From the IMG/VR virus record IMGVR_UViG_3300012352_000310, positions 1 through 64,000 of that record: 64,000 nt of DNA, one strand, 5' to 3'. The translations under genes and the position numbers were made by a program. Numbering within the stretch: position 1 is the first letter of the stretch; each line of letters opens with the position of its first letter. The DNA comes from a virus (Duplodnaviria > Heunggongvirae > Uroviricota > Caudoviricetes). This document shows positions 1 through 64,000 of this stretch, in pieces. The notes beneath the pieces are model-generated. The model was given only the letters and a program-made list of their open reading frames with translations. It was not told the origin of the DNA and did no database searches.

Positions 1-52
1 CCGGAACTGGCAGATTAAAAGTCTGCTGTGATAACCATTTCACTATACTCCC
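1..52 (-). tRNA. tRNA 5' portion truncated by window edge (anticodon UUU, Lys-like)
   Basis: reverse complement gives acceptor, D-arm GTGA/TCAC, anticodon loop CUUUUAA; T-arm lies outside window. Confidence 0.35.
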
Positions 53-56
53 GTAG

Positions 57-133
57 TGGTCCCTCACCTCGGATTCGAACCGAGACCTCGATGATTAAGA
101 GTCATGTACGCTAACCGTTAACGCCAATGAGGG
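57..133 (-). tRNA. tRNA-Lys(CUU)-like
   Basis: rc cloverleaf: acceptor CCCTCAT/GTGAGGG, T-loop TTCGAAT, anticodon loop CUCUUAA, encoded CCA. Confidence 0.55.
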
Positions 134-597
134 AAGTTGTTCGTAATTACTTTTGTCTTTTACGTGCCAACCGGGACCAATACGGGATCCAAGTTGACAC
201 TAACGTTTACCACGTTTCATGTCAATCTCCATTTGAGTAAAATTAAAATAACAGGATAGCTTTTTTGCGTTTTTCAATTACAAGTTGAGTGCTTTTTAGT
301 TGCTGCAACTATCCTAGATGAGAACAGGATCCGCTTTCTTTTCAAGATATAGGTTGAAATTTTTAATTTGCGGTAAGGATCCTAAGAATTTAATTTGTAA
401 GTAGTTGCACCATCATTATAGCAACCATTCACCCGTGTAACAAGCTCGAGCGGGACTCGGTACGTCACTTGGGATTCATCCAGTCATGCAACCATTTTGC
501 CTTTAGTGGGATTCGAACCCATGACCTTCTACTGACCAGCACCTTCGAAGAATGCTGACCAGCGTGATTTCACTTGCTGACACTTACAAAACTTGAT

Positions 598-677
598 TGT
601 GTGTTGCAGGATTCGAACCTACATCCGGAGGTTTTACCCTCATGTAATGATGCCCTAAACATTTATACTAAACACAC
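598..677 (-). tRNA. aberrant tRNA-like element (perfect 7-bp acceptor + canonical T-arm, non-canonical central domain)
   Basis: acceptor GTGTGTT/AACACAC and GTAGG-TTCGAAT-CCTGC T-arm; no standard D/anticodon arms; no encoded CCA. Confidence 0.3.
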
Positions 678-683
678 AAAACT

Positions 684-759
684 TGGTGCGGGCTACAGGG
701 TTCGAACCTGCGACCTGAACGTTGGCAACGTTCCGCTCTACCAGCTGAGCTAAGCACGC
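684..759 (-). tRNA. tRNA-Gly(GCC)
   Basis: rc: D-arm GCTCAGCTGGTAGAGC, anticodon stem GAACG/CGTTC loop UUGCCAA, T-loop TTCGAAC, CCA encoded. Confidence 0.8.
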
Positions 760-766
760 ATTAAAT

Positions 767-841
767 TGGCGGCCTCAAGGGGTAACGATCCCCTTCTTTA
801 GCAGTGACAGTGCTACGTGCGTCCATGAACACTTTGAGGCC
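767..841 (-). tRNA. tRNA-Asp(GUC)
   Basis: rc: anticodon stem TAGCA/TGCTA loop CUGUCAC; acceptor GGCCTCA/TGAGGCC; CCA encoded. Confidence 0.75.
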
Positions 842-941
842 AAAATTTCTGAGTCGTACTTAATTACACGGCATATACGCCCGTCCGTGATGTTACGGTT
901 GCAAACTTACCTGCAGGACGCGATTGCAACTATCTTACATT

Positions 942-1016
942 TGGCGACTCGTGGGAGAATCGAACTCCCATCTACGGATAGACAATCCGCGATAATAGCC
1001 ATTATATGAACGAGCC
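942..1016 (-). tRNA. tRNA with GUC anticodon (second Asp-like copy, U37 unusual)
   Basis: rc: acceptor GGCTCGT/ACGAGTC, T-arm GGGAG..CTCCC, anticodon loop UUGUCUA. Confidence 0.5.
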
Positions 1017-1144
1017 ATGAATATGTGGCATTACGAACTTTAGCCGTACTTCTAACGCGAGTACCGAAAAGATCTACTGTGTGCAGACCCGAACAACACG
1101 CCTAGACCTTTTCTAGGATTGACAGCAACTGACGTTGCCGAACT

Positions 1145-1222
<78 letters not shown>

Positions 1223-1233
1223 AATAAGATAAA

Positions 1234-1319
1234 TGGTGGAGACGACTGGAGTCGAACCAGTAGTGCCATAAGGCGGCGGATTTACAGTCCACTGGGGTTA
1301 CCAATTTTCCTACATCTCC
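1234..1319 (-). tRNA. tRNA-Tyr(GUA), class II
   Basis: rc: anticodon stem GTGGA/TCCGC loop CUGUAAA, long variable arm, 86 nt, CCA encoded. Confidence 0.75.
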
Positions 1320-1327
1320 AAATTCTT

Positions 1328-1402
1328 TGGTAGCCAGTGGTGGTCTCGAACCACCGACCCACGCCTTATCAAGACGTTGCTCTACCCCTGAGCTAACTGG
1401 CC
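1328..1402 (-). tRNA. tRNA-Ile(GAU)
   Basis: rc: GCTCAGGGGTAGAGC D-arm, anticodon stem ACGTC/GGCGT loop UUGAUAA. Confidence 0.8.
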
Positions 1403-1408
1403 ATTTCT

Positions 1409-1501
1409 ACCATATTAAAACGCACTATCTACAGTTAAGACATGTGGGAAGTCTTCACTTGATAGTTCGTCACACCACCGACGCTTAAGCGTTTTAATAT
1501 G
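1409..1501 (-). ncRNA. structured spacer element (14-bp inverted repeat CCATATTAAAACGC/GCGTTTTAATATGG enclosing nested hairpins); possible small stable RNA
   Basis: perfect long-range inverted repeat with internal stems AAGAC/GTCTT and ACTATC/GATAGT, between two tRNAs. Confidence 0.3.
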
Positions 1502-1575
1502 GTACACCTAGAGGGAATCGAACCCTACGTTTCCGCCTTGAAAGGGCAGCGTCCTAACCGTTAGACGATAGGTGC
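1500..1575 (-). tRNA. tRNA-Glu(UUC)
   Basis: rc: D-arm GTCT..GGAC, anticodon stem CTGCC/GGCGG loop CUUUCAA, CCA encoded. Confidence 0.8.
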
Positions 1576-1576
1576 A

Positions 1577-1603
1577 AAGAAAAACTTTCGAATTTTTAAA
1601 GAG
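1577..1603. repeat. near-palindromic motif AAAGAAAAACTTTCGAATTTTTAAAGA (copy 1 of 2)
   Basis: same 27-nt element recurs at 5200-5226; each sits just upstream (minus-strand sense) of a tRNA sub-array and downstream of early promoters. Confidence 0.7.
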
Positions 1604-1629
1604 CTTTTGCTTTTCAGCAACTGAAGATG

Positions 1630-1661
1630 TATTATACACCATCAGCTAATTTATGTACAAC
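1630..1661 (-). promoter_or_regulatory. early sigma70-like promoter (consensus module) reading into tRNA sub-array 1
   Basis: plus ATTATAC..N..TGTACA = minus TTGTACA-N17-TGnTATAAT. Confidence 0.6.
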
Positions 1662-1666
1662 ACTTT

Positions 1667-1870
1667 TTACAGTGTATCGACTGTGCCCATCACGCCGCGA
1701 GTTCCACGACGAAAGTTGCTTACGCCTTGAGCCCAAGCAGTGTAGCGAGACTTATCAACTGAGAAAGTCTTTTCTAACTTCTTCGGCATGCGAGGAGCGC
1801 ACATCGTAACTTTGACACCATCAACGATGGTAACAACATCTGAGTACTTAGACTTACGTGCCATAATCAA
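1667..1870 (-). CDS. hypothetical small protein
   Basis: 67-aa ORF immediately downstream of consensus promoter 1897-1928 and conserved leader. Confidence 0.4.
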   Translation of the reverse strand: MIMARKSKYSDVVTIVDGVKVTMCAPRMPKKLEKTFSVDKSRYTAWAQGVSNFRRGTRGVMGTVDTL

Positions 1871-1896
1871 ACTCCTTGTTTATCAATCTATGGAGT

Positions 1897-1928
1897 AATT
1901 ATACAACACTTTTGATTATTTGTACACA
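1897..1928 (-). promoter_or_regulatory. early promoter module
   Basis: ATTATACAACACTTTTGATTATTTGTACA consensus. Confidence 0.6.
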
Positions 1929-1974
1929 GGTCTACGAAAAATTTTTCGTGTATCAGAAAGTGTACAGTTTTGAG

Positions 1975-2051
1975 TGGCGCGCCCGGAGGGATTCGAACCC
2001 CCGACATGCGGTGTAGAAGACCGCTGTTCTATCCAACTGAACTACAGGCGC
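1975..2051 (-). tRNA. tRNA-Arg(UCU)
   Basis: rc: GTTCAGTTGGATAGAAC D-arm, anticodon stem GCGGT/ACCGC loop CUUCUAC, CCA encoded. Confidence 0.8.
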
Positions 2052-2057
2052 ATATTC

Positions 2058-2297
2058 TTATCGTCTCTTAACCCAGCTATACTCTACACCATCTGGGCAC
2101 TTTCCATCTTTGATAGAATCAACTCCAGACTTTCCTATAGAGTTTGGATTTTCACTAACCATTGTCACAAAAGACATTCCTAACTTACGAAAGCCTTCTG
2201 CATAACGCAGCGCTTCGTCTAGAATTTCTAATTCATGACCATGAGAGACTCCAGTTACTGGATCAGTGTAGTACACTTTAAACATAAAAACTTTCAA
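2058..2297 (-). CDS. hypothetical protein embedded in tRNA array
   Basis: 79-aa minus ORF filling the gap between tRNA-Arg and tRNA-Leu. Confidence 0.3.
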   Translation of the reverse strand: MKVFMFKVYYTDPVTGVSHGHELEILDEALRYAEGFRKLGMSFVTMVSENPNSIGKSGVDSIKDGKCPDGVEYSWVKRR

Positions 2298-2299
2298 TT

Positions 2300-2384
2300 T
2301 GGTGCTCGAGGCCGGAATCGAACCGGCACGCCCGAAGGCGGCAGATTTTAAGTCTGCTGTGGCTACCGATTACACCACTCGAGC
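2300..2384 (-). tRNA. tRNA-Leu(UAA), class II
   Basis: rc: anticodon stem GCAGA/TCTGC loop CUUAAAA, variable arm GCCTTCGGGCGT, acceptor GCTCGAG, CCA. Confidence 0.8.
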
Positions 2385-2492
2385 ATAATAAATCAGGTTA
2401 CCGTGTTGCACCCTTTGTGCACGCTGCCGAGTTTTGGTGGCAATGTAAGGAATCGAACCTTAGAATTTGTTTGCTGAATGTAACCTATAACT

Positions 2493-2567
2493 TGGTGGTC
2501 GGTACTGGGATCGAACCAGTGACCTTCACAATGTCAATGTGATATTCTACCGCTGAAATAACCGACC
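2493..2567 (-). tRNA. tRNA-Val(GAC)
   Basis: rc: anticodon stem TCACA/TGTGA loop UUGACAU; acceptor GGTCGGT/ACCGACC. Confidence 0.65.
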
Positions 2568-2687
2568 ATATTGAAATACTCTCTCGACGTCAGGGGTCTT
2601 TTCATCGCGCTGGCTAAGCTGCTTCGTCATGTAGTCCCGGTTTGCCAACCGCTTAAGGCTAATGACCAATGATGAGAATACTTCAAT
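2567..2687 (-). ncRNA. structured spacer element (16-bp inverted repeat ATATTGAAATACTCTC/GAGAATACTTCAATAT); possible small stable RNA
   Basis: long-range perfect IR enclosing ~90 nt between two tRNAs; analogous to 1409-1501 element. Confidence 0.3.
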
Positions 2688-2688
2688 A

Positions 2689-2763
2689 TGGTACCTCGTG
2701 ACAGTTTCGAACTGCCGACCCTCTCCGTGTAAAGGAGACGCTCTACCACTGAGCTAACGAGGC
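2689..2763 (-). tRNA. tRNA-Val(UAC)
   Basis: rc: GCTCAGTGGTAGAGC D-arm, anticodon stem TCTCC/GGAGA loop UUUACAC. Confidence 0.8.
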
Positions 2764-2782
2764 ATAATGAAAACAGGATCGT

Positions 2783-2855
2783 TTTCTTGGACGGGATTTG
2801 AACCCGCTACAGTTTCCTTATGAGGGAAATGCTCTACCTATGAGCTACCATGATG
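2783..2855 (-). tRNA. tRNA-like with CAU anticodon, imperfect acceptor (possible pseudogene)
   Basis: rc: GCTCATAGGTAGAGC D-arm, TTTCC/GGAAA stem loop CUCAUAA, T-arm GCGGG..CCCGT; acceptor 5/7 pairs, no CCA. Confidence 0.4.
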
Positions 2856-2881
2856 GTTTTTGCTGAACCGATCCTAAAACT

Positions 2882-2956
2882 TGGGGAGTCGTACGAGAAT
2901 CGAACTCGTGATAGCGGAATCACAACCCGCGGTTTTGCCACTAAACTAACAACTCC
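2882..2956 (-). tRNA. tRNA-His(GUG)
   Basis: rc: anticodon loop UUGUGAU; extra G-1 pairing with C73 (His hallmark); CCA encoded. Confidence 0.85.
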
Positions 2957-2964
2957 ATAAAACT

Positions 2965-3048
2965 TGGTGCCCCAGGAGAGACTCGAACTCTCACGCCTTT
3001 CGGCACTGGCTTCTAAGACCAGCGTGTCTACCATTCCACCACCAGGGC
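2965..3048 (-). tRNA. tRNA-Leu(UAG), class II
   Basis: rc: anticodon stem CTGGT/GCCAG loop CUUAGAA, variable arm TGCCGAAAGGCGTG. Confidence 0.8.
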
Positions 3049-3091
3049 ATATGTGTTATTATACACAAATTCTTTATTTTTGTAAATCAAT

Positions 3092-3169
3092 TGGAAGCTA
3101 GGGTCGGATTTGAACCGACGGTTTTACGGATTTGCAATCCGTTGCATTGGGCCGCTCTGCCACCTAGCC
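3092..3169 (-). tRNA. tRNA-Cys(GCA)
   Basis: rc: anticodon stem ACGGA/TCCGT loop UUGCAAA; 3-bp D-stem. Confidence 0.75.
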
Positions 3170-3176
3170 ATAGAAT

Positions 3177-3253
3177 TGGTGCTCAGGGAGGGACTCGAAC
3201 CCTCAGGATCTTGATTTTGAGTCAAGCACGTCTACCAATTGCGTCACCTGAGC
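3177..3253 (-). tRNA. tRNA with CAA anticodon on a Trp-like class I body
   Basis: rc: D-loop CAATTGGTAGA and T-loop GTTCGAGTC as in bacterial tRNA-Trp; perfect anticodon stem CTTGA/TCAAG, loop CUCAAAA. Confidence 0.65.
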
Positions 3254-3255
3254 TT

Positions 3256-3346
3256 TGGCAGTGAGTGAGAGATTCGAACTCTCGTGCCGGCATAACCGAC
3301 CATCACCTTTCCAAGGTGCGCCAATAGGCCACTCTGGCAACTCACT
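3256..3346 (-). tRNA. tRNA-Ser(GGA), class II
   Basis: rc: anticodon loop UUGGAAA, long variable arm, 91 nt, CCA encoded. Confidence 0.75.
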
Positions 3347-3352
3347 ATATCT

Positions 3353-3428
3353 TGGTGCCGAAGACTGGATTTGAACCAGTGACACACGGATTTTCAATCC
3401 GCTGCTCTACCAACTGAGCTACATCGGC
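3353..3428 (-). tRNA. tRNA-Phe(GAA)
   Basis: rc: GCTCAGTTGGTAGAGC D-arm, anticodon stem GCGGA/TCCGT loop UUGAAAA. Confidence 0.8.
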
Positions 3429-3436
3429 ATAAATTC

Positions 3437-3526
3437 TGGCGGTGCGACTGAGACTCGAACTCAGAAACCGGCTTTCACCGATCGACGGATTAGCAATCCG
3501 CTCCAATACCATTATGGGACCGCACC
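3437..3526 (-). tRNA. tRNA-Ser(GCU), class II
   Basis: rc: anticodon stem GCGGA/TCCGT loop UUGCUAA, long variable arm. Confidence 0.8.
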
Positions 3527-3536
3527 ATTACTAAAC

Positions 3537-3628
3537 TGGTACCTCGGCCGAGAGTCGAACTCGGATGAACCAATTATCTGTTGCTTACGGGATATAAATC
3601 CGCCGTTTTACCATTAAACTACCGAGGT
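3537..3628 (-). tRNA. class II tRNA with ambiguous anticodon loop UUUAUAU (UAU?)
   Basis: perfect acceptor ACCTCGG/CCGAGGT and T-arm; anticodon stem GCGG/CCGT with A.C closing mismatch; 92 nt. Confidence 0.45.
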
Positions 3629-3649
3629 GTTAATGTAAACTAAAAATTT

Positions 3650-3724
3650 TGGTGGACCGACGGGGAATCGAACCCCGACCCGAGGCTTGCAAAGCCACTG
3701 TGCTCCCGTTATCACTATCAGCCC
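3650..3724 (-). tRNA. tRNA-Ala(UGC)
   Basis: rc: anticodon loop UUUGCAA; acceptor GGGCTGA/TCGGTCC with G3.U70 wobble (Ala identity). Confidence 0.75.
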
Positions 3725-3737
3725 AAAACTTAAAACT

Positions 3738-3815
3738 TGGTCTCCACGGTTGGACTCGAACCAACAGCCTCCTGACTCCAGATCAGGCCGTCTACCAGAT
3801 TGACATTACGCAGAG
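3738..3815 (-). tRNA. tRNA-Pro(UGG)
   Basis: rc: anticodon stem CCTGA/TCAGG loop UCUGGAG. Confidence 0.65.
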
Positions 3816-3823
3816 ATGAAACT

Positions 3824-3899
3824 TGGTGCCGCCCACTAGAATCGAACTAGTTCCTGTGGATTTTCAGTCCACCGTACACACCAGTTATACGAGAGCGGC
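3824..3899 (-). tRNA. tRNA with GAA anticodon (second Phe-like copy)
   Basis: rc: anticodon stem GTGGA/TCCAC loop CUGAAAA; acceptor GCCGCTC/GGGCGGC. Confidence 0.55.
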
Positions 3900-3907
3900 T
3901 ATAAAAT

Positions 3908-3986
3908 TGGCTCCGGATGTGGGGATCGAACCCACCTAACCATTGATTAACAGTCAAGCCCATGCACCTTGCTCGGGTTTTCCGGA
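3908..3986 (-). tRNA. tRNA-Asn(GUU)
   Basis: rc: anticodon loop CUGUUAA; D-stem CCCG/TGGG. Confidence 0.65.
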
Positions 3987-3996
3987 ATAGAAATTA

Positions 3997-4067
3997 GGCC
4001 CTCGTGGATGGATTTGAACCACCGACCACTGCGCGCTTGTTGCTCTCCCAGACTGAGCTACACGAGG
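3997..4067 (-). tRNA. tRNA-like with perfect acceptor and D-arm but collapsed anticodon arm (pseudogene?)
   Basis: acceptor CCTCGTG/CACGAGG, GCTC..GAGC D-arm, T-arm present; only 18 nt between D- and T-arms; CCA not encoded. Confidence 0.3.
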
Positions 4068-4074
4068 ATTGAAT

Positions 4075-4148
4075 TGGTGCCCCATGACAGAATCGAACTG
4101 CCGTAACCTGATTACAAAACAGGTGTAATACCATTATACTAATAGGGC
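4075..4148 (-). tRNA. tRNA-Thr(UGU)
   Basis: rc: anticodon loop UUUGUAA; acceptor GCCCTAT/ATGGGGC. Confidence 0.7.
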
Positions 4149-4153
4149 AAATT

Positions 4154-4227
4154 TGGTAGCCTGTAGAGGTTACGATCCTCTGTCGCTCGATTATCAGTCG
4201 AGTGCTCTACCATTGAGCTAACGGGCT
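4154..4227 (-). tRNA. tRNA-Ile(GAU), second copy
   Basis: rc: GCTCAATGGTAGAGC, anticodon stem CTCGA/TCGAG loop CUGAUAA. Confidence 0.7.
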
Positions 4228-4304
4228 ATTATAAAACAGGATGCTTTTTGTCGCTAGACAACCAAAAGTTTAGCTTTGAGTTTTGCTGTAGTCATCCTAA
4301 AACT

Positions 4305-4379
4305 TGGTATCGCATACGGGTAACGATCCCGTCTAGTCAGCTTGAAAGGCTGATGACCTCACCTGAAGTCGAATGCGAT
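4305..4379 (-). tRNA. tRNA-Glu(UUC), second copy
   Basis: rc: anticodon stem TCAGC/GCTGA loop CUUUCAA; acceptor ATCGCAT/ATGCGAT. Confidence 0.7.
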
Positions 4380-4673
4380 ATTGAAATTGGTGGAGATGGT
4401 GGGATTCGAACCGCACACAAGAACTTTTACAGAGTTAGAGCTATAGGGTTGCAGAACTTATCCTTGTCAGGATAATTTTTTTGCTATGCTATGCTACCAT
4501 TACATCACATCTCCAAAATCTTTCTAAAGCACATCTACCAGAATTGAACTGGTGACCGGAAGGCACTGCACATCCAGCTATGATCCACATAAGAGCCTAG
4601 CCTCAGCTCCGATATGCTTTAGAAAAATGACTGACAATTTATCTCATTGTACGCCATCAGTCAAGGCGATTCT

Positions 4674-4757
4674 TGGTGGAGTGAGTAGGGATCGAACCTA
4701 CCTGCCGTGAGGCCACCGGGTTACAGCCGGCTAGAACACCATTGTTCCATTCACTCC
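4674..4757 (-). tRNA. tRNA-Tyr(GUA), class II, second copy
   Basis: rc: anticodon stem GCCGG/CCGGT loop CUGUAAC, long variable arm. Confidence 0.65.
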
Positions 4758-4762
4758 ATGTT

Positions 4763-4854
4763 TGGCGGAGAGCAGAGGAGTCGAACCCCATCCCATTTCT
4801 GAGAACCTGGTTTTCAAGGCCAGTCGCAGGACCATCCCCGCTGCATTACTCTCC
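4763..4854 (-). tRNA. tRNA-Ser(UGA), class II
   Basis: rc: anticodon loop CUUGAAA, long variable arm, 92 nt. Confidence 0.7.
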
Positions 4855-4860
4855 ATGTCT

Positions 4861-4937
4861 TGGCGCGCCCCACAGGATTCGAACCTGCATACCCCAACTT
4901 CGTAGGATGGTACATTCTCCAGTTATGCTAAAGACGC
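4861..4937 (-). tRNA. tRNA-Arg(ACG)
   Basis: rc: anticodon stem CCATC/GTTGG loop CUACGAA; acceptor GCGTCTT/GGGGCGC with wobbles. Confidence 0.7.
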
Positions 4938-4947
4938 GTAAATTTGT

Positions 4948-5025
4948 TGGCAGAGGTAACTGGATTCGAACCAGTGATCACGATTTCAAAGACCGTTGCT
5001 TTAGGCCAGACTAAGCTATACCCCA
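4948..5025 (-). tRNA. tRNA-Gln(UUG)
   Basis: rc: D-arm GCTT..AAGC, anticodon stem ACGGT/ATCGT loop CUUUGAA. Confidence 0.65.
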
Positions 5026-5199
5026 ACAATATTAAAACAAACACCAGTCCCGAGGATTCGAACCTCTTTCTCTAGTAGTTTACCACGACGTTTACAGTCA
5101 GGCAAGTGTTTGCTTTAATATAGCCCCTAGCAAGCAGTGAACCAGTACAAAGACCAGCGCTTACTTGCTAGGTGCCATCAACTAGACTTTCGTCTAGTT

Positions 5200-5226
5200 A
5201 AGAAAAACTTTCGAATTTTTAAAGAT
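5200..5226. repeat. near-palindromic motif AAGAAAAACTTTCGAATTTTTAAAGAT (copy 2 of 2)
   Basis: matches 1577-1603; preceded by 8-bp hairpin AACTAGAC-TTTC-GTCTAGTT. Confidence 0.7.
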
Positions 5227-5252
5227 CAGTGGAAGTTTCCTTCCTAAGGAGC

Positions 5253-5284
5253 TATTATACAACAGCTACTAATTTTTGTACACA
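5253..5284 (-). promoter_or_regulatory. early promoter module (1 of 3 in tandem) reading into tRNA sub-array 2
   Basis: ATTATACAACAGCTACTAATTTTTGTACA. Confidence 0.6.
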
Positions 5285-5342
5285 GGTGGAGAAAAATAAA
5301 TTTCATCAACATCTGCGATCAGGTTGTTTCCTGATCAGAAGT

Positions 5343-5376
5343 TGTATTGTAACACAACTTCGATTTATTGTACATA
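5343..5376 (-). promoter_or_regulatory. early promoter module (2 of 3; -10 TACAAT variant)
   Basis: TGTATTGTAACACAACTTCGATTTATTGTACA. Confidence 0.5.
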
Positions 5377-5431
5377 GGCTTCGAAAAATTTTTTCTCTAC
5401 CTACTCAGCTTTGGTTTCCCTAACTGAAGAT

Positions 5432-5464
5432 GTATTGTACATCATCAGCGATTTATTGTACACA
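5432..5464 (-). promoter_or_regulatory. early promoter module (3 of 3; -10 TACAAT variant)
   Basis: GTATTGTACATCATCAGCGATTTATTGTACA. Confidence 0.5.
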
Positions 5465-5466
5465 CC

Positions 5467-5500
5467 TAAAGCAAAAGCCCCTAGATTTTCATCTTAGGGG
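5467..5500. terminator. bidirectional rho-independent terminator
   Basis: 8-bp GC-rich hairpin AGCCCCTA..TAGGGGCT flanked by T-runs on both strands. Confidence 0.6.
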
Positions 5501-5733
5501 CTTTTTGAATTCTTTTGGATTACTTACTTAAGCGTATCCACTTCCTTCTTCAAGCCCCTTACGATCCCACTCAGGTGAAAATACGCGGGCATATGCCTGG
5601 CAGCTAATATTGCCGTGCATTGTCGCTTTTCTCGAGGTGGATAAGAGTATTGAAGTCATGATAGTTTTCATTGTTGGTAAAGTATTTATATCACTCTACT
5701 GCTCTCGCAGCATCTTTTCGAACTTTTTTCGAA

Positions 5734-6066
5734 TTATTTTGTGTAGTCAATCTTGCGGATCAACTTGTCGCCCATCCAATAAGAAGTAGATTCATATCGA
5801 TCTGCTTTCAACGCAACGAGCATCTTATCGAACTCTTCTTTAGTGATCTCACGGCCGTCAAGGATCGTCTCACCAAGATAGCGTTGTGTCACTTCATCAA
5901 AGTAGTCTTCTCCTAGACCAGACTCGCGCATTGTTACTTCATCATATGCGTGATCAAGGCTCTCAGCTTCAATCACAAACTTATGACGAAACTGTACGAG
6001 TGTGTCAACAACAAATAGCGGCATATCAATATCCTTCCATGTCTTTATCCATTGTGCTAACACCAT
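5734..6066 (-). CDS. hypothetical protein
   Basis: 110-aa minus ORF. Confidence 0.5.
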   Translation of the reverse strand: MVLAQWIKTWKDIDMPLFVVDTLVQFRHKFVIEAESLDHAYDEVTMRESGLGEDYFDEVTQRYLGETILDGREITKEEFDKMLVALKADRYESTSYWMGDKLIRKIDYTK

Positions 6067-6126
6067 AGATCACTAAAGCGATTATGGTTAGCGCAACACC
6101 AATTAGAATTCCAGTTAGAGTACACA

Positions 6127-6519
6127 TTATCTTTTCACCAATCTTAAAATTTGAACATCACCACTTGGCACCATAAAACATCTTGCACGAATAGTTGTAA
6201 TACCACTCACAACATCTTTTTGTTGTGTGAACTCGATAGAACTAGACTTTAGAAGACCTTCAGCCAGATCTTGTGCTAGAAGCTTTTTAACTTCATCTTT
6301 TGGAAGAGTGCACAGGTACGGATCATCCATCTTAACTGAAGCCAAGAGCATCTGACCTTTGATGATATGGTCGTATGTAGGTGGAGCAGAAGCATCAGCT
6401 GCAAAGTCACTTGCGCTGAAACCATTGTAGCCCGCCGAGATAGGCATAATGCTAGCAAGCTTAGAATCATAAGCTTGCGCATAGATCTTCATTAAGTTGT
6501 CTAGTGAGTCTGGATCCAT
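6127..6519 (-). CDS. hypothetical protein
   Basis: 130-aa minus ORF ending where ligase gene starts. Confidence 0.5.
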   Translation of the reverse strand: MDPDSLDNLMKIYAQAYDSKLASIMPISAGYNGFSASDFAADASAPPTYDHIIKGQMLLASVKMDDPYLCTLPKDEVKKLLAQDLAEGLLKSSSIEFTQQKDVVSGITTIRARCFMVPSGDVQILRLVKR

Positions 6520-7823
6520 TACTTGATGTCCTCAATTGAGTCGGCTAAGTCTTTGTCTTCTCGTACTTCAATGAAGATAGGAAGGAACAGAGACTCTTCG
6601 CCTTGTTTGTTCTTTATTCTCATATTATACTTCACCGAGACAATCTTGTTCATCAAAAGTGCAGGGTCTTGTTTACGTTGCTCGTCATTGAAGCCAGAAC
6701 CAACATTCACTTTCAAGATACCTTCACGAGACTGAACGCTAATTCCGCCAATCATTCCTTCGTACTTGCTGCCCGGTTCACCTTCATAAACACCAACAAC
6801 CAGCAGATCAGCTTCTTCTTCACCCTTGAACTTCACTTGCTTCTTAGAACGTTTGTCTTCCCAGATCGCACTTGCATCTTTGAGAATGATGCCTTCAAAG
6901 CCGTCTTCAAGATAGCTTTGGAATTGCTTCTCAGCTGCTTCGATACTAGCCACAATGATAGTCTCAACATAGCCAATCTTACCATTGCTTGTATTAGAGC
7001 AAGCAAGAAGCTTATTCCAACGATCAATGTAAGGAGTGTTGTCCACTCCGGCAAGGAATTTGTCATAGTCAATCATATCCCAGATTTGTGCACGTACCAT
7101 CTTAGCCAGATCTGGAGTGATAGTACCTTTATTAGCTTTGTTTAGAATACCGTTGCCAGTCTGACGATCAGCAATAGTACCATCTTCATTAGCAACGAGC
7201 AACTCACCATCAAACACTATGTTGTTGCCTGCAGCCATAGTAAGAAACTCTTGCTCTAGATTACCAAGCAACTGAATCTCTTTACCGTTACGTGATCGAA
7301 ACTCAACAGCTCCATTCTTAACGATAGCGTTGAAGCGCATGCCATCTTCTTTCTTCTGAACGATAGCAGGAAACTTGATCTTCTTAACTAGCTTCTCATC
7401 GAACGCAGAACACAACATGCAAGGATACTCATGAACTAGTCCTGGCCACACTTTGTTGAAAGTAGACTCAGAAGCTCCAACCTTAAGATCTTTACCAATG
7501 ATGCGTTCAATGACTTGAGCATCTTCAGCGGAGACAGACATCAGCAGATTCTGTAGATGAGCAATCCCAGCGTTGCCGGTCTTTTCGCGTGAAGATAGGA
7601 TGTCAAGGAGAGGCAATGCTTCTTGTAGTGTAATAGACTTATTGCCTGCAGTTACAGGTTGATACGCTGGAATCTTACGAATGTAAAATTGAGTGAACGG
7701 ATCATATGCAAGGAATACTACTCGTTTGAACAGTTCATTGCTAGCATGAGATTCAGCAATTGCTAACTTAGCATTACGACTAGAGTCAGAAGCAATCTGG
7801 TTTAGAATATCAAGAATCATCAT
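6519..7823 (-). CDS. ATP-dependent DNA ligase (T4 gp30-like)
   Basis: 434 aa; adenylation motif I K-E-DGMR (QKKEDGMRF), nucleotidyltransferase layout; early promoter upstream. Confidence 0.85.
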   Translation of the reverse strand: MMILDILNQIASDSSRNAKLAIAESHASNELFKRVVFLAYDPFTQFYIRKIPAYQPVTAGNKSITLQEALPLLDILSSREKTGNAGIAHLQNLLMSVSAEDAQVIERIIGKDLKVGASESTFNKVWPGLVHEYPCMLCSAFDEKLVKKIKFPAIVQKKEDGMRFNAIVKNGAVEFRSRNGKEIQLLGNLEQEFLTMAAGNNIVFDGELLVANEDGTIADRQTGNGILNKANKGTITPDLAKMVRAQIWDMIDYDKFLAGVDNTPYIDRWNKLLACSNTSNGKIGYVETIIVASIEAAEKQFQSYLEDGFEGIILKDASAIWEDKRSKKQVKFKGEEEADLLVVGVYEGEPGSKYEGMIGGISVQSREGILKVNVGSGFNDEQRKQDPALLMNKIVSVKYNMRIKNKQGEESLFLPIFIEVREDKDLADSIEDIK

Positions 7824-7855
7824 AAAATCCTTTTAGTGTTTGTTTCCTAGAGATA

Positions 7856-7887
7856 CATTATACATCAGTTGGCTTTTATTGTACACA
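7856..7887 (-). promoter_or_regulatory. early promoter module (ligase)
   Basis: CATTATACATCAGTTGGCTTTTATTGTACA. Confidence 0.6.
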
Positions 7888-7899
7888 GCTAAATGCAAC

Positions 7900-7931
7900 A
7901 AAAGAGCAAAAAAAAGAGGCCGAAGCCTCTT
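7900..7931 (-). terminator. rho-independent terminator
   Basis: hairpin AAGAGGC-CGAA-GCCTCTT followed on minus strand by U8 run. Confidence 0.7.
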
Positions 7932-8137
7932 TACTTTTTCATAATCTTCTCTATCAAGTCTCTAGCTTCACGCAGGTCTGACTGTGTAAGCAAAATTTGA
8001 TCTATGGTAGATTCAGCTTTGCTTAGTAGCCATTCAACATACGTCAATTCCTCGTCAGAGAGGGCGACCACCCACTCTTTGAACGCTTGAGGACTCTTGC
8101 GAAGAATTGACTTAAGAGTTTTTTCGTGGTCGTCCAC
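7931..8137 (-). CDS. hypothetical protein
   Basis: 68-aa minus ORF. Confidence 0.5.
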   Translation of the reverse strand: MDDHEKTLKSILRKSPQAFKEWVVALSDEELTYVEWLLSKAESTIDQILLTQSDLREARDLIEKIMKK

Positions 8138-8597
8138 GGCCGCGCTTTACGTGTTCAGCTAACTCTGCGTCAGCTGACAAAAATCCACCTGCGACTAATA
8201 GATCTGGAGTGATGTTCGGATACAACGTACCAAGAACCTGGTCTTTCACTGCACACATTAGTTTTGCTTCAGTTGGATGTAGACCTTCTAACATTTGAAT
8301 GAATAGAGACTCTCTACGCACTCGAGGAAGATCTCGTTCTTTTGTGAAGATGTATAGACGACGTAGCTCCATCATCAAGTTGCCTGGTGACATACCCATA
8401 GGCGCTGCGTCTTGTTTGAAAGGTGGTTCACCTTCTGGTAGATCAAACTTCTTTGACACAAGAAACGAATACTCAAAAATCATTTTAAGAGCAGCGTTGT
8501 CTTTGTATGTGACAAGCTTAGTTGGATCACTGTTGATATCTTCCAGAAGTTCTGGAATAAATTTACGGTTTGGCATTCCCATATTAAAAGTCCTCAA
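8112..8597 (-). CDS. hypothetical protein
   Basis: 161-aa minus ORF, overlaps neighbours by a few codons (operon). Confidence 0.55.
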   Translation of the reverse strand: MRTFNMGMPNRKFIPELLEDINSDPTKLVTYKDNAALKMIFEYSFLVSKKFDLPEGEPPFKQDAAPMGMSPGNLMMELRRLYIFTKERDLPRVRRESLFIQMLEGLHPTEAKLMCAVKDQVLGTLYPNITPDLLVAGGFLSADAELAEHVKRGRGRPRKNS

Positions 8598-9477
8598 GAT
8601 TATTTAGTAACTCACGGCAACGATGTTTGATCAGATAATTCATAATCTGCGTCTTATCACGCACCACTTTTGTATTTAGGTAAGTTTCGGTGCACTTGTC
8701 GTAGATGTCTTTAGGGATATGCTTGAAGTCGATTAGACGTTCATTACGATGCCAGTTACGACGCTCGTCATCATTGCGGCAAGCATCGAAGCCTTTTTCT
8801 TTGAATTCAGCGAGACGCTTTGCAGAGACAGGCTTTTGACGAACACCTTCTTGTAGGAAAATATCGTCAGGACTCAAGATAGAAGGAATACCATCATCAC
8901 CAGCTTTCACAATGTGCTCGATATGTCCATCAGTCATGTAGTTCTTTTCGAATGGAATCAGCTTCTTAGTCTTAGGAGACCATTGGCGAACGTTATCGAA
9001 ACGGTGAAGCTGCTTAAAGTCGTGGTCAGAAGAGATAATCAGAATTGGTTGCTTATCTTCAATGATGCCAACTTGTTGGAAGATGTTCTCTTGTGAAAAG
9101 TCACACAACACAGCGATGATGTCATCAGCTTCAGCTTTTTCTACACTCAGAACCTTATATGGAAAGTTCTGAGCGATGTCATCTTTGAGTTGAGTGATAG
9201 TATCGAAAATGAGTTTCCAAGGAAGATCAGATTCGTCACGAGCCTTTTTACGACCAGCTTTGTAGTACGGAAAGACGTCACGGCGCCAGTATTGACGCCC
9301 ATCACATGCGATAACAATGTCACCATACTCTTTGCCATACTTTTTCTTGTATGACTGCAACATGTTGAGAACTACGTGGCGAATCAGATTCACAACTTGT
9401 TCGTCACCACCACGCAGCTCGCGTTGAAAAGAAAGAATTGAGGCAAGAGCTGCCTGCGAATAGTCTACTAGAATCAA
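8584..9477 (-). CDS. rnh: RNase H / 5'-3' flap exonuclease (T4 rnh-like)
   Basis: 297 aa; N-terminus and acidic-residue pattern (FEN-1/T4 RnhA family). Confidence 0.75.
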   Translation of the reverse strand: MILVDYSQAALASILSFQRELRGGDEQVVNLIRHVVLNMLQSYKKKYGKEYGDIVIACDGRQYWRRDVFPYYKAGRKKARDESDLPWKLIFDTITQLKDDIAQNFPYKVLSVEKAEADDIIAVLCDFSQENIFQQVGIIEDKQPILIISSDHDFKQLHRFDNVRQWSPKTKKLIPFEKNYMTDGHIEHIVKAGDDGIPSILSPDDIFLQEGVRQKPVSAKRLAEFKEKGFDACRNDDERRNWHRNERLIDFKHIPKDIYDKCTETYLNTKVVRDKTQIMNYLIKHRCRELLNNLEDF

Positions 9478-9719
9478 ACTGTTTCTCCAAAATAGTGCAG
9501 CACTGCAGAAATGTGCTTAAGCATTTTTATATTATACACCAAGTCTTCAGATTTATGTTCAGGAATATCATCAAGTGCTTCAATCTCTTTGTTTTCTTGA
9601 GTCAAAGTCTTGTAGCAATCTTTCAGATTCAGAATAGTGATTCTATCTGCTGTATCGAAGTCAAGTTGTAAGCCGCGAGAATTAAACATAATCTTCTCCA
9701 TATAGATCAGAGACGTCAA
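9474..9719 (-). CDS. hypothetical protein
   Basis: 81-aa minus ORF. Confidence 0.45.
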   Translation of the reverse strand: MTSLIYMEKIMFNSRGLQLDFDTADRITILNLKDCYKTLTQENKEIEALDDIPEHKSEDLVYNIKMLKHISAVLHYFGETV

Positions 9720-10095
9720 ACTGAAAGCGATTCTTCATGCGCTCAAGAGTTTCTTCTGGCACACCATGAATGCTACCCCATTGACCTTGGCACAAAACGA
9801 TTTGTGGTACGATACCGAATTCTGCAGCCATGTAGAAGTACGGAAACAATTCGCGTCTAGTAGTGAAAGTGTTTGACACTATAACAGAAGTTCCAGAATC
9901 TAGAGACTTGCGAGTAGAATCTTGGCACCATTCATGAGCTTCGACAATATAGTTGATGTCGAATTTGTACACTCCGTCAGTGATGAAGTATTGATCAGCT
10001 TCATAATGATTGGAATTCATTACTGCTGCCAGTTTTTTAGAGAGTGTGCTCTTACCTGAGCCGGGAAGACCACGAACTAGAATCAGTTCAGACAT
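9682..10095 (-). CDS. P-loop NTPase, kinase-like
   Basis: 137 aa; Walker A GLPGSGKST. Confidence 0.6.
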   Translation of the reverse strand: MSELILVRGLPGSGKSTLSKKLAAVMNSNHYEADQYFITDGVYKFDINYIVEAHEWCQDSTRKSLDSGTSVIVSNTFTTRRELFPYFYMAAEFGIVPQIVLCQGQWGSIHGVPEETLERMKNRFQFDVSDLYGEDYV

Positions 10096-10103
10096 TTTAT
10101 TCC

Positions 10104-10844
10104 TTAAGCAACTTTTACGATGATACAGTTAGCGTTGATTCGACCATTCACTGCGCGAGGCTTGTTCTTGATACTGTTCATCGCTTGTTCGAAAGTCTTC
10201 TTGGTCATACCAACAAATTCTTTCACAGCTTCAGCGTGACGAACAGGCTTACTGAAAGAATCAGCAACCGAGTAACCGATGATAGTGGTACCTTTTACAG
10301 TAAGCTTAGAATCTTTCTCAGCTCGGTAGACTTGCATCAGATTGTACTTAGCGTTGAAGATACGAACTTCAGAAGCACCGACGATTTTTTCAGGACGCTC
10401 AGAAGTCAGCTGCAACTCAGGAATGTTCTTGAGATACTTAACTGCTTTAGCGACAACAGTAGCAGACTTTTGCTTAACAGTGCGAGTCTTGCTAATCTTT
10501 TTTGCAGAGACAGACTGTTGCATACAAGCATCGACAATAGCTTCGTATTGCTTCAACAGTTTTCGAATCTGGGGCTTAGTGAAGTTAGAGTAGCCTTCAA
10601 CCAGCTGCTCGTCTTCACCCTTCAGAACTTCTTTAAGTTCAGCAATCGTGGTTTCGTAGAAAGCAGGAATGAGCTTAGCTGCAGCAGCAGGAATCTCGTG
10701 GGCTTTGAGGTACACGTCAAACTTAGGCTGCTTTGCCTTGGTCACGAAGTCGTCGATCATGCCATTGAATTCGCCAGCAGTTTTACGAGCCAGAGCCAGA
10801 GTCTTGTCAGTCATTTCAGTTCCTTTTTCCATTTGATAGATCAA
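10104..10844 (-). CDS. hypothetical protein
   Basis: 246-aa minus ORF with early promoter and conserved leader upstream. Confidence 0.6.
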   Translation of the reverse strand: MIYQMEKGTEMTDKTLALARKTAGEFNGMIDDFVTKAKQPKFDVYLKAHEIPAAAAKLIPAFYETTIAELKEVLKGEDEQLVEGYSNFTKPQIRKLLKQYEAIVDACMQQSVSAKKISKTRTVKQKSATVVAKAVKYLKNIPELQLTSERPEKIVGASEVRIFNAKYNLMQVYRAEKDSKLTVKGTTIIGYSVADSFSKPVRHAEAVKEFVGMTKKTFEQAMNSIKNKPRAVNGRINANCIIVKVA

Positions 10845-10874
10845 TTATACAACACTTTTGATTTTCTGTACACA
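10843..10874 (-). promoter_or_regulatory. early promoter module
   Basis: AATTATACAACACTTTTGATTTTCTGTACA. Confidence 0.6.
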
Positions 10875-11003
10875 ACTTTGTGCATGAAAAGTGTATACTT
10901 TTTGATACAGTATGGAAAAATGGCTGAGAGACCCTAAGTCTTCAGCCATAGTTCTACCCATCTTGTCGGCTCGAGGGTCTCTGAGCCTCATCTGGTGCCT
11001 CGG

Positions 11004-11273
11004 TTACGCTGGATTTTGATTATCCACGATCGTAATATACAGAGATTCAAGTTCTTCAGTTTCTTGCTGAGTAACTTGGAAATTTTGTTTGTGATAAATG
11101 CGTGCCATTTTGTTAATATACTTCTTTGGCAATTGGAAGTTATCAGAAACGTCTTTAACAATATCTTTAATCAAATCACGTTCTGCTGCGACACGAGTCA
11201 TAGAATCAGAGATTTCTTGAAGAGCATCTTTGATTTTCTTACGATCTGCTGGAGAGCTAATAGTTTGAGTCAT
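11004..11273 (-). CDS. hypothetical protein
   Basis: 89-aa minus ORF. Confidence 0.5.
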   Translation of the reverse strand: MTQTISSPADRKKIKDALQEISDSMTRVAAERDLIKDIVKDVSDNFQLPKKYINKMARIYHKQNFQVTQQETEELESLYITIVDNQNPA

Positions 11274-11446
11274 TACTTATTCACCTTAACATTAGATTTG
11301 AAAACGCCCGACAGAATCAATACTGCGATCCAAGTTTCAATTGCATAGGGAATTGCAAGAACTGGAAACAAAGTATTGAGAGACCAAATCAGAAGAAGTG
11401 GGCCGATAACGATAATCGCAATAACAAGTGCGATCAAAAGAAATGC
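11274..11446 (-). CDS. small hydrophobic membrane protein
   Basis: my translation MQAFLLIALVIAIIVIGPLLLIWSL... (~57 aa, below ORF-track cutoff). Confidence 0.35.
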
Positions 11447-11454
11447 TTGCATGA

Positions 11455-11691
11455 TTATACCTTCAAAGTCGAGAAATTAAAAGAGCGCCAACCATTGGCT
11501 TCAACATCAAACACTCGAATATTATCAGTTGATTCAGTAACTACTTGAGTTTCGCCTTTTGGCTGATGCTCAGTAGGAATTATATTAGATGACCGTGTGC
11601 ATTTCATTACTCGATCAGTACCGTCCTTTTTGCTAAAAGTAACAGTAACTACGCCTGAAGCCAATTGGCTCATCAATTCAGTTTTATTCAT
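11455..11691 (-). CDS. hypothetical protein
   Basis: 78-aa minus ORF. Confidence 0.5.
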   Translation of the reverse strand: MNKTELMSQLASGVVTVTFSKKDGTDRVMKCTRSSNIIPTEHQPKGETQVVTESTDNIRVFDVEANGWRSFNFSTLKV

Positions 11692-11701
11692 TATAACTCC
11701 A

Positions 11702-11905
11702 TTATGTTTTAGTGATATTCACTTTGACTACTTTAATGCCTTCACCAGCGCATTCTTTTGCAGTGTCTTCATCTTCGAATACTGGACCAGAACCACGTTC
11801 AAAATCTTCTTCAAACATATACGCAACTTTTGGTCGAATTAGTTGAATGCTAATAGTATCAGATGCTGTTGTTTTAGATCGTAGCAATGCAGGCACTTGG
11901 CTCAT
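11702..11905 (-). CDS. hypothetical protein
   Basis: 67-aa minus ORF. Confidence 0.45.
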   Translation of the reverse strand: MSQVPALLRSKTTASDTISIQLIRPKVAYMFEEDFERGSGPVFEDEDTAKECAGEGIKVVKVNITKT

Positions 11906-12156
11906 CTCACTTCCTTAAATGTTGTTTCATTATAGCGCGTACTAGCGCTCCATTGTTTTCCGCAAACACTGCAAGATATTGCAGTAGTCGTAGTGTTTCC
12001 ATCAGGATTTAGATTATTACCATGCTTATCATAAACCGGAGCATAATACATAGCGGTGGTCATAGATCCATGATCTTGAAACCTACAATCTTGTTTACAG
12101 TCCGGATTCGGGTTCAACATTATCAGGTCTTTCTGGTCGTTCATGGCAATACTCAC
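11902..12156 (-). CDS. hypothetical Cys-rich protein
   Basis: 84-aa ORF with CxxC-type cysteines. Confidence 0.45.
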   Translation of the reverse strand: MSIAMNDQKDLIMLNPNPDCKQDCRFQDHGSMTTAMYYAPVYDKHGNNLNPDGNTTTTAISCSVCGKQWSASTRYNETTFKEVR

Positions 12157-12286
12157 ATTCAGTGTCGCTGCATTTTGGTTCTAACCAAATATTGCAATGT
12201 GCGCATAGATAAGCGTCATAGACATTATCGTACTGTCTTATGTTCCCACAAGACACACATTGAGTATTGCCGTGTGTTTCTCTCAT
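12095..12286 (-). CDS. hypothetical zinc-ribbon protein
   Basis: 63 aa with CVSC..CAHC..CEYC. Confidence 0.4.
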   Translation of the reverse strand: MRETHGNTQCVSCGNIRQYDNVYDAYLCAHCNIWLEPKCSDTECEYCHERPERPDNVEPESGL

Positions 12287-12669
12287 TACAGTGATTTGTA
12301 ACTAGATGCCATAGCAGTAAACTGCTGCTTCCAACCCCACTCATCGAGAACCAATTGATTGAAGATATGTTCTTCAACGTCAATCACGTCTTCTACAGAG
12401 AGTTCAAGCATACGGATTGCTCGAGTGTAGTTGTCTTCATAAGAAACTGGCTTTTGAGGCAAAGCTCGAATCTGACTGAGTTTAGCCAAATCACCAGACT
12501 TAGCGAGTTTTAGATTCTGCTGAGAAAGCTTGATTGCCGCAGCCTTATAATCTTCAACTGCATCAAGATATTCAATGACATGCTTCTTCTGGTTTTCTGT
12601 TACGATAGCAAGCAATTGCTTACGATCAATCTTTATCGAATTCATCACGTTCCTTTTAATGTTTAGCAT
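12286..12669 (-). CDS. hypothetical protein
   Basis: 127-aa minus ORF. Confidence 0.5.
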   Translation of the reverse strand: MLNIKRNVMNSIKIDRKQLLAIVTENQKKHVIEYLDAVEDYKAAAIKLSQQNLKLAKSGDLAKLSQIRALPQKPVSYEDNYTRAIRMLELSVEDVIDVEEHIFNQLVLDEWGWKQQFTAMASSYKSL

Positions 12670-12860
12670 TTATTGTTTCCGCATTTGCAATTGCGACCTT
12701 GATTACAGTCTTGTGTGCATCCACTTTCGAATTTATTCTCGGCCCAGCGTTTCATCTTTCGGCTAATAACACCGCCTAGGACTAAATTGTCAAAAGCAAA
12801 GAAGCAAATTGAGAACAACAGAAATATGAATAGACTGATCACGATAGTGAATGCAATCAT
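12663..12860 (-). CDS. small membrane protein with Cys-rich tail
   Basis: 65 aa; TM helix then CTQDCNQGRNCKCGNNKC. Confidence 0.4.
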   Translation of the reverse strand: MIAFTIVISLFIFLLFSICFFAFDNLVLGGVISRKMKRWAENKFESGCTQDCNQGRNCKCGNNKC

Positions 12861-12861
12861 A

Positions 12862-13662
12862 TTACTTACCTACGTTAACCATGCCTTTGAAGTCCATCGG
12901 CACAACAATAGTTTGAACTTTACCTGCAGCAATACCTTCAGCAATCTTCATTTGAGCTTGAGCATTCATGTATGCAATAGACTGTGTAGAGTTAGAAGAC
13001 AGTGCAGCCATACGTTCAGATTCTTTCTTAGCGATATCGACTTCAGTTTGCTTGATCTTCAGTTCGTTTTGAGCACGAACGTAGTCAGTAGCAGACTTCA
13101 AGATTTCAGCATTAGGGAGAATATTACGAACTTGCACAACAGTAAGTTGCAGAGCAGTTTCAAGCTTCTCAGACTTCAGTTGGCTTTCAACAGAGTCTTG
13201 AATTTCTTTCTCGATCTTTGCACGGTTATCAGCAACTTCAAGCGACTTATACTGACGAATGACTTTGTAGGAAGCGTTGTTTACAAGAGTCATCATGTAG
13301 TTATACATGAGAACCATGTCTCCGTCTTTCTCAAAACCGTGGAAAGACTTAGACTTCGTGGAATACAGTTCAGCAACAGAAGTTGGATTGATACTATAGA
13401 CGATAGTGATATCGAAGTCTGCCAGCGGAGTGTTATCGCTAGTCATAGGAGTTTTGTTTTCCAACGAGACACTGATGTCTTTAGTTGGGAAGGTCATCAC
13501 AGAACCAATCAGAGTTTGTGGAGTAGAACCCGGCATCAGTTCAGAACCTTGAACTTGCTTGAATGCGTCTACACGCACACCAACTTCACCGGTGCCGATT
13601 CGAGTACAGCCAGTTGCCAGAACAGCAGCGGCGAGAATAGAGAGAGTCAGAATACGCTTCAT
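12862..13662 (-). CDS. SPFH/band-7 (stomatin/prohibitin-like) lipoprotein
   Basis: 266 aa; lipobox LATGC signal; band-7 core followed by coiled coil. Confidence 0.7.
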   Translation of the reverse strand: MKRILTLSILAAAVLATGCTRIGTGEVGVRVDAFKQVQGSELMPGSTPQTLIGSVMTFPTKDISVSLENKTPMTSDNTPLADFDITIVYSINPTSVAELYSTKSKSFHGFEKDGDMVLMYNYMMTLVNNASYKVIRQYKSLEVADNRAKIEKEIQDSVESQLKSEKLETALQLTVVQVRNILPNAEILKSATDYVRAQNELKIKQTEVDIAKKESERMAALSSNSTQSIAYMNAQAQMKIAEGIAAGKVQTIVVPMDFKGMVNVGK

Positions 13663-13674
13663 GATGTAATTTCC

Positions 13675-13842
13675 TTAGAACAAAGTTACGATAACAAACA
13701 AAATACCAGTTGCGATGCTTGCATAGAATGCACCCTTCGCGAGGGCTTTCAGCACGAAAGTTTTTTCATCTCGGCCTGCTGAAGACCAAGCGCCGCTGAC
13801 TAGTGCAATCACAAGAGTCAGCATCACAAATACCATAATCAT
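13675..13842 (-). CDS. small two-TM membrane protein (partner of SPFH protein?)
   Basis: internal start MIMVFVMLTLVIALVSG... of the 101-aa ORF; ATGA overlap with upstream gene. Confidence 0.4.
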   Translation of the reverse strand: MIMVFVMLTLVIALVSGAWSSAGRDEKTFVLKALAKGAFYASIATGILFVIVTLF

Positions 13843-13843
13843 T

Positions 13844-14182
13844 TTAGCCACGGCGCATCCTTGAAATTTCGACAGCATCATCTTGCGAGAAGATGGGTAC
13901 TGCATTAGATTTATGAAGAGTTCCGATACCAAGCATAGCAGTGCCAGTGTACTTTGGCGTAGCTTTCTTAGAGCAGTCACTATAACCGCTATTCAGACTT
14001 GGAATCTTTGGGGTTTCACGAACGTAAGCTTTTGGCTGAGCAATAGCTTTGGCTGTAGTAGGTACAGCTTTCTTTGGTTCGTACTTTTTCATAAGCTGTT
14101 CCCATTCAGAAGCAAGAGCTCGTTGCTTTGCATCAGGCTTTCTGGGCTTTCGCTTAGGGGTGTGAGTATAAATTAGTGCCAT
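13844..14182 (-). CDS. hypothetical basic protein
   Basis: minus ORF; start chosen at ATG adjacent to early promoter 14188-14219. Confidence 0.4.
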   Translation of the reverse strand: MALIYTHTPKRKPRKPDAKQRALASEWEQLMKKYEPKKAVPTTAKAIAQPKAYVRETPKIPSLNSGYSDCSKKATPKYTGTAMLGIGTLHKSNAVPIFSQDDAVEISRMRRG

Positions 14183-14187
14183 GATGT

Positions 14188-14219
14188 AATTATACAACAA
14201 TTGCGATTTATTGTACACA
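14188..14219 (-). promoter_or_regulatory. early promoter module
   Basis: AATTATACAACAATTGCGATTTATTGTACA. Confidence 0.6.
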
Positions 14220-14414
14220 GTCTTTGTCAATGTACGCATCAAATGCGTTCTTAAGATTCTTGATCTCTTCAAGAGTCAAGAACATCTGGGTAATGCTGCG
14301 TTCGTCATTTCCACGACCGGTGTCTCGCTCAACACGAACTTCATGAAGGTCTGGTGGAACTGGACACTTACGAATAACGATTCGTGTGACGTCATTAAGA
14401 TTAAGCGTAGTCAT
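14208..14414 (-). CDS. hypothetical protein
   Basis: 68-aa minus ORF. Confidence 0.5.
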   Translation of the reverse strand: MTTLNLNDVTRIVIRKCPVPPDLHEVRVERDTGRGNDERSITQMFLTLEEIKNLKNAFDAYIDKDCVQ

Positions 14415-14550
14415 TCTTCGTCTTATGTTTAGGGTTACGTTGATAAGCTTTCTTCGACTTTACAACTTTTGCTCGATAAAGTCCAGAAGTAAACATGTCT
14501 TTTGCAACTAAGTTGCGCGGTTTCATTTTAGATCTCCTAGTTTGTAGATG

Positions 14551-14582
14551 AATTATACATCATTTAGGAATTATTGTACATA
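14551..14582 (-). promoter_or_regulatory. early promoter module
   Basis: AATTATACATCATTTAGGAATTATTGTACA. Confidence 0.55.
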
Positions 14583-14782
14583 TGTCCAGAGAAAAAGTTT
14601 TGGTGCTTGTCTTTACGAACTACAATCTGATTAGAACCAAGCCACTCTAACTTTCCAGTCTCGTACTCAACTCTAACAGAACCATCTTCTAGAAGATACA
14701 CTTGAGAAACTTGGCAACCTTCTTGATAAACAGAAGTCACTATAGTGTCTCCTGGTGAAATATTTGAAGCTTGAATCAACAT
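14564..14782 (-). CDS. hypothetical protein
   Basis: 72-aa minus ORF. Confidence 0.45.
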   Translation of the reverse strand: MLIQASNISPGDTIVTSVYQEGCQVSQVYLLEDGSVRVEYETGKLEWLGSNQIVVRKDKHQNFFSGHMYNNS

Positions 14783-15333
14783 TGTTTGTATCCTCTCTGA
14801 ATAAACTTTTCTTTACGGTAGACTTTCAAAACTGATGAGTTGTTAACAATCAACTTTTTATTTACACAAGCGTCGTACTGTTTTGGCGAAATATACAACT
14901 TATCTTCTGAAAGATCGTAGTGACACATAGTATGAACATAGTCAAATGTAGACTTAACTTGTTCTGGAGTACCATATTGCATAGTGATGAAAGAGCAGCC
15001 ATCTTTCATAGTGATAGCTTTGTTCGTAATCATCTTTCCATCAAGACCGTAGACTTCTCGATACTTCTCATCGATATCGGCAATCTTATCGTTGTATGAA
15101 TTTAGATTAACTGCTAGATCAGCCATAGGTTCTGGAAGCTTGAAATACAGATCCCAGTCTTTTGGTTCTTCATTCTGAAGTAAACTCGTGATAGCGCCAC
15201 CGGCTAAAAACATATAGTTGCAAACACGAGTGTTACAAGTTTTAATGTAATCTTCTCTTCGAAGCTTTATCATCTTTTCAGCAATGACTAACTTTACTCT
15301 ACGGATTCGTGATATCTGATGATCAGTAAACAT
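14776..15333 (-). CDS. hypothetical protein
   Basis: 185-aa minus ORF. Confidence 0.55.
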   Translation of the reverse strand: MFTDHQISRIRRVKLVIAEKMIKLRREDYIKTCNTRVCNYMFLAGGAITSLLQNEEPKDWDLYFKLPEPMADLAVNLNSYNDKIADIDEKYREVYGLDGKMITNKAITMKDGCSFITMQYGTPEQVKSTFDYVHTMCHYDLSEDKLYISPKQYDACVNKKLIVNNSSVLKVYRKEKFIQRGYKQC

Positions 15334-15381
15334 AATATATCCAGAAAGTTGAAAAGAGCGAGATTTCTCTCGCTCTGTACT

Positions 15382-16779
15382 TCACTTGTTACTGTTTGCT
15401 CGAACTTCTTCGAAGGTGTATTCGCTGATGATTTGACCATCGCGGTATACAGTTTGCAAGGCATCAACCCAACCACCATATCCCTTATCAGTCCAACCAG
15501 CTGGCGGCTTAATACCAGAAGCAAACTCACCACCAGACTGCCACAGAGTAACACGACCAGCTTTTGATTTCTTGCCGGCGTCAGTGATAGGATCTTTCTG
15601 AACATCAACCCATTCACCGTTGATCTGAGCAGAAGAACACTTCATTGCGAACTTTTGGGTATCGCGGTCAACTTGTTGTAGCAAAGCGCCACCCATACCG
15701 AAAGCAATGTTATCAGCAGACCAGCCGTAAGCAGCAAATCCACCAAGGATACAACGAATGGTGTGTTCATTAACACCATCACCTTGAATCAGACGAACGT
15801 TATTCAGAACTTTGTAGCCCTTAGCATTGGTAGTGTAACCGAACTTTTGACCAAGAATGTCTACAAGTTTACGACATACAACGTCAGGATCCCCAGAGTC
15901 TGGACGGATGACAACAGTAGCGCCACTATCAATAACTTTCTGGCGAAGTTCTTCTCCCCAAAGCTTTGATGCAGCGTTGTAGATATCATAGCTATCGCTA
16001 ACCACTGCAAGAATAGCACCAGGCTTAGCAAATTGAGTAAGCATGTTTTCATATGCTTTTACTTCTCCGTCACGACCCCAGCTAGTAATTGTGCTATGCT
16101 CTGCGGCAGGGATTGAGAAGCCAGATATTCCAGCATTGTAGTATTCCCTAGCATACAAAACACCGGTAATAGTGTCAGTGCCCATGAAGTTAACGAGGTG
16201 AGCGGCACCCCCGATTCCTGCAGACTCCATCGAGCTGACACCACGAGCACCAAAATCGTGCAACTTAAAATCAATGCTAGAGGGGTCACCTGTTTTCTCC
16301 AAATAGTCAAGAATCACTTTCTTGATCGTGTAAGATTGTGTAGCTACGGTGACTGGATACCAAACTGCACGAAGCAGGGCAGTCTCTAGCCAAGTAGTCA
16401 GCCAGAAGCACTCGGGGTCTGTGTTCTCAATAGTTGCCAGAACGTTTTTAACAGGTACCACTGTGCCTTCAGGTACAGCACGAATAACGACAGGTAGCTT
16501 ACCTGAGTGTACGCGTAGAATGTACTCCCATCCGCTGCGGTTGAAAGGTTCCCCGTGAGCAGTGAGAATTGCATCCGCAATATCAATGTCGGCTTGTGTG
16601 ATTGGTTCAAGGAGATATTCCTTAATGAATGCCTGCAGTCCGAAGAAGACGGTGCGATCGTAGCGACCACCGCGAGACTCAATGTATGAGTACACACCAG
16701 TCGTACCGGCAGGATATTGTTTGAACATCGAGACTTTGTAGCTGTCAGTGTTCAGGATGAGGTTTTTAGCGAGTTTCAT
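15382..16779 (-). CDS. nadV: nicotinamide phosphoribosyltransferase (NAMPT)
   Basis: 465 aa; N-terminal TDSYKVSMFKQYP..VYSY motif characteristic of NAMPT/NadV. Confidence 0.9.
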   Translation of the reverse strand: MKLAKNLILNTDSYKVSMFKQYPAGTTGVYSYIESRGGRYDRTVFFGLQAFIKEYLLEPITQADIDIADAILTAHGEPFNRSGWEYILRVHSGKLPVVIRAVPEGTVVPVKNVLATIENTDPECFWLTTWLETALLRAVWYPVTVATQSYTIKKVILDYLEKTGDPSSIDFKLHDFGARGVSSMESAGIGGAAHLVNFMGTDTITGVLYAREYYNAGISGFSIPAAEHSTITSWGRDGEVKAYENMLTQFAKPGAILAVVSDSYDIYNAASKLWGEELRQKVIDSGATVVIRPDSGDPDVVCRKLVDILGQKFGYTTNAKGYKVLNNVRLIQGDGVNEHTIRCILGGFAAYGWSADNIAFGMGGALLQQVDRDTQKFAMKCSSAQINGEWVDVQKDPITDAGKKSKAGRVTLWQSGGEFASGIKPPAGWTDKGYGGWVDALQTVYRDGQIISEYTFEEVRANSNK

Positions 16780-16807
16780 AGTAAGCTCCTTACTGTTGTT
16801 GATGGTT

Positions 16808-16839
16808 AATTATACACAATGTACGATTATTAGTACACT
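16808..16839 (-). promoter_or_regulatory. early promoter module (nadV)
   Basis: AATTATACACAATGTACGATTATTAGTACA. Confidence 0.55.
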
Positions 16840-17814
16840 TTACACTTTTACAAATGCTGGCATCGGCATGACACCAGTTACTTTTGAAATGATAGCTCCA
16901 TGATCGTCATAAAGTTCATAACGATTGAGAGCATCAGTCAATGGCACCCACTTACATTCAGCAGCATCGTCTGCGCCATTTGCTCGTGGAAGACTTCCGT
17001 CTGGATTAGGGTTGATTCGCATGTAGACTGCGAGAGTGTTTCGTGGAATTCCAAATGAGCGCTTTGGAGAGTCGAACAATTCAGTCTTGACGATCGATCC
17101 ACGTAGAACTTTTTCTGGAACTCGAACATTGGTTTCTTCCATGAGTTCGCGAACTGCGCAGTCAAGGAATGTCTCATCACGATTCTTGAATCCACCAGGA
17201 AGTGCCCAAGCTCCAGCGCCAGGAGCACGAAGACGACGAATCAGAAGAACGTGACCTTGGCATTCTAGAACTGCGTCGCCACAGTTGAAGTTCAGAGTCT
17301 CAGGGAAAGGATAGTTGCTGAAAAGCTTCTTCTCATTCTCATAATAAGCGAAGTCATCACGAACAGTCTTTGGCATTTCTGGACTATCAGTCTCGTACAT
17401 CTGCTGACGAATAGAAGTAGCATTGACGGTGTACTGAGCTTCGATGTCTCGGAACTTCCAGTCAGGAAACCAACGTAGATAGTTGTTGCCTTCCTTCATG
17501 TGACCGAAGAGAATAGGAGACCCCATGTTGTAGTGCTCAGCAGTAGCACGCACATCATTGATCCATTGAGTGTCGTTGTAGGGATGATCGTTAACCGGGA
17601 CAAACTCAATGTTGGTCACGTGATTTGACCAGAGTTTAGAACGTAGTGTGTTTACACGTTCGCTATAAGTCCAAGGGTTTTTGATCGATCGGCAGGCATT
17701 TGCTGAACCGATGAGAATGTAGAGCTTGTCTACTTGTGTGGCGGCGATACTCAGTGCGTGAATATGACCTTGATGCGCTGGCTGGAAACGCCCAATGAAG
17801 ATACCTGTTTTCAT
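16840..17814 (-). CDS. natV: bifunctional NMN adenylyltransferase / Nudix ADP-ribose pyrophosphatase
   Basis: 324 aa; GRFQPAHQGH nucleotidyltransferase motif N-terminal, Nudix box GGFKNRDETFLDCAVRELMEETNV C-terminal. Confidence 0.85.
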   Translation of the reverse strand: MKTGIFIGRFQPAHQGHIHALSIAATQVDKLYILIGSANACRSIKNPWTYSERVNTLRSKLWSNHVTNIEFVPVNDHPYNDTQWINDVRATAEHYNMGSPILFGHMKEGNNYLRWFPDWKFRDIEAQYTVNATSIRQQMYETDSPEMPKTVRDDFAYYENEKKLFSNYPFPETLNFNCGDAVLECQGHVLLIRRLRAPGAGAWALPGGFKNRDETFLDCAVRELMEETNVRVPEKVLRGSIVKTELFDSPKRSFGIPRNTLAVYMRINPNPDGSLPRANGADDAAECKWVPLTDALNRYELYDDHGAIISKVTGVMPMPAFVKV

Positions 17815-17868
17815 TTCTAGCTCCTAGAATGTACAGCAAGACTACCTTGCCGTTGGTTAATTATATAT

Positions 17869-17890
17869 CGAACTCTATTTAATGTACAAC
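17869..17890 (-). promoter_or_regulatory. early promoter module (natV)
   Basis: AATTATATATCGAACTCTATTTAATGTACA. Confidence 0.5.
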
Positions 17891-18044
17891 ACTTTTTAGC
17901 CTTCAAATGAAAATATTTCTTCAAATAAGTCAAGTAGGTCTACATTAGAGAGATTCTGGAGCTCTTCTGGACTGATGTCTAACTCGAGTTGAAGTTGTGG
18001 GTTATCGATCAGCACTTCAGAGATTCGTTCAATTACTAGATTTC

Positions 18045-18073
18045 GCATAAAATAAAGCCGCCTTGCGGCGGCT
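18045..18073 (-). terminator. rho-independent terminator
   Basis: hairpin GCCGCC-TTGC-GGCGGC followed by U-run on minus strand. Confidence 0.7.
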
Positions 18074-18081
18074 CCAATTAG

Positions 18082-19128
18082 TTAAACATTTTCGATGCCG
18101 TTGAGCTTCCAAACACTTTCATGTTTTTCGTAATGCCACACTTGGTTAATGGTTTCTCCACCATCTACAAATGTGTAATGCACACTAAATTCACGAGGAT
18201 TGTTCAGAACAACTTCATGACTCACATTACGAAGAGTTAGTTCAGTGACAACTAGATCGCGAGTAGCTTCATCCACAAGATCAGGACCAAGAACTCCAGT
18301 CAGTGCTGTAAGATCAGCTGCTGCAAATGCCTTTTGAATTTCCCAGAACTTTGCAGTAGGACTGAAAGGTTGAGAAGGACCAACACCACGTTCACGATTT
18401 ACATAGCTGCGAATCATTTTGTAGCCTTTATAGAAGAGCCATGCAATACCAACAAGCAAAGCAACAAGAATTACGAATGAGATTAGATCGCCAATAAAGT
18501 TCCACATAGTATACGATTTAGTTACAGGAGCGACAGGTTGAGTAGAATACACTCCGCCAGAATCAGTGATCGCGGATGCTCCAGATACTCCGCCACCACC
18601 AGAAGAACCACCAGAGGGAGTTCCATTGTTAATTACAGTCGTTCCACCACCATGACTTCCATGACCACCGAACAGCATATTACCGAAAGCACTACCAACG
18701 AATGAGCCGCCTAGTGAACTCATAAACATGCTGCCATTAGTGACTTGTGGTGCAGGTACTGCGGGTGCAGAGTATGAAGGTGTTGTAGTAGTTGGAACAC
18801 TGAAGCTTCCCGCTTTGCCCGGATCTGGATTGACTGCAGAAGGACGAGATTGTTCAACTTTTTTAGCAACAGGTGCAGTCACTTCATTCTTACGAACTCC
18901 CATCGAAGCGCTGTTACCGCCGATACCACCAGGATTAGAAGGTGCAGGTGCTACAGATGGTTTACTCGGAGAAGGAGTAGATGGTCGAGAAAAAGATGAA
19001 GAGGAAGAAGAAGATCGTGACATAGACGATCCGCTAGAAGAACGACCAATGCTGCCCGCTTCAGCAGGAACACTAGCCAGAAAAGCGCTAGCTAACATCA
19101 GCGTAGCAACAAACTTATTGGATTGCAT
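18082..19128 (-). CDS. membrane protein with Ser/Gly-rich exodomain and Tim44/SnoaL-like C-terminal domain
   Basis: 348 aa; signal peptide, low-complexity S/G region, one TM, structured C-terminus. Confidence 0.55.
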   Translation of the reverse strand: MQSNKFVATLMLASAFLASVPAEAGSIGRSSSGSSMSRSSSSSSSFSRPSTPSPSKPSVAPAPSNPGGIGGNSASMGVRKNEVTAPVAKKVEQSRPSAVNPDPGKAGSFSVPTTTTPSYSAPAVPAPQVTNGSMFMSSLGGSFVGSAFGNMLFGGHGSHGGGTTVINNGTPSGGSSGGGGVSGASAITDSGGVYSTQPVAPVTKSYTMWNFIGDLISFVILVALLVGIAWLFYKGYKMIRSYVNRERGVGPSQPFSPTAKFWEIQKAFAAADLTALTGVLGPDLVDEATRDLVVTELTLRNVSHEVVLNNPREFSVHYTFVDGGETINQVWHYEKHESVWKLNGIENV

Positions 19129-19156
19129 TACAAAACTCCTTTTGATTTAGTGAAGC

Positions 19157-19188
19157 AATTATACACAAATCAAGATTTATTGTACATA
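19157..19188 (-). promoter_or_regulatory. early promoter module
   Basis: AATTATACACAAATCAAGATTTATTGTACA. Confidence 0.6.
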
Positions 19189-19190
19189 AC

Positions 19191-19604
19191 TCAGTACAAA
19201 TTTTCTGAGAACAATTTGTGGTCGTCTCCACCACATCTACGCACGATCTGATTCTTACGAGTAGCGATAACATGAGCTTCTTGTCGAGTCATGAATACTC
19301 CATATTGATCGATGAATCCTTGAGTCTCGTCATCGATTGTGGGAGTATCTTTCAGTCTATCTACAATACTATGAGCTGTTTTGTCCCAATGCCTTGGGCT
19401 AGCGACAATCAAAGAAGTATTGTCTGAGAATATGAGTTGTGTAGCAGCACAGACAACTACACGAGATTCTTCATGACAAACTTTACAGACCCTGCGATAC
19501 TTATTACCAATGAAGTGAGTTGTGCATGTAACGCATGTGTTCTGATACATGCCATTGTCATGCGGCCAATCTTCAATCCAATCGTTTGGGCAAGGTTTTT
19601 GCAT
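19191..19604 (-). CDS. hypothetical Cys-rich protein
   Basis: 137-aa minus ORF with several CxxC pairs. Confidence 0.5.
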   Translation of the reverse strand: MQKPCPNDWIEDWPHDNGMYQNTCVTCTTHFIGNKYRRVCKVCHEESRVVVCAATQLIFSDNTSLIVASPRHWDKTAHSIVDRLKDTPTIDDETQGFIDQYGVFMTRQEAHVIATRKNQIVRRCGGDDHKLFSENLY

Positions 19605-19807
19605 TATCGTCCAAGCGTCTTTACACGAACCAACATTGCTTGTTCAGCAGCAACTACTCGACTAAGCTCGTCAATAGCTTTTGAGTAGTGACCATTCATA
19701 TGTTTATCGTGGCTCAGTTTACGATCAGCGTTTGCAGCCAGTTGAACAAACTCCAAAGCTTCTTTAGCGTTAGTTAGACGTTGTTGTACTTTTTCCAGAT
19801 CAGTCAT
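19604..19807 (-). CDS. hypothetical protein
   Basis: start placed at MTDLEK ATG overlapping upstream stop (ATGA). Confidence 0.35.
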   Translation of the reverse strand: MTDLEKVQQRLTNAKEALEFVQLAANADRKLSHDKHMNGHYSKAIDELSRVVAAEQAMLVRVKTLGR

Positions 19808-20048
19808 TTTGTTCTCCATGTCCAAGTGTTGACGGTGCATGATCCAATTGATGAGCGTCGTCGATTTCATAGTGATAGAAGAAAGCATCTTCATCATCGA
19901 TCGTTACATGCAGATCGCAATGCATTAGATCGTAATCGATAAAGGTGTCATCTTCTTTGTTGTAAACTCGAAAAGCGTATTTACCACCGTAGATATGAAT
20001 CAGATGACCAGATACGCCGTTCGCAGATTTAGTGTTAACTTTACTCAT
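19800..20048 (-). CDS. hypothetical protein
   Basis: start placed at MSKVNTK ATG overlapping upstream stop. Confidence 0.35.
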   Translation of the reverse strand: MSKVNTKSANGVSGHLIHIYGGKYAFRVYNKEDDTFIDYDLMHCDLHVTIDDEDAFFYHYEIDDAHQLDHAPSTLGHGEQND

Positions 20049-20292
20049 GATAGGTATATTCGCGGGTGTGTGAATCCGAAGTACATTTATCGCCTTGCAT
20101 ATTGCGAATGAATTCATGCTTAACTGAACGCCAAAGAACAGAAGAATCATTCAGTTCTTTACTTTGCTTGGCGATGTACTTAACAGCTTCTTGTTCGGTG
20201 CTAAACCGAAGTGGATTCATAAGAGAACCACCAGACTCAAACCAAGAAATTCCACCAGACCAGCCAGTGTTTTCAACGCTATAGTAGATCAT
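20041..20292 (-). CDS. hypothetical protein
   Basis: 83-aa minus ORF. Confidence 0.45.
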   Translation of the reverse strand: MIYYSVENTGWSGGISWFESGGSLMNPLRFSTEQEAVKYIAKQSKELNDSSVLWRSVKHEFIRNMQGDKCTSDSHTREYTYHE

Positions 20293-20458
20293 GGTGTGCC
20301 CATAATGTTAAAGAGACGAGCAGTTCCACAAGAGTAAGCAACTTTATGTTCTACGCCTTTATGGCCACATTCTTTAAGAGGCACATACGGGCATTCACTC
20401 TTGAATGGACAGACAGTATTAGCTGGAATTTTGCCATTGACAAGTTTATTCGGTTTCA

Positions 20459-20695
20459 TCAGAACAAATCCAAGATGTCATCTACTACAGAACCCACGTC
20501 AGAAACAATTCCAGTGTGTTCATCTAAAACGTCAAGAGCTTTTCCAGCAACATAACCAGCGCCAACACCACCAGCTACTGCTAGTACACTCGACATAATT
20601 CCGTCACCGTAGCGTTCACGAATCGCATCAGCACTAATTCCACCTGCAGCAAACTCAGCTGCCAACTTAACAATATCTTTACCTTGCATAATCAT
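20459..20695 (-). CDS. hypothetical small membrane/glycine-zipper protein
   Basis: 78 aa; GxxxG-rich hydrophobic stretch. Confidence 0.45.
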   Translation of the reverse strand: MIMQGKDIVKLAAEFAAGGISADAIRERYGDGIMSSVLAVAGGVGAGYVAGKALDVLDEHTGIVSDVGSVVDDILDLF

Positions 20696-20711
20696 CTTTC
20701 ATGAGTTTAGT

Positions 20712-20744
20712 GTATTGTACATCAATCTAGATTATTTGTACACT
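20712..20744 (-). promoter_or_regulatory. early promoter module
   Basis: GTATTGTACATCAATCTAGATTATTTGTACA. Confidence 0.5.
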
Positions 20745-20961
20745 TTTCAGTTTCTATCTGTTGTAGGATCTTGATCAGTTGAGGAATCGCTCTACGATCC
20801 ATATAGAAAGCAGTGTTATGTGGCATGCCAAGCACAGACATCTTCAGCATTACATCCGACGCCCACACTTCAGCGTACCAAGAAGGCTCAAACTTTCCTT
20901 GACCGGTGGTGTCATACTGATAAATCGTATGCTTCATTCTTTGACCTTTAAGTCTTTCCAA
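20722..20961 (-). CDS. hypothetical protein
   Basis: 79-aa minus ORF. Confidence 0.45.
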   Translation of the reverse strand: MERLKGQRMKHTIYQYDTTGQGKFEPSWYAEVWASDVMLKMSVLGMPHNTAFYMDRRAIPQLIKILQQIETEKCTNNLD

Positions 20962-21212
20962 GCGTATGTATAGCCTTTACCAAAAGAGACTCCAAGAATC
21001 GTGATGGTATTAGCTTTGTGTCCGTCATAGTAGAATTCATCTCTATGAAACCAATATGGATTGAGTTGAATGACAATAAAGTCGTTACCTTCGTACTCAT
21101 TCACAGAGTCAGTATGCTTGTTATAGTAACGATCATACTGAATGTTGTAGTTGAAGAATATACCTTTTCTGTAATACTGAAGAATTGGAGTTTTCTCAAG
21201 AACTCGAGTCAT
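20934..21212 (-). CDS. hypothetical protein
   Basis: 92-aa minus ORF. Confidence 0.5.
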   Translation of the reverse strand: MTRVLEKTPILQYYRKGIFFNYNIQYDRYYNKHTDSVNEYEGNDFIVIQLNPYWFHRDEFYYDGHKANTITILGVSFGKGYTYAWKDLKVKE

Positions 21213-21718
21213 GACATGTACCTAATCCATTCCAAGAGAATATTCTTAGCTTCAACATAAGAAACGCAGAACTCTCTTTCAATGTATGGAGCAGCACCCC
21301 ACATATTTGTTTCGCCAGAATCTCGCAGAGAAATGAGATAATCGTGATGCTCTTGAGTGAGCACCTTTCCATAGATAGTTTCAGTCATTTTAGACCACAG
21401 TCCTTTTCATTACAAAGAGAATTCACACCACAGTAGATAATCCTGCCACACTTTTCGCACTTTGGCTCTGGCATATCTTCGAAGATTTTGAAGAGCTTGT
21501 CCGTGTATTCTTTTGAAGGTAAAGAAGCTCTAGCTCTTTCAAGTGCTTTTGGATCGATTGTCATTTACTTTCCGTCGTGATACTCAATCAGGTCGTTAAT
21601 GAAAACAACCAACACCCACATGAAAGCGCTCCAAGCAGAAATTTGTGTTCCTGCAATACCCATGACTGCGTACATTAGAGCGCACGATGCGGTAAGAAAT
21701 AAACTAATACGTTTCCAG

Positions 21719-22129
21719 TTAATCATCTTCAAACTCCACGTTAAAACAAATTTTCTGTTTGTACTTCTTGTACACCTGAGAAGAAAAGCTATGATTGCTT
21801 TCTTTCAAAAGAGACGGCGCCATTTTTTCTTTCCAGAAAGAATTAGCCGTGACATATAGTACGAGTGTACTAATAAGCCCTAAGACAACTGCCATAGCAA
21901 CTGCTGGAGAATTCCATTCTGAAATACCAAGCATCGCTATAACAATCGAGTATAGTCCCACAACGATAAATGCAGCCAAGCCAGCAAGAACTGAAAGTAT
22001 AAATCCGGCGATGCCTGCGCCATAAATCACTTTGCGAATATATGCACAAACTGTGACATTAGCTTCGTTGTACAGTTTATGGTCAGAAGCAATGTCAGCT
22101 AACTTATAATGCCAAGAACTAGTTTTCAT
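21719..22129 (-). CDS. hypothetical membrane protein
   Basis: 136 aa, two hydrophobic helices. Confidence 0.5.
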   Translation of the reverse strand: MKTSSWHYKLADIASDHKLYNEANVTVCAYIRKVIYGAGIAGFILSVLAGLAAFIVVGLYSIVIAMLGISEWNSPAVAMAVVLGLISTLVLYVTANSFWKEKMAPSLLKESNHSFSSQVYKKYKQKICFNVEFEDD

Positions 22130-22143
22130 AATATCCTTTGTTG

Positions 22144-22452
22144 TTAAGACCAGAGTCTAAGAGTTTTCATAATTGGTGGCCATTCATCTTTTGGTCTTGG
22201 TGCTAATACAATAGCGACTTCATAGTGATCTAGCCGTGATTCAGTAATTACTTTAGAGTGTTCAACCTTTTTCAGTTCTTCGAATTCTTCTTCAGAAACT
22301 ACACATGTGACTTTCTTAAAAGAATTCTTAAGCCAATCTTTAGTGTAGTCTTGATCTTGAAAAGCTAGCCAACCAATTAGCCCAGCATGAGCAGCGCAAT
22401 TCAAAGCGTGACCTGTCGGCACCCAGTCTTTGATCGCTATGTACATCTTCAT
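22144..22452 (-). CDS. hypothetical protein
   Basis: 102-aa minus ORF. Confidence 0.5.
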   Translation of the reverse strand: MKMYIAIKDWVPTGHALNCAAHAGLIGWLAFQDQDYTKDWLKNSFKKVTCVVSEEEFEELKKVEHSKVITESRLDHYEVAIVLAPRPKDEWPPIMKTLRLWS

Positions 22453-22760
22453 TGTGTTTGATCGGTGATACCAAAGTTACGCATGATAGCGCCAATGGAA
22501 TTCTTTGCACCGCCCCACATACCTTCGTGTAGCATACGACCAGAATCAGTAACGTAAACGCTCTTGGTCATCGCACGAGCATCAGTAGCGACAGTTTCAC
22601 ACTGTGCAATACACTCAGCGATAAGCAAGAGCCCGAACTTTTCGGCTTGAGGCATAACGCCCATTCGTTCAATCGCTTCCGGATCAAACCCGGCTTCAGT
22701 CATAATTTCTTTTAGTCGACCATTCATATACTTTACTCCACAATCAAACAGTACCGGCAT
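22449..22760 (-). CDS. hypothetical protein
   Basis: 103-aa minus ORF, 4-nt overlap with neighbour. Confidence 0.5.
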   Translation of the reverse strand: MPVLFDCGVKYMNGRLKEIMTEAGFDPEAIERMGVMPQAEKFGLLLIAECIAQCETVATDARAMTKSVYVTDSGRMLHEGMWGGAKNSIGAIMRNFGITDQTQ

Positions 22761-23005
22761 TGAAAGCTAAACGAATCTTTTTCGTAAGAGCGATCATTGC
22801 CATGTTCACCATAGATGACGCTAACGTCGCCATCCGCATATTTTTCGAGAGAACGAATCTCAACGACTCGATCAGCACCATCAGCTTGCGCCCAGCGTTG
22901 ACCGACTTTCAGTTCGTTCTTCGGATAAATGTGACCACAAACGATGTTGTGGCCATTCACAGTTTCGATTCTCATTGTCCCATCCTTTCGGGATTCAGAG
23001 CCCAA
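22733..23005 (-). CDS. hypothetical protein
   Basis: 90-aa minus ORF. Confidence 0.45.
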   Translation of the reverse strand: MGSESRKDGTMRIETVNGHNIVCGHIYPKNELKVGQRWAQADGADRVVEIRSLEKYADGDVSVIYGEHGNDRSYEKDSFSFQCRYCLIVE

Positions 23006-23235
23006 CTCATTTCATTGTGCTCGATACAACATTCTTCAACATCGACAAGAATACGCTTGAGTTCGTCGATGTTGATTTCAAGGAACTGAATTGTAGCAAC
23101 ACATGCCATTTCAGCACCTACTGGAGGAGTAGGTCCAAGATACGACAAAGCAAGAGCACTTCGTTGTTGAGCCAGCATCTTTTCCTTGCCGGCGATTGTG
23201 TTCTTCAGATTGTCGCGTACAGCGTAGATACTCAT
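22972..23235 (-). CDS. hypothetical protein
   Basis: 87-aa minus ORF. Confidence 0.45.
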   Translation of the reverse strand: MSIYAVRDNLKNTIAGKEKMLAQQRSALALSYLGPTPPVGAEMACVATIQFLEINIDELKRILVDVEECCIEHNEMSWALNPERMGQ

Positions 23236-23432
23236 ATTCCGAACTCCTTCATGATGTCTTCAGCGATGTCTTCGTAGTCGTCTTCAGGCGCACCATACGC
23301 AGAACCAAAGTACGAATAGCCTTCCATGTCCCTAGTGTACTTAGAGATGATGGCAACGATACGATCTCGCTTAGCTTTTTCTTCTACGCTGATCTGCGTA
23401 AATTCTGGATCTTCACTAAACCAACGTGCCAT
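23232..23432 (-). CDS. hypothetical protein
   Basis: 66-aa ORF with promoter module and leader upstream. Confidence 0.5.
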   Translation of the reverse strand: MARWFSEDPEFTQISVEEKAKRDRIVAIISKYTRDMEGYSYFGSAYGAPEDDYEDIAEDIMKEFGI

Positions 23433-23456
23433 GTTTCACTCCTTCAATCTATGGTA

Positions 23457-23488
23457 GATTATACATCACTTTTGATTTTATGTAAACA
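23457..23488 (-). promoter_or_regulatory. early promoter module (-35 TTTACA variant)
   Basis: GATTATACATCACTTTTGATTTTATGTAAA. Confidence 0.5.
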
Positions 23489-23518
23489 GTTCTGGCGAAA
23501 AAAGAGCCTAAAGGCCCT

Positions 23519-23543
23519 TCGTAGAAAACGGGTGGTAGGGGGG
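23519..23543. repeat. G-rich motif TCGTAGAAAACGGGTGGTAGGGGG (copy 1 of 3)
   Basis: 24-nt exact match at 26544-26567 and close variant at 26628-26650; all intergenic. Confidence 0.7.
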
Positions 23544-23557
23544 TATCACTTAAGTAT

Positions 23558-23785
23558 TCAAGAAAACAATCCCTTACGATCAACTCCAGTCTCGTAGTAT
23601 TCACGAGCTGCTCCAGAGTAGTACATCACTTTTCCGCATTGAGTGCATTTATATCGATGAAGGTCAATGTCTACAGTAGTAAAAACTTCTTCAGTCTCCC
23701 ATCGACCAGTTACGATGCCAGTGTACCAGCACTCATCTTCGAAATATCGCTCTTTCGTCGTAGTATGGCTGCAGTTGCTTAGCAT
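23558..23785 (-). CDS. hypothetical zinc-ribbon protein
   Basis: 75 aa; CTQCGKVMYYSG. Confidence 0.45.
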   Translation of the reverse strand: MLSNCSHTTTKERYFEDECWYTGIVTGRWETEEVFTTVDIDLHRYKCTQCGKVMYYSGAAREYYETGVDRKGLFS

Positions 23786-24015
23786 GCTTTCACCTTATTG
23801 ATAACCTTCAGTGCGTCTTTATACACCGGCATATGATTCATCTCATTCTCAATCACGCTCTCATGAATCACGTCAGCGACTATGTTCAAAGCGTTCATCA
23901 GCAGTTCATCAGCGTATTCTTGGTCGTCGGTACTTGCTTGCTCATACCATTTCATAAGACCTTCTTCAGAAAGAGAAAGCAGAAACATTAGATTGTTTTT
24001 ATCACGATCATTCAT
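23779..24015 (-). CDS. hypothetical protein
   Basis: 78-aa minus ORF. Confidence 0.45.
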   Translation of the reverse strand: MNDRDKNNLMFLLSLSEEGLMKWYEQASTDDQEYADELLMNALNIVADVIHESVIENEMNHMPVYKDALKVINKVKAC

Positions 24016-24308
24016 TAGTGTTCACCAAGTTCTTCATTATACATCATCCAACGGCCAGCTTCAGTATTCCAATGACGATTGTCATAGAAGTTAAAGTGAA
24101 CGTTATATCCAAACATACCAAACTCTAGATCGAGTCCAGCATGACTCTGTCTAATAGTCCAATTGAACATAAAAGATACCAGAGTAAAATCTTTAGTAAG
24201 CTCAAGCTCAATGAACTTATGCTTGAATGGAGTGACATAGAAGCGAGACCACAAGTTCTTAAACTCGTTACTCCAAGGATTGCGCAGATTAAAATTTAAA
24301 GAGATCAC
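24015..24308 (-). CDS. hypothetical protein
   Basis: 97-aa minus ORF (alt start). Confidence 0.4.
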   Translation of the reverse strand: MISLNFNLRNPWSNEFKNLWSRFYVTPFKHKFIELELTKDFTLVSFMFNWTIRQSHAGLDLEFGMFGYNVHFNFYDNRHWNTEAGRWMMYNEELGEH

Positions 24309-24610
24309 ACAACACCTTTTGAACTAAGAGATAGGTAAGCCTCAATCTCATCAGAATAGTAATTCACAGCATCTTCTCTAGAGACTGAATAGAATTGCAT
24401 AACGAATTCTATCGCTCGCTCCATCACTGACTTTGGAAAGTCGATTGGATTATCAGTATTAGTATAATGACTCATCAAATTCCTTTAGTGCATGAGATCT
24501 TATCAGGACTATACATTAGCACAAAGTTGCCGATACCAAATGTTCCAAGTGTCGCAAGCAGAACTACAAAAGCACCGATCAAAGCAAGTATTGTTTTCAT
24601 TCTTAATTCC

Positions 24611-24940
24611 TTAAAATGGAATGTCATCATCCATATCAGCAAAAACTACTGGCTCGCGCTTTGGTGCGACATAAGTTTCGTCATGGAAGTTATTGAACAC
24701 TTCTTGATAACCGCCTGACCAATCACTTGATCGCAGCCTGTCTTGATTGTCACAAAGTATTTCAACCTTATCTAAGCTAGAGTGCGGATTCCAAGGATGA
24801 TGCACAGTGACATATCCATTGTAGAACGTACCATCCCAGCAGCCGTTGACAACCCAGAAGTCAAAGTGTGTAGCACTGTATTCTTGCTTGACATTGACCA
24901 GCAATTCAGGACGTTCTTTAGTACCTAACATCAGTCTCAT
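24611..24940 (-). CDS. hypothetical protein
   Basis: start at MRLMLG ATG; 109 aa. Confidence 0.45.
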   Translation of the reverse strand: MRLMLGTKERPELLVNVKQEYSATHFDFWVVNGCWDGTFYNGYVTVHHPWNPHSSLDKVEILCDNQDRLRSSDWSGGYQEVFNNFHDETYVAPKREPVVFADMDDDIPF

Positions 24941-25097
24941 TCTCAGCTCCAAGCAATTCTAAGTTTCCAGATGATGATTTCATAGATGGTCATCCCTTGG
25001 TAATTTGTAGAGCCAAGTCTAAACAGATGATTAACTTGTTCGTCTTTATGAGACTTGGTATACCACAGTCCATCACTCGACCATTCAAACTTAATCA

Positions 25098-25313
25098 TCA
25101 TTCAACTCCAAAATCTTCTTTCATCTGCTCAACAGCATCAGAACCTAGACCATAACGCTCAGCTTTGTCTATACATTCCAGAACAATCAACTCGGCGAAC
25201 TTTTCATTATATGCGTAAAGCCACATACCGTCTCGGGTATAGGAACCACGAGGTTGGGTTTCATCAGCATACTTACCAGCCTCTAAGGCAAGTTCTCGAA
25301 TTCGTTCGTTCAT
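25098..25313 (-). CDS. small protein, FAELIVxECI paralog family member 1
   Basis: 71 aa MNERIRELALEAG...FAELIVLECIDKAERYG...DFGVE. Confidence 0.5.
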   Translation of the reverse strand: MNERIRELALEAGKYADETQPRGSYTRDGMWLYAYNEKFAELIVLECIDKAERYGLGSDAVEQMKEDFGVE

Positions 25314-25452
25314 TCTTGTTCCATCTTACTAAAGTCAGGATCCTTGCTGTACCCAATATTAAAATTACCAAGTTTCCACCAAATGTAGCGTCCACCATAA
25401 TCACAGGTTTGTACTATAAATCCAAGAAACTTAAAATGTGTAGTCCATTCAA

Positions 25453-25698
25453 TCATTCTTCAACTCCGAAATGTTCTTTGATATCTTTGATGTGTGTCAT
25501 ACTGCGTATAAACTTTTCTGTTTTAGTACCATCACGGGTAATACCCATTTGAATAGTTAGAATACATTCCCTAACAATCAACTCGGCGAACTTTTCCGGG
25601 TCAAACCTAATACCCAGTGTCGCACCGTCTGGTCCGACATTCACATATGTATCTGTAACAAATGACTGTTCATAAAGTTTCTGTAACTGTTCGTTCAT
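25453..25698 (-). CDS. small protein, FAELIVxECI paralog family member 2
   Basis: 81 aa MNEQLQKLYEQS...FAELIVRECILT...HFGVEE. Confidence 0.5.
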   Translation of the reverse strand: MNEQLQKLYEQSFVTDTYVNVGPDGATLGIRFDPEKFAELIVRECILTIQMGITRDGTKTEKFIRSMTHIKDIKEHFGVEE

Positions 25699-25913
25699 TC
25701 TTCAACTCCGAAATGATATTTGATTCGGTCGTGATAGATTTCACCATCAACTGTTCCGTCTCCTACAATAAGCATACATTCCTTGACAATCAACTCGGCG
25801 TGTTTGGCGGAGGCAATTGCATAGTAAATGTCGTTGTATCGACGTTCAGCAGGCACTACGCTATCTGCATAGTGGATAGCCTGCATATATAGTTCTTGAA
25901 TACGTTCGTTCAT
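25695..25913 (-). CDS. small protein, paralog family member 3
   Basis: start at MNERIQELYMQA; HAELIVKECMLIV...HFGVEE. Confidence 0.45.
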   Translation of the reverse strand: MNERIQELYMQAIHYADSVVPAERRYNDIYYAIASAKHAELIVKECMLIVGDGTVDGEIYHDRIKYHFGVEE

Positions 25914-26103
25914 TCTCAATTCCTTAAAACAACGAAACCGGTGGGATCTTTGATCCACAATCTCTCTTGAGAATATGCTGATACTTCTCTGGATGATCCT
26001 TCATATCCTGAAGTCTTTTATAGAATCGTTCTTCAATCTCTTGATCACGGCAAGGAGCATTGAAGAAGTTACGAATCTTTTCAAAAATGTTCATCAAAAC
26101 CGC

Positions 26104-26388
26104 TTAGTTCTTGTCAGGCAGCGCCGGACTTTTTAGCTTACTCAGAGCATTCATAGCTTGAATCAGACCACTCTTAATGCCAACATGGATACCCACAGAG
26201 CGAGCATCCATTCCCTCGGTACTCTTGTTATTCTCAGAATACCACAGCTTACGGCATTCATCGATACACTCTTGTACAACCGTATCAACCAGAGCTTCAG
26301 CTTCTTCGTAGCCAATCTGAGCCTCATAAGCATTTGAATCAGGATCTAGTCTAAAGTTTATCACTTCATCAATCATGTTTTTACTCAT
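26104..26388 (-). CDS. small protein, divergent paralog (VVQECIDE motif)
   Basis: start at MSKNMIDEV; ...EALVDTVVQECIDECRKLWYS. Confidence 0.4.
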   Translation of the reverse strand: MSKNMIDEVINFRLDPDSNAYEAQIGYEEAEALVDTVVQECIDECRKLWYSENNKSTEGMDARSVGIHVGIKSGLIQAMNALSKLKSPALPDKN

Positions 26389-26543
26389 AACAAACTCCAA
26401 ATCAGAAATGCAACGAAGCAAATCTCTAAAACTCCAAAGAGAACTACTATAGCAAGATTAGTAAGTCCCAGATCTTGTATTTTCCACAGTAGTTCTCTCA
26501 ACATATCAAAATATCTCTCTCGATTTTTGGCCTTAGTACCATC

Positions 26544-26567
26544 TCGTAGAAAACGGGTGGTAGGGGG
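26544..26567. repeat. G-rich motif copy 2
   Basis: TCGTAGAAAACGGGTGGTAGGGGG. Confidence 0.7.
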
Positions 26568-26627
26568 TAGACATCAGTAGGTCATAGAGGAAAATCAGTT
26601 GATTCACTTTTTGCCATAAAGGCCACT

Positions 26628-26650
26628 CGCCAGAAACGGGTGGATGGGGG
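26628..26650. repeat. G-rich motif copy 3 (variant)
   Basis: CGCCAGAAACGGGTGGATGGGGG. Confidence 0.6.
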
Positions 26651-26774
26651 CTAGCTTCTAGAAGCACCTAGCTAAACACCCACATGATAAACAGAAGCAG
26701 CACGGCAAGGCCAGGGTTACCAGTGAACACTAGCATCAGAGCTACTATAGCTGAGAAGAAGCCAAGGTCTGAGT

Positions 26775-27056
26775 TCATTTGCGGTACACAGCGAAGCTAG
26801 TGGCATCAGACTTCAAGCAGGTGGATTGAGCCGAGTAGGCAGAGCGCTTGTAGTTAGAGTAGCCATTCACGCCCTTCATGATGCGACCAATGGAAGCTTT
26901 ACGAGGACCACGATAGCATACGCGTACTGCGATACCAGCAGCTTTGTAGCTACGGCGTACCAGATCCAGCATCTCCATAGGAATACCTTTAGCGAGGGCA
27001 GCCTCACCGATGGCGGGGAACATAGCTTGGATGATGGTGGTGTTCAGAGTAGTCAT
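26775..27056 (-). CDS. hypothetical protein
   Basis: 93-aa ORF with promoter module upstream. Confidence 0.45.
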   Translation of the reverse strand: MTTLNTTIIQAMFPAIGEAALAKGIPMEMLDLVRRSYKAAGIAVRVCYRGPRKASIGRIMKGVNGYSNYKRSAYSAQSTCLKSDATSFAVYRK

Positions 27057-27079
27057 TTGATTTCCTTAGTCTATGGATA

Positions 27080-27111
27080 GATTATACAACAGATTTGATT
27101 TATTGTACAAC
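27080..27111 (-). promoter_or_regulatory. early promoter module
   Basis: GATTATACAACAGATTTGATTTATTGTACA. Confidence 0.6.
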
Positions 27112-27116
27112 TATTC

Positions 27117-27314
27117 TTACAGCGTTGCATTAAGCTTAGCTGCAGTACCATAGTCACGGATCCATTGACGCAGGCCACGAGAAGCACTCTCGATCATAGC
27201 TTGACTGTGGAACATACAACGGAAGAAGCCATACGCGTAGCCCAGCTTACTATAGGGCTTCCAGAACTGCTCACGGAGAGCGATGTGTTCTTTGATGGCT
27301 TCAATCTTGGTCAT
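27117..27314 (-). CDS. hypothetical protein (tandem duplicate copy A)
   Basis: 65 aa; identical to 27375-27572 product. Confidence 0.55.
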   Translation of the reverse strand: MTKIEAIKEHIALREQFWKPYSKLGYAYGFFRCMFHSQAMIESASRGLRQWIRDYGTAAKLNATL

Positions 27315-27337
27315 TTGGTTTCCTTAGTCTATGGATA

Positions 27338-27369
27338 GATTATACAACAGATTTGATTTATTGTACAAC
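27338..27369 (-). promoter_or_regulatory. early promoter module (duplicated copy)
   Basis: identical to 27080-27111. Confidence 0.6.
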
Positions 27370-27374
27370 TATTC

Positions 27375-27572
27375 TTACAGCGTTGCATTAAGCTTAGCTG
27401 CAGTACCATAGTCACGGATCCATTGACGCAGGCCACGAGAAGCACTCTCGATCATAGCTTGACTGTGGAACATACAACGGAAGAAGCCATACGCGTAGCC
27501 CAGCTTACTATAGGGCTTCCAGAACTGCTCACGGAGAGCGATGTGTTCTTTGATGGCTTCAATCTTGGTCAT
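27375..27572 (-). CDS. hypothetical protein (tandem duplicate copy B)
   Basis: 65 aa identical to copy A. Confidence 0.55.
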   Translation of the reverse strand: MTKIEAIKEHIALREQFWKPYSKLGYAYGFFRCMFHSQAMIESASRGLRQWIRDYGTAAKLNATL

Positions 27573-27595
27573 TTGGTTTCCTTAGTCTATGGATA

Positions 27596-27627
27596 GATTA
27601 TACAACAGATTTGATTTATTGTACAAC
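27596..27627 (-). promoter_or_regulatory. early promoter module
   Basis: GATTATACAACAGATTTGATTTATTGTACA. Confidence 0.6.
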
Positions 27628-27633
27628 TATTCT

Positions 27634-27906
27634 TTACATAGACCAGTAGGTCTCAGAGGCAGGATTGCAGCACCAAGGAGTGTCAGCAGGAATTGTAACA
27701 GGCTCACCAGTCATCAGGTTCTTGACGGTGATGGTCTCAGAAGCCTTGTCTTCAGCGATGGCTTCCAGCATGGCAGCTTTGGCATCGGTCTTGTAGCGGA
27801 AGCGTTGGCACCAGTTGTCGTTACAGAAGAGGTCCCAACCGTCCTTATAGTCACGGCCCTTAGAGTTCATGCTATAGGCTTGGGAGATGGTGTAAACTTT
27901 AGTCAT
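27634..27906 (-). CDS. hypothetical protein
   Basis: start at MTKVYTIS directly after conserved leader. Confidence 0.45.
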   Translation of the reverse strand: MTKVYTISQAYSMNSKGRDYKDGWDLFCNDNWCQRFRYKTDAKAAMLEAIAEDKASETITVKNLMTGEPVTIPADTPWCCNPASETYWSM

Positions 27907-27930
27907 TTGGTTTCCTTGATTTGATGGATC

Positions 27931-27962
27931 AATTATACCATGAATTTGATTATTTGTACACC
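27931..27962 (-). promoter_or_regulatory. early promoter module
   Basis: AATTATACCATGAATTTGATTATTTGTACA. Confidence 0.6.
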
Positions 27963-28273
27963 GGTTCGGCAAATAATTGTAACAGAGCTCGAGTGCACTC
28001 AGATGGATGACTATGGGTAGACATCAAATCAAGGAACTAGAAACCATCTGAGTCCACCGAGGCTGCAGAACTGTACACTTTAGTATTCAGTACGACCGAT
28101 CAAACGAGAAACCAAGGTATTCATTCTTCGAGGCCAAGCTCCTTTAGAGTGAGCCTGAGATCTTGTAGTTGCTTGGGTGTAAGCTTACAGACCGGCACCA
28201 TCTTGCCTTCCATCTTGATGTTCAACCAACCGGTGCCAGAGATCATGTAGAGTACAGTCATTGTAGTACCTCC

Positions 28274-29185
28274 TTAAGCGCAGAGAACGTATTCAGCCAT
28301 CTGCTTCCAGCTAGAACCAGCCGATGCCTTGATCTTGGTGACTTGGATCAGAGTACGCAGGGAGATTTCCTTGGCAACATCCTTCAGTTCGCGGATCAGT
28401 TCCAGAGCATCCAGCTTGTCAGCCATCTCAAACTCTTCCATGAACTCAGGAGACTGAACGATGAAGGACATACGATCGATCTTCTGGTCTTCGTTCATGC
28501 TCAGGTCGATCATCATAGAACGGCTACGGATAGCTTGGTCGATGTCGTCTTGAGACATGTTGGAGATGAAGACAACCTTACCAGTGAAGTTGAAGCTACG
28601 TGGCAGGTCTTCGTCACGCATATCAGCGTTCCAAGAGATGATACGCTTGCCGTAGGAGTCCAGAGCACCCTTCAACAGGTTGAGGGCAACAGCATCTTTC
28701 AGAACAGCGTCGCAGTCGTCGAACACGATCACACCACCGTTGTTCTCAAACAGAGTACGATAGAGACCCTTAGCGGTAGAGTAACCCTTCACTTGAACGA
28801 AGACCTTCTCACGACGTACAACATCACCAACTTGGAACTCACCCAGTTCAGACATGTCCTTGTAGCCAGCTTCAGCGAGAGTCTTCAGCACAGTGTAAGA
28901 CTTACCCAGACCACCTTGACCAGTGATCACTGCAGATGCTTGAACACCAGAAGCAACCATGTTCACGAGCTTCTCAACGAAGTCAAAACGAGTGTTGATG
29001 TCAAACTTGTCCGAAGACTTAGGAGCTTGAGTGTTCGCGATCTGATCGTAGGTGGCTTTGATGCCAGTGATCTTCTTGTACATGAACTCGATGTAGTCCT
29101 TCTTCGAGGTCTTGAACTTGTTGCCGTCGATGTTGCAGCTGTACTTGTTGGAAGATTTGTCGAAGGAGATGGTCACTGTAGTCAT
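28274..29185 (-). CDS. P-loop ATPase (AAA-like), function unknown
   Basis: 303 aa; Walker A TGQGGLGKSYT, Walker B VVFDDCD. Confidence 0.6.
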   Translation of the reverse strand: MTTVTISFDKSSNKYSCNIDGNKFKTSKKDYIEFMYKKITGIKATYDQIANTQAPKSSDKFDINTRFDFVEKLVNMVASGVQASAVITGQGGLGKSYTVLKTLAEAGYKDMSELGEFQVGDVVRREKVFVQVKGYSTAKGLYRTLFENNGGVIVFDDCDAVLKDAVALNLLKGALDSYGKRIISWNADMRDEDLPRSFNFTGKVVFISNMSQDDIDQAIRSRSMMIDLSMNEDQKIDRMSFIVQSPEFMEEFEMADKLDALELIRELKDVAKEISLRTLIQVTKIKASAGSSWKQMAEYVLCA

Positions 29186-29221
29186 GATGTATTTCGTTGC
29201 CTTGTTTGATTTGATGGATCT

Positions 29222-29252
29222 ATTATACTACGAATTTGATTATTTGTACACA
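29222..29252 (-). promoter_or_regulatory. early promoter module
   Basis: TATTATACTACGAATTTGATTATTTGTACA. Confidence 0.6.
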
Positions 29253-29269
29253 GGTTTGTGCAAATAAAT

Positions 29270-29461
29270 TCAGAAGCCACCGTAGACGGCAATAGTCTCC
29301 AGACGGTCAAGCTCGGCGTTCAGCTCAGCATCGTTCATGCCAGATAGACGATCCATGTAGTTCTGAGAGTAAGCTCCTTGCTCGATGGCATGGGTGAGGA
29401 TCAGTTCGATGGTGTCGTTTCGGTTCATGTTCATGATGTATTCCTTGATTTGATGGATCAA
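29270..29461 (-). CDS. hypothetical protein
   Basis: 63-aa ORF. Confidence 0.4.
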   Translation of the reverse strand: MIHQIKEYIMNMNRNDTIELILTHAIEQGAYSQNYMDRLSGMNDAELNAELDRLETIAVYGGF

Positions 29462-29491
29462 TTATACATCAAATTTGATTTATTGTACACA
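29460..29491 (-). promoter_or_regulatory. early promoter module
   Basis: AATTATACATCAAATTTGATTTATTGTACA. Confidence 0.6.
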
Positions 29492-29494
29492 ACT

Positions 29495-29719
29495 TTATGC
29501 AAACAGATCACCGTACATCTCTTCGTACGCAGCATCGAAGTCTTCACGAATCCACTCGATCTTGTACCCGTTCAGAGCGTACTCGTCGGCCATGACTTGC
29601 AATTTACGTACCGCCTGTTTAGCAGTCAGACCCTCATTCGCCATCAGGCTCAGGTTGCTACAGTAGGCAAAGTTGTTGCTGTCTTTGTGAGCGCTAACTT
29701 GTACGAATTGCTTAGTCAT
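29495..29719 (-). CDS. hypothetical protein
   Basis: 74-aa ORF. Confidence 0.45.
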   Translation of the reverse strand: MTKQFVQVSAHKDSNNFAYCSNLSLMANEGLTAKQAVRKLQVMADEYALNGYKIEWIREDFDAAYEEMYGDLFA

Positions 29720-29723
29720 GTGA

Positions 29724-29957
29724 TTACTTACCCATCTTGTTGTAGACTTGAGACTTACCAGACCACTTGGGGATGATCACGTTGGCAAGGAAAGCCGAGA
29801 AGTCAAACTTAGCACCGGACTCGCCAGCATCCTTACGAGGACGACCACGACCACGCTTCACAGCGGTGACAGGAATAACACCAGTCTCGGCAACTTCGCC
29901 AGAGTAGAAGCCACGATCAGCGGTGTGACGGATGCCGGTAGAAGTCTTGATGATTGC
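29724..29957 (-). CDS. small basic protein with AT-hook-like RGRGRPRK motif
   Basis: start at MAIIKTSTG after leader; GRGRPRKD. Confidence 0.45.
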   Translation of the reverse strand, partial: AIIKTSTGIRHTADRGFYSGEVAETGVIPVTAVKRGRGRPRKDAGESGAKFDFSAFLANVIIPKWSGKSQVYNKMGK

Positions 29958-29980
29958 CATGTTCTTAGTCCTTTGTTTGA

Positions 29981-30012
29981 TTTGATAGATCAATTATACC
30001 ACGAATTTGATT
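29981..30012 (-). promoter_or_regulatory. early promoter module
   Basis: AATTATACCACGAATTTGATTTTCTGTACA. Confidence 0.6.
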
Positions 30013-30027
30013 TTCTGTACACAGGTC

Positions 30028-30252
30028 TCAAAATTTATTTTTGAGGGCCATAGCACCAGAAGCCATGATCGCGAGACCAACCAGAGCGATCCCAGTCTGG
30101 ACCAGAACAGAAGCAGCAGGATCTGCGTCCAGAGTGCCAACAGCACCGAAGGTGATCAGGAAGCCGAGGAAGAAACGAATGGTGCCTTGCATGATGTAGT
30201 CCTTTGTTTGATTTGATGGATCAATTATACCACAGGTTTTGAGGTCTGGCAC
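30028..30252 (-). CDS. small two-TM membrane protein
   Basis: 74-aa ORF (possibly starting at internal MQGTIRFF). Confidence 0.4.
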   Translation of the reverse strand: MPDLKTCGIIDPSNQTKDYIMQGTIRFFLGFLITFGAVGTLDADPAASVLVQTGIALVGLAIMASGAMALKNKF

Positions 30253-30318
30253 ACTGTCTTCAAAAATATTTGCATAGTGTATCTTTTATGATACACTGTA
30301 CACTTTGGTTAACAATCT

Positions 30319-30538
30319 TCAATACTTCTTGCCACCGTACTTCTCGTTCCAGTCGTACCCAGCGTGATATGCTTCGATCTCCTCAGGAGACATCATGCTC
30401 ATCGAGATCTTTGGAGACATTGCAGTGCCACCTTCATAGAAGTGTGGATCACGTGGACGGTCGTACCAGCTGTCGGCAGATCCACGATCGAAAGGACCAC
30501 CGTGGCGGGTGTCATACTTGTCTCGAGATTCAACCATC
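30319..30538 (-). CDS. hypothetical protein
   Basis: start trimmed to internal ATG to avoid 100-nt overlap. Confidence 0.35.
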
Positions 30539-30547
30539 GCTGTCTCC

Positions 30548-30751
30548 TTAGCCGAGGAAGTCGTAAGAAGTTTCGCTCTGACCACACTTGCCGAAAGACA
30601 TCGCAGCAGTGACACGGTCGCACAGTGCAAAGAACACATCAGTAGCAATCTTGGAGTCTACAGTCTCCAGGAACAGAGTGCCATTGAAGAAGTAAGCATG
30701 CACATCAGTAACTTCTTCAACAACCGCCAAAACTTTTTTCTCGAAACCCAT
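30548..30751 (-). CDS. hypothetical protein
   Basis: start at MGFEKKV after leader. Confidence 0.4.
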   Translation of the reverse strand: MGFEKKVLAVVEEVTDVHAYFFNGTLFLETVDSKIATDVFFALCDRVTAAMSFGKCGQSETSYDFLG

Positions 30752-30782
30752 AACAAACTCCTTGTTTATCAATCTATGGAAT

Positions 30783-30814
30783 AATTATACAACATAATTT
30801 GATTTTTGTACACA
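30783..30814 (-). promoter_or_regulatory. early promoter module
   Basis: AATTATACAACATAATTTGATTTTTGTACA. Confidence 0.6.
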
Positions 30815-30959
30815 GGTCTCCAAAATATTTTTATCGATGATCTGGCCACCATAGATGGTCTGATAGCACTCAGCAGTTTTCAGGATGTAGAATTGCATGA
30901 TACGGCCAGTGGAGGTGATCAGAGTGTAACGCATTAGTCTTCCTATCAATCTATGGGTA

Positions 30960-30991
30960 GATTATACATCGAATTTGATTTTCTGTACACA
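30960..30991 (-). promoter_or_regulatory. early promoter module
   Basis: GATTATACATCGAATTTGATTTTCTGTACA. Confidence 0.6.
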
Positions 30992-31002
30992 TTTTTATGC
31001 CA

Positions 31003-31147
31003 GAAAAAACCCTTTAGAATCAATAACTTAGAGCACTATCTCCAAAACCGCACAAAAGTGACAAAAATCCGTGTATAAACCATCACAGTGCACAAAACCG
31101 CACTTTTGTGGTAGAAAAAACCCTTTAGAATCAATAACTTAGAGCAC
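31003..31147. repeat. 35-bp direct repeats (31003-31037 and 31113-31147) flanking an inverted repeat
   Basis: AGAAAAAACCCTTTAGAATCAATAACTTAGAGCAC twice; between them CACAAAAGTG/CACTTTTGTG inverted repeat and AAAACCGCAC direct repeats. Confidence 0.7.
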
Positions 31148-31181
31148 CCTAAAAGTGTACTTTGTGCATTTTCGAACAATT

Positions 31182-31703
31182 CTACGCGTAGTGGAGCAAG
31201 AGTGACTTTACGTAGTCCTCAGTGGAGTCTCCAAGGTCATGAGCGTGACAGAAAACCGCCTCATCACCGAACTTTGCTAGCTTCCGACCGGCATCATCGT
31301 TGTCACAGACCGCTACTACTCGTCTATTGAGACAACTCAACCAGTTCTGCAGGTCCCACCCAGTGTTGTTACTCAAGACGGCCAGAGCAGAGTAGCCTCG
31401 TTGTGTCAATCTGCATGCATCGAACACACCCTCACATAGGAATACAGTACCACCAAATGCCAGTGACTCTACACCCCATACGGCGAGTGTTGGTAGCTTC
31501 CTATGCGTGAAGTACTTACCTTCCTTGGGGTTGTTCTGAGGCTTCTTCTCACCTTCTGGCCTGTACTGCTGGTAGCCAACTAACTGACCACTCAAGTTCC
31601 AGAGATAGAATGTAGCTATCCGCTCGACGTCATCAACCATCGGTCGGTGTAGCTCCAGATCTAAGTGTCTGGACTTGAGGTGATCAGTCATTGAAGGAAG
31701 CAT
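31182..31703 (-). CDS. Toprim-domain protein
   Basis: 173 aa; conserved Glu in CEGVFDA and DxD in VCDNDDAGRKLA (Toprim signature). Confidence 0.55.
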   Translation of the reverse strand: MLPSMTDHLKSRHLDLELHRPMVDDVERIATFYLWNLSGQLVGYQQYRPEGEKKPQNNPKEGKYFTHRKLPTLAVWGVESLAFGGTVFLCEGVFDACRLTQRGYSALAVLSNNTGWDLQNWLSCLNRRVVAVCDNDDAGRKLAKFGDEAVFCHAHDLGDSTEDYVKSLLLHYA

Positions 31704-31852
31704 TAGTCTTTCGTCTTAGTCGTTACAAAGAATAGAGCTGTGAGTGCAAAGGTCCACATCGACCAGTCATGCACCTGTACCAAGTAAGCAGTACCACCAA
31801 TCAGTGCTGCGTCGTAGGTCAGTACCAGAGCTGCGATCAGTATGTCTTTCAT
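31703..31852 (-). CDS. small membrane protein
   Basis: internal start MKDILIAALVL; longer ORF would run through promoter 32007-32038. Confidence 0.35.
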   Translation of the reverse strand: MKDILIAALVLTYDAALIGGTAYLVQVHDWSMWTFALTALFFVTTKTKD

Positions 31853-32006
31853 TCGTTGTCCACTTGAATCTTGTCGCCACGCAGGACCCATACAAAAGCC
31901 ATAAACACCGAGCTGAGCCAGTCTGCCTCGACTTGACGCATCATACGGTAGCCTTCCATGAAACCAATCTCTCTGTCCATGTCTTGATCCTTTCAATCTA
32001 TGGATC

Positions 32007-32038
32007 AATTATACACCGAATTTGATTTTCTGTACATA
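32007..32038 (-). promoter_or_regulatory. early promoter module
   Basis: AATTATACACCGAATTTGATTTTCTGTACA. Confidence 0.6.
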
Positions 32039-32121
32039 GGAACTTTAGTATTCAGAAACTACAAAGGAGCCCTTTCGAGCTCCTTCTTAGTCTAGATCCA
32101 TTAGTGGAATTCCTAGAGATA

Positions 32122-32153
32122 CATTATACCAATCTCTCTAGATTCTGTACAGG
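32122..32153 (-). promoter_or_regulatory. early promoter module
   Basis: CATTATACCAATCTCTCTAGATTCTGTACA. Confidence 0.5.
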
Positions 32154-32164
32154 CCAATTTGATG

Positions 32165-33139
32165 TCAGTCCTTGTCGTCGGTTGGTATCAAGACGCGATC
32201 CTCTTCACGTTCAGGTACTTTCTTAACACGCTGCTTCCTTACCTTTGGTACAGGAGGTATTCTATCTTCCGGTATCTCAGGCAGTCCGAACTGATCGGTT
32301 TTCAGCGTGTCTGGAGTAGTGTCCTTCTCAGAAGTATCAATTGGTGCAATAGTGTCCTTCTCACGAGACACAGTCTGATTATAAGCAATGAACATCAGTA
32401 CTGCCAATGGATCGAACACCAACACGATGAGAATGATTACCCAACGGACGGCTGCTTCGAGCGTGTCTTGGCTGGTGGCTTCTTGACCGTAGATGAGCTG
32501 CGCGATGTACTTGATTGGTCCGACTTCGGCTTCGACTTTACGGACTTCGGCTGCGATTGGGGCTTTGTCTGTGTTGAGCTTGTTGATTTTTGCTTGGGCG
32601 GATAGTATCGCTTCTTGCGAGGCTTTTCGCTCTCCTGCTTGACTTCTACGGATGGCAATGGATCTTGAGATACCGGCATCGCCATTACTTGCTGTAGATG
32701 AGTTTGAGGTGCCTGCACTGGTTCTGGAGATGGTTTCATTAACCTGCGTATCCAGTTGAGCAATGATTTTACGATTTGCATCGATGATTTCCTTTTCTGT
32801 TTTGAGTTGCTCTTCTATGAGAGCTAGTTGTGATAGCGCCGTACCAGATACGAGATTCTGGTCACTGTGCGCCTTTGAGAGATATCCGAAGATACCCATG
32901 CTCGTGAGCAGCATCAGCACGAGTATAGCCGTAACGAAGTAGCTACGTACGAGAACTGGAGTCTGCTTCCAGTTACGATAGAGCCAGCTGGTCACGACGA
33001 GCTTCGAGATACCTAGTGCTACGCCCATCACTGTGATCGAGATAGGTGCAGCCGCGAAGATAGCTACGAGACCCATGATCGAGTAGTACTCGGCGACGCC
33101 TGAGAGCGTGATTGCGGAGAGCAGTAAGAGATGTGTCAT
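32165..33139 (-). CDS. multi-TM membrane protein with coiled-coil and Ser-rich region
   Basis: 324 aa; 3 N-terminal TM helices, central coiled coil, further TM, basic C-terminus. Confidence 0.55.
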   Translation of the reverse strand: MTHLLLLSAITLSGVAEYYSIMGLVAIFAAAPISITVMGVALGISKLVVTSWLYRNWKQTPVLVRSYFVTAILVLMLLTSMGIFGYLSKAHSDQNLVSGTALSQLALIEEQLKTEKEIIDANRKIIAQLDTQVNETISRTSAGTSNSSTASNGDAGISRSIAIRRSQAGERKASQEAILSAQAKINKLNTDKAPIAAEVRKVEAEVGPIKYIAQLIYGQEATSQDTLEAAVRWVIILIVLVFDPLAVLMFIAYNQTVSREKDTIAPIDTSEKDTTPDTLKTDQFGLPEIPEDRIPPVPKVRKQRVKKVPEREEDRVLIPTDDKD

Positions 33140-33181
33140 AAATAACGGTTTTTTCCGGTCATATGCTACCCATATTACTTT

Positions 33182-33619
33182 TTAGTCTTTAAGTTCTTCT
33201 ATATGATACTGGTCAAATACTAGATCAAAGTTTGGTACTGGTATGCTTGTATCTGTATGATTAGATGCTAGTGTGATATGTGGTTTATACTCTGGATAGT
33301 CGTAGCTTGCTCCAAGTGCTCTTGTTTCCTTATGGAATTGTTGTAGAGTATCGGATTCAAGTTTAAGTACGAATGCATTTGAGTCAAAAGATTCGTATCC
33401 AGTCGCTTTTGCTGTAATGGGTAGCTTTGGTTGATGGGATTCTACGTTTGGACATGGAGTTTTTGAGTATACAACCGTACAGTGAAGATCTTCTTTACTG
33501 GTTGGCTGATCAATATACTGGGATATGAACTCGTGAAGCTGATCTTGTGATTCTTTGGATAGCTTTAGGGATGCATACGTACCATATTGGTGATCTACGT
33601 ATTCTTTAAATGTAATCAT
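33182..33619 (-). CDS. hypothetical protein
   Basis: 145-aa minus ORF. Confidence 0.5.
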   Translation of the reverse strand: MITFKEYVDHQYGTYASLKLSKESQDQLHEFISQYIDQPTSKEDLHCTVVYSKTPCPNVESHQPKLPITAKATGYESFDSNAFVLKLESDTLQQFHKETRALGASYDYPEYKPHITLASNHTDTSIPVPNFDLVFDQYHIEELKD

Positions 33620-34056
33620 AACTTACCTTTGATGTGATTTCCATGCACGCGAATGGATATGTTGCCATTGTACCAGTCGTCGGATTCAAGTACTCTATGG
33701 CTGAATTGTTCTCTTGCTTCAATATACGAGCACAGTGCCTTGGAGTTGCAGAGGAATAGTATCTCGCGCTTGAAGTTTTCTTTACCAAGGAGCTCGATGT
33801 CCTTGTTTAGATGTTCACTGGAGCCATAATATTCTTTCCAGTCGGAGTCGATCTTGAATCGAACCTTCTTTTTCTTTTTGGTACCGTTCTTGAGTGTAAC
33901 GGTCTGCTGCTTGGTACGTGAGAACTTAGCTAGCTTCTTACCAATATACTTACGACCTGTGAGCAGATTGCTTATCAGATACACGAAGCCGACGGTATCA
34001 TCAGGCAACTCATCGATCGGTTCATTATTATACAGCCACATAAAGAAAAAGTCCAT
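33616..34056 (-). CDS. GIY-YIG homing endonuclease (Seg-like)
   Basis: 146 aa; GFVYLISNLLTGRKYIGKK = GIY-(10)-YIG motif, downstream catalytic Arg/Glu. Confidence 0.75.
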   Translation of the reverse strand: MDFFFMWLYNNEPIDELPDDTVGFVYLISNLLTGRKYIGKKLAKFSRTKQQTVTLKNGTKKKKKVRFKIDSDWKEYYGSSEHLNKDIELLGKENFKREILFLCNSKALCSYIEAREQFSHRVLESDDWYNGNISIRVHGNHIKGKL

Positions 34057-34072
34057 TGGTTAGATGGACTAT

Positions 34073-34318
34073 TTATCTGGTGTTCGCGAGCCGTATATTT
34101 AAGTTGATCTCTTCTAGGTCCTTACGATCATAATACGTACCAATATAGAAGCCATGACACTCTCGAAGACCTCGAAGCATATCAGGATTGGATACGTACA
34201 CGAAGTGATTCGATTTAATCTCGACGCCTGACTCTATCAGTGCTTTGATCTTATTATTTTTGTAGTGCTGGAACTGTTGATAGTTACCAGCGACCACATA
34301 AATTCTTTCACTCATCAT
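34073..34318 (-). CDS. hypothetical protein
   Basis: 81-aa minus ORF. Confidence 0.45.
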   Translation of the reverse strand: MMSERIYVVAGNYQQFQHYKNNKIKALIESGVEIKSNHFVYVSNPDMLRGLRECHGFYIGTYYDRKDLEEINLNIRLANTR

Positions 34319-34335
34319 TAGAGCTCTTGCTTAAC

Positions 34336-34641
34336 TTAATTTATCATTTCATCTGGTAAAACTGGCTCATAAGTAGCGTGAAAAATGTCTGGCTTGCAAG
34401 CATAGAATTCTCCCTGCACGCCTTTAATAATGTAGTCACCTTCGGTTGCGATATGCTTGACGGTTAAATTGATTCCATCTTCAAGTGTACCGATCTCAGC
34501 CTCACCAATTGCAGTTAGATGTCTCTCTTTATAAGTGTTTCCAAGTGCTGAACCACAGAATTCTTTTAGTCTCTTGATTCCATTTTCAGAATATTCAAAC
34601 TTAATTGCTTCAATCACTACAGGCTTCTTACGAAATTTCAT
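34336..34641 (-). CDS. hypothetical protein (CGSALG-motif paralog 1)
   Basis: 101 aa; EFCGSALGNTYKERH. Confidence 0.5.
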   Translation of the reverse strand: MKFRKKPVVIEAIKFEYSENGIKRLKEFCGSALGNTYKERHLTAIGEAEIGTLEDGINLTVKHIATEGDYIIKGVQGEFYACKPDIFHATYEPVLPDEMIN

Positions 34642-34658
34642 AATATTCTCCGGTTCTA

Positions 34659-34988
34659 TTACTCGATGGGTGTATAGTTAGCTGTAAATTCAGCTTCAGA
34701 TACAGTATACAGCTCGCCTTCGGCTGATTTTACTGCATAGTCGTTCTCCAATAGGATACGAACTGTGTTAAATATGTTCTCATCGATACGTTCTCCAAGG
34801 TCTGCCTCACCTCGGCCATAAGGATGACGGTGCTTGGTTACGGTACCAAGCGCTGAGCCACAGAGTGCTTCAAGCTCTGCGATGCCTTCAGTCGTAAATT
34901 TGAATTGTACTGCGTCGACTATCTGATTATTGAATGAATATTTCATTTCTCTACCAATCCGTGTTATCTGGCATCCAAAGATCTCCAT
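34659..34988 (-). CDS. hypothetical protein (CGSALG-motif paralog 2)
   Basis: 109 aa; ALCGSALGTVTKHRH. Confidence 0.5.
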   Translation of the reverse strand: MEIFGCQITRIGREMKYSFNNQIVDAVQFKFTTEGIAELEALCGSALGTVTKHRHPYGRGEADLGERIDENIFNTVRILLENDYAVKSAEGELYTVSEAEFTANYTPIE

Positions 34989-35235
34989 CGGAGATGAATG
35001 AATTGGATGGCCTTGCTGTTAAATTAGAAAATTGAGGTAGCTCATCTATCTCTTGATTCTTTAAGTTGCCCGTGAGTTCCTGGCCTTTGTCGGTGTATTT
35101 CATAAATTCAGAAACTTTTTCATATACTTCTGGCTTACGATCTAAATTAGCATGAGATTTAGAGCAGTATACTCCACGCTTGCGATGCTCAACACCACAA
35201 TATGGACAGTTCTTTTTACGATAGACACCAGCCAT
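34951..35235 (-). CDS. hypothetical zinc-ribbon protein
   Basis: 94 aa; CPYCGVEHRKRGVYCSKSH. Confidence 0.45.
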   Translation of the reverse strand: MAGVYRKKNCPYCGVEHRKRGVYCSKSHANLDRKPEVYEKVSEFMKYTDKGQELTGNLKNQEIDELPQFSNLTARPSNSFISDGDLWMPDNTDW

Positions 35236-35469
35236 TATTCCACCATCTGAAGAAGACGCTTAAGCAACTCAAACTGAATGAGCAGTTGATTTATTCTTCT
35301 CTCACGAGGTATTTTATTCCTCGGAGTCCTCATCATATTCCTCGTCTTCGTAGATATCGCCTCCACAGAAGGGGCAATACGCTATATCAGACGATTGAAG
35401 ATCTCCTTCTTTGAAACTAATCTTGCCATGAGCTCCACACTCATCACAGTCGAAATGTTTAACTGCCAT

Positions 35470-36129
35470 TTATTGTTCCTCTTGTTTGTGCCATACTTTT
35501 CCTGATGCTAAAACTATCTGGCAGATATGCTCTAAACGCTCGATGTGTTCAAAAGCTCTCCAAGGAGAAGTGTCGATTGATACTACACCGTGACCTTTAA
35601 TGCCGACAATATCGTAACTGATATTTCCTTCAGAATCCAAGCCTAGATTTTCATGACATCTGTCTGCCAGTTCTTGACTAATTGGAGGGACATCTGGTAC
35701 GTTTTTAGCGACTTTAGTATATCTGCCAAGTTCTGGGAATTCTTTTACTAATTCGCTTAACTCGATTCCAGCATGCATCGCTGCTACACAATATGTAGGG
35801 TGAAAATGCATTACCACTCGCACATCCTCTGCGTGCTGACCCATACTCTTTTGTAGACCAAAATGTAGAGGCAATTCGCCACTTGGCCTTAAATTTGCGC
35901 TGATATCAGTGTAAGGTAACTCAATTGGAATAGGCGTGACATGATTGCCTCTACTAATTCCAATCTTCTTAAACTGATCTGGTTGCATGGTCTGTTTACG
36001 AACACCAGACGGTGTCACGTAGAAGTGATCTCGATCATGATGTCTGATAGAAACGTTACCATCACGACTGGTAATCCAGTTGCGACGATAAGCTTCTACC
36101 ATAGTTTCGCAGATTGTTTCTAACATCAC
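35470..36129 (-). CDS. class II aldolase/adducin-family protein (fuculose-P aldolase / ribulose-5-P 4-epimerase fold)
   Basis: 219 aa; NVSIR and zinc-ligand HFHPTY motifs. Confidence 0.7.
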   Translation of the reverse strand: MMLETICETMVEAYRRNWITSRDGNVSIRHHDRDHFYVTPSGVRKQTMQPDQFKKIGISRGNHVTPIPIELPYTDISANLRPSGELPLHFGLQKSMGQHAEDVRVVMHFHPTYCVAAMHAGIELSELVKEFPELGRYTKVAKNVPDVPPISQELADRCHENLGLDSEGNISYDIVGIKGHGVVSIDTSPWRAFEHIERLEHICQIVLASGKVWHKQEEQ

Positions 36130-37274
36130 GTATTCCTTAAGATATCTATCATCACTTTTGCAAGCTGCTTAAACCATGCTTCGTCATGACCACGAGTTGT
36201 TTCTGCTGCAACACCAATACGTACTCCACTAGTTTCTGCAAAGCTACGAGTCTCTCCAGGTACACCATTCTTATTCACAGTAATACCATGCTCTTCTAGA
36301 ACATCAGCATACTCGCGGCCGCTCATCTTTTCATTGGTGAGATCGATCGTAAACATATGACATGCAGTACCACCACTCACGATTTTGACACCCGATTGAA
36401 TAAATGCTTCAGCCATTGCATTAGCGTTTGCTCTCACTCTATATGCGTATTCAGTGAATTCAGGCTGTAGAGCTTCATAAAAACATTGAGCTTTACCAGC
36501 AATGATATGCATCAATGGACCACCTTGAGTTCCGGGAAACACAGCTGAATTCAGACGTCTTGTGTAATCTGGGTTATTCCACAAGATCAATCCACCACGA
36601 GGACCACGCAAACCTTTATGAGTTGTAGTAGTTACAACGTCTGCATAAGGGAATGGGCTTGGATACTGACCACCTGCAATAAGACCAGAATAATGAGCAA
36701 CGTCTGCTAGGAGTAGAGCGTCAACTGAGTCAGCAATTTCACGGAATCTAGCCCAATCAATTACTTGGCTATAAGCACTAGCTCCAGCGATGACCATCTT
36801 TGGTTTTACAAACTGAACTAATTCTTGAACAGCATCATAATCAATAAAGCCATTCTTATCTACACCATAACTATGAGCGACGAACCATGAGCCACTGATA
36901 TTCACTTGAGCTCCATGACTCAAATGACCGCCACTAGCTAGATCCATACTTACTACAGTATCATTTGGCTTTAAGAAAGCTTTGAATACTGCTAGGTTAG
37001 CGTTAGCGCCTGAATGTGGCTGAACGTTTGCATACTCACAACCAAACAACTTAGTAGCATATTCGATTGCAATATTTTCAATCTCATCTACGTTAGAGCA
37101 TCCGTTGTAATATCTTTTTCCAGGTAAGCCTTCAGCATACTTGTTAGTAAGAATACTACCACATAAGTCCATCACTGCTTGGCTTGTATAATTTTCACTA
37201 GCGATCAACTCGATAGTGCTTTTCTGTCTGATGCCTTCATTTAATAAGGCTGTGTGAATTCTTTGATCAATCAT
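36126..37274 (-). CDS. glyA: serine hydroxymethyltransferase
   Basis: 382 aa; ELIASENYTS signature, PLP-lysine region TTTTHKGLRGPRGG. Confidence 0.9.
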   Translation of the reverse strand: MIDQRIHTALLNEGIRQKSTIELIASENYTSQAVMDLCGSILTNKYAEGLPGKRYYNGCSNVDEIENIAIEYATKLFGCEYANVQPHSGANANLAVFKAFLKPNDTVVSMDLASGGHLSHGAQVNISGSWFVAHSYGVDKNGFIDYDAVQELVQFVKPKMVIAGASAYSQVIDWARFREIADSVDALLLADVAHYSGLIAGGQYPSPFPYADVVTTTTHKGLRGPRGGLILWNNPDYTRRLNSAVFPGTQGGPLMHIIAGKAQCFYEALQPEFTEYAYRVRANANAMAEAFIQSGVKIVSGGTACHMFTIDLTNEKMSGREYADVLEEHGITVNKNGVPGETRSFAETSGVRIGVAAETTRGHDEAWFKQLAKVMIDILRNT

Positions 37275-37297
37275 TATAAAATCTCATTCTTGTAAAG

Positions 37298-37543
37298 TTA
37301 ACTGTCACGTCGTATCTTCTGCAACTGTAAATTCAGCACAAAATTCTCTAATACTAACTTAGTTATAGTCGAAAGCATGATCAGTTCTCGATCAGGTCCA
37401 TCTTGTTTATTGAACATTTCAATAACATCCAAAGCTATAAGCTTTACAGCTTCATCTTCAGATATGTTTAGCATTCCCCAGTCTATAGGGTCTTGAGTTT
37501 CTATAACTCCAACTAGCTCAATAATCTGATTTATGTCGATCAT
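37298..37543 (-). CDS. hypothetical protein
   Basis: 81-aa minus ORF. Confidence 0.45.
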   Translation of the reverse strand: MIDINQIIELVGVIETQDPIDWGMLNISEDEAVKLIALDVIEMFNKQDGPDRELIMLSTITKLVLENFVLNLQLQKIRRDS

Positions 37544-38718
37544 TCTTTCTCCAGTATATCAGCAATCATCTCAGCGGTACATGGAGATAGTGTCCAACCT
37601 AAGTGTCCATGTCCTGTGTTTAGATATACTTTCTCTCGCTTGCCTTTGCGAACGATTGGAAGCATTGAAGGAGTCATTGGTCTTAGACCAGCCCAAGGTT
37701 TATAGTCTCGAGTATCGATCTTTGGAAAGTTAGTGTGTACCCAATTCAACAGCGGATCAATGCGATCTTTGCGAATATCTAGATTCCAACCATCCAACTC
37801 TGCCGTGCCTGCAACTCTGAATCTATCTCCAAGAGTCGATGTAACGATCTTAGCTTGATCGTCAAGCATAGATGTAGTTGGAAAGTTCTCTGGATTATCT
37901 CGGATAGTAATTGAATAACCCTTCACAGGGTATACATTGATTGACTCACCAAACATTCTAGCAACACGAGCTGAATCAGATCCAGCACAGATAATGATCT
38001 TGTCGTAGCTATATTCTAGATGTTCTGAGTACGCAGAATCGATTTCAAAACTATAATTAAACACAACACCACGTTCTTCAAGCCAATCTGCTAGTTGGTT
38101 ACAGAACTTATGTATATCACCCATCGCATCTGATTCTGTCCAGATACCGCCGATGATATCTGAAGAGACTTCAAGCTTTGGTTCTAGCTTTTTAATCTCT
38201 TCTGGGGTCACAACCTTACGTTCTAAGTCAGTGTATCGGTATATGCTTTCCATTGCATATAACGCATCTGAATAATAACCTGAATCTTTATAAAAATGTA
38301 GAATACCATTCTTACTTAGATCGAATTGAATTCCGGTTTCGTCTGCAATCTGGTAGTATAACTCGCGAGCAGTCATACCCATAGCGATAGTTTCCCAAGT
38401 GTTGCTACGCTTGTTAAACTCACCTTTATATACTTGATGCATGAAACCAGCAATCCATTTGAGCTTTGCTGGTGATAGGCTTGGTCTGATTAAGAAAGGA
38501 GCATCTGGAGTAAACATCCATTTGATTCCTTTCTTAACATTAGACCAGCTGGTCCATGTTTCAGAATTAGAAACACTTAGTTGGCCGCCATTGGCATAAG
38601 ATGTTTTCATCCCAGCGTATGGCTCTTTATCAAATACTGATACTTGATGGCCTCGTTTTACTAATGAATATGCTGTAGTGATGCCAGTGATGCCAGCACC
38701 TATCACCGCGACTCTCAT
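37540..38718 (-). CDS. FAD-dependent oxidoreductase (DAO family: glycine/D-amino-acid oxidase or MnmC-like)
   Basis: 392 aa; N-terminal Rossmann MRVAVIGAGITGITTAYSL..VFDKE. Confidence 0.7.
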   Translation of the reverse strand: MRVAVIGAGITGITTAYSLVKRGHQVSVFDKEPYAGMKTSYANGGQLSVSNSETWTSWSNVKKGIKWMFTPDAPFLIRPSLSPAKLKWIAGFMHQVYKGEFNKRSNTWETIAMGMTARELYYQIADETGIQFDLSKNGILHFYKDSGYYSDALYAMESIYRYTDLERKVVTPEEIKKLEPKLEVSSDIIGGIWTESDAMGDIHKFCNQLADWLEERGVVFNYSFEIDSAYSEHLEYSYDKIIICAGSDSARVARMFGESINVYPVKGYSITIRDNPENFPTTSMLDDQAKIVTSTLGDRFRVAGTAELDGWNLDIRKDRIDPLLNWVHTNFPKIDTRDYKPWAGLRPMTPSMLPIVRKGKREKVYLNTGHGHLGWTLSPCTAEMIADILEKE

Positions 38719-39707
38719 GCAGCTTTACCCCATACGTCGTTCCATGAACCAGCAGTGGCACCTTTGGCATAGTCTGTAACTCTATTCTCGAAAAAGTTTC
38801 CGTGGATAGGAGCGTTAATCATAGATTCTACCCACGGCAGAGGATTGCGCTTGACTTTGAAGATGCCCTTCATGCCAAGCCCGATCAATCGACGATCAGC
38901 AATGTAACGAATGTACTGTTTTACTTCTTCTTTGGTAAGACCTTGCATCTCGTTGATACCGAACGACAAATCGATGAACTTGTCTTCCAATTCAACCATT
39001 TTCTCAGCGATACTGTAGATGCTTCCTTTAAGTTCGTCGTTCCAGATCTCTGGATTTTCTTTGATGTATGTCTTAAACAAACGCATCATGTTTTCAGCGT
39101 GCTGTGTTTCATCGACGATAGACCAAGTAACGATCTGACCCATGCCTTTCATCTTGCCGTGGCGAGGGAAGTTTAACAGCATAATGAATGAACTGAACAG
39201 TTGCATACCTTCAGTAAAGGCAGAGAATACGGCGATGTGACGAGCTGTATTTTCTTTAGTAGAGTTCTGGTTTGCAATGCCTAAAACATATTCGTGCTTG
39301 TCCTTCATCTCTTGGTATTCCAAGAACTGATTGTACGTAGTCTCTGGCAGACCAAGAGTTTCAATCAGGTGAGAATACGCAGCGATGTGCAATGCTTCAC
39401 GTGCGGCGAAACCAAGCAACATCATACGAATTTCAGGTTGAGGGAAGTATGGCAGATAGTTGTTAACGTAGCCACCAGCAACGTCGATGTCGCCTTGAGT
39501 AAAGAATCTAAAGATGTTAGTCAGGAATTCTTTCTCTTGTGCTGTAAGAGTACGCTTCCATTGCTTTTCATCTTCAAGCATAGGAACTTCGGTATGCAAC
39601 CAATGAGACTGTTCGTGTTTAAGCCACGCATCATATGCCCAAGGATAGTTGAAAGGCTTGAACGACGTGCGTTCATCAGTCATTTTTTGTTCTAGTTTTT
39701 TAATCAT
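38715..39707 (-). CDS. nrdB: ribonucleotide reductase class Ia small subunit
   Basis: 330 aa; ferritin-like di-iron ExxH motifs, radical Tyr region. Confidence 0.85.
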   Translation of the reverse strand: MIKKLEQKMTDERTSFKPFNYPWAYDAWLKHEQSHWLHTEVPMLEDEKQWKRTLTAQEKEFLTNIFRFFTQGDIDVAGGYVNNYLPYFPQPEIRMMLLGFAAREALHIAAYSHLIETLGLPETTYNQFLEYQEMKDKHEYVLGIANQNSTKENTARHIAVFSAFTEGMQLFSSFIMLLNFPRHGKMKGMGQIVTWSIVDETQHAENMMRLFKTYIKENPEIWNDELKGSIYSIAEKMVELEDKFIDLSFGINEMQGLTKEEVKQYIRYIADRRLIGLGMKGIFKVKRNPLPWVESMINAPIHGNFFENRVTDYAKGATAGSWNDVWGKAA

Positions 39708-39904
39708 TTGTCTTCTTCCAATATTAGTTCGATAAAGCCGTCGAAGACTCTCACTCCGACGACATCTTTAAATCCTTCTGCTGGATCATACACGCATACT
39801 CTAATTTTAGCTTTTGATTTTGGTAGTTCTCCACTGTTTTTAGGATAGAGATCTGCCCAATATTTTTTAATCTTTTCAGCAATATCGTATGCGTCCATGA
39901 TCAA
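39704..39904 (-). CDS. hypothetical protein between nrdA and nrdB
   Basis: 66-aa ORF with 4-nt overlaps on both sides. Confidence 0.45.
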   Translation of the reverse strand: MIMDAYDIAEKIKKYWADLYPKNSGELPKSKAKIRVCVYDPAEGFKDVVGVRVFDGFIELILEEDK

Positions 39905-41712
39905 CCTTCACAAGCTAGGCACGCGCCATCATCTGTAGTAAGTGCATTCAAATCGATTTCTTTAATAACTTCACGTTCGATACGCTTAGAAACTTTATCA
40001 GCTTTAGCGATCTTATCTGAACGGCAGTAATACATAGTCTTCAACTTTAACTTCCAAGCCATAAAGTGCACAGCATGGATATACTTAATGTGACTGTCTG
40101 GTCGGAAGAATACATTCAATGATTGAGCTTGATCGATGTACTCTTGACGATCAGCTGCATGTTGAACAACCCAGCGCTGATCAATTTCCATTGAAGTCTT
40201 GAACACATCACGTTGCCAATCATCAAGGAATTCCAAGTGTTGTGCCGAACCATCATTAGCGATAACTGAAGACCAAGTGTCTTCATACCAACCTTCTTTA
40301 TGATTAACAGCTTCAGCTCTGATCAGTGCATCAAGAAATTTATTCTTGTTTAAGTGAGAACCCGATAGAGTGTCTTGGCGATAAGCATTGGCGCGATAAG
40401 GTTCAATGCTAGGGCTAGTATTGCCCATGAGAATGGAAGAAGAAGCATTGGGAGCAATAGCCATGAGATGACTAAAGCGATTGCCAGTGCCTTTAGCATC
40501 TGGTGCTTCACCACGTTCATATCCCAATTCCTTATTAGCGACATCTAGTTTACCTCGAATGTTCTTGAAGATTGATTTATTAAGACCAACAGCCATTGAA
40601 GATTCCCAAGGGATGTTCTTCTTTTGTAGCAGAGCATGGAAGCCAAGGGCACCAATGCCAATTGATCGTTCACGTATTGCGCTGAACTTTGCGCGTTCAA
40701 TGCTGTCTGGGGCATTGTCAATAAAGTATTGAAGAACGTTATCCAACATTTCAGCTACGTCGCGTAAGAACTGTGGATGATCTTTCCATTCATCATAATA
40801 CTCTAGATTCAAAGAACTCAAGCAGCAGACAGCAGTGCGTTGTTCGTTAGTTGGTAGAATGATTTCAGAGCACAGATTAGATTGATGAACCTTCAATCCT
40901 TGGTCTTTTAACCACTGAGGAAGCTTACGATTGGATTCATCGATAAAGTGAATGTATGGCTCGCCTGTTTGCATACGCAGATCAAGAATCTTTTGCCATA
41001 GTTCACGAGCAGATACTACTTCACGAACTTCACCACTGTGCGGATCTTTTAGTTCCCAGCTGTCGTCAGCATGAGCATCGAGCATTGATCGCTCGATGAT
41101 TTCCATAAAGCTATCTGGAATATTGATACCATGATGCAGGTTGAGAGTACGCATATTTTGATCGCCTGTTGGCTTACGCATCTCAAGGAAAATTAGAATA
41201 TCAGGATGACTAATGTCAAGATAAGCAGCATAGCTACCGCGGCGAGTACGGCCTTGGCGGTAAGCAAGAGAAGATGCATCATACATCTTAAGATGTGGCA
41301 TAACGCCGGTAGACTTATCATCAGCAGCACGAATACCAAAACCAATTCCAACACCGCCTCCTAACATTGATAGCCAATTAGTCTCACTTAGGTTCTGCAC
41401 TAGACCTTCTGCAGTATCTTCAATGTAATTGAGGAAACATGAAATAGGCAGACCACGCTTACTGCGGCCAAAAGAAAGAATGGGAGTGCTATAAGAGAGC
41501 CAATGAGTTGAACTGTACTCATATAATCGTTGCGCATGTGCTGGGTTACTCCCGAATTTTGACGACACGAAAGCGAATCGCTCTTGAGGACTAACCTCGT
41601 CATCTTTCATGTAACTTTCTTTTAATCGAATCTTACCCAGTTCGTCGAACAACTCGTCTCTGGCAAGGTTCACTTGGATTCCGTGAACTACATCAGTCAT
41701 ATTATACTCCAT
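39901..41712 (-). CDS. nrdA: ribonucleotide reductase class I large subunit (short form, no ATP cone)
   Basis: 603 aa; active-site NLCSEI, C-terminal Cys pair CLACEG. Confidence 0.85.
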   Translation of the reverse strand: MEYNMTDVVHGIQVNLARDELFDELGKIRLKESYMKDDEVSPQERFAFVSSKFGSNPAHAQRLYEYSSTHWLSYSTPILSFGRSKRGLPISCFLNYIEDTAEGLVQNLSETNWLSMLGGGVGIGFGIRAADDKSTGVMPHLKMYDASSLAYRQGRTRRGSYAAYLDISHPDILIFLEMRKPTGDQNMRTLNLHHGINIPDSFMEIIERSMLDAHADDSWELKDPHSGEVREVVSARELWQKILDLRMQTGEPYIHFIDESNRKLPQWLKDQGLKVHQSNLCSEIILPTNEQRTAVCCLSSLNLEYYDEWKDHPQFLRDVAEMLDNVLQYFIDNAPDSIERAKFSAIRERSIGIGALGFHALLQKKNIPWESSMAVGLNKSIFKNIRGKLDVANKELGYERGEAPDAKGTGNRFSHLMAIAPNASSSILMGNTSPSIEPYRANAYRQDTLSGSHLNKNKFLDALIRAEAVNHKEGWYEDTWSSVIANDGSAQHLEFLDDWQRDVFKTSMEIDQRWVVQHAADRQEYIDQAQSLNVFFRPDSHIKYIHAVHFMAWKLKLKTMYYCRSDKIAKADKVSKRIEREVIKEIDLNALTTDDGACLACEG

Positions 41713-42589
41713 TTGTTTTGTAAATTTCTCGCTCCCACAATTTACGATACTGGATCCAACCTTTCAAGTTACCATGCAACGATTCATCTTGCCAGCTGGA
41801 CATCTGTCCCCTTGGAGCTGCGACAAGAATGTCTGGTGTTGCTTGGTGTTCAAGTGGACTCGCATGTAGTGGTACAGCGCCCGCTAGTCTCTGGAACAGG
41901 AACAAGTCTTCATCTTTGTTCGCTTTCGTTCCGTCGTGTTTTAAGTAACTTACACGACAGCATCGTGCAGCACTAATTTTTGCCAACATATTACTATTCG
42001 CGTTGGCTTCGATCTTGTAGAATGGATCTTCCAATTCCTCGTCTGTTATATATGGCAGATGCCATTGGCCCGGTTCGAGCAATCGAGGAGTAGAAGCATT
42101 TCTAGCTTCGATCATACGTAAAGCTAATTCATGTATTTCTGGTTGAGCGTCTTCATGTGCACGAAGCTCATCCCAGTTATCAAATTCAGTTGCCGTAACG
42201 ACACCATGAGCCCAAAGATACGGCTCAATAGTTCTGTTTACGATTTGTTTGTGTGTACCAAGCAGTGACATTGACTCAGCATAGAATGCAGCATGAATAG
42301 CTGCTTGACGCCATTGCTCTTTTACACCGCTTCGTGTCAGTGCATCAAGCTCTTCTTTGGCTTGCATACCTGCTTGATTCTTTCCCCAATGAACAGGCAA
42401 AGCAGGATCTGTGCGAACCTGCTCTAGTAATTTTGCTGTGGGGATTGCTCGACTTGAGCTGAAATTCCGAGAGAACACTCGGTGTGTATTGAATTCCGGT
42501 AGAATGAATCTATGGAACTTCACCTGCATCGTGGTGATGCGTTTGCCTGCCGCAGAAATGCTATCGGCAATAATTTTTGCTTCTATCAT
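41702..42589 (-). CDS. thyX: flavin-dependent thymidylate synthase
   Basis: 295 aa; THRVFSRNFSSSR matches ThyX RHRx7SxR motif; AHEDAQPEIHE resembles H-AQWE motif; occupies T4 td position next to nrdA. Confidence 0.7.
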   Translation of the reverse strand: MIEAKIIADSISAAGKRITTMQVKFHRFILPEFNTHRVFSRNFSSSRAIPTAKLLEQVRTDPALPVHWGKNQAGMQAKEELDALTRSGVKEQWRQAAIHAAFYAESMSLLGTHKQIVNRTIEPYLWAHGVVTATEFDNWDELRAHEDAQPEIHELALRMIEARNASTPRLLEPGQWHLPYITDEELEDPFYKIEANANSNMLAKISAARCCRVSYLKHDGTKANKDEDLFLFQRLAGAVPLHASPLEHQATPDILVAAPRGQMSSWQDESLHGNLKGWIQYRKLWEREIYKTNGV

Positions 42590-42652
42590 AAGACCTCAAT
42601 TGTTAGTACAGTTCACCTGTTCATTATATATCAACGGCTAATTGAGGTACAA

Positions 42653-43090
42653 TTACTTTAGAAATTTAAGTAGGTCTGCATGTCCAGATAGATAACCGAC
42701 GGCCGCTGCTCCGCCCATCAGATACCAACGCCAACGCTCTAGAATACCAAGTCTGTCTTCTAATTTCGTGATATCTGTTTGAATTTCTTTTTGGATTTCT
42801 TGATGTTGTTCTTTGGCAGATTTTGCGCTTTCACGCATACGTTCTTCTATGTTCTTTTCAAGACCTGCAATCTTATCTACGATCTCGCGAGTCTGCGTAG
42901 TGATACGCGAATGTAGTTCTTTGATGTCGTCATCGCGAGCATCTGCAACCTTTTCTAGTTGCCCAATTCTTTCGTCGTGCACAGCTAAAAGTCTTCCAAT
43001 GCTATTACTTACCTCTGAGATTTTCTCGAGGGAGGAATCAAGCTTGTTAACGACGCTTTTCAGGACTTCTAATTCAGTTTCGAGTGCCAT
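42653..43090 (-). CDS. coiled-coil protein with C-terminal TM segment
   Basis: start at MALETELE; heptad-rich, WRWYLMGGAAAVGYL hydrophobic tail. Confidence 0.45.
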   Translation of the reverse strand: MALETELEVLKSVVNKLDSSLEKISEVSNSIGRLLAVHDERIGQLEKVADARDDDIKELHSRITTQTREIVDKIAGLEKNIEERMRESAKSAKEQHQEIQKEIQTDITKLEDRLGILERWRWYLMGGAAAVGYLSGHADLLKFLK

Positions 43091-43353
43091 TACTTCATTT
43101 CCTCGTATATTTTCCTTTGAATTTGATACCATTCGATGAAGGCATCGTGTTTTACTGCACACTCATAGTATGTAGAATAGTTTGAGTTAACAGTTTTGGC
43201 GACGTCACTTAGCTTTGCATCTTCTTGTAGCTTTTGTAATTGAGGGCAATTGCTCAATAATCTTTCTGGAACTTCTGGGAATTTTGCTACAACAGGTACA
43301 GTTGTAGAGCAGCCTGTCAATAGGAGAACTGCTAAGACTAGTGTGTATTTCAT
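43090..43353 (-). CDS. small lipoprotein (o-spanin candidate)
   Basis: 87 aa; lipobox LLTGC. Confidence 0.5.
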   Translation of the reverse strand: MKYTLVLAVLLLTGCSTTVPVVAKFPEVPERLLSNCPQLQKLQEDAKLSDVAKTVNSNYSTYYECAVKHDAFIEWYQIQRKIYEEMK

Positions 43354-43778
43354 TCTAGTTTCTCCGCTGCTTTATTATGAGCATCAATGAATTCCTTAGG
43401 AATCTTGCACTGATCATCATACTTTACAATCTCACGATCAATATATTTTACAATAGCGTCAGCACGCTCAGTAATAACTTTTTCTTTAGTTACAATCTTC
43501 TCTACGATCTTAACATTTTCTTTTGCAGACTTTACTTCTGCCTGAGCTACTTTGGCTTCCATCTCTTTTACACGAGCTTGCCATACAGCTTCATTAGACA
43601 TGGCACCCTCAAAGTATAAACCAAATACTAAAGCAGCGATAGCACCAAATTGAATTGGTAGCTTGTACTGACTTACGAATGGAATGAAGCCAAGTACAAA
43701 AGACGCTACTAAACCTAGAACACCAGCAATGGTGATCAGGTGAAATACAAAGTCTGGCAGAAAGTTAATGATCCACAT
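43350..43778 (-). CDS. N-terminal TM + coiled-coil protein (i-spanin candidate)
   Basis: 142 aa; hydrophobic N-terminus then charged coiled coil; immediately upstream of lipoprotein gene. Confidence 0.45.
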   Translation of the reverse strand: MWIINFLPDFVFHLITIAGVLGLVASFVLGFIPFVSQYKLPIQFGAIAALVFGLYFEGAMSNEAVWQARVKEMEAKVAQAEVKSAKENVKIVEKIVTKEKVITERADAIVKYIDREIVKYDDQCKIPKEFIDAHNKAAEKLE

Positions 43779-44524
43779 TATAGCTCCAACACCGTCATTT
43801 CTTGAACTTGTTGAACCTTAGTACCACGCTTAAGTTTATGCCACTTTCCGCCACCATTGCGGTTATAACGAATAGCCTTTGTGCTTTCGCCATTCTTAAG
43901 AATCAAGATACCCTTTGGATTCTTCTTAGCGTATTGATAGATCTTATTCTGTTCTTCGTCTTTTACGTCAAGATAGTTAGACCATTTGTCGAACTTCTTT
44001 TTGCCTTTAGCGAATCTACGGAACACGTGATCCGGAACATCGAATGCTCCAAACTTGCGCTTCTTCTTTAGATTTACAACAGGCTGATCAGTAGATGTAG
44101 CTGCACCAGTTGTATTGGCAATAGCTCCCATCTCTTCCATTAGATCTAGGAACTGTTCGACAGTGATTTGCTCTTCAACAAGCACAACACCTTCATTCAC
44201 AATTCCAATGATATTCTTTACACGTTGTTCGTTAAGTGGAATTCCACTTTCATACGATTCTTTTACGAGATAATAAGCTGCAGCAAGAGATGCAATCTGA
44301 GACTTGCCTCCAGGCAGCTTACCAAGTAATCGCTTCAAAGAAAACACCAAACGGTCGAGCATGTCATAAGCGTCTTTCTGTTCAGAAGACTGATCTTTGA
44401 CTTTTACTAGAACGTTGCCGTCTTTATCGATGACACCACGCTTGAAAGCCTCTGTCTTCTCGAATGGTGTTACGAGAGCGTACAGAATCCTAAAAGCAAT
44501 GAGATTGTCAACATAGTTGGCCAT
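43778..44524 (-). CDS. hypothetical protein
   Basis: 248-aa minus ORF, basic C-terminus. Confidence 0.55.
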   Translation of the reverse strand: MANYVDNLIAFRILYALVTPFEKTEAFKRGVIDKDGNVLVKVKDQSSEQKDAYDMLDRLVFSLKRLLGKLPGGKSQIASLAAAYYLVKESYESGIPLNEQRVKNIIGIVNEGVVLVEEQITVEQFLDLMEEMGAIANTTGAATSTDQPVVNLKKKRKFGAFDVPDHVFRRFAKGKKKFDKWSNYLDVKDEEQNKIYQYAKKNPKGILILKNGESTKAIRYNRNGGGKWHKLKRGTKVQQVQEMTVLEL

Positions 44525-44877
44525 CAGATTTTCCTTAAAATATCTACTACATGTTGATCCATAGGGACATATGATTGCTTGTCCTCTGGAATTCTATTTA
44601 GGTATACTAAAAATGTCATTAACGCTGGCCAATGCTCTTCAGTTATCTTAAAGAAAAGCATGTTAGTGGTAGCGTTACCAAACAAATTATAAAGCACAAT
44701 GATATGGTTGAGGATCAAGCGTTCTTTTAGTTCGCCGTTCCTCTTGTACCTATTTAACAGCTTCTGCAAATGCAGAAACCTTTTCAGATCTTCCTCAAAC
44801 TCTTTAACACTCATACACTGATGATTAGTGTAATTGTGCATAGCGTGCAAAAGGAAATTGTCTTCACTTAATACCAT
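44524..44877 (-). CDS. hypothetical protein
   Basis: 117-aa minus ORF. Confidence 0.5.
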   Translation of the reverse strand: MVLSEDNFLLHAMHNYTNHQCMSVKEFEEDLKRFLHLQKLLNRYKRNGELKERLILNHIIVLYNLFGNATTNMLFFKITEEHWPALMTFLVYLNRIPEDKQSYVPMDQHVVDILRKI

Positions 44878-44917
44878 AGGCTAAGCGGGGGCACAAGGCC
44901 CCCTATCATGTAGTTAA

Positions 44918-45475
44918 TTAAGAAGCAGTGACTGTCAATGTAGCTGAACGAGAGTTAACTGTACGTGTGTCAGCAGCGCCAACCTTTACACGGAACTTGT
45001 CGCCGTTGTCTGCTAGAACAGCTAGAGTACCAGTTGTGTAGCTAGCTGATGTTGCGCCAGAAATGTCAGACCATGTTGTAGCGCCAGCTTCTTGCTTTTG
45101 CCACTGGTATGTCAATGTAGCTGTTGGTGTAACTGTTGCTACGACAGTGAATGTAGCTGTTGCACCAGCGACTGCGCTTGTTGCAGCTGGTTGTGTAGTG
45201 ATAGCAATTGTACGATCGCCTACGACTGCGTCGTCTGCTGCATCGCCAGTAATATTGCCACCGAATGCAACAAGAACTTCTGCTTTGCTGCGAGTGTTAC
45301 CTTGAGCATCGACATAACTAGAAACTTTTGTCCAACCTGGTGTCTTAATACCAGCTGCACGGTTGTTTGCAAGTTGTGCTTCTGCAACAGAGACACCGAC
45401 AGTTGCTGTCTTTTCGTCTGCTGTTAGATATTTTGGCTTGTTGTCAGCCTGATCAGTTGTGCCCCATAGTGCCAT
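44918..45475 (-). CDS. Ig-like (Big-type) domain protein, Hoc-like decoration candidate
   Basis: 185 aa; Thr/Ala-rich beta-strand repeats (TATLTYQWQKQEAG..). Confidence 0.5.
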   Translation of the reverse strand: MALWGTTDQADNKPKYLTADEKTATVGVSVAEAQLANNRAAGIKTPGWTKVSSYVDAQGNTRSKAEVLVAFGGNITGDAADDAVVGDRTIAITTQPAATSAVAGATATFTVVATVTPTATLTYQWQKQEAGATTWSDISGATSASYTTGTLAVLADNGDKFRVKVGAADTRTVNSRSATLTVTAS

Positions 45476-45526
45476 TTGATTTCTCCTTAGATTTGGAAGG
45501 GAGAGATTTACTCTCCCGAATTCTTT

Positions 45527-46954
45527 TTACTTAGATATTCTATTTAGTAGATCGTGGAAAGTGTACTTCTTAACGTTGCCGCTATTGTCACTACCCTTCT
45601 TAGGGCGACCACGTCCGCGCTTTTCAGCTGGCGCAGCTACCTTTTTCTTTTCGTTGCCTTCACGATCAGTTTCATATTCTGATCCATATGTACCTTTGTG
45701 ACGAACACCAGTTGCAGTCTTAATCACTTCGCCTTCGTCAAGTTCTTCTTCCTCTTTAAGCTTTGGTTTTTGCTTAGCTTTTTCAGCATCGCGTGCTTGT
45801 TTTTCTGCACGCTCTTTAGCAATCATCGCAGCCATAAGGCCAAGTTTATTCTTATCAGATGCTGTCAATTGACGGCCGTGATCATCTGGTACTCTGCCTT
45901 CATCTATTTCGATTACGTCTAGATCTTCATTAAAGCTCTTTTTGCCATCGTCTTCACCATTGTTGAAGTGAATGTCTTTAGAACGCTTGCGACCTAGTTT
46001 ATCTGCTTTCTTATCAGCAGTCTTTTCTAGTTTTTCTTCGCCTTGTTCTTCTTCGTCATCTTCAACTGTAGCTTCAGCAATGTAGCTCATGAAGTTTTTA
46101 TAAGATAACTTAGTATCTTGTGGTACAAAAGATTCTTTGATTGCATCAGGATGATTTTTAGCATGCGCATGGGCAGCACGAGAAGCAGCGTTATCGCCAA
46201 TCTTTTCGTAAGCATCTAGATATGCTTTAGCGCCTTCTGCAGCTGCCGACTTAGTCTTGTAACCATGCTGACCTAAGTACATTGTTGTGCCTTTTGTCTT
46301 ATGCACAACTTTAGGACGATGACCGCCGAATTGGCTTGGTTCAGAAGTAGCACGGTAGTGATCAGCGTTGATAGCTTCTTCTAGTTCAACTTCTTCTTTA
46401 GTAAGATCAGCCTTTACTTTATCGATTCCAGCTTGACGTTTTTCAGCTTTATTAGTCCAGTGATCTTTACGCTTAGTCCAAGCTGGATTGCTTGGATCTT
46501 CAGTTTCGCGCTTTGCATCAAGACTAGCTTGTTTCTTATAATCTTCTGGCTTACGCTTGCCAGTTGTAGCTTTTACAAAATAGCTAAGCTTAGTCTGCTT
46601 TGAGATTTCATCAATCTGTTCTTCGCACAGGTCTTCATATTCAAACTCCACACCTTCTTGATACACGCGATGAACTTCATGGTCACCAGCAGCGTCAGAA
46701 TCAGCCCACTTTTCATAGTGTTGTTGAGATTTGAACTTCTTAACGAAAGGCTTGGACTTCATACCTTTGACGCCTTGCGCAAACACTGGCTTCTTTTCAT
46801 CCATATCTTTTTGATACGCGCCAGCTTCGTCTAGTTCTTCTTCTTTACGAAGTTTCTTGAAGTCGTCAGCGTCTAGTTTACCATTCTTGTTTTTATCAAG
46901 CTTGTGCTGGTTGCCGACTAAGGCTTCGCTAAATTGTTTAAAGTTTATTGACAT
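45527..46954 (-). CDS. highly charged Lys/Glu/Asp-rich repeat protein (paralog of 46970-47896 product)
   Basis: 475 aa; recurring EEVELxE and HKxKGxxxY...AxAY units. Confidence 0.6.
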   Translation of the reverse strand: MSINFKQFSEALVGNQHKLDKNKNGKLDADDFKKLRKEEELDEAGAYQKDMDEKKPVFAQGVKGMKSKPFVKKFKSQQHYEKWADSDAAGDHEVHRVYQEGVEFEYEDLCEEQIDEISKQTKLSYFVKATTGKRKPEDYKKQASLDAKRETEDPSNPAWTKRKDHWTNKAEKRQAGIDKVKADLTKEEVELEEAINADHYRATSEPSQFGGHRPKVVHKTKGTTMYLGQHGYKTKSAAAEGAKAYLDAYEKIGDNAASRAAHAHAKNHPDAIKESFVPQDTKLSYKNFMSYIAEATVEDDEEEQGEEKLEKTADKKADKLGRKRSKDIHFNNGEDDGKKSFNEDLDVIEIDEGRVPDDHGRQLTASDKNKLGLMAAMIAKERAEKQARDAEKAKQKPKLKEEEELDEGEVIKTATGVRHKGTYGSEYETDREGNEKKKVAAPAEKRGRGRPKKGSDNSGNVKKYTFHDLLNRISK

Positions 46955-46969
46955 AGTGGTTTCCTTAGC

Positions 46970-47896
46970 TTAGTTATTTGGCTTATGCTTCATTGCAAGT
47001 TCGTGATGCTCTTCACCCTTTTCAGCATGTCTATCAGCTGTACTATGACGACCCTTTTCGCCGTGCCACTGAGCTAAATTATCGTGGTAGTCGGCCATGT
47101 GTAGGTGGTGAGCAAACATATCACCTTGTTTCTTAGCAGCATCTGCTGAACGCTTGTTCTCTTCAGACTTTGCATAAGCATCGCTTTCTTCAGCCATAAG
47201 TTCTTCAGTCTTCATAGAAGATGCTGGCTGTGGTGAGTGATACTCTGTCTCATGCACTTTGTAACCCTTCTTTTTATAGAAGGCTGATGCCTTGGCATGA
47301 GCTTCGTCTTTGTCTTTAGCCTTGACGATCACACGCTTCATGATCTTTTCTTTGCGTTGTGAAACTGCAGGATGATTAGGATCAGAAACTGTTACAATAA
47401 CTTTGTGTTGATCAGCGCCTTCATTCAGTTCAACTTCTTCACGCATTTGTGAATATTTGTCTAGAAGGTCTTTATGCTTAGCAATATCAGTCGATTTCAA
47501 TGTGTAGCGAGCAGTTTTAGCGTTATCAAGATGCATCTGCTTTTTCTTTTCGTCGCCACGATCATGAGCAGCAATTGCTTTATTCATATGATAGACGAAA
47601 GTACTTTCGTCTAGTTCAACTTCTTCTGAGACGTATGAACGATGCACAGATACTTGTTTGTCTGGATATTTCTTTGAGACTGCAGCATGAGCTTTTGATG
47701 CTTCGCCATGTGAACCAAAAGTCTTCCAAGGGCGTCCGTTAATATAGACTTTGTGAACTTCACGAGACTTAGACTTGCCATAACCTTCGTCATTAGCGCC
47801 ACCGTCTGCATGCCATGCTGCAGAACGATTCTTACCCATATAGAAAGCTTCTTTAACGCTTTCGTCCATTCCTTCGAATTCTAGAAAACTCTTCAT
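46970..47896 (-). CDS. highly charged repeat protein (paralog)
   Basis: 308 aa; shares EVHKVY, EEVELDE/EEVELNE, KKKGYKVHE units with neighbour. Confidence 0.6.
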   Translation of the reverse strand: MKSFLEFEGMDESVKEAFYMGKNRSAAWHADGGANDEGYGKSKSREVHKVYINGRPWKTFGSHGEASKAHAAVSKKYPDKQVSVHRSYVSEEVELDESTFVYHMNKAIAAHDRGDEKKKQMHLDNAKTARYTLKSTDIAKHKDLLDKYSQMREEVELNEGADQHKVIVTVSDPNHPAVSQRKEKIMKRVIVKAKDKDEAHAKASAFYKKKGYKVHETEYHSPQPASSMKTEELMAEESDAYAKSEENKRSADAAKKQGDMFAHHLHMADYHDNLAQWHGEKGRHSTADRHAEKGEEHHELAMKHKPNN

Positions 47897-47897
47897 A

Positions 47898-48344
47898 TCA
47901 TTCTCCAGATTTCAAGTGCGATCTTAGCATCCATGCTTGCTTAGCAAATTCATCTAGTAAGCCGGCAGCAAAATCTGCAAGACCTTGATTGTTTGCAGCG
48001 TCTGCATCTGCAAAGAGTTTATTTAGGTTGGCAGTGATCTGAGCATTGCAATCTAATAGATTCATAACCATTGCTTGGAAAGACTCTGGCTTGACAGTAT
48101 CTTCTTGAATAGTCTTGGATGGATATAGATCTTCTAGACTGATTGGAGCATAAGATCCAAGTGCACGCATTTGTTCTGCGATTGCGTCAATCTTTCCGTA
48201 GAATTGTTCGTATACGTCACCAAAGTACGCGTGGTCTTGAGCAAAGTTACGGCCTTCAATGTTCCAATGGTATGACTGCGCCTTAAAGTAAGACACAAAC
48301 ATATTAGCAAGAAGCTGCTTAAGTGTTGCTGATAGTGGGTTCAT
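47898..48344 (-). CDS. Dps-family ferritin-like protein
   Basis: 148 aa; SYHWNIEGRNFAQDHAYFGDVYEQFYGKIDAIAEQMRALG matches Dps ferroxidase-site pattern. Confidence 0.75.
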   Translation of the reverse strand: MNPLSATLKQLLANMFVSYFKAQSYHWNIEGRNFAQDHAYFGDVYEQFYGKIDAIAEQMRALGSYAPISLEDLYPSKTIQEDTVKPESFQAMVMNLLDCNAQITANLNKLFADADAANNQGLADFAAGLLDEFAKQAWMLRSHLKSGE

Positions 48345-48353
48345 GGGGTTTCC

Positions 48354-51077
48354 TTATTTTGTATAGCTCTTGTGTGCTAGACGATCGTTTTCAATCTTAC
48401 GCACTCTTGGAGCCATCTTCATAGCTAATCTATTTATGACAGCTTTACGACGCTGAATGATTCGTTCAATACGTTCTTTTTCTGCAACAGATAGTTTGTC
48501 TAATGGTTTCTTAGCTATGCGCTGCTTCATAGATTGAATAGCTAAGCGACGGGCGCGTTTATTTATGGTAGCTGTGCTGGAACGTGATTTCAATGCGATC
48601 TTAATCTTACGTTCACGCTTAGATTGAGTACGAGCAAATCTAACTTTAGCTCTCATACGTTCCATACGAGATAGAACTTCGTTCAATACTTCTTCAGCTA
48701 TATCTTCGATGTGTTCGCCTGTCTCGTCATCAACAAGAGCTAGTTCATCATCTTCATAAGCATCTAGAATATCGTCTTCATCTTCTAGATCACTAACGAT
48801 CTTATCCATCTCGTCGTCAGTTAGATCTAATTCGTCGCCAAGATCTTCTACTTCTTCTGAAGTCTTAGTTAATCCAAGTGTTAGATCGTCTTCGTCATCA
48901 GGAATATCTTCTTCAGTTCCTTCTTTTAGACGTTCTTTTTCTGACTGTTGCTTTGTTGCTAATGATGCTTTTTCTTGAGCATGCTTAACTTGAAGTTGAG
49001 CTGCTTCATGTTTTTTCTTAGCTGCTTCAACAGGATCGGCTTCTTCAGTTCTATATGCAACCTTCATTCTACGAAGGTGATGGTTATCTTCTGGAGATAC
49101 CATTGCATGACCAACTTGGTTTGGTTCTTGAACGATAGTGTCACTATCAGATTCATCGTCTTTTACGCTACGAACTTTAGACAACTGCTTCTGCAATACA
49201 GAAGTATCTTTACCAAGTGTTTTAGCTGTAGCGATTTCTTCTAGAATCTTAGAGATTTCTTCTTTAACATGCTTCTTAAGGTCGTTAGCAAACTGCTTAT
49301 TAGTTGCTTTCATAATACCAGAAAAACGCTTGTTGCCTTTCTTGAAGTCACCGGCTTTGTCTGCAGCAGATGCATCATCAGAAGCAGCTTTCTTGTAACG
49401 ACTTAACAGATCGGTAGAAAGTTCGTTAACAACTTCTTCATGAGCTAGTTTTCTCATTCCAGGATCAATGCTGCCATTATTATCGTAGCGATGCTGTACA
49501 CCTTTTTTACCAGATTTTTGTAAATCTTTCATAGCCTTGTCGGCGTCTGCATAGTTTTTGTGGGTGCTTGTCTTAATCCAATCGCCACGTGAATTACGAT
49601 AACCTACGTGAATGGTTTCTTCAGATACTTTCTGTGGTACTAACTTATCATCGTACTTAATTTCTGCTTCTTTAGCAGTCTGTAGCATCTTATGAAGCAC
49701 TTCAACATACTCAGGACGCATAGGTTTGCTGCGTACTTTACGTAGAGCATTGTTGATTAGTTGTTCTGGATTGGAAGACTTTTCTACGTCTTCAAGGCCT
49801 AGTGCCGAAGCAATGACACGCGCGACTTTGATCTTATCTGTAGCGTTGAATTTCATTTCTATTAGTTGTCCTTCTAGTTCTACTGAATCTGCAAATTCCG
49901 CGCCCTGAGTCTCAGGAGTGAAATTGTTCTCCATGTCTTGGATTTCGTGTTCATGAGTATGCCAATAGTCAAAGTGGTGCATGAACTCTCCAATACGATT
50001 TAGAGAATCTCTAGCCTTATCATGTGCGTCATGCCATGCCGCCAATTCGGCAGCTTCAGGTACCTTGTCCTGTTGCAAATGCGAATCGTTGATTTTCATG
50101 TAAGTGTCGGTCGACTTAAGTGCGTTTAGGATCGCGACAGCGTCCTTAATTTGTCCAGCGTTATAACGTTGGATTGTAGTTTGAAAGGCTTTAGTGGCAT
50201 CAGCTGAATGATGAAGATTCTTTGTCTTGTAACCCTTAAACGATATTTCTTCTGGCGCTTGACCAGTTGGGATGTCTTCCGCGATGAACGTCGGCTGAAC
50301 TGAATCTAACCACTTTTTACTGATGTCGCCAGATTCATTGACTACAGTTACGTAGTTAGCACCTCTATCGACAACCTCATACACTGACTCACCATCGGTG
50401 ACTTTGTCACCAACATTAAAAATCTCTCCTGCATGATACTTCTCACGAAGTTCGTTGCGCTCAAACTTAACTTGCTCTTTGATAACATCCATTCCCAAGC
50501 CTTGACGAATTTCATTCATCAAGCGCTTACCATCGATGTCTGTTAGGGTATGTGGAAGACCCTTCTTGAATAACTGATAGTCACCCTTCTTTGCGGCTTC
50601 ACGCATCTTAGTGCCAGACATACCGGCTGCGTTGTCAGCATCTGGATCGCGTTCACCAGCAGAAACAACTTCAATAGTTTCGAAGTTGAATGCATCAGTG
50701 CCGTTATACTTCTCTAAAATTCTCTTATACTCAGGAACACGATCGGAACCAGCGAGCATGACAAGATGCTTGTACTTCTTTGACAAAGCACCAGCAGCTT
50801 CAATGAATGTTCTGATTTGTTCGTTTGCCGCGACGAAGTTCGTCTTCGGAAACATTTTCTTAAGATAGTAGACTTTACGATCTACTTGGAGAGGATTAGA
50901 CTTTTTGTCTTGAGTGCGCGAAGCAAAGATGATATGGTCGGCTTTTTGTTTGCCGGCAATCTTTTTGACTGCGTTGACCAATAGCTCGTGACCATTTGTA
51001 GGCGGTTGGAATCTACCAAACGCCATGACGACCTTCTTAGAAGGCAGTTCTTGTACTAACTGTCTGTATGCTTTCAT
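48354..51077 (-). CDS. large late protein: N-terminal NMNAT/cytidylyltransferase-like domain fused to ~730-aa charged coiled-coil region
   Basis: 907 aa; MAFGRFQPPTNGH (HxGH-type) and MSGTKMREA (ISST-like) motifs in first 170 aa; late promoter 30 nt upstream. Confidence 0.7.
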   Translation of the reverse strand: MKAYRQLVQELPSKKVVMAFGRFQPPTNGHELLVNAVKKIAGKQKADHIIFASRTQDKKSNPLQVDRKVYYLKKMFPKTNFVAANEQIRTFIEAAGALSKKYKHLVMLAGSDRVPEYKRILEKYNGTDAFNFETIEVVSAGERDPDADNAAGMSGTKMREAAKKGDYQLFKKGLPHTLTDIDGKRLMNEIRQGLGMDVIKEQVKFERNELREKYHAGEIFNVGDKVTDGESVYEVVDRGANYVTVVNESGDISKKWLDSVQPTFIAEDIPTGQAPEEISFKGYKTKNLHHSADATKAFQTTIQRYNAGQIKDAVAILNALKSTDTYMKINDSHLQQDKVPEAAELAAWHDAHDKARDSLNRIGEFMHHFDYWHTHEHEIQDMENNFTPETQGAEFADSVELEGQLIEMKFNATDKIKVARVIASALGLEDVEKSSNPEQLINNALRKVRSKPMRPEYVEVLHKMLQTAKEAEIKYDDKLVPQKVSEETIHVGYRNSRGDWIKTSTHKNYADADKAMKDLQKSGKKGVQHRYDNNGSIDPGMRKLAHEEVVNELSTDLLSRYKKAASDDASAADKAGDFKKGNKRFSGIMKATNKQFANDLKKHVKEEISKILEEIATAKTLGKDTSVLQKQLSKVRSVKDDESDSDTIVQEPNQVGHAMVSPEDNHHLRRMKVAYRTEEADPVEAAKKKHEAAQLQVKHAQEKASLATKQQSEKERLKEGTEEDIPDDEDDLTLGLTKTSEEVEDLGDELDLTDDEMDKIVSDLEDEDDILDAYEDDELALVDDETGEHIEDIAEEVLNEVLSRMERMRAKVRFARTQSKRERKIKIALKSRSSTATINKRARRLAIQSMKQRIAKKPLDKLSVAEKERIERIIQRRKAVINRLAMKMAPRVRKIENDRLAHKSYTK

Positions 51078-51107
51078 TTAATCCATCTATGTTAAAGTAT
51101 ATCAATT

Positions 51108-51115
51108 ATTTATAT
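51108..51115 (-). promoter_or_regulatory. T4-type late promoter TATAAATA
   Basis: plus TATTTATA = minus TATAAATA, 30 nt upstream of 907-aa gene ATG. Confidence 0.6.
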
Positions 51116-52383
51116 CAGTATATTTCTCTCCACTGCATAGCAACGCCAACAGTGGTAGTTGATGCGCCTAAATTTGTGACTACAACAGCGAAAATCTCCG
51201 AGTCTGTGCAATCAAAGTTCTGTACAATATAGTTTTTCTTAGCCGAAGAAGGTTGCTGTCCTGCTGGAGCACCACCAGTTTTCTGGCTTCCCTGCGTTGC
51301 TGCAGTAGCCCAACCAGCATCAATCACATCACCACTTGTATACGCAGTGGCGTCGACATTATACTGAACGCCACTATCTGCGTGCACATCAGTCCAAGTT
51401 GTTTCTGTTAGCTGGGCTGATCCAGGCAACTTGACTAGCTGCCATCTTATATTTTCACCACTACTAAACATACTCAAATTACCCATACGAACAATAGATC
51501 TATTTGGGATACCTCTTAGCGTAGCCTTTAAACGAATAGCCATAACTGGCAGTGTCTGGCCCGCAGTGAGTGTTCTTGGTGTGTTTGCATGAGCCCAATC
51601 TTGACCAGCTTCAACATAACCACCCTCAGACATAACAGTAGAACAAATCTGATCCATATATGTAAGAGTTGATTGACTACTGCCAACAGAGACCGTGTTA
51701 ATCATCTCGCAACGAATCGGTAAGTTTGGAGTAGACATATAAACTCTATCCAACACATTGCTGTTATAAAACTCGTGCGCTATAACATACTTACCGTCAT
51801 GCACAAAACCACAACGAACTCTACCAACACCTAGCCACTGAAAGTCAAAGAACACAAGTTGTGTTTTATCGATATCAAAGTTGAAACCACTAGCGCCAGT
51901 TCCATCGCACTTGTCTTTGTTCCAATCTTCTTGACTAACAATGCGTTCAGCAACAACTCCTCCACTTGCCTTTGATCTTATCACAAACTGTAATACACCT
52001 GGTTGTACATCTACTGCGTTCGATTGAAAGTATATACCATTATCATCATCGTAGTAACCAGTGCGCTTATATACACCATCAACGTGTTCGTACATATTAA
52101 AACTAGAAAGAATCAGTTGACTCTTTCCTGGCATATAATGATGATAGAATTTTGATTGATGAACAATTCTACTATTTTCTGCCCGTGAAACAGACAACTG
52201 CGCACATGCTCTTGCGTTTTGGTAAATTATTCCCGCGCCATTTGTTGTCACTTCTAAAAAGTTTGGATCGATGCCGTAAATGTGTTTGTAATCGCCTAGT
52301 GTAAATGGTGTACTAGTACGATTGCGACCAAAAGCATCACCCAGATCTGGGTCTTGAAACAAAAACGTCATACTATTCTCCAA
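51115..52383 (-). CDS. hypothetical beta-rich protein (possible structural, jelly-roll-like)
   Basis: 422 aa; no recognisable T4 homolog; overlaps upstream gene by 16 nt. Confidence 0.55.
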   Translation of the reverse strand: MENSMTFLFQDPDLGDAFGRNRTSTPFTLGDYKHIYGIDPNFLEVTTNGAGIIYQNARACAQLSVSRAENSRIVHQSKFYHHYMPGKSQLILSSFNMYEHVDGVYKRTGYYDDDNGIYFQSNAVDVQPGVLQFVIRSKASGGVVAERIVSQEDWNKDKCDGTGASGFNFDIDKTQLVFFDFQWLGVGRVRCGFVHDGKYVIAHEFYNSNVLDRVYMSTPNLPIRCEMINTVSVGSSQSTLTYMDQICSTVMSEGGYVEAGQDWAHANTPRTLTAGQTLPVMAIRLKATLRGIPNRSIVRMGNLSMFSSGENIRWQLVKLPGSAQLTETTWTDVHADSGVQYNVDATAYTSGDVIDAGWATAATQGSQKTGGAPAGQQPSSAKKNYIVQNFDCTDSEIFAVVVTNLGASTTTVGVAMQWREIY

Positions 52384-53195
52384 CCATTTCTATAAATCAT
52401 TTGAATTGCTCCGTTATTCATCGCTAGAACAAATCCATTTGGATCGTTGTCTACGGTGCCTTGTACTGTTATCGGATAGACTGAAGCTCTTCCAGACTCG
52501 TCTTTGATAATTATGTATCTTCCGTCTTTAGCAAGTGATGGTAGTGTCAATGTTACTCTACCTTCATAATTAACACCAATATAGTAATCTTTTCTTCCTA
52601 TTGTATATGAAGCAGAGTTTACTAGTCTAGTCTGATGATCGAGACTTATTACATCGCCTGCGCCACCGCCTGGTCCAGCGGCAGATATTTTTCCAAGCCA
52701 CTGTTCCATAAACTTAAGTTTATCTAAGATTGCTTTCATCTCAGCATTTGTTTGCTGTTCAATTGGTTGTTGAAATGAGTGCGAATCTTTTGGAAGTGCA
52801 CGAAGATATTTTTCAACACCAATTGCAGCTTCAACTGGAGTCTTAGTCAGCTCTTCGACTTTAGCTTCTTCAATAGGCTCTACAGGAGCAACTTCATCTA
52901 AAAACTGAACTTCTTCCACTAAACTTTCTTCGACTACAAGATCTTCTTTTTTAGTAGCGCCTTCTAATTGAGTAAACAGAGCTCCTAAGTCTTCTTGTAT
53001 AGACTCGCGAACGTGTTTAACGAGTTGCTGTTTTGGATCTTTTGCAGCAACTTGGCTCAATTGCGAAAAAAGCGAAGAGAGGTCACCAGCGGCAGCCTCT
53101 TTTGCTTCTTTTACTATTTTATGTTTTGGATCTTCAACTTTGGCTTTTGCCATAGCTTTGAAGAAGTCGTTTAATTCACTCATTTTTCTGGCCAA
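52368..53195 (-). CDS. hypothetical protein, acidic coiled-coil N-term, beta-rich C-term
   Basis: 275-aa ORF. Confidence 0.55.
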   Translation of the reverse strand: MARKMSELNDFFKAMAKAKVEDPKHKIVKEAKEAAAGDLSSLFSQLSQVAAKDPKQQLVKHVRESIQEDLGALFTQLEGATKKEDLVVEESLVEEVQFLDEVAPVEPIEEAKVEELTKTPVEAAIGVEKYLRALPKDSHSFQQPIEQQTNAEMKAILDKLKFMEQWLGKISAAGPGGGAGDVISLDHQTRLVNSASYTIGRKDYYIGVNYEGRVTLTLPSLAKDGRYIIIKDESGRASVYPITVQGTVDNDPNGFVLAMNNGAIQMIYRNGWRIV

Positions 53196-53328
53196 GTTTC
53201 AAAGTCTTTTAGTGGCTCTGGTGTTACTGGTTTTTCGCCAGGCGTAGCTTTCTTGCGAGTCTGTGTTAGCTTATCTGTACCGATATCGCCTTGAGTATTC
53301 TCTTCGCAGAATTGCTTAAATGTTTGCA

Positions 53329-53775
53329 TTAGTTACACCAACTTGTTTTTGCTTCGCCGTAATATTCTCTAGCATATCCATTTGCAATAAGCATTTGACG
53401 TAAGCTTTGACCATCTAGAATAACGTCGCCAAGAACTCGGCCACCATACTTATCCCAGTCCATTAGAATAATCTGACGATTTGTAGAAGCGCTTATCGCT
53501 TTCTTGGTGAACTCTGTCGCAGCCAATCCACGTTGAGCTTCTGATTCGCACTTAGCGCGAAACCCTTTTTCTGGAGTGTCAACACCGAATACTCGAATGC
53601 TCAACTCTTTCTTTAGAGGATCAGGCAACCAAGTTGCTTGAAATGCTACAGTGTCGCCGTCAATAACACGGGTCAACGTTGCTTTATATATCACGCCTTC
53701 TTTTTGCTTTTGTGCAAAGGCAGGAGCTGCTAGTAATGCTCCTGCTATAAACGCTGTTAGTAGTTTCTTAATCAT
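53329..53775 (-). CDS. secreted staphylococcal-nuclease (SNase/thermonuclease) homolog
   Basis: 148 aa; signal peptide; VIDGDT and GVDTPE catalytic motifs. Confidence 0.75.
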   Translation of the reverse strand: MIKKLLTAFIAGALLAAPAFAQKQKEGVIYKATLTRVIDGDTVAFQATWLPDPLKKELSIRVFGVDTPEKGFRAKCESEAQRGLAATEFTKKAISASTNRQIILMDWDKYGGRVLGDVILDGQSLRQMLIANGYAREYYGEAKTSWCN

Positions 53776-53776
53776 A

Positions 53777-55150
53777 TTAGCAATTCCACTTTTTCAATGC
53801 CAATGCTTTACGTGTAGGACGACCTTTGTCGTCTTTCATAGGTCCTTTAACACCGCCCATGCGAGCACAGAAAGATTTTCTACGCTTAGCAGCTTTACTA
53901 TCTGGGTCTAGTTTAGACGGAGGTGTAGTTACTGGAGCTTGTAAGTTACCACCCTTAGCATTGTAAGCATCACGGCCCTTTTGTGTTAGACCACCAGTTG
54001 AACTCTTATGTCCTTTAGCGTCAATAGCATACTCCAACAATTCTTCGTCGGTAATAGCTTCTAACTTTTCCCACAACGATTCAGAATCTACGTTATTGCT
54101 AATTGCTAACTCTTCAACTACTTCTTCAATTAGATTAAACTGTTCTTCTAGTTCTTCTCTAGACTGTAGATAATCTCTAACTGAACTTATGTAGTCTTGT
54201 GCCAAAGTAATTTTAGATTGAACCCACTCAGGCATGTTTTCTTCATCGGAAAGCATGTCAACTAGATCTTTCGAATTACGCAGGATCGTTTGTAGTTGTG
54301 TTCTGGCCATTTGACCTTCGTAGTCGTATTCACCGCTGTCAATAGCTTTAACTGCTTCTGCGATAGGGTGAAGCATATAATCTACGTCTTCTGCTACGCA
54401 GTTAGGCACCATCTTGTTGCCTTTCTTTTTTACGCCGACTTGTTTATAGCCGACCCAGCATGCTTCTAGAATTTCTTCATCCATACTTTCGCCATACATC
54501 GCTTGATATTTCAACGTATGCTTGCTTGGCTTAGTTTTAGCAGTAGCATCTCCTGGTGCTGGCTCGTAAGCAGAAGGATCACTGTCGCTTTTCTTATCCA
54601 TCTTTTTCCAGTGAGCTACTCTAGCTTTAGCTGTAGAATCACTAAGGCCTTTGTGATAAGCCTTATTGTCTAATCTTGAGTCTTCAGCAACGAAGGATTC
54701 GCCAAACTCATGCCCAGCAACTCGTTTCATTTGTGTGTTGAATTCGCTTTGAGATGGTTTTTCTTTGTAAAGCTTGATAGAGATCTCAGGTCTTTCTTTT
54801 CCTTTGATTCTCCAGTTGTAGCCTTTTTCTTTATGCTCAGGCTTAGTAGTCTTTACAACTCTTCGCTTGTAGCCAGCTTCCCACGATTCCGATTCATCTA
54901 AGTCTTCACGAAGATCTTTGTCAGCACCGTGGTACGTACCTTTGCCTTTGGTAATGTACGAATTGACACGAGCCATTCCCCATTGCTGTGGAGTAGTTCC
55001 TGGACGATGACCAGAATTCCAAGCTGCAACGCCGCGCTTGTAAACTTTACGAAGTATGCTTATTGATACTCCAGATTTTTCTGCTTTTGCAGCCAAACCA
55101 GCTTCTGCGGTTTCGCAGATTGGCTCTACATAGTTCTTAAATGTGATCAT
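53777..55150 (-). CDS. hypothetical protein with conserved N-terminal domain (RGVAAWNSGHRPG..QWGMARVNS)
   Basis: 457-aa ORF, basic C-terminus. Confidence 0.55.
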   Translation of the reverse strand: MITFKNYVEPICETAEAGLAAKAEKSGVSISILRKVYKRGVAAWNSGHRPGTTPQQWGMARVNSYITKGKGTYHGADKDLREDLDESESWEAGYKRRVVKTTKPEHKEKGYNWRIKGKERPEISIKLYKEKPSQSEFNTQMKRVAGHEFGESFVAEDSRLDNKAYHKGLSDSTAKARVAHWKKMDKKSDSDPSAYEPAPGDATAKTKPSKHTLKYQAMYGESMDEEILEACWVGYKQVGVKKKGNKMVPNCVAEDVDYMLHPIAEAVKAIDSGEYDYEGQMARTQLQTILRNSKDLVDMLSDEENMPEWVQSKITLAQDYISSVRDYLQSREELEEQFNLIEEVVEELAISNNVDSESLWEKLEAITDEELLEYAIDAKGHKSSTGGLTQKGRDAYNAKGGNLQAPVTTPPSKLDPDSKAAKRRKSFCARMGGVKGPMKDDKGRPTRKALALKKWNC

Positions 55151-55176
55151 TTTGTTTTCCTATTCTAACGATAGTT

Positions 55177-56406
55177 TTATCGTTGCCATCCTTTTAAGAT
55201 GTCTGCTGAGAAGTTTGCTTTACTGAATTCCATACGGTCTACGATCTTCACAGCGCCACCCGATAGGTGATCAATAGCAACGAAACCTTCAACACCGGTT
55301 GTTCTAAAACCGGTCGTGGTTTTTAAGAAAGTCTTGATATGTCCTGCTTCGTTCATCTTTGCGATAATCATCTGCTTAGCATCTACAATCAAGTTTGATA
55401 GATCAAAGATCTTTGCGATTTCTTCCTTTGGATGCTCAGCAAAGAACTTCATCACGCTTTTGCGTTTTTCTTCCCACTGAGCTTTAGACTTATCAGTCTT
55501 TTTGGAATCAATCTCTTTTTGATACTTATCGTAGATATAATTGAACAAACCTTCTACGTGAGCTTTAGTATTGGTGATCTTTTCACCAGCACGAACTTTA
55601 GAGTTGTTGTAAGTCTTTACAGCCATCAACAGATCAGCGTCTTTACTGATATAGTCAATAGTACGGCCGTTCACTTGAGTGAATAGCTTTCCGGCTTCAG
55701 ATAAGATAGCAGTGATCTTTTCTGTTTCTGATGCAGTGAATGTTGCAGTACCAGAATAGTCTTTATAGTTTGCATCGTCCATCCAAATAGTGGAGACGTC
55801 TTTGAATTTGTCAGTAATTGTCTTACCGAAAGATGCTTTCATCGTTTCGAAAGAATCACCAGTGTATGTTGTGTGCCATACAACACCAATCTTTGCAGAG
55901 CGAATCTTTTTGCCTAAGTCAGAATCGTAAGGCACAGCATAAAGAATAGTGTTTGGATGGAAGGTGATAAATTTTTCACCGTCAATCGTCTCAGTCTTCT
56001 TATCGTCAGTGAACATAAGGTCACCTTGATAAACTCCAGACTTAATACCAAGCTTAGAGAATTCTGATAGAGCGATCTTTAACTTTGCTGCTAGATCACC
56101 AGAAGTATCTGCATCAACTTCGGCTGCAGTCTTATATACTTTAGGCTCTTTATTGAAGACACCTTTTTTCGCAACGAAAAACTTACCGTCTCGTGGATCA
56201 ACACCAGCAAAAATGGCTGGAGCTCCGTCCCATTTGACCGTTGCAGTCAGTTTGCCTTTGCTGTTACCGGCAAGCATGTCACGAAGATCGCGCAAAAAGT
56301 TTATGGCTTTGCGCATTCCATCGACACCCTCGTTGAAGACAAGATCCTCAACGTGCTCCATGTGTGTGTTCTTATCTTCAGTGATAAAGTCTTTTAGTCT
56401 AAGCAT
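55177..56406 (-). CDS. ATP-dependent ligase-superfamily nucleotidyltransferase (RNA ligase-like)
   Basis: 409 aa; motif I KWDG, III IDGEKF, IV EGFVAI, V VKIVD in correct order. Confidence 0.55.
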   Translation of the reverse strand: MLRLKDFITEDKNTHMEHVEDLVFNEGVDGMRKAINFLRDLRDMLAGNSKGKLTATVKWDGAPAIFAGVDPRDGKFFVAKKGVFNKEPKVYKTAAEVDADTSGDLAAKLKIALSEFSKLGIKSGVYQGDLMFTDDKKTETIDGEKFITFHPNTILYAVPYDSDLGKKIRSAKIGVVWHTTYTGDSFETMKASFGKTITDKFKDVSTIWMDDANYKDYSGTATFTASETEKITAILSEAGKLFTQVNGRTIDYISKDADLLMAVKTYNNSKVRAGEKITNTKAHVEGLFNYIYDKYQKEIDSKKTDKSKAQWEEKRKSVMKFFAEHPKEEIAKIFDLSNLIVDAKQMIIAKMNEAGHIKTFLKTTTGFRTTGVEGFVAIDHLSGGAVKIVDRMEFSKANFSADILKGWQR

Positions 56407-56413
56407 TTTGTTC

Positions 56414-56446
56414 TATTATACCATAAATTTGATTTTTTGTACACCG
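56414..56446 (-). promoter_or_regulatory. early promoter module
   Basis: TATTATACCATAAATTTGATTTTTTGTACA. Confidence 0.6.
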
Positions 56447-57349
56447 TTACTTATTCTTGACTTCTGTCTTGAAAGTTCGGCCACCCATTGGATATATTGA
56501 AGCACGAGCGCCTTTAAGGCCCAATTGTGTTCTATCGCCTTTGTAGATAACAGCCAACACTGGCTCAAATCCACCGATGATTTTATCTGGCAAATAGTGT
56601 ATGTGACCCGTTGCAGTTAACTGAAAATCGCCAGTCGACATCTGCTTAAGTCCTGGATCACCTTGAATGAGAACGTCAACACGGTTTACGTCTAAACTTG
56701 CTTTATCGAAATTCACGCCGTATACTGACATCATCTTAAGCTTGTTGTCTTTGATCTTCATGTAAGCAGATTGACTGCTTGGCATAACACCGCCAGGATA
56801 CAACAGATTGACTTGTTGTTCAAAGTACTTTACTTCTGGATGATTTGCAATCTCTTTTTCAGTGATACCACCCCACTGTTGAAAGTCTTTTGGTGTGGAT
56901 CCCTTCTTATGAGAGATATGACAAACAGCTTTTCCACTTTCATCTACTAGGTGAAAGTCAGATTTTGGAGTGCCAGCAGTCTTTTCAACACCAACTATAT
57001 TCTTAACAGTGCGGCTCTTAAGCTTAACATTTATTGGACCGCCGTTAAGAATAACTGCTTGAATAACAGCTTCTTCCAACATAGCAATAGCTGCTGATTC
57101 TACATCAAGACCACCAGTACGCCCTGATGCTTTGATAGTGATCTTAACATTGCCAACTACGATACCACCGATAGAAGAACCTTTTAGATTTCTGTCTACA
57201 ACAGCGCCAAGATTAGATAACATCTCTGCGAGCTCGAGCATCTTCTTTACTCGATCACCATCGACTAATACTACTATGCTTGTGCGGGTCTTACTCTTTA
57301 GAGTATAGCCTTTAGTGGCTAAGTAATCCGCTAATTGCATTCCATCCAT
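56447..57349 (-). CDS. hypothetical protein (late)
   Basis: 300 aa; ATGA overlap with upstream late gene. Confidence 0.55.
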   Translation of the reverse strand: MDGMQLADYLATKGYTLKSKTRTSIVVLVDGDRVKKMLELAEMLSNLGAVVDRNLKGSSIGGIVVGNVKITIKASGRTGGLDVESAAIAMLEEAVIQAVILNGGPINVKLKSRTVKNIVGVEKTAGTPKSDFHLVDESGKAVCHISHKKGSTPKDFQQWGGITEKEIANHPEVKYFEQQVNLLYPGGVMPSSQSAYMKIKDNKLKMMSVYGVNFDKASLDVNRVDVLIQGDPGLKQMSTGDFQLTATGHIHYLPDKIIGGFEPVLAVIYKGDRTQLGLKGARASIYPMGGRTFKTEVKNK

Positions 57350-58269
57350 TACTCAGCAGAGCCTTTTAGAGATGTTGCAATTGGAGTGCTTTCTGGCTTT
57401 AGACGGTGTCTTAAGAAAGTCTTGCCGTTATGCTTAAATTCAATTGAGTTGTTGCCAGACTTATGAACTGTGATATTCTTTGGATCATTTAAGATATGAT
57501 CGTGAGATGTTGCCGAATGTTCAGTGTCTACACTGTGGTCGTCTCCGCTTCCACCAGTTGTAGTCTTGTACAATGGAAGCTTAGTTTCATGAGCATGCAA
57601 TAGATTGTTTCTGATATGATCGCTTAATGCTTTTGGATGCATTTGAGAAAGTGAGTGGTGCCACTCATCGCGAATCTTACCTATAGCAGCATTGGATAGT
57701 TTTTCAGCAGTTTCACGGAACTTAGGATTGTCTTTAATGGCTTGCTTCATTTCAACCTTAGACATTCCTTGAAGCTCTTTATGCTTCTTGATCATCTCTT
57801 CGCGTGCATCATCATAGTGCTTAACTGCATTAGTTCCAAGTTGTTGGTCTGTTTGCTTTGCACCAGGATTTCCGACAGGAACTTTACCATTCTTTTTCTT
57901 GGTGACTTTTAAAGAGATACCAACGTGAGCTCCATTCTTGTGTCGCAAGATAATGTCAGCAGAGTTCTGTTGCTGTGTCTCTTCTACACCAGTAATTCTA
58001 CCTATGTCTCCTGGCTTAGAAGACCAGTGAGCAGAAGCAATACCGTCACCAAACTTTTGGCGTAGATGGTCTGCTGTGCCTTTTGCCATTTTAACGTGGT
58101 CTTTGTACTCTTCTGGAGTCATGCGCTTTTTTATCTCATCGTGAGTGCGCTCTGCCTCTGGAGACATATGCTTACCGTGGTTTAGTTCTTTACCGGTAAG
58201 AATTTCGTGGATAACACCTTTATCGTTAGACGATACGGCTTCCGTTAAAAATGAGATAAAAGTTTTCAT
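57349..58269 (-). CDS. hypothetical His-rich protein (late)
   Basis: 306 aa; late promoter 30 nt upstream. Confidence 0.55.
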   Translation of the reverse strand: MKTFISFLTEAVSSNDKGVIHEILTGKELNHGKHMSPEAERTHDEIKKRMTPEEYKDHVKMAKGTADHLRQKFGDGIASAHWSSKPGDIGRITGVEETQQQNSADIILRHKNGAHVGISLKVTKKKNGKVPVGNPGAKQTDQQLGTNAVKHYDDAREEMIKKHKELQGMSKVEMKQAIKDNPKFRETAEKLSNAAIGKIRDEWHHSLSQMHPKALSDHIRNNLLHAHETKLPLYKTTTGGSGDDHSVDTEHSATSHDHILNDPKNITVHKSGNNSIEFKHNGKTFLRHRLKPESTPIATSLKGSAE

Positions 58270-58298
58270 ATCACTATCTAGAATTAGGTTGACTTTTA

Positions 58299-58306
58299 TA
58301 TTTATA
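58299..58306 (-). promoter_or_regulatory. T4-type late promoter TATAAATA
   Basis: plus TATTTATA; sits between terminator hairpin and gene start. Confidence 0.6.
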
Positions 58307-58332
58307 AAAAGAAAAGCCCCTTGCGGGGCTTT
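58304..58332 (-). terminator. rho-independent terminator ending the upstream early operon
   Basis: hairpin AAGCCCC-TTGC-GGGGCTT followed by U-rich run on minus strand. Confidence 0.7.
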
Positions 58333-58334
58333 GA

Positions 58335-59561
58335 TTAGATGAACTCTTCTAGTGAAGTTCTGGGAGCTGTATCCCTTATTTCGTAAGTCTTGTTTCCATT
58401 ATATTGGTAGATAAGATCTCCATTTAGCCAATCTCTCTTACCATCCAAGGCGTCTTTGATCTCGTTTGCCATATCGCTAGCAGTGGTAACTGGAACGTTT
58501 TGACACACATGATTCAAGTTACGGCTAGGATTGAGCAACTCGAAGTCATATGGAAGTCCCATTAAACTCATTGCTTCTCGATACGTTATATAACGATCTT
58601 CATCGGGGTGCGTGAGGTTGGTTGGTAAGTGTCCGACGAAGGCTCCAATGTAATTAGCTGGAATAACAGAAGACCTACGCATAATATTACCACCAGCAGC
58701 CAACTTTGTAGCAATAGCTTCACACTTTGTAGCAACTTTTGGATAATCATTCGCTTCCATCCACTTCTTTACTTGCCAGTAATCAGTTTTAGATTCAATC
58801 CAGTCCATAGCGTCTACGGACTTGGTCAATTTTTTCACAAACTCTTGATGAGTGATTCCACCTTCTAATTCTTCTAGAACATATCGATAGTAAGGATCAT
58901 CTTTAGACGGGATCTTCTTATTCGTGACTTCATGCTGTGTTAGATCTTTTGGTATCTCACGGATAGCATCTTCGATTCGTTTGTTCGCACGATCAAAGTA
59001 GTTGAACAAAGGCACTTGGTTGCCTTTCCAAAAGAAGTAGAATGAACGTTCACGAACTTGGCTCAATCCATGCAGAAGAGACTTTGTACGATAGATCGAC
59101 ATAGTGTAACCCTGTGCTGAAGCAATTACACGAAGTTTATCTACAATAGGCTTACCCATTTCGCCTGCGAATCGAGGAGCATTCTCTCCCCAAAAGACTT
59201 TCGGTTTCATCTCTTCTAAAACATACTTCGCCGTAGTTGTCATCCAATCGTTCACAGCTGCTTCAGAATTTGCAGAAGTAGAAAGAGAAGAAAGACCAGC
59301 ACATGGGCAAGTTGCACCAACAACATCGACATAATGAGGATGGCGTCCACCTTGGTCTAGAAGAATGTATGGAACGTCTTTATAGTAGTTGACTAAGTGT
59401 GAGTCGTTACTAGAGAATGGCGAATACGACAAAAGGTAGTCTGGACGACTACCAAATGCTTTTTCTTGACCGAGTGGAAGTCCCCCAATTAGAGGGACAA
59501 TTGCTGCATGTTTAAACAAAGAAAGACTCCAAAGTATCAGTTGGCTTTTGAGATGATTCAT
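58335..59561 (-). CDS. DNA C5-cytosine methyltransferase-family protein (divergent)
   Basis: 408 aa; GATCPCAGLS (motif IV PC), GENAPRF (motif VI ENV-like), QVRER (VIII), REAMSLMGLPYDF (motif X). Confidence 0.6.
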   Translation of the reverse strand: MNHLKSQLILWSLSLFKHAAIVPLIGGLPLGQEKAFGSRPDYLLSYSPFSSNDSHLVNYYKDVPYILLDQGGRHPHYVDVVGATCPCAGLSSLSTSANSEAAVNDWMTTTAKYVLEEMKPKVFWGENAPRFAGEMGKPIVDKLRVIASAQGYTMSIYRTKSLLHGLSQVRERSFYFFWKGNQVPLFNYFDRANKRIEDAIREIPKDLTQHEVTNKKIPSKDDPYYRYVLEELEGGITHQEFVKKLTKSVDAMDWIESKTDYWQVKKWMEANDYPKVATKCEAIATKLAAGGNIMRRSSVIPANYIGAFVGHLPTNLTHPDEDRYITYREAMSLMGLPYDFELLNPSRNLNHVCQNVPVTTASDMANEIKDALDGKRDWLNGDLIYQYNGNKTYEIRDTAPRTSLEEFI

Positions 59562-60333
59562 ATGCTTTCTTATGCTGAATCACCGTTCCATATTTAGTCA
59601 ACCCTTTCCAAGGGCCGCTTGGTACTTTCTTCTCAGTTAGCTTGATAAAGTTAGGCCACAGATCAGCCAACTTCTTTTGAGCTTCGTTATGCACTTCAAT
59701 AGTGCGCCAAGTAGAACATCCACCAGCAGCGTTAGTCTCAGAACAGGTTACCATGTATTTAGCGCTGATACGATTCTTAAATCCACGAGTCAGCAATTGT
59801 AGATTCACATCAAAGTCTTCTGCTGCAGCAACACGATTCCATTCGATGTCCGTTGGAATACGAGGGCCATCATAGAAAACGTTTGTCATGATACGTTGGC
59901 ATTCACGTACTGGCCATTGCTTAACATCTGGAATAACCCAAGCAGGCAGCAATCCACCGTAAGCAATACCTTCGTCCATCCAAGTATCGCACAGACCAAA
60001 TGCATCGTCAAAGTCTTGATCACTGAACTTTCGGCTCAACCACTTAGTGCCTTCACCGGGATTCGGTTCTTTTACTACGAAGTCAAGATCATCGTCAAAC
60101 ACAAAATGCCTAGAATCGCGAAACCGATTGAAGATCCATTCTCGAGTAGGCGCAATGCGATTGATTTCTGCAGGAAGTCGTAGTACTTTTCCTGGATAGC
60201 GTTTTTCCATTTCGTCATATTCATGCTCCTGTACGACAAAGGTTGTAATATTCTTGTACTTTTCTGGCAAGTTACCATACGTGACTTGTTTGTCCATACG
60301 TCCAAGAGTCGGGATTACGATGTGTTGAATCAT
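59512..60333 (-). CDS. GT-A-like glycosyltransferase candidate
   Basis: 273 aa; N-terminal VIPTLGR (GT2-like) and FDDDLDF DxD motif. Confidence 0.45.
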   Translation of the reverse strand: MIQHIVIPTLGRMDKQVTYGNLPEKYKNITTFVVQEHEYDEMEKRYPGKVLRLPAEINRIAPTREWIFNRFRDSRHFVFDDDLDFVVKEPNPGEGTKWLSRKFSDQDFDDAFGLCDTWMDEGIAYGGLLPAWVIPDVKQWPVRECQRIMTNVFYDGPRIPTDIEWNRVAAAEDFDVNLQLLTRGFKNRISAKYMVTCSETNAAGGCSTWRTIEVHNEAQKKLADLWPNFIKLTEKKVPSGPWKGLTKYGTVIQHKKAYESSQKPTDTLESFFV

Positions 60334-60710
60334 TTAAGATAGTCCTTACATTCTGAGATAATTTTTGCTTCGAACGCTTTATCATTCAAGAGCCTGTTCA
60401 AAGGAGAAGGATGAGGCAACTTGAAATGAGATACGTTGATTGTATTTAGTGCGCTCGAAACGAAGCCACCTAATGCTATTATTTTATCATAGTCTTTAGA
60501 TACAGTACATAGTCGTTTGAAGTCAATACGAACAGTTTTGACTTGACCTGGAGCATCAATTACATTCATGAAAGAAAAGTGCTTAACTCCGAAAGTATTC
60601 ATCCATGACTCAAGCTTAGTAAACGTTGGACCCTTTTTAGTTTTAAGATCACGACTGCTTGGATTCATTCCAATAACTAATAGCTTCATACTTTTTCTAC
60701 TTGCCAGCAA
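60330..60710 (-). CDS. uracil-DNA glycosylase superfamily protein (SMUG-like, short)
   Basis: 126 aa; motif A VIGMNPS and motif B HPSPLN. Confidence 0.5.
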   Translation of the reverse strand: MLASRKSMKLLVIGMNPSSRDLKTKKGPTFTKLESWMNTFGVKHFSFMNVIDAPGQVKTVRIDFKRLCTVSKDYDKIIALGGFVSSALNTINVSHFKLPHPSPLNRLLNDKAFEAKIISECKDYLK

Positions 60711-60883
60711 TGTGATGTGCCTTTAATTCCGTCGTCGTACTGCAACTCTAAATTTCCCCAGAATGATTCTGGGTAATCCCAATGTAGTGTCTGTTTAATA
60801 ACTGTAGCTTCTTGTCGCATTGGGTGAACATACACTCTATCGCCTGGAAGAAACTTTGGAGGATTTCCGTTTGAGTCTTTCAT
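60686..60883 (-). CDS. hypothetical protein
   Basis: 65-aa ORF. Confidence 0.4.
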   Translation of the reverse strand: MKDSNGNPPKFLPGDRVYVHPMRQEATVIKQTLHWDYPESFWGNLELQYDDGIKGTSHCWQVEKV

Positions 60884-61221
60884 ATTCTTTTCACATATAC
60901 TACTAAACCAAGCTTAGTAGCGGTTTCAATCATGTTCTTTGTTCCGCGGGACTTACCGTCCCATATTGCAATCAGTGCATCAGCGTTTTCAGCCATTTTT
61001 CTATTTCTTAATGGACCTGCAGCTCTGCCATGACGTTCCCAATCAGCTTCATAGATATGTAGTGTCAGATTCATGTTCATGGCGTACTGCTCACCTAAAG
61101 CATCTACACCTTTAGCTCCACCTGATACAACAGTAGTGATGTTTAGATTAGCTTCTTCGATAGCATCTAACACTAATTGGTAGTCGTGGATCTCTCTTCC
61201 ACCAGCGATAATAGTCTTCAT
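60880..61221 (-). CDS. SLOG/DprA-like Rossmann-fold protein (DUF2493-like)
   Basis: 113 aa; IIAGGRE...SGGAKGVD...GPLRNRKM pattern. Confidence 0.5.
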   Translation of the reverse strand: MKTIIAGGREIHDYQLVLDAIEEANLNITTVVSGGAKGVDALGEQYAMNMNLTLHIYEADWERHGRAAGPLRNRKMAENADALIAIWDGKSRGTKNMIETATKLGLVVYVKRI

Positions 61222-61670
61222 GGCGTAACGTAATCGTAAGTGACACTAGCTTCTTCAAACAAAGAACGAGTGCGTTCCCAGGATTCAACCCAGATCGGAG
61301 GAATAACGTCATCGACCAAAAACACTACGTGTCTAATACCAACTTGAATAATACCCTTTGCGCACTCACTACATACTGGAAGTCCATATACAAACATAGT
61401 TGAATCTGCAAGCGAGGTACCATTTAAGCAAGCGTTGAAGATAGCATTCATCTCGGCATGTACTACATACTTGTACTTAGTTTCGCGATCGCTCAATCTA
61501 TCTTGGTTATCTGCGATTCCTCGTGGAAAGCCATTGAATCCTTGGGCAAGGATTTGTCCTTTAGACCCAACAGCGACAGCACCAATCTTTCTACTTGGAT
61601 CTTTACTCCAAGTAGAAATATGTTTTGCCAGCTGCAGGTAGTTGTTACGCCACTTGATGGATTCTGTCAT
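61218..61670 (-). CDS. cd: dCMP deaminase
   Basis: HAEMNAI zinc motif and PCSECAKGI; start trimmed to internal ATG. Confidence 0.75.
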   Translation of the reverse strand: MTESIKWRNNYLQLAKHISTWSKDPSRKIGAVAVGSKGQILAQGFNGFPRGIADNQDRLSDRETKYKYVVHAEMNAIFNACLNGTSLADSTMFVYGLPVCSECAKGIIQVGIRHVVFLVDDVIPPIWVESWERTRSLFEEASVTYDYVTP

Positions 61671-62367
61671 ATTCTTCCTTAGTAATATGAACTTCACCGG
61701 TTGCAATGTAATGGTCAACGAGATAGAACTGTCGATCATAGATATGTAGAGATCCAACGTTCCAATGAATATCACCAATCTCTACGTTAAGATCGATTGC
61801 AAGAGCTGCTAACACATGGTATTGCCAAGCATAATCGTTGCGGTAACCAGCCCAAGCATCATTAGAACGCATTTGTACGATTGCATTCAATTTACCTTTT
61901 CTCAAGATGTATTGAACTGCATTAGTACACATGAAGTCAGATCGACCATTTTCGTTATAATCTGTCCACATGTTTGGACGAGTATAGATCATTGTTGCGC
62001 GACGAGAATCTGGATTCTTTTGTAGTTCTGCTAGAACGTTCTTGTACTGCGATCCATTAGCGCTGTTGTATACACACCAACCGTAGTTAGAATTGATTCG
62101 ACCATTCTTGCAAGCAACTTGTTGCCAGATCTTTGGTGCACCACCGGGAATGTCGTTCACATAAAGAGATTGAGACATATACCAGTCAAGTTCGCGTTGA
62201 ACATAATCTTCGTTCACTGCACCAAAGATCATTTCCTCGTCGGCAAGAAATGATGCCCCAACGATCTCAATGACTCTACCACCGAACTTATCAGTTACGA
62301 ATTCGCCATCATCATATAGTGCTGCAAACTGATTGCGAATATCTTCTACTGAGTTAATAAAAATCAT
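61645..62367 (-). CDS. deoxycytidylate (pyrimidine dNMP) hydroxymethylase, ThyA family (T4 gene 42-like)
   Basis: 240 aa; NPDSRRATMIYTRP and DFMCTNAVQY...MRSNDAWAGYRNDYAWQ; catalytic Cys, Asp in RNDY; lacks ThyA N-terminal domain. Confidence 0.7.
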   Translation of the reverse strand: MIFINSVEDIRNQFAALYDDGEFVTDKFGGRVIEIVGASFLADEEMIFGAVNEDYVQRELDWYMSQSLYVNDIPGGAPKIWQQVACKNGRINSNYGWCVYNSANGSQYKNVLAELQKNPDSRRATMIYTRPNMWTDYNENGRSDFMCTNAVQYILRKGKLNAIVQMRSNDAWAGYRNDYAWQYHVLAALAIDLNVEIGDIHWNVGSLHIYDRQFYLVDHYIATGEVHITKEEYDRIHQVA

Positions 62368-62882
62368 TTTGAGTCCTTCTTCATAGAGATGTCGTAGATG
62401 TCGTATTGGCTTACTTTGGTATCTTGGTTGAACACACTATAGCCGCTTAGCCATTCTGTACCCGAAGCGTTGATTGTAATAGTATTTTCTTGCTGGCGGA
62501 ATTTAGTTGGTACTAAACTAGTTTGAGTGCCATTAGTTACTGGTCGATTGAAAACATCGTGAGCTGGATTTTGGCCAGGAACGTCACCACGCATATAAGC
62601 TGCGATGAATGAAGCATAGTTGATAAGATCGATAGCAGAATCTTCGATAGATTCGAAGTTAGCTTTACCGCCTTGTTCCATAGTTTCCAGAACAGAAACC
62701 ATACGCAAGTATTTTGCATTCACTACATCGAGGATAGACCATACACCACGTGGATAATAGTCTGCTTGTTCAACAGATGTTTTGGCGCCATTGTAATCAG
62801 CACCTTTCTTTTCTTGCAGTTCTGCTGCTTCTAGCAGAATATTTGCTGAGGGGCGAGAGTATTGTTTAGTCATTCGAACCAT
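62364..62882 (-). CDS. DUF1599-like nucleotide-modification-associated protein
   Basis: 172 aa; KKGADYNG...YPRGVWSILDVVNAKYLRMVSVLE. Confidence 0.4.
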   Translation of the reverse strand: MVRMTKQYSRPSANILLEAAELQEKKGADYNGAKTSVEQADYYPRGVWSILDVVNAKYLRMVSVLETMEQGGKANFESIEDSAIDLINYASFIAAYMRGDVPGQNPAHDVFNRPVTNGTQTSLVPTKFRQQENTITINASGTEWLSGYSVFNQDTKVSQYDIYDISMKKDSK

Positions 62883-63310
62883 CCTAAAGTTTCAGATTTT
62901 GAGAAATTTCGCATTATTTCAGCGAGCTTTGGGTGTTTTACGCTTTTAAGTAAAACCATTTTGTCAATCGGCCAACATGCCATCACACGGCCGTCATCCA
63001 TAGTTGAACTGAATACACTTCTACGGTCAACACATTCCCATATTAGAATTGTATCACTAAGACTGTATTCTATGAAAATCAAACGATCGACGTATAGACA
63101 CTTCTTTAAGTTATTACCGTTGCCGTATGATCTGTTTACAGTAAAAGCGTTTGAGTGCCTGTATCGACTTTGAACTTTGATCTCTACTTGTTTTCCGTCG
63201 CTTTGCACGAGGTCTTTTTCGCCGTCATATTTGTATTCTGACAGAAGGCCACCAAATAAAGCTTGATAGTAGATTTCACCGATAGTGCCAAGGATTTCTT
63301 GATCAGTCAT
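62870..63310 (-). CDS. hypothetical protein
   Basis: 146-aa minus ORF. Confidence 0.45.
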   Translation of the reverse strand: MTDQEILGTIGEIYYQALFGGLLSEYKYDGEKDLVQSDGKQVEIKVQSRYRHSNAFTVNRSYGNGNNLKKCLYVDRLIFIEYSLSDTILIWECVDRRSVFSSTMDDGRVMACWPIDKMVLLKSVKHPKLAEIMRNFSKSETLGWFE

Positions 63311-63810
63311 CGCATAACTTCTCTACAAAATGGAAGATCTTCACCATGCATCATTGCCTCTTGAATAATAAGTTGTTCATTATCTTCAGCAGTTTCTATT
63401 TCAACAGTACATGTCAGACCTGTGATAAGTGAATTGATTTCCATTACTATGCGAGGAGACTGTATAGCATAAACATCTAAAGAAGAGTGCTTATTGTCAA
63501 TCATGTAATTGTAGATCTTACGAGTAGTGGGATCCCAAGTTTCTTTGCCGTTCTTGTTGTATCGCTTTTTAGTATATTCTTGAGAACGTTGGTACCAACC
63601 AGTGCCAGATTTTCCAGCAGCTTTTCCAATCTTCATCAGCTTTTTGCCGACGAAAAAGAAATAGACCACATCACCCAAAGTACGAAAATACTTTGTTTTA
63701 ATGCGGCCTGAAGAACTAGCTTGTGTTGTGACAAATTTTATTTGATCTTTAGCGAATGTTAGCTTTCCGATAAATTCAGCTTTAGATTTGATTTTTTTCG
63801 CATATGACAT
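63307..63810 (-). CDS. GIY-YIG-like nuclease candidate (T4 DenA/endonuclease II-like)
   Basis: 167 aa; VVYFFFVGKKLMKIGKA resembles GIY...YIG core as in T4 DenA. Confidence 0.4.
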   Translation of the reverse strand: MSYAKKIKSKAEFIGKLTFAKDQIKFVTTQASSSGRIKTKYFRTLGDVVYFFFVGKKLMKIGKAAGKSGTGWYQRSQEYTKKRYNKNGKETWDPTTRKIYNYMIDNKHSSLDVYAIQSPRIVMEINSLITGLTCTVEIETAEDNEQLIIQEAMMHGEDLPFCREVMR

Positions 63811-63832
63811 AATATACCTCGCACGTATGATA

Positions 63833-63864
63833 TATTATACAACATACTCGATTATTTGTACAAT
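63833..63864 (-). promoter_or_regulatory. early promoter module driving the 63810-58335 operon
   Basis: TATTATACAACATACTCGATTATTTGTACA. Confidence 0.6.
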
Positions 63865-64000
63865 TTAGATATTTTTGTATGCAAACTCTATAGCACGTGA
63901 AGCTTCAACATTCAATGGACGTTTGGCGTAGCGGTTTGAGGTTTCACGATCAAGTTGACGTACAATCTCTACGATCTCGTATTCAGTAATCGGATACTGT
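63864..64000 (-). CDS. C-terminal part of a gene continuing beyond the window
   Basis: open minus frame ...RQLDRETSNRYAKRPLNVEASRAIEFAYKNI* ending ~63864. Confidence 0.3.

Follow-up and report, generated by a model that had tools for sequence, protein, structure and literature searches.

A long variable arm is a hallmark of tRNA-Leu, yet the arm is not an identity element in E. coli (PMC9976931). Reviews describe tRNA-Leu as long-armed everywhere but in animal mitochondria (PMC9976931). Leucine identity in E. coli depends on A73, U8-A14, A15-U48, G18G19, A20a, U54-A58 and G18/G19-U55/C56 (PMC9976931; PMC6614811), a set to which neither the anticodon nor the long arm belongs (PMC9976931). When the long arm is removed from E. 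coli tRNA-Leu, the resulting variants are still substrates of LeuRS (PMC9976931). Tryptophan identity in bacteria is set by G73 and C34 C35 A36, plus A1-U72 in E. coli (PMC9976931).

Among the described systems, the type I tRNA-Leu(CAA) of Streptomyces coelicolor is leucylated by the LeuRS of its own organism, and its U8-A14 pair matters (Fan et al. 2019, PMC6614811). In that species, leucine identity does not depend on A73, and LeuRS needs a special leucine-specific domain (PMC6614811). The LeuRS of E. coli does not charge this type I tRNA (Fan et al.; PMC6614811). Behra et al. 2019 devote a single sentence to a tRNA-Leu(UAG) with a short loop, which belongs to a tRNA cluster of Mycobacterium (PMC6582537). 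In the literature we found no account of a phage family of short-armed tRNA-Leu, and the only prior mentions were those of S. coelicolor and of the Mycobacterium cluster.

The window, that is, the whole stretch of 64,000 nucleotides of viral DNA analysed here, encodes a 77-nt tRNA with the anticodon CAA, which scores 60.5 bits (E = 1.3e-11) with the Rfam tRNA model. We consider it highly probable that this gene specifies a working phage type I tRNA-Leu(CAA) with a 5-nt variable loop, which is charged by the LeuRS of the host and decodes UUG as leucine. This proposal builds on direct observations of the gene and its fold, of the family to which it belongs, of the link between its body and leucine anticodons (one His aside), of selection on the cloverleaf and of the leucine meaning of UUG. 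The features of the gene and its long-armed neighbors are collected in Table 1.

Table 1. Features of the tRNA-Leu(CAA) gene and of the array that contains it, in window coordinates
Feature	Coordinates	Strand	Basis
tRNA array, at least 30 genes, all on one strand; cut by the left window edge	1..5025	-	ARAGORN, Rfam
Long-armed tRNA-Leu(UAA), 85 nt, same array	2300..2384	-	ARAGORN
Long-armed tRNA-Leu(UAG), 84 nt, same array	2965..3048	-	ARAGORN
tRNA-Leu(CAA), encoded CCA, 5-nt variable loop	3177..3253	-	ARAGORN, Rfam, class II Leu covariance model
Acceptor stem, 5' strand (G1-G7); partner is 3181-3187	3247..3253	-	fold
D arm, tRNA-Leu type	3228..3244	-	read from sequence
Anticodon arm CUUGA-CUCAAAA-UCAAG	3210..3226	-	ARAGORN, sequence, fold
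Variable loop AUCCU (A44 U45 C46 C47 U48); the usual arm has 13-17 nt	3205..3209	-	sequence
T arm GAGGG-UUCGAGU-CCCUC (G53, U54, U55, C56, A58, C61)	3188..3204	-	sequence, fold
Acceptor 3' strand (3181-3187), discriminator A73 (3180), encoded CCA (3177-3179)	3177..3187	-	sequence

The RNA reads GCUCAGG UG ACGC AAUUGGUAG ACGU G CUUGA CUCAAAA UCAAG AUCCU, followed by GAGGG UUCGAGU CCCUC CCUGAGC A CCA. The D stem consists of the pairs A10-U25, C11-G24 and G12-C23, with C13 and A22 unpaired, and it closes the loop A14 A15 U16 U17 G18 G19 U20 A20a G21. The anticodon C34 A35 A36 (positions 3219-3217) is followed by A37 and A38, and its stem (CUUGA/UCAAG) is formed by five Watson-Crick pairs. With U48 at the end of the variable loop, an A15-U48 Levitt pair is possible. 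An earlier reading made from the sequence only had described an intact tRNA of class I shape with the anticodon CAA. The fold, the perfect anticodon stem and the 5-nt variable loop bear out the shape, and both ARAGORN and the sequence give this anticodon. That reading named no strand; the gene is encoded on the minus strand. The minimum-free-energy z-score of the single sequence is -1.39 and unremarkable, as is usual for tRNAs. A UGA/UAG suppressor produced by an alternative register of the anticodon loop was also considered and ruled out, there being no alternative 5-bp stem.

The gene lies 7 nt from a tRNA-Cys and 2 nt from a tRNA-Ser, so that its co-transcription and processing are probable. 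Together, the UAA, UAG and CAA tRNA-Leu genes of the phage cover all six leucine codons. ARAGORN also places long-armed Ser and Tyr tRNAs in the array, and degenerate tRNA-like elements are present there. The phage has two ordinary tRNA-Phe(GAA) genes, whose body is unlike that of tRNA-Leu(CAA). The array portion inside the window lacks a tRNA-Trp, which means little because the window edge cuts the array. Elsewhere, the window encodes proteins of phage type, namely a DNA ligase, ribonucleotide reductase, nicotinamide phosphoribosyltransferase and methyltransferases. No close cultured relative of the phage was found (the best ligase identity is 43%), and when cultured phages were searched with this region by near-identity BLAST, no relative emerged, the sole matches being short ones to other tRNAs. 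Ligases of 55-67% identity occur in many IMG/VR contigs.

Comparison with the E. coli tRNA-Leu genes leuX (CAA) and leuV (CAG) revealed the same G1-C72, U8 G9, 3-bp D stem and A73, with identities over 77 positions of 0.75 to leuX and 0.71 to leuV. The D loop of leuV, AAUUGGUAGA, is that of the window tRNA. The anticodon loop is UUCAAAA in leuX and CUCAAAA in the window tRNA (YUCAAAA). On the other hand, the variable loop has 5 nt instead of 13-17 nt, A10-U25 replaces G10-C25, and the D arm differs from that of leuV at five positions (three stem pairs and position 13). The bacterial tRNA-Leu signature is nevertheless present: U8 G9, the 3-bp D stem, the loop bases A14 A15 U16 U17 G18 G19 U20 A20a, unpaired 13/22, U48 and A73. 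The discriminator A73 is likewise found in 17/17 long-armed reference Leu tRNAs, and CAA is among the leucine anticodons (NAG or YAA). The T loop, GGGUUCGAGUCCC, provides U54, U55, C56 and A58. At the level of the bases, the tertiary core would comprise U8-A14, A15-U48, G18G19, A20a and the 3-bp D stem. The window tRNA thus has every base of the E. coli-type leucine identity set. The exception to the canonical pattern is the variable loop: with 5 nt, the molecule is not a canonical class II tRNA-Leu. Animal mitochondrial tRNA-Leu, also of type I, resembles the window tRNA in having A73 and no long arm (PMC6614811), but mitochondria use a LeuRS of their own and tRNAs whose D/T-loop core is degenerate, whereas the window tRNA has a full bacterial core.

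The sequence-only reading had likened the body to tRNA-Trp, taken CUCAAAA for an altered CUCCAAA loop and left the amino acid unclear. All the strings it quoted are there (CAAUUGGUAGA, GUUCGAGUC and CUCAAAA), and the resemblance is real, since E. coli trpT contains both CAAUUGGUAGA and GUUCGAGUC and shares the class I shape. The resemblance is not specific, however. The D loop AAUUGGUAGAC also occurs in E. coli leuV and is therefore not peculiar to tRNA-Trp. The C and GA that flank it form part of the D stem in trpT, which has 4 bp; the window tRNA leaves these bases unpaired beside a 3-bp stem, as is the arrangement in tRNA-Leu. Nor is CUCAAAA an altered loop, as it is the normal loop of tRNA-Leu(CAA). 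The gene trpT further differs in having G73, the CCA anticodon, A1-U72 and A9, and its identity to the window tRNA is 0.65, equal to background. Setting the identity elements against the TrpRS and LeuRS rules, as that reading had proposed, gave a complete leucine set and no G73, C35 or A1-U72. The window tRNA has A73 and G1-C72, and CAA in place of C34 C35 A36, while 9/9 reference Trp tRNAs have G73. Nor is the amino acid unclear: the leucine identity bases are present, and among the matches listed the short body goes with leucine anticodons in every case bar one His.

Covariance models point in the same direction. Against a model of 17 long-armed Leu tRNAs, which has no short members and includes the window's own two long-armed ones, the window tRNA scores 72.8 bits despite the missing arm, aligned with a 10-position deletion. 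The two long-armed tRNA-Leu of the window, which are training members, reach 93.4 and 91.2 bits, and the top non-Leu tRNA, a tRNA-Tyr, reaches 55.9 bits. Against a Trp model of 9 sequences, the window tRNA scores 58.0 bits, which lies inside the non-Trp spread (tRNA-Arg 55.7 bits, tRNA-Ala 50.5 bits). By comparison, when 40 independent Trp(CCA) tRNAs from viral loci were scored, about 32 reached 68-86 bits and the others 55-64 bits. The earlier reading had named an unambiguous assignment to a canonical Leu tRNA as the outcome that would count against it. The models do favor Leu, by about 15 bits, but the canonical class II shape is lacking. We also compared 300 tRNAs from 80 ligase-selected relatives and the window. 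Identity to Leu tRNAs in this set has a maximum of 0.84 and a mean of 0.70 (long-armed ones 0.66-0.74), and identity to Trp tRNAs has a maximum of 0.64, equal to that for Phe, Lys and Ala. In the ligase-selected relatives, 11 of 24 Leu tRNAs are of the short form, and a separate Trp(CCA) with G73 and a different body stands beside them.

The same body was found in more than 200 phage, mobile-array and bacterial tRNAs, including those of E. coli K-12 phages. When 50,697 phage records were searched with the 77 nt by a sensitive blastn, 27 of them matched. The annotated matches are almost all tRNA-Leu, with two tRNA-Gln and no tRNA-Trp, and several, in unrelated phages, extend ungapped over the full 77 nt. 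Examples fetched from Vibrio phage 1.208.B, Xanthomonas phage X1, Cronobacter phage LPCS28, Stenotrophomonas phage DLP_6 and Vibrio phage JSF10 display the D-arm motif GUGAYGSAAUUGGYAKACGU, a 5-nt variable loop and A73-CCA, with the anticodons UAG, CAG, CAA or UAA. The window's GUGACGCAAUUGGUAGACGU fits this motif. A second blastn with a UAG-type query matched 79 cultured-phage records, and 77-nt tRNA-Leu(UAG) genes were read directly in the E. coli K-12 phages TrudiRoth and 4MG. The short tRNA-Leu of cultured phages (LPCS28 caa, JSF10, X1, TrudiRoth, 4MG) and of mobile tRNA clusters such as that of Mycobacterium have the same 77-nt architecture and D-arm motif as the window tRNA but only 74-78% identity to it. 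The phage copies are already labelled tRNA-Leu in genome annotations. In E. coli genomes, nothing beyond a weak match of 25 nt to a D arm of tRNA-Leu was obtained.

Scanning IMG/VR with the D-arm motif gave at least 119 stretches, from which 107 tRNAs were recovered. Among the matches listed, 105 of the 107 have leucine anticodons (UAG 67, CAA 21, UAA 10, CAG 4, AAG 3), 92 of these being short-armed and 13 long-armed, and none of the 107 has the anticodon CCA. The matches listed also include a 96-nt sequence that ARAGORN calls His (AUG), and the one short tRNA with another anticodon is a tRNA-His(GUG) with G-1 and C73. As this tRNA-His carries the motif, the D-arm motif is not absolutely specific to Leu. 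We further scanned one genome each of 185,579 bacterial and archaeal species for the short-form pattern and obtained 70 stretches, all with leucine anticodons (CAG 26, CAA 19, UAG 12, UAA 8, GAG 4, AAG 1). Both the viral and the genome scans select on the D-arm motif, and only positions outside it count as independent evidence. Tumebacillus avium has the CAA form in three copies, which belong to ordinary tRNA operons of the chromosome. In Leptolyngbya and Achromobacter, the short form lies within mobile-type arrays of 31-32 tRNA genes, and a copy in Variovorax is part of a small cluster.

The Streptomyces genomes of the 185,579-species scan contain no match to the family pattern, so the S. coelicolor form is probably an independent lineage. 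Like the window tRNA, it combines the CAA anticodon and a 5-nt loop with long-armed Leu isoacceptors alongside. Its loop, however, is ACAGC with C48, whereas the phage family has R-U-N-Y-U with an invariant U48. Unlike S. coelicolor, the phage family keeps the full E. coli-type identity set, and its hosts include E. coli K-12. As for the origin of the short form, one viral match is an 87-nt long-armed tRNA-Leu(CAA) whose D loop and anticodon arm are identical to those of the window tRNA. This likeness suggests that the short form may have been derived by deletion of the arm. By comparing the nearest neighbors of 147 short and 80 long Leu tRNAs, with a view to a single origin as opposed to repeated deletion of the arm, we found that 104 of the 147 short ones are closer to a short one with another anticodon than to any long one. 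In this comparison, the window tRNA shows nearly the same closeness to a short UAG (0.85) as to a CAA tRNA of either the short (0.83) or the long form (0.83).

The short arm might be the point in itself, either as an escape from toxins or nucleases that recognize class II tRNAs, or as a means of moving between hosts without recognition by SerRS or TyrRS; we regard this as rather unlikely. MenT3 anchors on the long variable loop and no longer modifies a tRNA from which this loop has been deleted (PMC11541572). Class II tRNAs with long arms also appear to be preferred by AbiEii, a toxin of abortive infection (bioRxiv 10.64898/2026.01.19.700257), and phage tRNAs are established tools of counter-defence. 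Escape from an arm-dependent toxin is therefore a reasonable idea. It agrees with the abundance of the short form in viral contigs and mobile arrays, compared with only 70 occurrences in the 185,579 species genomes, and with its share of the Leu tRNAs in the ligase-selected relatives. However, no toxin is known to target tRNA-Leu via its arm in the hosts concerned, and MenT3 favors tRNA-Ser over tRNA-Leu (PMC11541572). The phage retains its two long-armed tRNA-Leu as well as long-armed Ser and Tyr tRNAs, the short form serves as a housekeeping tRNA in some bacteria, and neutral loss of a dispensable arm fits the data equally well. It is similarly doubtful that arm loss is an adaptive, repeatedly selected trait, which would leave the tRNA chargeable by LeuRS in many hosts and unseen by nucleotidyltransferases of the MenT/AbiEii type. 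If true, this would be a structural counter-defence, distinct from the changes in the anticodon loop described so far.

An alignment of 62 unique 77-nt short members allowed us to ask how the short form is conserved. Outside the search motif, U33, A35, A37, U48, G53, U55, C56, A58, C61, A73 and CCA do not vary in any of the 62 members, and U54 is found in 61/62. A sequencing error at position 35, which the sequence-only reading had named as a way to overturn its claim, is excluded by A35 in all 62 members, 15 of which have the anticodon CAA. The variable loop follows the pattern R-U-N-Y-U, and AUCCU of the window tRNA, in its 77-nt cloverleaf, fits it. Standard pairs occupy 99.0% of the stem cells, and in 16 of the 20 pairs both sides have changed. 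The observed pairing and compensation were not reached in any of 500 shuffles, and control alignments with slid 3' partners gave 35-49% pairing. Pairing amounts to 97.9% in the acceptor stem, where 5/7 pairs have compensatory changes, and to 100% in the T arm, where 4/5 have them. Taken together, the invariant positions, the pairing, the compensatory changes and the shuffles indicate that selection maintains the short form. Since the cloverleaf is maintained, the short form is neither a decaying copy nor a sequencing slip, in agreement with the earlier statement that the gene is not a degenerate copy.

These data leave little room for a dead or decaying copy, derived from a long-armed tRNA-Leu by deletion of the arm and now without function, which we consider very improbable. 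The long-armed tRNA-Leu(CAA) with the identical D loop and anticodon arm does make a deletion plausible, and the array does contain degenerate tRNA-like elements. Against decay, the short form is conserved in at least 147 unique sequences from many phage families and bacteria; its pairing, with abundant compensation, is accompanied by a fixed 5-nt loop pattern and by invariant U48, A73 and CCA, and three chromosomal tRNA operons of T. avium hold it.

The codon read by the anticodon CAA was examined in the ORFs of the window. Among their 14,351 codons, TTG makes up 17% of the leucine codons and 1.3% of all codons. At 92 TTG positions (1,135 cells), the residues of homologues are L in 63%, I in 16%, V in 5%, F in 5%, M in 3% and W in 0.2%. 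This profile is indistinguishable from that of the CTN codons, and TGG positions, by the same comparison, show W in 75%. UUG is a leucine codon in this phage, and the earlier suggestion that the tRNA reads UUG (Leu) agrees with this usage. Because UUG means leucine here, an efficient UUG reader carrying tryptophan would be harmful.

It is therefore hardly credible that another amino acid, such as Phe, is charged and that UUG is deliberately mistranslated or recoded. This idea draws on A35, A36 and A73, which the window tRNA has in common with tRNA-Phe (anticodon GAA), and on the mis-matched tRNAs known in nature, such as the nematode nev-tRNAs. However, the same body occurs with NAG anticodons, which PheRS cannot read, F at UUG positions is about as infrequent as at CTN codons, and the phage has its two ordinary tRNA-Phe(GAA) of different body. 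We rejected mischarging with Phe on the basis of the NAG anticodons and the leucine-like behavior of UUG. Least credible of all is a tRNA-Trp body that exchanged its CCA anticodon for CAA and that, charged by TrpRS or ambiguously, places tryptophan or another residue at UUG: it can call on the trpT strings CAAUUGGUAGA and GUUCGAGUC with the CUCNAAA loop, on the top rank of the window tRNA with the Trp model (only 2.3 bits over tRNA-Arg) and on the missing tRNA-Trp in the in-window part of the array, but it is opposed by A73, A35 and G1-C72, by the 3-bp D stem and the low Trp-model score, by a body that carries UAG, CAG, UAA, AAG and GAG and never CCA (viral matches listed and cell scan), by the separate Trp tRNA of the relatives and by the near absence of W at TTG positions.

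For the leucine-specific tRNA-Leu(CAA) that we favor, we envisage the following path. The tRNA would be transcribed within the dense array, excised by tRNA-processing enzymes of the host and charged by the host LeuRS via A73 and the conserved core. Once charged, it would read UUG beside the phage tRNA-Leu(UAA) and tRNA-Leu(UAG). The main caution on charging comes from the S. coelicolor type I tRNA, on which E. coli LeuRS fails. The tRNA may also be modified in the anticodon loop. MiaA requires the A36-A37-A38 motif, and TrmL methylates C34 of tRNA-Leu(CAA) and ignores the variable arm, so that an arm-deleted E. coli tRNA-Leu(CAA) is still its substrate (PMC4615657). The loop C32 U33 C34 A35 A36 A37 A38 of the window tRNA fits the rules of both enzymes, and i6A37 by MiaA and Cm34 by TrmL are predicted.

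For the window, these results dispose of a false lead, since the tRNA has not switched identity and UUG is not recoded. They also show that short-loop tRNA-Leu extends beyond animal mitochondria and a single species of Streptomyces. The family is common in phage tRNA arrays, and it is also found in bacterial mobile arrays and, in a few lineages such as Tumebacillus, in housekeeping operons. The phages TrudiRoth and 4MG offer easy systems for studying acceptance by an E. coli-type LeuRS and protection from defence by arm loss.

In the same array, we notice a second tRNA of unusual shape, a 92-nt tRNA with the anticodon UAU and a long extra arm (3537-3628). Our searches of the literature on phages and tRNA arrays brought up no description of an extra arm in a UAU tRNA. 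The extra arm is present in 32/35 UAU tRNAs across the fetched loci. All 26 unique arm-bearing UAU tRNAs analysed have an arm stem of 3-5 bp, with 12 different covarying stem sequences, and the stem closes a 7-nt loop, Y-A-G-A-U-N-R, which displays GAU; all have A73-CCA. GAU is the anticodon of the major tRNA-Ile, and for this reason we propose that the arm may mimic the anticodon stem-loop of tRNA-Ile, in which case IleRS may charge this AUA reader without lysidine. The UAU tRNA looks more unusual than the short-armed tRNA-Leu(CAA).

Within the tRNA array, we identified a UAU tRNA that combines its anticodon with a long extra arm, whereas a short arm is the norm for Ile tRNAs. Long-armed UAU tRNAs also occur at further fetched loci, which are IMG/VR viral contigs or bacterial genome contigs (L010, L011, L012, L018, L020, L039, L042, L043, L051, L057, L058, L067, L087, L095, L096, L098, L114, L131, L139, L143, L146, L151, L171, L217 and L227). 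Across all fetched loci, 32 of the 35 UAU tRNAs are 90–99 nt in length. A variable-arm hairpin is present in every one of the 26 unique long-armed UAU tRNAs analysed. Its stem spans 3–5 bp and covaries, giving 12 stem variants, and its loop consists of 7 nt following the pattern Y-A-G-A-U-N-R (CAGAUUA, CAGAUAA and others).

The major tRNA-Ile has the anticodon GAU, and the anticodon loop of the window's own tRNA-Ile(GAU) reads UUGAUAA. Ile occupies 58% of the homologue cells aligned to AUA positions of the window ORFs. One idea is that the extra arm of the UAU tRNA mimics the anticodon stem-loop of tRNA-Ile(GAU), which would allow charging by IleRS without lysidine. We found no description in the literature of a UAU tRNA with an extra arm in phages or tRNA arrays.

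One of these loci, L217, is a 48-kb contig binned in an 'uncultured Aquiluna sp.' MAG, and it carries a short tRNA-Leu(UAG) together with a long-armed UAU tRNA of the type typical of the phage clade. We consider it probably a phage contig binned together with a freshwater actinobacterium, in which case the binning may give a clue as to which hosts the phage clade infects.

Positions of tRNA and tRNA-like features in the window and, where indicated, on the fetched locus L100
Feature	Position	Strand	Description
UAU tRNA	3537-3628	minus	reads AUA; 92 nt; A73-CCA; long extra arm
tRNA-like element	3911-3986	minus	no ARAGORN call
tRNA-like element	3999-4067	minus	acceptor, D and T arms good; only ~18 nt in place of the anticodon arm
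Rfam tRNA-model match	598-677	minus	35.8 bits; 80 nt; ARAGORN silent
Second 'tRNA-Met(CAU)'	2783-2854	minus	called by ARAGORN
Cut tRNA	1-52	minus	CUUUUAA loop (UUU, Lys); truncated at position 1
tRNA-His(GUG)	L100 ~2561-2636	minus	76 nt; G-1; C73

Several elements inside the array depart from the canonical tRNA form. The one at 3911-3986 retains an acceptor stem and a T arm (GGUGGGUUCGAUCCCCAC), its D region is aberrant, and its anticodon-like arm is UUGA-CUGUUAA-UCAA (GUU, Asn). No canonical tRNA-Asn was called in the portion of the array within the window, and this element is a possible non-canonical version of the tRNA-Asn that is otherwise missing. The element at 3999-4067, called by neither ARAGORN nor Rfam, scores 33.8 bits with the covariance model from Trp tRNAs against 15.9 with that from long-armed Leu tRNAs; either degeneration of a tRNA or a form lacking the anticodon arm could account for it. 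The Rfam match at 598-677 has an odd D region and lacks both a clear anticodon loop and CCA. In the second tRNA-Met(CAU), the D, anticodon and T arms are good and the acceptor stem is mismatched. Unlike the neighboring tRNAs, it has no encoded CCA, and it may be decaying or have mis-set ends.

The array (1-5025) extends beyond the left edge of the window, where a tRNA is cut. A tRNA-Trp anticodon loop is absent throughout window positions 1-6500, and related contigs have both tRNA-Trp and tRNA-Asn. Asp, Phe, Glu, Tyr, Ile(GAU), Met and Val tRNAs each occur in two copies whose bodies differ markedly, which gives the impression of two merged tRNA sets.

The short-armed tRNA-Leu is also found in bacterial genomes. 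The chromosome of Tumebacillus avium (NZ_CP021434.1; L213, L223, L275) carries three copies of the CAA form in ordinary multi-tRNA operons. Other bacterial loci belong to Effusibacillus (L209, L222, L274) and Lutispora (L254, L267), and the CAG form occurs in Lutispora and many Clostridiaceae MAGs. The short-armed tRNA-Leu thus appears to serve as a housekeeping tRNA in some bacteria, which are natural systems where the cellular LeuRS must accept it.

Bacterial arrays of the mobile L-array type, with 31-32 tRNA genes, are present in Leptolyngbya sp. (L276) and Achromobacter anxifer (L266). The former contains three short-armed Leu tRNAs (CAA, UAG, UAA), and the latter has two short tRNA-Leu(CAG) genes adjoining a long-armed Leu(GAG). 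These two arrays link the phage arrays to bacterial tRNA arrays.

Among the IMG/VR matches listed, at least nine contigs (L016, L019, L025, L029, L044, L047, L050, L085, L091) share a nearly identical element, in which a tRNA-Leu-like 5' half (GGAGAAGUGACGGAAUUGGUAGACGU) is followed by a stretch that starts with UAAUCAAGAUGUGAGGUGCAAAAUUCCAGG. ARAGORN does not recognize it as a tRNA; it could be a large-intron tRNA, a tmRNA-like RNA or a split tRNA. Apparent tRNA-Leu genes on L011, L022 and L078 look like they have an anticodon loop interrupted as by group I introns. The tRNA-His(GUG) of the IMG/VR contig L100 has the same Leu-type D arm (GUGACGGAAUUGGUAGACGU) as the short tRNA-Leu and the variable loop AUUUU, which suggests a short tRNA-Leu body turned to His identity.

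Follow-up and report, generated by a model that had tools for sequence, protein, structure and literature searches.

Tandem duplications of lambda are known in phage genetics, and poxvirus amplifications have been labelled 'genomic accordions'. In T4-type phages, PeSL cassettes, in which modules of a promoter and a stem-loop flank ORFans, have been described (Arbiol, Comeau and Krisch 2010, PMC2839356; Comeau et al. 2014, PMC4122927), and recombination between these cassettes leads to deletions, insertions, replacements and mini-circles, including a dimer (PMC2839356, PMC4122927). The word 'duplication' is absent from the 2010 paper (PMC2839356), so that a fixed tandem duplication, the reciprocal product, is unreported there. 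Tandem segmental amplifications of T4 arise readily by recombination at short homologies, as in the case of tifA versus ToxIN (PMC9391042), and SegB drives the amplification of anti-defence loci in T4 and T6 (PMC13096335). The tandem amplifications of T4 rII and of genes 16-18 (Kumagai et al. 1993; Wu et al. 1991) and the poxvirus case of Elde et al. (2012) are considered here as they are cited in PMC9391042.

The DNA analysed here (hereafter, the window) is the whole stretch of 64,000 nucleotides at positions 1 to 64,000 of IMG/VR virus record IMGVR_UViG_3300012352_000310. A preliminary description had reported two identical 258-bp tandem units, each including a 65-aa ORF, a promoter and a leader, and had interpreted the unit as a gene-plus-promoter cassette. 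Both statements hold: direct comparison of 27117-27374 with 27375-27632 gave 0 mismatches over 258 bp, and each copy has a promoter, a ribosome-binding site and the ORF. The array is a bit larger than the span then given, of which the coordinates are one valid phase. Identity between each base and the base 258 positions further on is unbroken from 27061 to 27376, giving a periodic block at 27061-27634 (574 bp, 2.22 units); with Tandem Repeats Finder, the array was assigned to 27052-27634 (period 258, 2.3 copies, 99% matches). The sole mismatch in the array is position 27060 (T in the gene orientation) against C at 27318 and 27576, and this variant base sits in the ribosome-binding region GGAAA(T/C)CAAATG. 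A perfect period-258 run of 316 bases cannot be of chance origin, and the array is the sole long perfect repeat within the 64-kb window. It consists of a promoter module, a gene, a promoter module, a gene and a promoter module in this order, and the repeat boundaries coincide with the module edges. With G for the 65-aa gene, X and Y for its upstream and downstream neighbours, and P1 to P3 for the promoter modules, the order of transcription on the minus strand is X, P1, G, P2, G, P3, Y. The features are as follows.

27052..27634, minus strand: entire tandem array, with three promoter modules and the 65-aa gene twice (2.2-2.3 units of 258 bp); period 258, perfect over 27061-27634, mismatch at 27060.
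27634..27906, minus strand: gene X, upstream neighbour, 90 aa; assigned as an ORF, joined directly to Y in zero-copy alleles.
27573..27634, minus strand: P1, between the X stop codon and the upstream G; -35 TTGTACA at 27626..27620, -10 TATAAT at 27602..27597, ribosome-binding site AAGGAAA at 27583..27577, variant base C at 27576.
27375..27572, minus strand: upstream copy of gene G, 65 aa, ATG start, stop codon included; assigned from the ORF, tblastn (100%), homologues, codon changes and the structural model.
27315..27376, minus strand: P2, between the two copies of G; -35 at 27368..27362, -10 at 27344..27339, variant base C at 27318.
27117..27314, minus strand: downstream copy of gene G, identical to the upstream copy; assigned from the ORF, direct comparison and tblastn (100%).
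27057..27118, minus strand: P3, upstream of Y; -35 at 27110..27104, -10 at 27086..27081, variant base T at 27060.
26775..27056, minus strand: gene Y, downstream neighbour, 93 aa; assigned as an ORF.

Each unit carries about 60 nt of upstream sequence with TTGTACA-N17-TATAAT, and the layout of a module is the preceding stop codon, 7 nt (P2 and P3) or 8 nt (P1), TTGTACA, 17 nt, TATAAT, 13 nt, AAGGAAA, 4 nt and ATG. When one mismatch at most was allowed, TTGTACA-N17-TATAAT was found at 23 sites of the window, all on the minus strand (0.14 sites expected by chance), and 13 strong promoter matches lie at 27-32.4 kb, each ahead of small ORFs. The score for TGTACA-N17-TATAAT was 10/12 at P1, P2 and P3 alike. 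P1, P2 and P3 are mutually 99-100% identical, and the other modules in the window are 61-86% alike. Conservation of the modules reaches far past the -35 and -10 hexamers (consensus, tgTGTACAaaAAATcaaat.tGtTGTATAAT..ATCcATaga; 23 sites, densest at 27081-32152); the conserved spacer may reflect a recent spread by recombination, or it may be a binding site for a regulator. A search of 27052-27634 on the minus strand for a terminator-like hairpin found none. In RNA folding of the module, the -35 region (the palindromic TGTACA) pairs with the -10 region when transcribed (z = -2.5), and this pairing was not taken as a terminator. Elsewhere in the window, a strong terminator-like hairpin (GAAGGAGCTC-GAAA-GGGCTCCTTT) lies just before the promoter module at 32036-32008, which makes a PeSL-like composite at 32086-32008 on the minus strand.

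The product of G is a real, conserved small protein, since 18 clusters of homologues (61-98% identity) were found in metagenomes, the substitutions are concentrated at third codon positions, and the AlphaFold model is a confident one of four helices (mean pLDDT, 97). The homologues share 23 invariant columns. Scans of the 65-, 90- and 93-aa proteins (G, X and Y) against Pfam and PHROGs gave no match; tblastn of G in 50,697 phage records and a single-protein search of G in IMG/VR were likewise negative. Searching IMG/VR with a G profile detected two distant one-copy loci on contigs of 161 and 231 kb. Profile comparison with PDB sequences yielded a chance-level match only, and Foldseek of the model against PDB and BFVD gave nothing with E below 1.

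The source of the window is a large uncultured phage, which is not demonstrably T4-type. The genes in the window include those for DNA ligase, NAMPT, ribonucleotide reductase (RNR) subunits, thymidylate synthase, cytidyltransferases, methyltransferases and a virion protein, and their best protein matches are scattered across unrelated phages. No T4 core gene was identified within the 64-kb window, megablast of 26000-29000 against the 50,697 phage records gave no match, and a scan of GTDB genomes found no relative and hence no clue to the host. The window also carries 30 tRNA genes in 5 kb (57-5025, minus strand), with duplicated Asp-GTC, Glu-TTC, Tyr-GTA, Phe-GAA, Ile-GAT and Met-CAT genes and also Ile-TAT. 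A 303-aa AAA-type ATPase (28274-29185, minus strand; PHROG 1250, E 9e-62) is encoded two genes upstream of the duplication and is kept at the loci of relatives (289-303-aa versions in L001, L003 and L005). About 6 kb upstream of the duplication, there are a homologue of the anti-CBASS protein Acb1 (33182-33619, minus strand; Pfam PF23474, E 1.9e-28) and a SegE-like GIY-YIG homing endonuclease (33616-34056, minus strand; PF19835, E 4.5e-35). The Acb1 ORF is located directly downstream of the SegE-like ORF, and the two overlap by 4 nt.

On the other side of the array, a 1.29-kb segment (approximately 24618-25908) that holds several small ORFs is shared by the window and L022 (a contig of run ERR3489832) and is missing from the 98%-identical L001. 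Its edges are a 20-nt direct repeat, TTTTAAGGAATT(G/A)AGAATGAA, that takes in a start codon and its ribosome-binding site, which makes it the second short-repeat-mediated indel of the region. Three adjoining diverged paralogues (25098-25958, minus strand; 71, 81 and 72-87 aa; 36-42% identical) share MNERI..ELY, AELIV.EC and HFGVEE, and are older tandem duplications of the same region. A fourth ORF (105 aa; the row of paralogues possibly extends to 26421) aligns weakly with the three.

The copy number of G was then compared among relatives. All of the 21 related loci fetched carry exactly one G, and two copies occur in the window alone; for near-identical strains, the count of one is less than certain, as short-read assembly could collapse a perfect duplication. 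The one-copy loci L001 and L003, from two crustacean-metagenome samples, match the window at 98% identity over 5-9 kb, with the order X, promoter module, G, promoter module, Y. Their two modules flanking G have a perfect run of 49 nt in common, whereas that in the window is 58 nt. In distant relatives, G lies behind a promoter, often with a GC-rich stem-loop before it (the stem-loop and promoter are directly upstream of G in L008-L013 and L020), and the next gene follows G directly. Among the loci compared, promoter modules on both sides of G are restricted to this clade, and this arrangement makes G a cassette that can be excised and duplicated.

Contigs with no copy of G were found by exact look-up of X. 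L023 (SRR36525972) and L025 (SRR36526254), from independent runs, are 97.6-98% identical to the window and have X, a single module and Y, with G absent. The module at this junction reads TGTAA-GAAACTAGTGTACA-AGTAATCAAATCTG..., with a switch from GAAACTAGTGTACA to AGTAATC: its 5' part matches the module before G in L001 (GAAACTAGTGTACAATAAATC), it then carries the AGTAATC variant of the module after G in L001 (GAATAGTTGTACAAGTAATC), and the change of module type falls inside GTACAA. The junction is the hybrid expected from recombination between the two modules flanking G. We also considered the zero-copy contigs as k=31 path artefacts. This is unlikely, because the modules share 49 nt in one-copy strains, so that k=31 contigs would break there as they do in ERR3489832 (see below); the switch takes place within 6 nt. 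The preliminary description had suggested that the duplication may be polymorphic in the phage population, and relatives at 97.6-98% identity with one copy (L001 and L003) or none (L023 and L025) bear this out. It is thus likely that alleles with zero, one and two copies of G exist, the two-copy state being known from one assembly only.

Two other contigs, L002 (end, 1435) and L004 (end, 658), come from separate ENA assemblies (k119 and k141), and each breaks off 48 nt past the G stop codon. The break point is inside the downstream promoter module, and L004 starts within the module upstream of X. These ends suggest strain-level branching at the modules. They were also considered as a sign of duplication and set aside: the branch of a duplication would be expected another 9 to 17 nt along, and the last base of L004 is a variant one, so that strain variation explains the breaks at least as well as duplication does. 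The junction of the G end, a module and the G start was present in none of the independent contigs searched, and the pattern of the G 3' end, the module and the next ATG had 0 hits in IMG/VR. The run and assembly accessions were also searched for in the literature, where no mention of them was found.

An identical strain is represented in run ERR3489832, of which two k=31 contigs are 100% identical to the window, namely, L024 (29489..27605) and L022 (27090..25314). L024 ends at 27605, having entered the shared block (first base, 27634) by exactly 30 nt, and L022 starts at 27090, which precedes the T/C variant at 27060 by exactly 30 nt; a k=31 graph is expected to break at just these points. 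The two contigs independently confirm the repeat boundaries, the unusual sequence of P1 and the C/T variant. They are silent on one versus two copies, because no 31-mer spans the 58-nt core.

These break points also bear on the possibility, raised as a caveat in the preliminary description, that the second copy is an expansion artefact, that is, that one real G lies between modules sharing 58 bases and the assembler traversed the loop of the graph twice. At k below approximately 59, the graph of X, a module with C, G, a module with T, and Y is the same as that of the two-copy arrangement, including the C/C/T pattern; the breaks of the ERR3489832 contigs at exactly these points, the zero divergence between the copies and the presence of two copies in no other assembly are all consistent with such a traversal. 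Against it, the 64-kb window has no other suspicious perfect repeat, and natural recombination at the locus is demonstrated by the zero-copy hybrid allele. Moreover, an assembler with k above approximately 60, or one that threads reads longer than 60 nt, needs real reads over the G end, the module and the G start to build P2, and modern pipelines use a larger k or read threading as standard; building P2 in this way would have required real junction reads. We therefore regard the expansion artefact as unlikely. It is probable that the phage genome itself, and not just its assembly, has two copies. An error in the opposite direction, in which the true array has at least three units and the assembler gave the minimal two-copy path, is highly unlikely: with a repeat unit longer than k, the shortest loop-back path would always have two copies, and laboratory-selected T4 and T6 amplifications reach many copies and are seen as coverage peaks (PMC9391042, PMC13096335), but the sequence of the window demands no more than two.

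We favour a real tandem duplication of very recent date in the small-gene region of the phage, in which a self-contained cassette of an early gene (a strong sigma-70-type promoter, a ribosome-binding site and the 65-aa ORFan) was doubled, probably by unequal homologous recombination between promoter modules. The same module of approximately 60 nt on both sides of G would be the substrate for misaligned homologous recombination, in which the module upstream of G on one genome copy would exchange with the module downstream of G on another, either by unequal crossing-over or by template switching during recombination-dependent replication. One of the reciprocal products would have lost G and have a hybrid module at the junction, as L023 and L025 appear to have; the other would have a promoter, G, a hybrid promoter, G and a promoter, to which the window would correspond. 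The middle module, P2, is a novel junction made by the duplication; the downstream module would have supplied its 5' part, and the upstream module its 3' part. C in P1, C in P2 and T in P3 is exactly the pattern predicted by a crossover inside the module. Since the zero-copy hybrid allele shows that the locus recombines in nature, the reciprocal duplication is biologically expected.

A plain single crossover does not explain P1. The upstream module of L001-L004 begins with GAAACTAGTGTACA, whereas P1 of the window begins with A-GAATAGTTGTACA (the downstream type and one A); the 5' part of P1 is of the type found downstream of G in one-copy relatives, and an extra A follows the stop codon of X. 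Thus, an earlier conversion step must be assumed, in which the lineage of the window would have homogenised its two modules by gene conversion or by a prior exchange (the order of the steps is inferred). The homogenised modules match perfectly over 58 nt, compared with 49, and exchanges of this kind would thereby become more frequent. In the preliminary description, recombination between the flanking promoter modules had been offered as a possible origin, and the near-identity of these modules and the zero-copy junction as a hybrid of the two both speak for it. The same description had inferred a very recent duplication from the identity of the copies, with which our analysis agrees; the zero divergence fits a recent origin or continuing homogenisation.

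A real duplication may also have been formed by another route, either by reintegration of an excised circular cassette (G and one module) or by slippage at the microhomology TGTAA. As for the circle, mini-circles, one of which was a dimer, were detected for ORFan cassettes flanked by promoter modules (PMC2839356), although its product would be identical in sequence to that of unequal crossing-over and the two are indistinguishable here. As for slippage, X and G both end with TGTAA directly before the module, and the identity of P1 and P2 extends nearly as far as the X stop codon, which end points at TGTAA would explain if the upstream module was already of that type; however, a perfect homology of 58 nt is a far better substrate than one of 5 nt. 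Both routes still require the earlier step for the extra A and the downstream-type 5' part of P1, and we consider them very unlikely. With unequal recombination between the modules as the preferred origin, the two separately promoted copies of G would give approximately twofold early expression of the protein, and the array should be unstable, with units lost or gained through the same recombination. The reciprocal duplication product is seldom encountered in finished genomes, owing to its instability and to the tendency of short-read assemblers to collapse it.

As for the biological meaning, the locus may be a natural genomic accordion, in which G would be a host-takeover or anti-defence factor under selection for dose, the alleles with zero, one and two copies would mirror the defences of the hosts, and the modules would tune the copy number. 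We regard this as quite unlikely at present; the sole hint of an anti-defence role for G is its neighbourhood, with Acb1 approximately 6 kb away. If it is true, the promoter modules would be both expression signals and built-in recombination sites, and, if the copy number is selected, the 65-aa ORFan would be a candidate for a dosage-sensitive host-takeover or anti-defence gene. The locus offers a natural example of repeated promoter modules that add, remove and amplify small accessory genes in an uncultured phage, with the absent, single and double allelic states and a mapped hybrid junction at one locus. For annotation, it should be flagged as copy-number uncertain.

Compared with the known systems, the array shares with the classical phage and poxvirus duplications the features of unstable direct repeats, their gain and loss by homologous recombination and a possible effect on dosage; these cases were found through a selectable phenotype, whereas the present one was found in sequence. 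The likeness to the T4 and T6 amplifications is that the window has a head-to-tail repeat of a small early gene with its promoter, which would have been made by recombination at short homologies (the repeats of T4 and T6 raise gene dosage), and that a SegE-like GIY-YIG endonuclease and an Acb1 homologue lie approximately 6 kb upstream of it. The T4 and T6 amplifications, however, were selected in the laboratory and have many copies with end points in microhomologies of 6-10 bp, whereas the window has two copies with end points in a 58-nt promoter module, recognised by sequence alone. The window resembles the PeSL cassettes in that strong sigma-70-like promoters stand directly before small ORFans where gene content varies, in that the ORFan between two modules is subject to an indel whose crossover lies within the module (the hybrid in L023 and L025), and in that G of distant relatives follows a GC stem-loop combined with a promoter. 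It differs in that the modules around G have no terminator-like stem-loop, the -35 element starting 7-8 nt after the preceding stop codon, and in that the PeSL hosts are T4-type myoviruses, with hyperplastic regions between their blocks of core genes, and the phage of the window is not demonstrably T4-type; for these two reasons, the modules were not filed as PeSLs. By analogy, the modules around G would nevertheless work like PeSLs, and the duplication in the window is a known type of event, namely, the repeat-mediated duplication or deletion of a promoter-ORFan cassette in an accessory region of a phage genome.

Follow-up and report, generated by a model that had tools for sequence, protein, structure and literature searches.

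The window analysed here is a 64-kb stretch of a 114-kb contig from an uncultured freshwater phage. Between positions 42589 and 35470 lies a block of eight minus-strand genes, in the order listed below, which ends with a class II aldolase-fold gene (ALD) abutted by one further small ORF.

41702..42589, minus strand: ThyX-like flavin-dependent thymidylate synthase, first gene of the operon (phrog_85, 2.8e-80)
39901..41712, minus strand: NrdA, class I ribonucleotide reductase (RNR) large subunit, short form of 603 aa (NF006577, 734 bits against a cut-off of 620; PF02867, 4.8e-103)
39704..39904, minus strand: 66-aa ORF between nrdA and nrdB
38715..39707, minus strand: NrdB, class I RNR small subunit (NF007186, 433 bits against a cut-off of 237; PF00268, 2.7e-75)
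37540..38718, minus strand: DadA/glycine-oxidase-like FAD amine oxidoreductase, here DAO (PF01266, 1.7e-61)
37298..37543, minus strand: 81-aa ORF between DAO and SHMT
36126..37274, minus strand: serine hydroxymethyltransferase (SHMT), short (~382 aa) form (PF00464, 2.7e-144; NF000586, 553 bits against a cut-off of 335)
35470..36129, minus strand: class II aldolase/adducin-fold metalloenzyme, last enzyme gene of the operon (PF00596, 1.9e-29)
35314..35469, minus strand: 51-aa zinc-ribbon-like ORF

The six genes named at this locus in a preliminary description are all intact minus-strand ORFs, with exactly the coordinates given there. Neighbouring genes in the block share 4-11 nt at every junction but one, a 23-nt gap before the SHMT gene, and the SHMT stop codon interlocks with the aldolase start codon (TGATG). 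All genes of the block resemble the remainder of the window in GC and GC3, and within it neither promoter-like nor terminator-like sites are enriched. The block is a real nucleotide-precursor operon, in which an intact SHMT forms one translationally coupled unit with the ThyX-like enzyme and NrdAB.

The 81-aa and 66-aa ORFs were missing from the preliminary gene list. Searches of Pfam, NCBIfam and PHROG returned no match for either. The former has homologues (36-48% identity) near the aldolase in about ten viral loci, and the latter keeps its position in loci L001/L049, L029 and L035; neighbourhood counts such as these derive from simple ORF calling and BLAST clustering, and many of the loci are related to one another. 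The 51-aa ORF is a syntenic neighbour retained in 12 related loci at 46-76% identity, and its matches to zinc-ribbon Pfam models are weak, every one below cut-off.

The thymidylate synthase falls short of the cut-offs of both the Pfam ThyX model (20.4 vs 24.8 bits) and the TIGRFAM ThyX model (35.4 vs 87.9 bits). Its signature reads THRvfSrnfSsSR against the canonical RHRsfSfqefSqR, with Thr replacing the first Arg of RHR. In 1035 phage records, genes bearing a ThyX or thymidylate synthase annotation are about 50% identical to it, and judged by its sequence it is a divergent type common to N4-like and many other phages. A canonical ThyX (Thy1, 1.9e-45) occupies exactly the same slot in syntenic relatives. 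The proposal that ThyX stands here where T4 has td, upstream of nrdA, is therefore supported. NrdA is 74-86% identical across syntenic viral loci, and no ATP-cone domain was detected in its 603 residues. Two further enzymes of the same metabolism are encoded elsewhere in the window:

61645..62367, minus strand: dCMP hydroxymethylase, T4 gp42 orthologue, 19 kb from the operon (match to the T4 enzyme 1B49, E 1.2e-89)
61218..61778, minus strand: dCMP deaminase, dUMP supply for ThyX (PF00383, 7.7e-19, residues 42-154)

The true start of the deaminase is probably internal, because the listed TTG start overlaps the gp42 orthologue. The latter, described beforehand as a ThyA-family hydroxymethylase, does belong to the ThyA superfamily and is specifically of the gp42 type: it retains the catalytic Cys (DFMCTN) and the cytosine-specifying Asp (RNDYAW), which 6a9a/6l18 carry mutated to Asn. 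The phage DNA thus probably contains hydroxymethylcytosine (hmC), and the gp42 orthologue and the ThyX-like enzyme are the two predicted phage consumers of 5,10-methylene-tetrahydrofolate (THF). Elsewhere in the 64-kb window of the 114-kb contig, neither a DHFR nor a canonical ThyA or ThyX was found; the rest of the contig may carry DHFR or further folate genes.

The arrangement resembles that of T4, which has the gene order frd-td-nrdA-nrdB, plus gene 42: a thymidylate synthase gene directly precedes nrdA-nrdB, and both a gp42 orthologue and a dCMP deaminase are encoded. It differs in that the synthase is ThyX-like rather than ThyA and in that DHFR was not found in the window. The phage also adds its own SHMT, DadA-like flavoenzyme and aldolase-fold gene, none of which is known from T4.

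The SHMT aligns end to end with Salmonella and E. coli GlyA (3gbx/1dfo). Its PLP lysine is present in TTTTHKGLRGPRGG, and the motifs SENY, RYY, PHSG, D..H, TTTTHK, GGP and SG[VI]RIG all align with GlyA, so that all catalytic residues are kept. A recent host gene fragment that had lost the PLP lysine is not what we found; the protein falls within a large clade of SHMTs (~382 aa) from metagenomic, largely viral, contigs and therefore does not represent a host fragment. In the 120 best-matching database clusters, identity to it is 80-87% and length 381-390 aa, and hundreds of ~382-aa clusters fall in that same identity range. Phage-encoded SHMT had been called rare, which is accurate for cultured phages (50 of 50,697 records) but not for uncultured viruses, in which we counted at least 147 IMG/VR loci. 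The sole coherent isolate-genome group among the 50 records consists of 21 Aeromonas phage records. In these T4-like phages (Biquartavirus, e.g. Asfd_1 Asfd1_66 / PHG31p8) the SHMT is about 50% identical to that of the window over a match of ~380 aa; however, it is annotated as hypothetical and adjoins the topoisomerase II large subunit and small early genes, not RNR, ThyX, DAO or an aldolase.

On other viral contigs, with gene labels checked by Pfam, SHMT has ThyA plus DHFR, ThyX, NrdA/B or glutaredoxin as neighbours. The contexts include DHFR-ThyA-SHMT (L137, L159, L160, L165), ThyX-x-SHMT (L155, L161, L163) and NrdA/NrdB (L119-L124), and lineages that lack the aldolase likewise place SHMT next to thymidylate synthases. 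The IMG/VR modules DHFR-ThyA-(DAO)-SHMT and ThyX-SHMT (L010/11/13, L137, L159-165, L155-163) resemble the window operon in setting SHMT, and sometimes DAO, within a thymidylate-cycle gene set, but they use ThyA and DHFR or a canonical ThyX, contain no aldolase, and encode SHMTs 61-67% identical to that of the window.

The DAO carries the GxGxxG dinucleotide motif (VIGAGITG), and its AF2 model (pLDDT 92) is a DAO-family flavoenzyme fold; the FAD-binding residues, whose lack had been considered as a possible objection, are thus present in a confidently modelled enzyme. A GLRP motif occurs at what is presumably the position of the substrate-carboxylate-binding Arg in glycine oxidase and DadA enzymes. 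Among PDB structures the fold is closest to glycine oxidases and oxidases of N-substituted glycines, the best Foldseek matches being the glycine oxidases 4ysh and 7cyx (E 1e-24); this match does not discriminate between the candidate activities, because no DadA structure is among the PDB matches. As a candidate identity, ThiO was rejected (129.5 bits against a cut-off of 250.8), leaving the enzyme as DadA/glycine-oxidase-like. It shares fold and FAD motif with ThiO and bacterial DadA, but has neither a thiamine nor a D-alanine catabolic context.

The DAO recurs beside SHMT. In all 11 loci that contain both, the two lie within three ORFs of each other, in seven arrangements and in both gene orders, with SHMT 61-82% and DAO 46-63% identical to the window copies. 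They are directly adjacent in L002 (NrdA-DAO-SHMT-NrdB), L010/11/13 (DHFR-ThyA-DAO-SHMT), L110, L122 and L168/172, and two to three ORFs apart in L005/L009 and the window. The suggested serine/glycine link between SHMT and the FAD enzyme fits this recurrence. In 18 of 29 DAO loci no SHMT occurs within 10 kb, and these DAO-only loci still adjoin ThyA/DHFR, ThyX or NrdB.

The enzyme might instead be a true D-amino-acid dehydrogenase, unrelated to the glycine made by SHMT, that passes electrons from D-Ala, D-Pro or a similar substrate to the quinone pool; during infection it would thus be a source of energy, keto acids and ammonium. Its top family match is DadA PRK12409 (NF009074; 479.7 bits over the full length), followed by PRK00711 (313 bits). 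Cellular homologues, some of them in freshwater Burkholderiales, are 54-58% identical, stand alone in uninformative contexts, and are annotated as D-amino-acid dehydrogenases. Given these annotations and a score just under the DadA cut-off, D-amino acids are as plausible a substrate as glycine. That same score does, however, fall below the equivalogue cut-off (494), and such an activity leaves the repeated placement by SHMT, ThyA, DHFR and NrdB unexplained; we consider this explanation unlikely as a whole.

An action on nucleic acid, either MnmC-like on the 30 phage tRNAs or as a flavin lyase trimming an amino acid on a modified base, is highly improbable. The window does contain a 30-gene tRNA array and a base-modification cluster at 58-63 kb, and flavin-dependent lyases are known from thymidine hypermodification (PMC8989533). 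But MnmC models match only residues 2-49, the N-terminal Rossmann segment (57 bits against a cut-off of 174), whereas DadA PRK12409 matches over the full length, and no MnmC structure is found within the top 50 fold matches. The DAO also has no PHROG family match, 19 kb separate its gene from the modification cluster, and the phage encodes a dCMP, not a dUMP, hydroxymethylase. The MnmC alternative offered in the preliminary description was accordingly abandoned.

The aldolase-fold protein scores below the cut-off of every NCBIfam equivalogue (MtnB comes out best, with 51 bits against 137), and the PSGE, HFH and GHG motifs are invariant in the alignment. The gene occurs in more than 599 IMG/VR viral loci at about 80% identity; no homologue was found among cultured phages. 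A class II aldolase/adducin gene was reported from Lake Baikal T4-like viruses of methylotrophs, its role being left open (Coutinho et al. 2020, PMC7678222); the likeness to the window gene is by description, the paper containing no analysis of distribution, conservation or context. Most aldolase loci have neither SHMT nor DAO, the usual neighbours being peroxiredoxin/AhpD or NrdA/B. Bacterial orthologues in freshwater Burkholderiales are surrounded by redox genes, and neither SHMT nor DAO occurs close by. The earlier assignment of the aldolase to an amino-acid shunt is not supported by these observations: only its position ties it to a Ser/Gly shunt, and it is an independent, very conserved core gene of the phage lineage, probably linked to redox stress.

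A closer partnership would centre on an aldehyde, one that SHMT either releases or joins to glycine and that the aldolase provides or conditions. It would have a precedent in 4-fluorothreonine transaldolase (FTase), a fusion protein that combines an SHMT-like domain with a class II aldolase-like domain that binds Zn (PMC7162832). The two genes lie within two ORFs of each other in 15 of 15 loci that have both (about eight arrangements, both orders), and their stop and start codons overlap in the window. Yet SHMT is missing from most aldolase loci and from the bacterial ones, and the aldolase is found in none of 62 more distant viral SHMT loci. The phage genes, moreover, are separate, the SHMT is of the regular GlyA type, TIGR04506 matches the SHMT part only (112 bits against 650), and the aldolase has no match to the FTase model. 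We regard such a partnership as improbable.

Alternatively, SHMT, DAO and the aldolase could be independent captures of host genes at a permissive site beside nrdB, coupled through general nucleotide or stress metabolism at most. This site does vary among syntenic relatives, with the orders nrdB-ALD-zn51 (L029, L030, L035), nrdA-ALD-nrdB (L037, L070), nrdB-x-ALD-DAO (L001), ALD-dCMP deaminase (L053) and NrdB-x-ALD-h81 (L088), and both the aldolase and the DAO have close homologues in freshwater Burkholderiales, which are probably the hosts. Against mere accumulation stand the translational coupling of the genes, the adjacency of SHMT and DAO in unrelated backbones, in both orders and even inside a DHFR-ThyA module, and the placement of SHMT beside thymidylate synthases in aldolase-free lineages. 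Independent capture is a possible explanation, although a rather doubtful one.

With moderate confidence, we favour the reading that the operon is the DNA-precursor and one-carbon supply of a phage with a folate-cycling SHMT, a glycine-oxidising DAO and an independent aldolase. NrdAB would reduce ribonucleotides and dCMP deaminase would yield dUMP, while the ThyX-like enzyme would make dTMP and the gp42 orthologue 5-hm-dCMP, each using 5,10-methylene-THF. Because these two would release THF and not DHF, DHFR would not be needed, and SHMT alone could close the folate cycle, recharging THF at the expense of serine, the direction of flux that we infer. Since every base pair would hold one T or one hmC, each would cost one methylene unit and, if the methylene comes from SHMT, would generate one glycine. 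The DAO would most likely convert this glycine to glyoxylate and ammonium, and so draw forward the SHMT reaction, which is reversible. The need for such a sink is not obvious, since glycine is of use in purine synthesis as well. The aldolase-fold gene would be co-transcribed, whatever part it may play. Most likely, the operon sustains the supply of folate one-carbon units for DNA that costs one methylene group per base pair.

The window is phage DNA, with nearly all genes on the minus strand; it contains a 30-gene tRNA array, cyanomyovirus-related virion proteins, a DNA ligase, and NAD-salvage genes. Analysis of ORFs and profiles returned exactly the coordinates that the preliminary description had given, and shows a block of eight consecutive ORFs, listed here in order of transcription.

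Genes of the block
41702-42589, minus strand, ThyX-like protein (profile searches)
39901-41712, minus strand, NrdA (profile searches)
39704-39904, minus strand, 66-residue ORF (block member)
38715-39707, minus strand, NrdB (profile searches)
37540-38718, minus strand, DAO-family flavoenzyme (profile searches)
37298-37543, minus strand, 81-residue ORF (block member)
36126-37274, minus strand, serine hydroxymethyltransferase, SHMT (profile searches)
35470-36129, minus strand, class II aldolase-fold protein (profile searches)

The junctions are overlaps of 4-11 nt throughout, with the sole exception of a 23-nt gap preceding SHMT; the SHMT stop and the aldolase start share TGATG. A scan of the block found no enrichment of promoter-like or terminator-like sites within it, and its base composition and GC3 equal those of the remainder of the window. 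The overlaps, the lack of internal site enrichment, and the matching composition together indicate that the genes are long resident and form one translationally coupled unit. The block is genuinely an operon for DNA precursors. Megablast of the 7.1-kb region against 50,697 phage records gave no match.

Other features of the window are recorded here. The tRNA genes, thirty in 5 kb (57-5025, minus strand), include duplicates for Asp, Glu, Phe, Tyr, Met, Val, and Ile. The NAD+ salvage pair (15382-17814) consists of a nicotinamide phosphoribosyltransferase of 465 residues and a NadR-like adenylyltransferase/Nudix protein of 324. Just downstream of the block, two adjoining small ORFs (101 and 109 residues, 34336-34988) fall in one cluster and are therefore probably paralogues. 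Beyond them lie genes for a 146-residue protein (33616-34056), with matches to phrog_447 (annotated NAD synthetase) and weaker ones to homing-endonuclease PHROGs, and for a 324-residue membrane/coiled-coil protein (32165-33139); more than 20 related loci conserve these last two genes in synteny with the block. Large proteins are encoded at 48354-51077 and 53777-56406. One, of 907 residues, has an N-terminus matching phrog_3041 and phrog_395 (annotated cytidyltransferase), while two large proteins neighbouring it have phrog_3041/phrog_455 segments in common, and a virion structural protein adjoins.

The ribonucleotide reductase (RNR) and ThyX portions of the block are ordinary. Both NrdA (734 bits, cut-off 620) and NrdB (433 bits, cut-off 237) pass the class I RNR equivalogue cut-offs. 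The ThyX-like protein scores below cut-off for PF02511 (20.4 bits against 24.8) and TIGR02170 (35.4 against 87.9), and carries THR..S....S.R where the canonical motif is RHR..S....S.R. Its family is phrog_85 (2.8e-80), and 1035 phage records contain genes, annotated as ThyX or thymidylate synthase, to which it is about 50% identical. Alignment by hhalign to canonical viral ThyX is weak (E 0.038) and covers only the motif region. A canonical ThyX (Thy1, 1.9e-45) fills the same slot upstream of nrdA in syntenic contigs (L001, L037, L083, and others), which argues that the ThyX-like protein is probably its functional equivalent.

The second putative consumer of methylene-THF is the orthologue of T4 gp42 at 61645-62367, which matches T4 dCMP hydroxymethylase 1B49 at E 1.2e-89. 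The catalytic Cys (in DFMCTN) and the cytosine-specifying Asp (in RNDYAW) are both conserved, precisely the positions at which the PDB mutants 6a9a and 6l18 depart from wild type. The surrounding region, 58335-62882, is a likely hmC toolkit, which includes a dCMP deaminase and the gp42 orthologue together with the following.

Further genes of the likely hmC toolkit
58335-59561, C5-cytosine-methyltransferase-like gene, near the gp42 orthologue
59512-60333, TET-associated-type glycosyltransferase, matching a PHROG annotated 'beta-glucosyl-HMC-alpha-glucosyltransferase'
60880-61221, SLOG/YspA-like protein
within 58335-62882, 172-residue 'hydrolase', close in size to T4 dCTPase gp56

Given the gp42 orthology and the adjoining dCMP deaminase, glycosyltransferase, and methyltransferase-like genes, the phage very probably makes hmC DNA. 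With hydroxymethylation of dCMP already provided for, the presence of a methyltransferase-like gene is odd.

The SHMT matches its profile over the full length and scores above the curated cut-off (481 bits to PF00464; 553 bits to NF000586, cut-off 335), with residues 4-381 aligned to positions 2-380 of the 404 in NF000586. Its motifs TTTTHKGLRGPRGG, SENYTS, KRYYNGC, QPHSGA, DVAHYSGL, QGGPLMH, and SGVRIG align with structure 3gbx, and all active-site motifs, including that of the PLP Schiff-base lysine (TTTTHK), align with GlyA of Salmonella and E. coli; we take the roles of these residues to be those established in the SHMT literature. The predicted enzyme is some 25-35 C-terminal residues shorter than the 417-residue GlyA. 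Its closest relatives are non-cellular. The best 120 database clusters, 80-87% identical and 381-390 residues long, come almost throughout from metagenomic contigs, and the one bacterium-named record comes from a Haliscomenobacter metagenome-assembled genome (MAG) that probably contains mis-binned phage contigs. Solved bacterial SHMT structures are far more distant. IMG/VR holds at least 147 SHMT loci at 61-84% identity, while among cultured phages a clear homologue occurs only in Aeromonas T4-like phages (50% identity; annotated as hypothetical in the Asfd_1 record). Phage SHMT is thus uncommon in cultured phages and recurrent in uncultured ones. Viral SHMT genes neighbour DHFR-ThyA, ThyX, NrdA/NrdB, or glutaredoxin (labels checked). 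Because of its active-site homology and these viral neighbourhoods, the earlier proposal that SHMT feeds both ThyX and the hydroxymethylase is well supported, as far as homology and gene context can predict function.

ThyX and dCMP hydroxymethylase both give back THF, not DHF, so SHMT alone would be able to close both cycles. The 64-kb window, part of a 114-kb contig, contains no DHFR, ThyA, or canonical ThyX. Every base pair includes one T or one hmC, and de novo synthesis would therefore cost one methylene-THF per base pair. In the mechanism we propose, from homology and conserved neighbourhood, serine would be converted by SHMT to methylene-THF for T and hmC synthesis, one glycine would be yielded per base pair, and the DAO-family flavoenzyme would remove this by-product. 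The glycine load comes arithmetically to the order of 0.1 M equivalents, if one assumes a cell of 0.1 µm3 and a burst of 50, each genome being at least 114 kb.

The flavoenzyme has the FAD Rossmann motif (VIGAGITG) and scores 209 bits to PF01266. To DadA (PRK12409, NF009074) it aligns over its full length, residues 2-391 to model positions 3-405 of 410, and at 479.7 bits narrowly misses the cut-off of 494; that its substrates are D-amino acids, not glycine, is a serious alternative. Its AlphaFold2 model (pLDDT 92, pTM 0.91) resembles glycine oxidases most closely by Foldseek (E 1e-24), followed by sarcosine oxidase beta subunits, CmiS2, proline dehydrogenase, and dimethylglycine oxidases. Assignment as ThiO (TIGR02352) was rejected at 129.5 bits against 250.8. 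The preliminary description had offered an MnmC-like enzyme as an alternative; this did not survive, since the match (TIGR03197/NF002480) reaches 56.8 bits against 174.2, covers residues 2-49 only, and is accompanied by no MnmC structure among the top 50 fold matches. A reading as a hypermodification lyase likewise failed, by score, by coverage, and by the neighbours of the fold.

The flavoenzyme matches no PHROG family, and searches of cultured phages gave no bona fide match. Matches in INPHARED to 'Acinetobacter phage MD-2021a' were discarded as bacterial chromosome, because fumC, argF, and ispF are carried; one such record, CAKLQH020000012.1 (L105), has galE and dadA as well and looks bacterial. 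Counts of phage SHMT and DAO matches are consequently inflated by these records. Cellular homologues (54-58% identity) are solitary and in uninformative contexts, with TctC/PrpF/LysR genes in one and flagellar genes in another. In IMG/VR, 24 loci were found with the flavoenzyme as query and a few more through other scans. By our own ORF calling and clustering, and among loci that are related and partly redundant, DAO and SHMT lie one to three ORFs apart in 11 of the 11 loci holding both, in seven arrangements and in both orders. The window's own order is the seventh; the others are as follows (L-numbers are comparison contigs; x is another ORF).

Arrangements of DAO and SHMT in other loci
NrdA-DAO-SHMT-NrdB (L002)
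DHFR-ThyA-DAO-SHMT (L010, L011, L013)
PTPS-x-SHMT-DAO (L110)
ALD-x-SHMT-DAO (L122), where ALD is the aldolase-fold gene
x-DAO-SHMT-x (L168, L172)
ALD-x-SHMT-x-x-DAO (L009, L005)

Where SHMT is lacking, ThyA/DHFR, ThyX, or NrdB still adjoins DAO. From this comparative neighbourhood we infer that the flavoenzyme serves the SHMT reaction, most simply via oxidation of glycine. Our literature searches found no paper describing viral SHMT or DadA as auxiliary genes, and no description of SHMT paired with a DadA/glycine-oxidase-like flavoenzyme in thymidylate modules.

The last gene of the block encodes a clear member of PF00596 (103 bits, gathering score 22.2). Its HFH and GHG motifs align with the metal-ligand His residues of 2irp and 1pvt, and among 33 homologues E85, H108, H110, and H180 are invariant, as are the FucA-type Glu (PSGE), HxH, GHG, and the TPSG loop; metal-ligand roles of class II aldolase residues follow PMC7162832. 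Named enzymes were rejected: all 21 matches to NCBIfam models (MtnB, FucA, RhaD, AraD, OtnC, and others) fall far under cut-off, the best being MtnB (TIGR03328, 51 bits against 137). Profile matches to the PDB are weak and partial (MtnB N-terminus 5e-5, 1pvt 0.003, AraD 0.016), and an AlphaFold model built from 33 near-identical sequences has pLDDT 37. The profile finds 694 cluster representatives at E<=0.001 among 1.84 billion proteins, which marks a narrow, separate subfamily. IMG/VR holds more than 599 loci (the best 80 at 78-87% identity) and a metagenome protein collection about 6,955 clusters, while 50,697 phage records gave one weak match only (24% identity). Freshwater viruses of Lake Baikal had earlier been noted to carry a class II aldolase/adducin gene, which was left unexplained (PMC7678222). 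Three longer members (P0384, P0405, P0417; 305-319 residues) have an N-terminal segment of about 125 residues with Cys/His motifs that, judged by eye, looks like an HNH/endonuclease VII homing nuclease; each may be a true fusion or the product of merged gene calls, and they offer no hint of function. Should the segments be homing nucleases, invasion would fit a very conserved target gene.

In the 81 loci analysed, the aldolase-fold gene most often neighbours a peroxiredoxin and an AhpD/CMD-family protein, in the order AhpC-ALD-AhpD; NrdB, NrdA, a GDSL hydrolase, and a PTPS/QueD-like gene come next. Placement between AhpC-TSA peroxiredoxin and AhpD/CMD genes is seen in L025, L026, L031, L036, L042-L046, L060-L076, and others, mostly with the aldolase-fold gene at about position 10001 of the contig. 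SHMT or DAO is adjacent in only a few loci. Isolate genomes of Limnohabitans, Polynucleobacter brandtiae, and betaproteobacterium MOLA814 carry orthologues that are 72-75% identical, which points to freshwater Burkholderiales as the likely phage hosts.

Bacterial orthologues of the aldolase-fold gene
L195, 8001-8627
L198, 8001-8639
L199, 7995-8639
L194, 6595-7221

The bacterial neighbours are a glutathione-reductase-like disulfide oxidoreductase, 1-Cys peroxiredoxin, DoxX, DUF2237, a DCC1-like thiol oxidoreductase, cytochromes, and a MerR regulator; neither SHMT nor DAO is near the gene in these three lineages. Comamonadaceae copies have lower GC (0.455) than the surrounding DNA (0.529). MAG contigs assigned to Bacteriovoracaceae, Haliscomenobacter, Schleiferiaceae, and Ignavibacteriaceae (L191, L192, L201, L202, L205) are syntenic with phage loci (ThyX-NrdA-NrdB-ALD and similar) and are probably mis-binned phage DNA.

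A functional partnership of SHMT with the aldolase-fold protein has two observations in its favour: by the same ORF calling and clustering of partly redundant loci, the genes lie no more than two ORFs apart in 15 of the 15 loci with both, in about eight arrangements, and a fusion of SHMT-like and class II aldolase-like domains is known, the fluorothreonine transaldolase (PMC7162832). Against it, the aldolase-fold gene adjoins SHMT or DAO in only a few viral loci, and its bacterial copies have no SHMT nearby; its distribution and redox neighbours lead us to rank the partnership as a minority hypothesis. Nor do the window proteins belong to the 4-fluorothreonine transaldolase family (TIGR04506), to which SHMT scores 112 bits against 650 and the aldolase-fold protein shows no match at E<=0.01. 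We treat the aldolase-fold gene as independent and as probably related to redox stress. It seems to us quite unlikely that the aldolase-fold protein acts together with SHMT and the DadA-like flavoenzyme in a viral module of three enzymes that has not been described before. In it, the aldolase-fold protein would process an aldehyde that SHMT takes up or releases, and serine or threonine would be converted quantitatively to methylene-THF for hmC and T. The pairing might then resemble, by analogy, that in fluorothreonine transaldolase, or the aldolase-fold protein might dispose of glyoxylate, formaldehyde, or acetaldehyde. Such a module, if real, would explain what a gene family of thousands of freshwater phage genomes does. 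The protein is in any case well suited to work on function discovery, and it might serve to mark the hosts of freshwater phages.

Textbook phage modules for nucleotide metabolism comprise RNR, ThyA/ThyX, DHFR, and gp42, and phages usually leave it to the host to supply the one-carbon units upstream. The block suggests that some phages also take over the regeneration of methylene-THF. Viral SHMT loci number at least 147 and viral DAO loci about 25; with these, the block points to a minimal cycle of ThyX, gp42, and SHMT that dispenses with DHFR and may include disposal of the glycine by-product.
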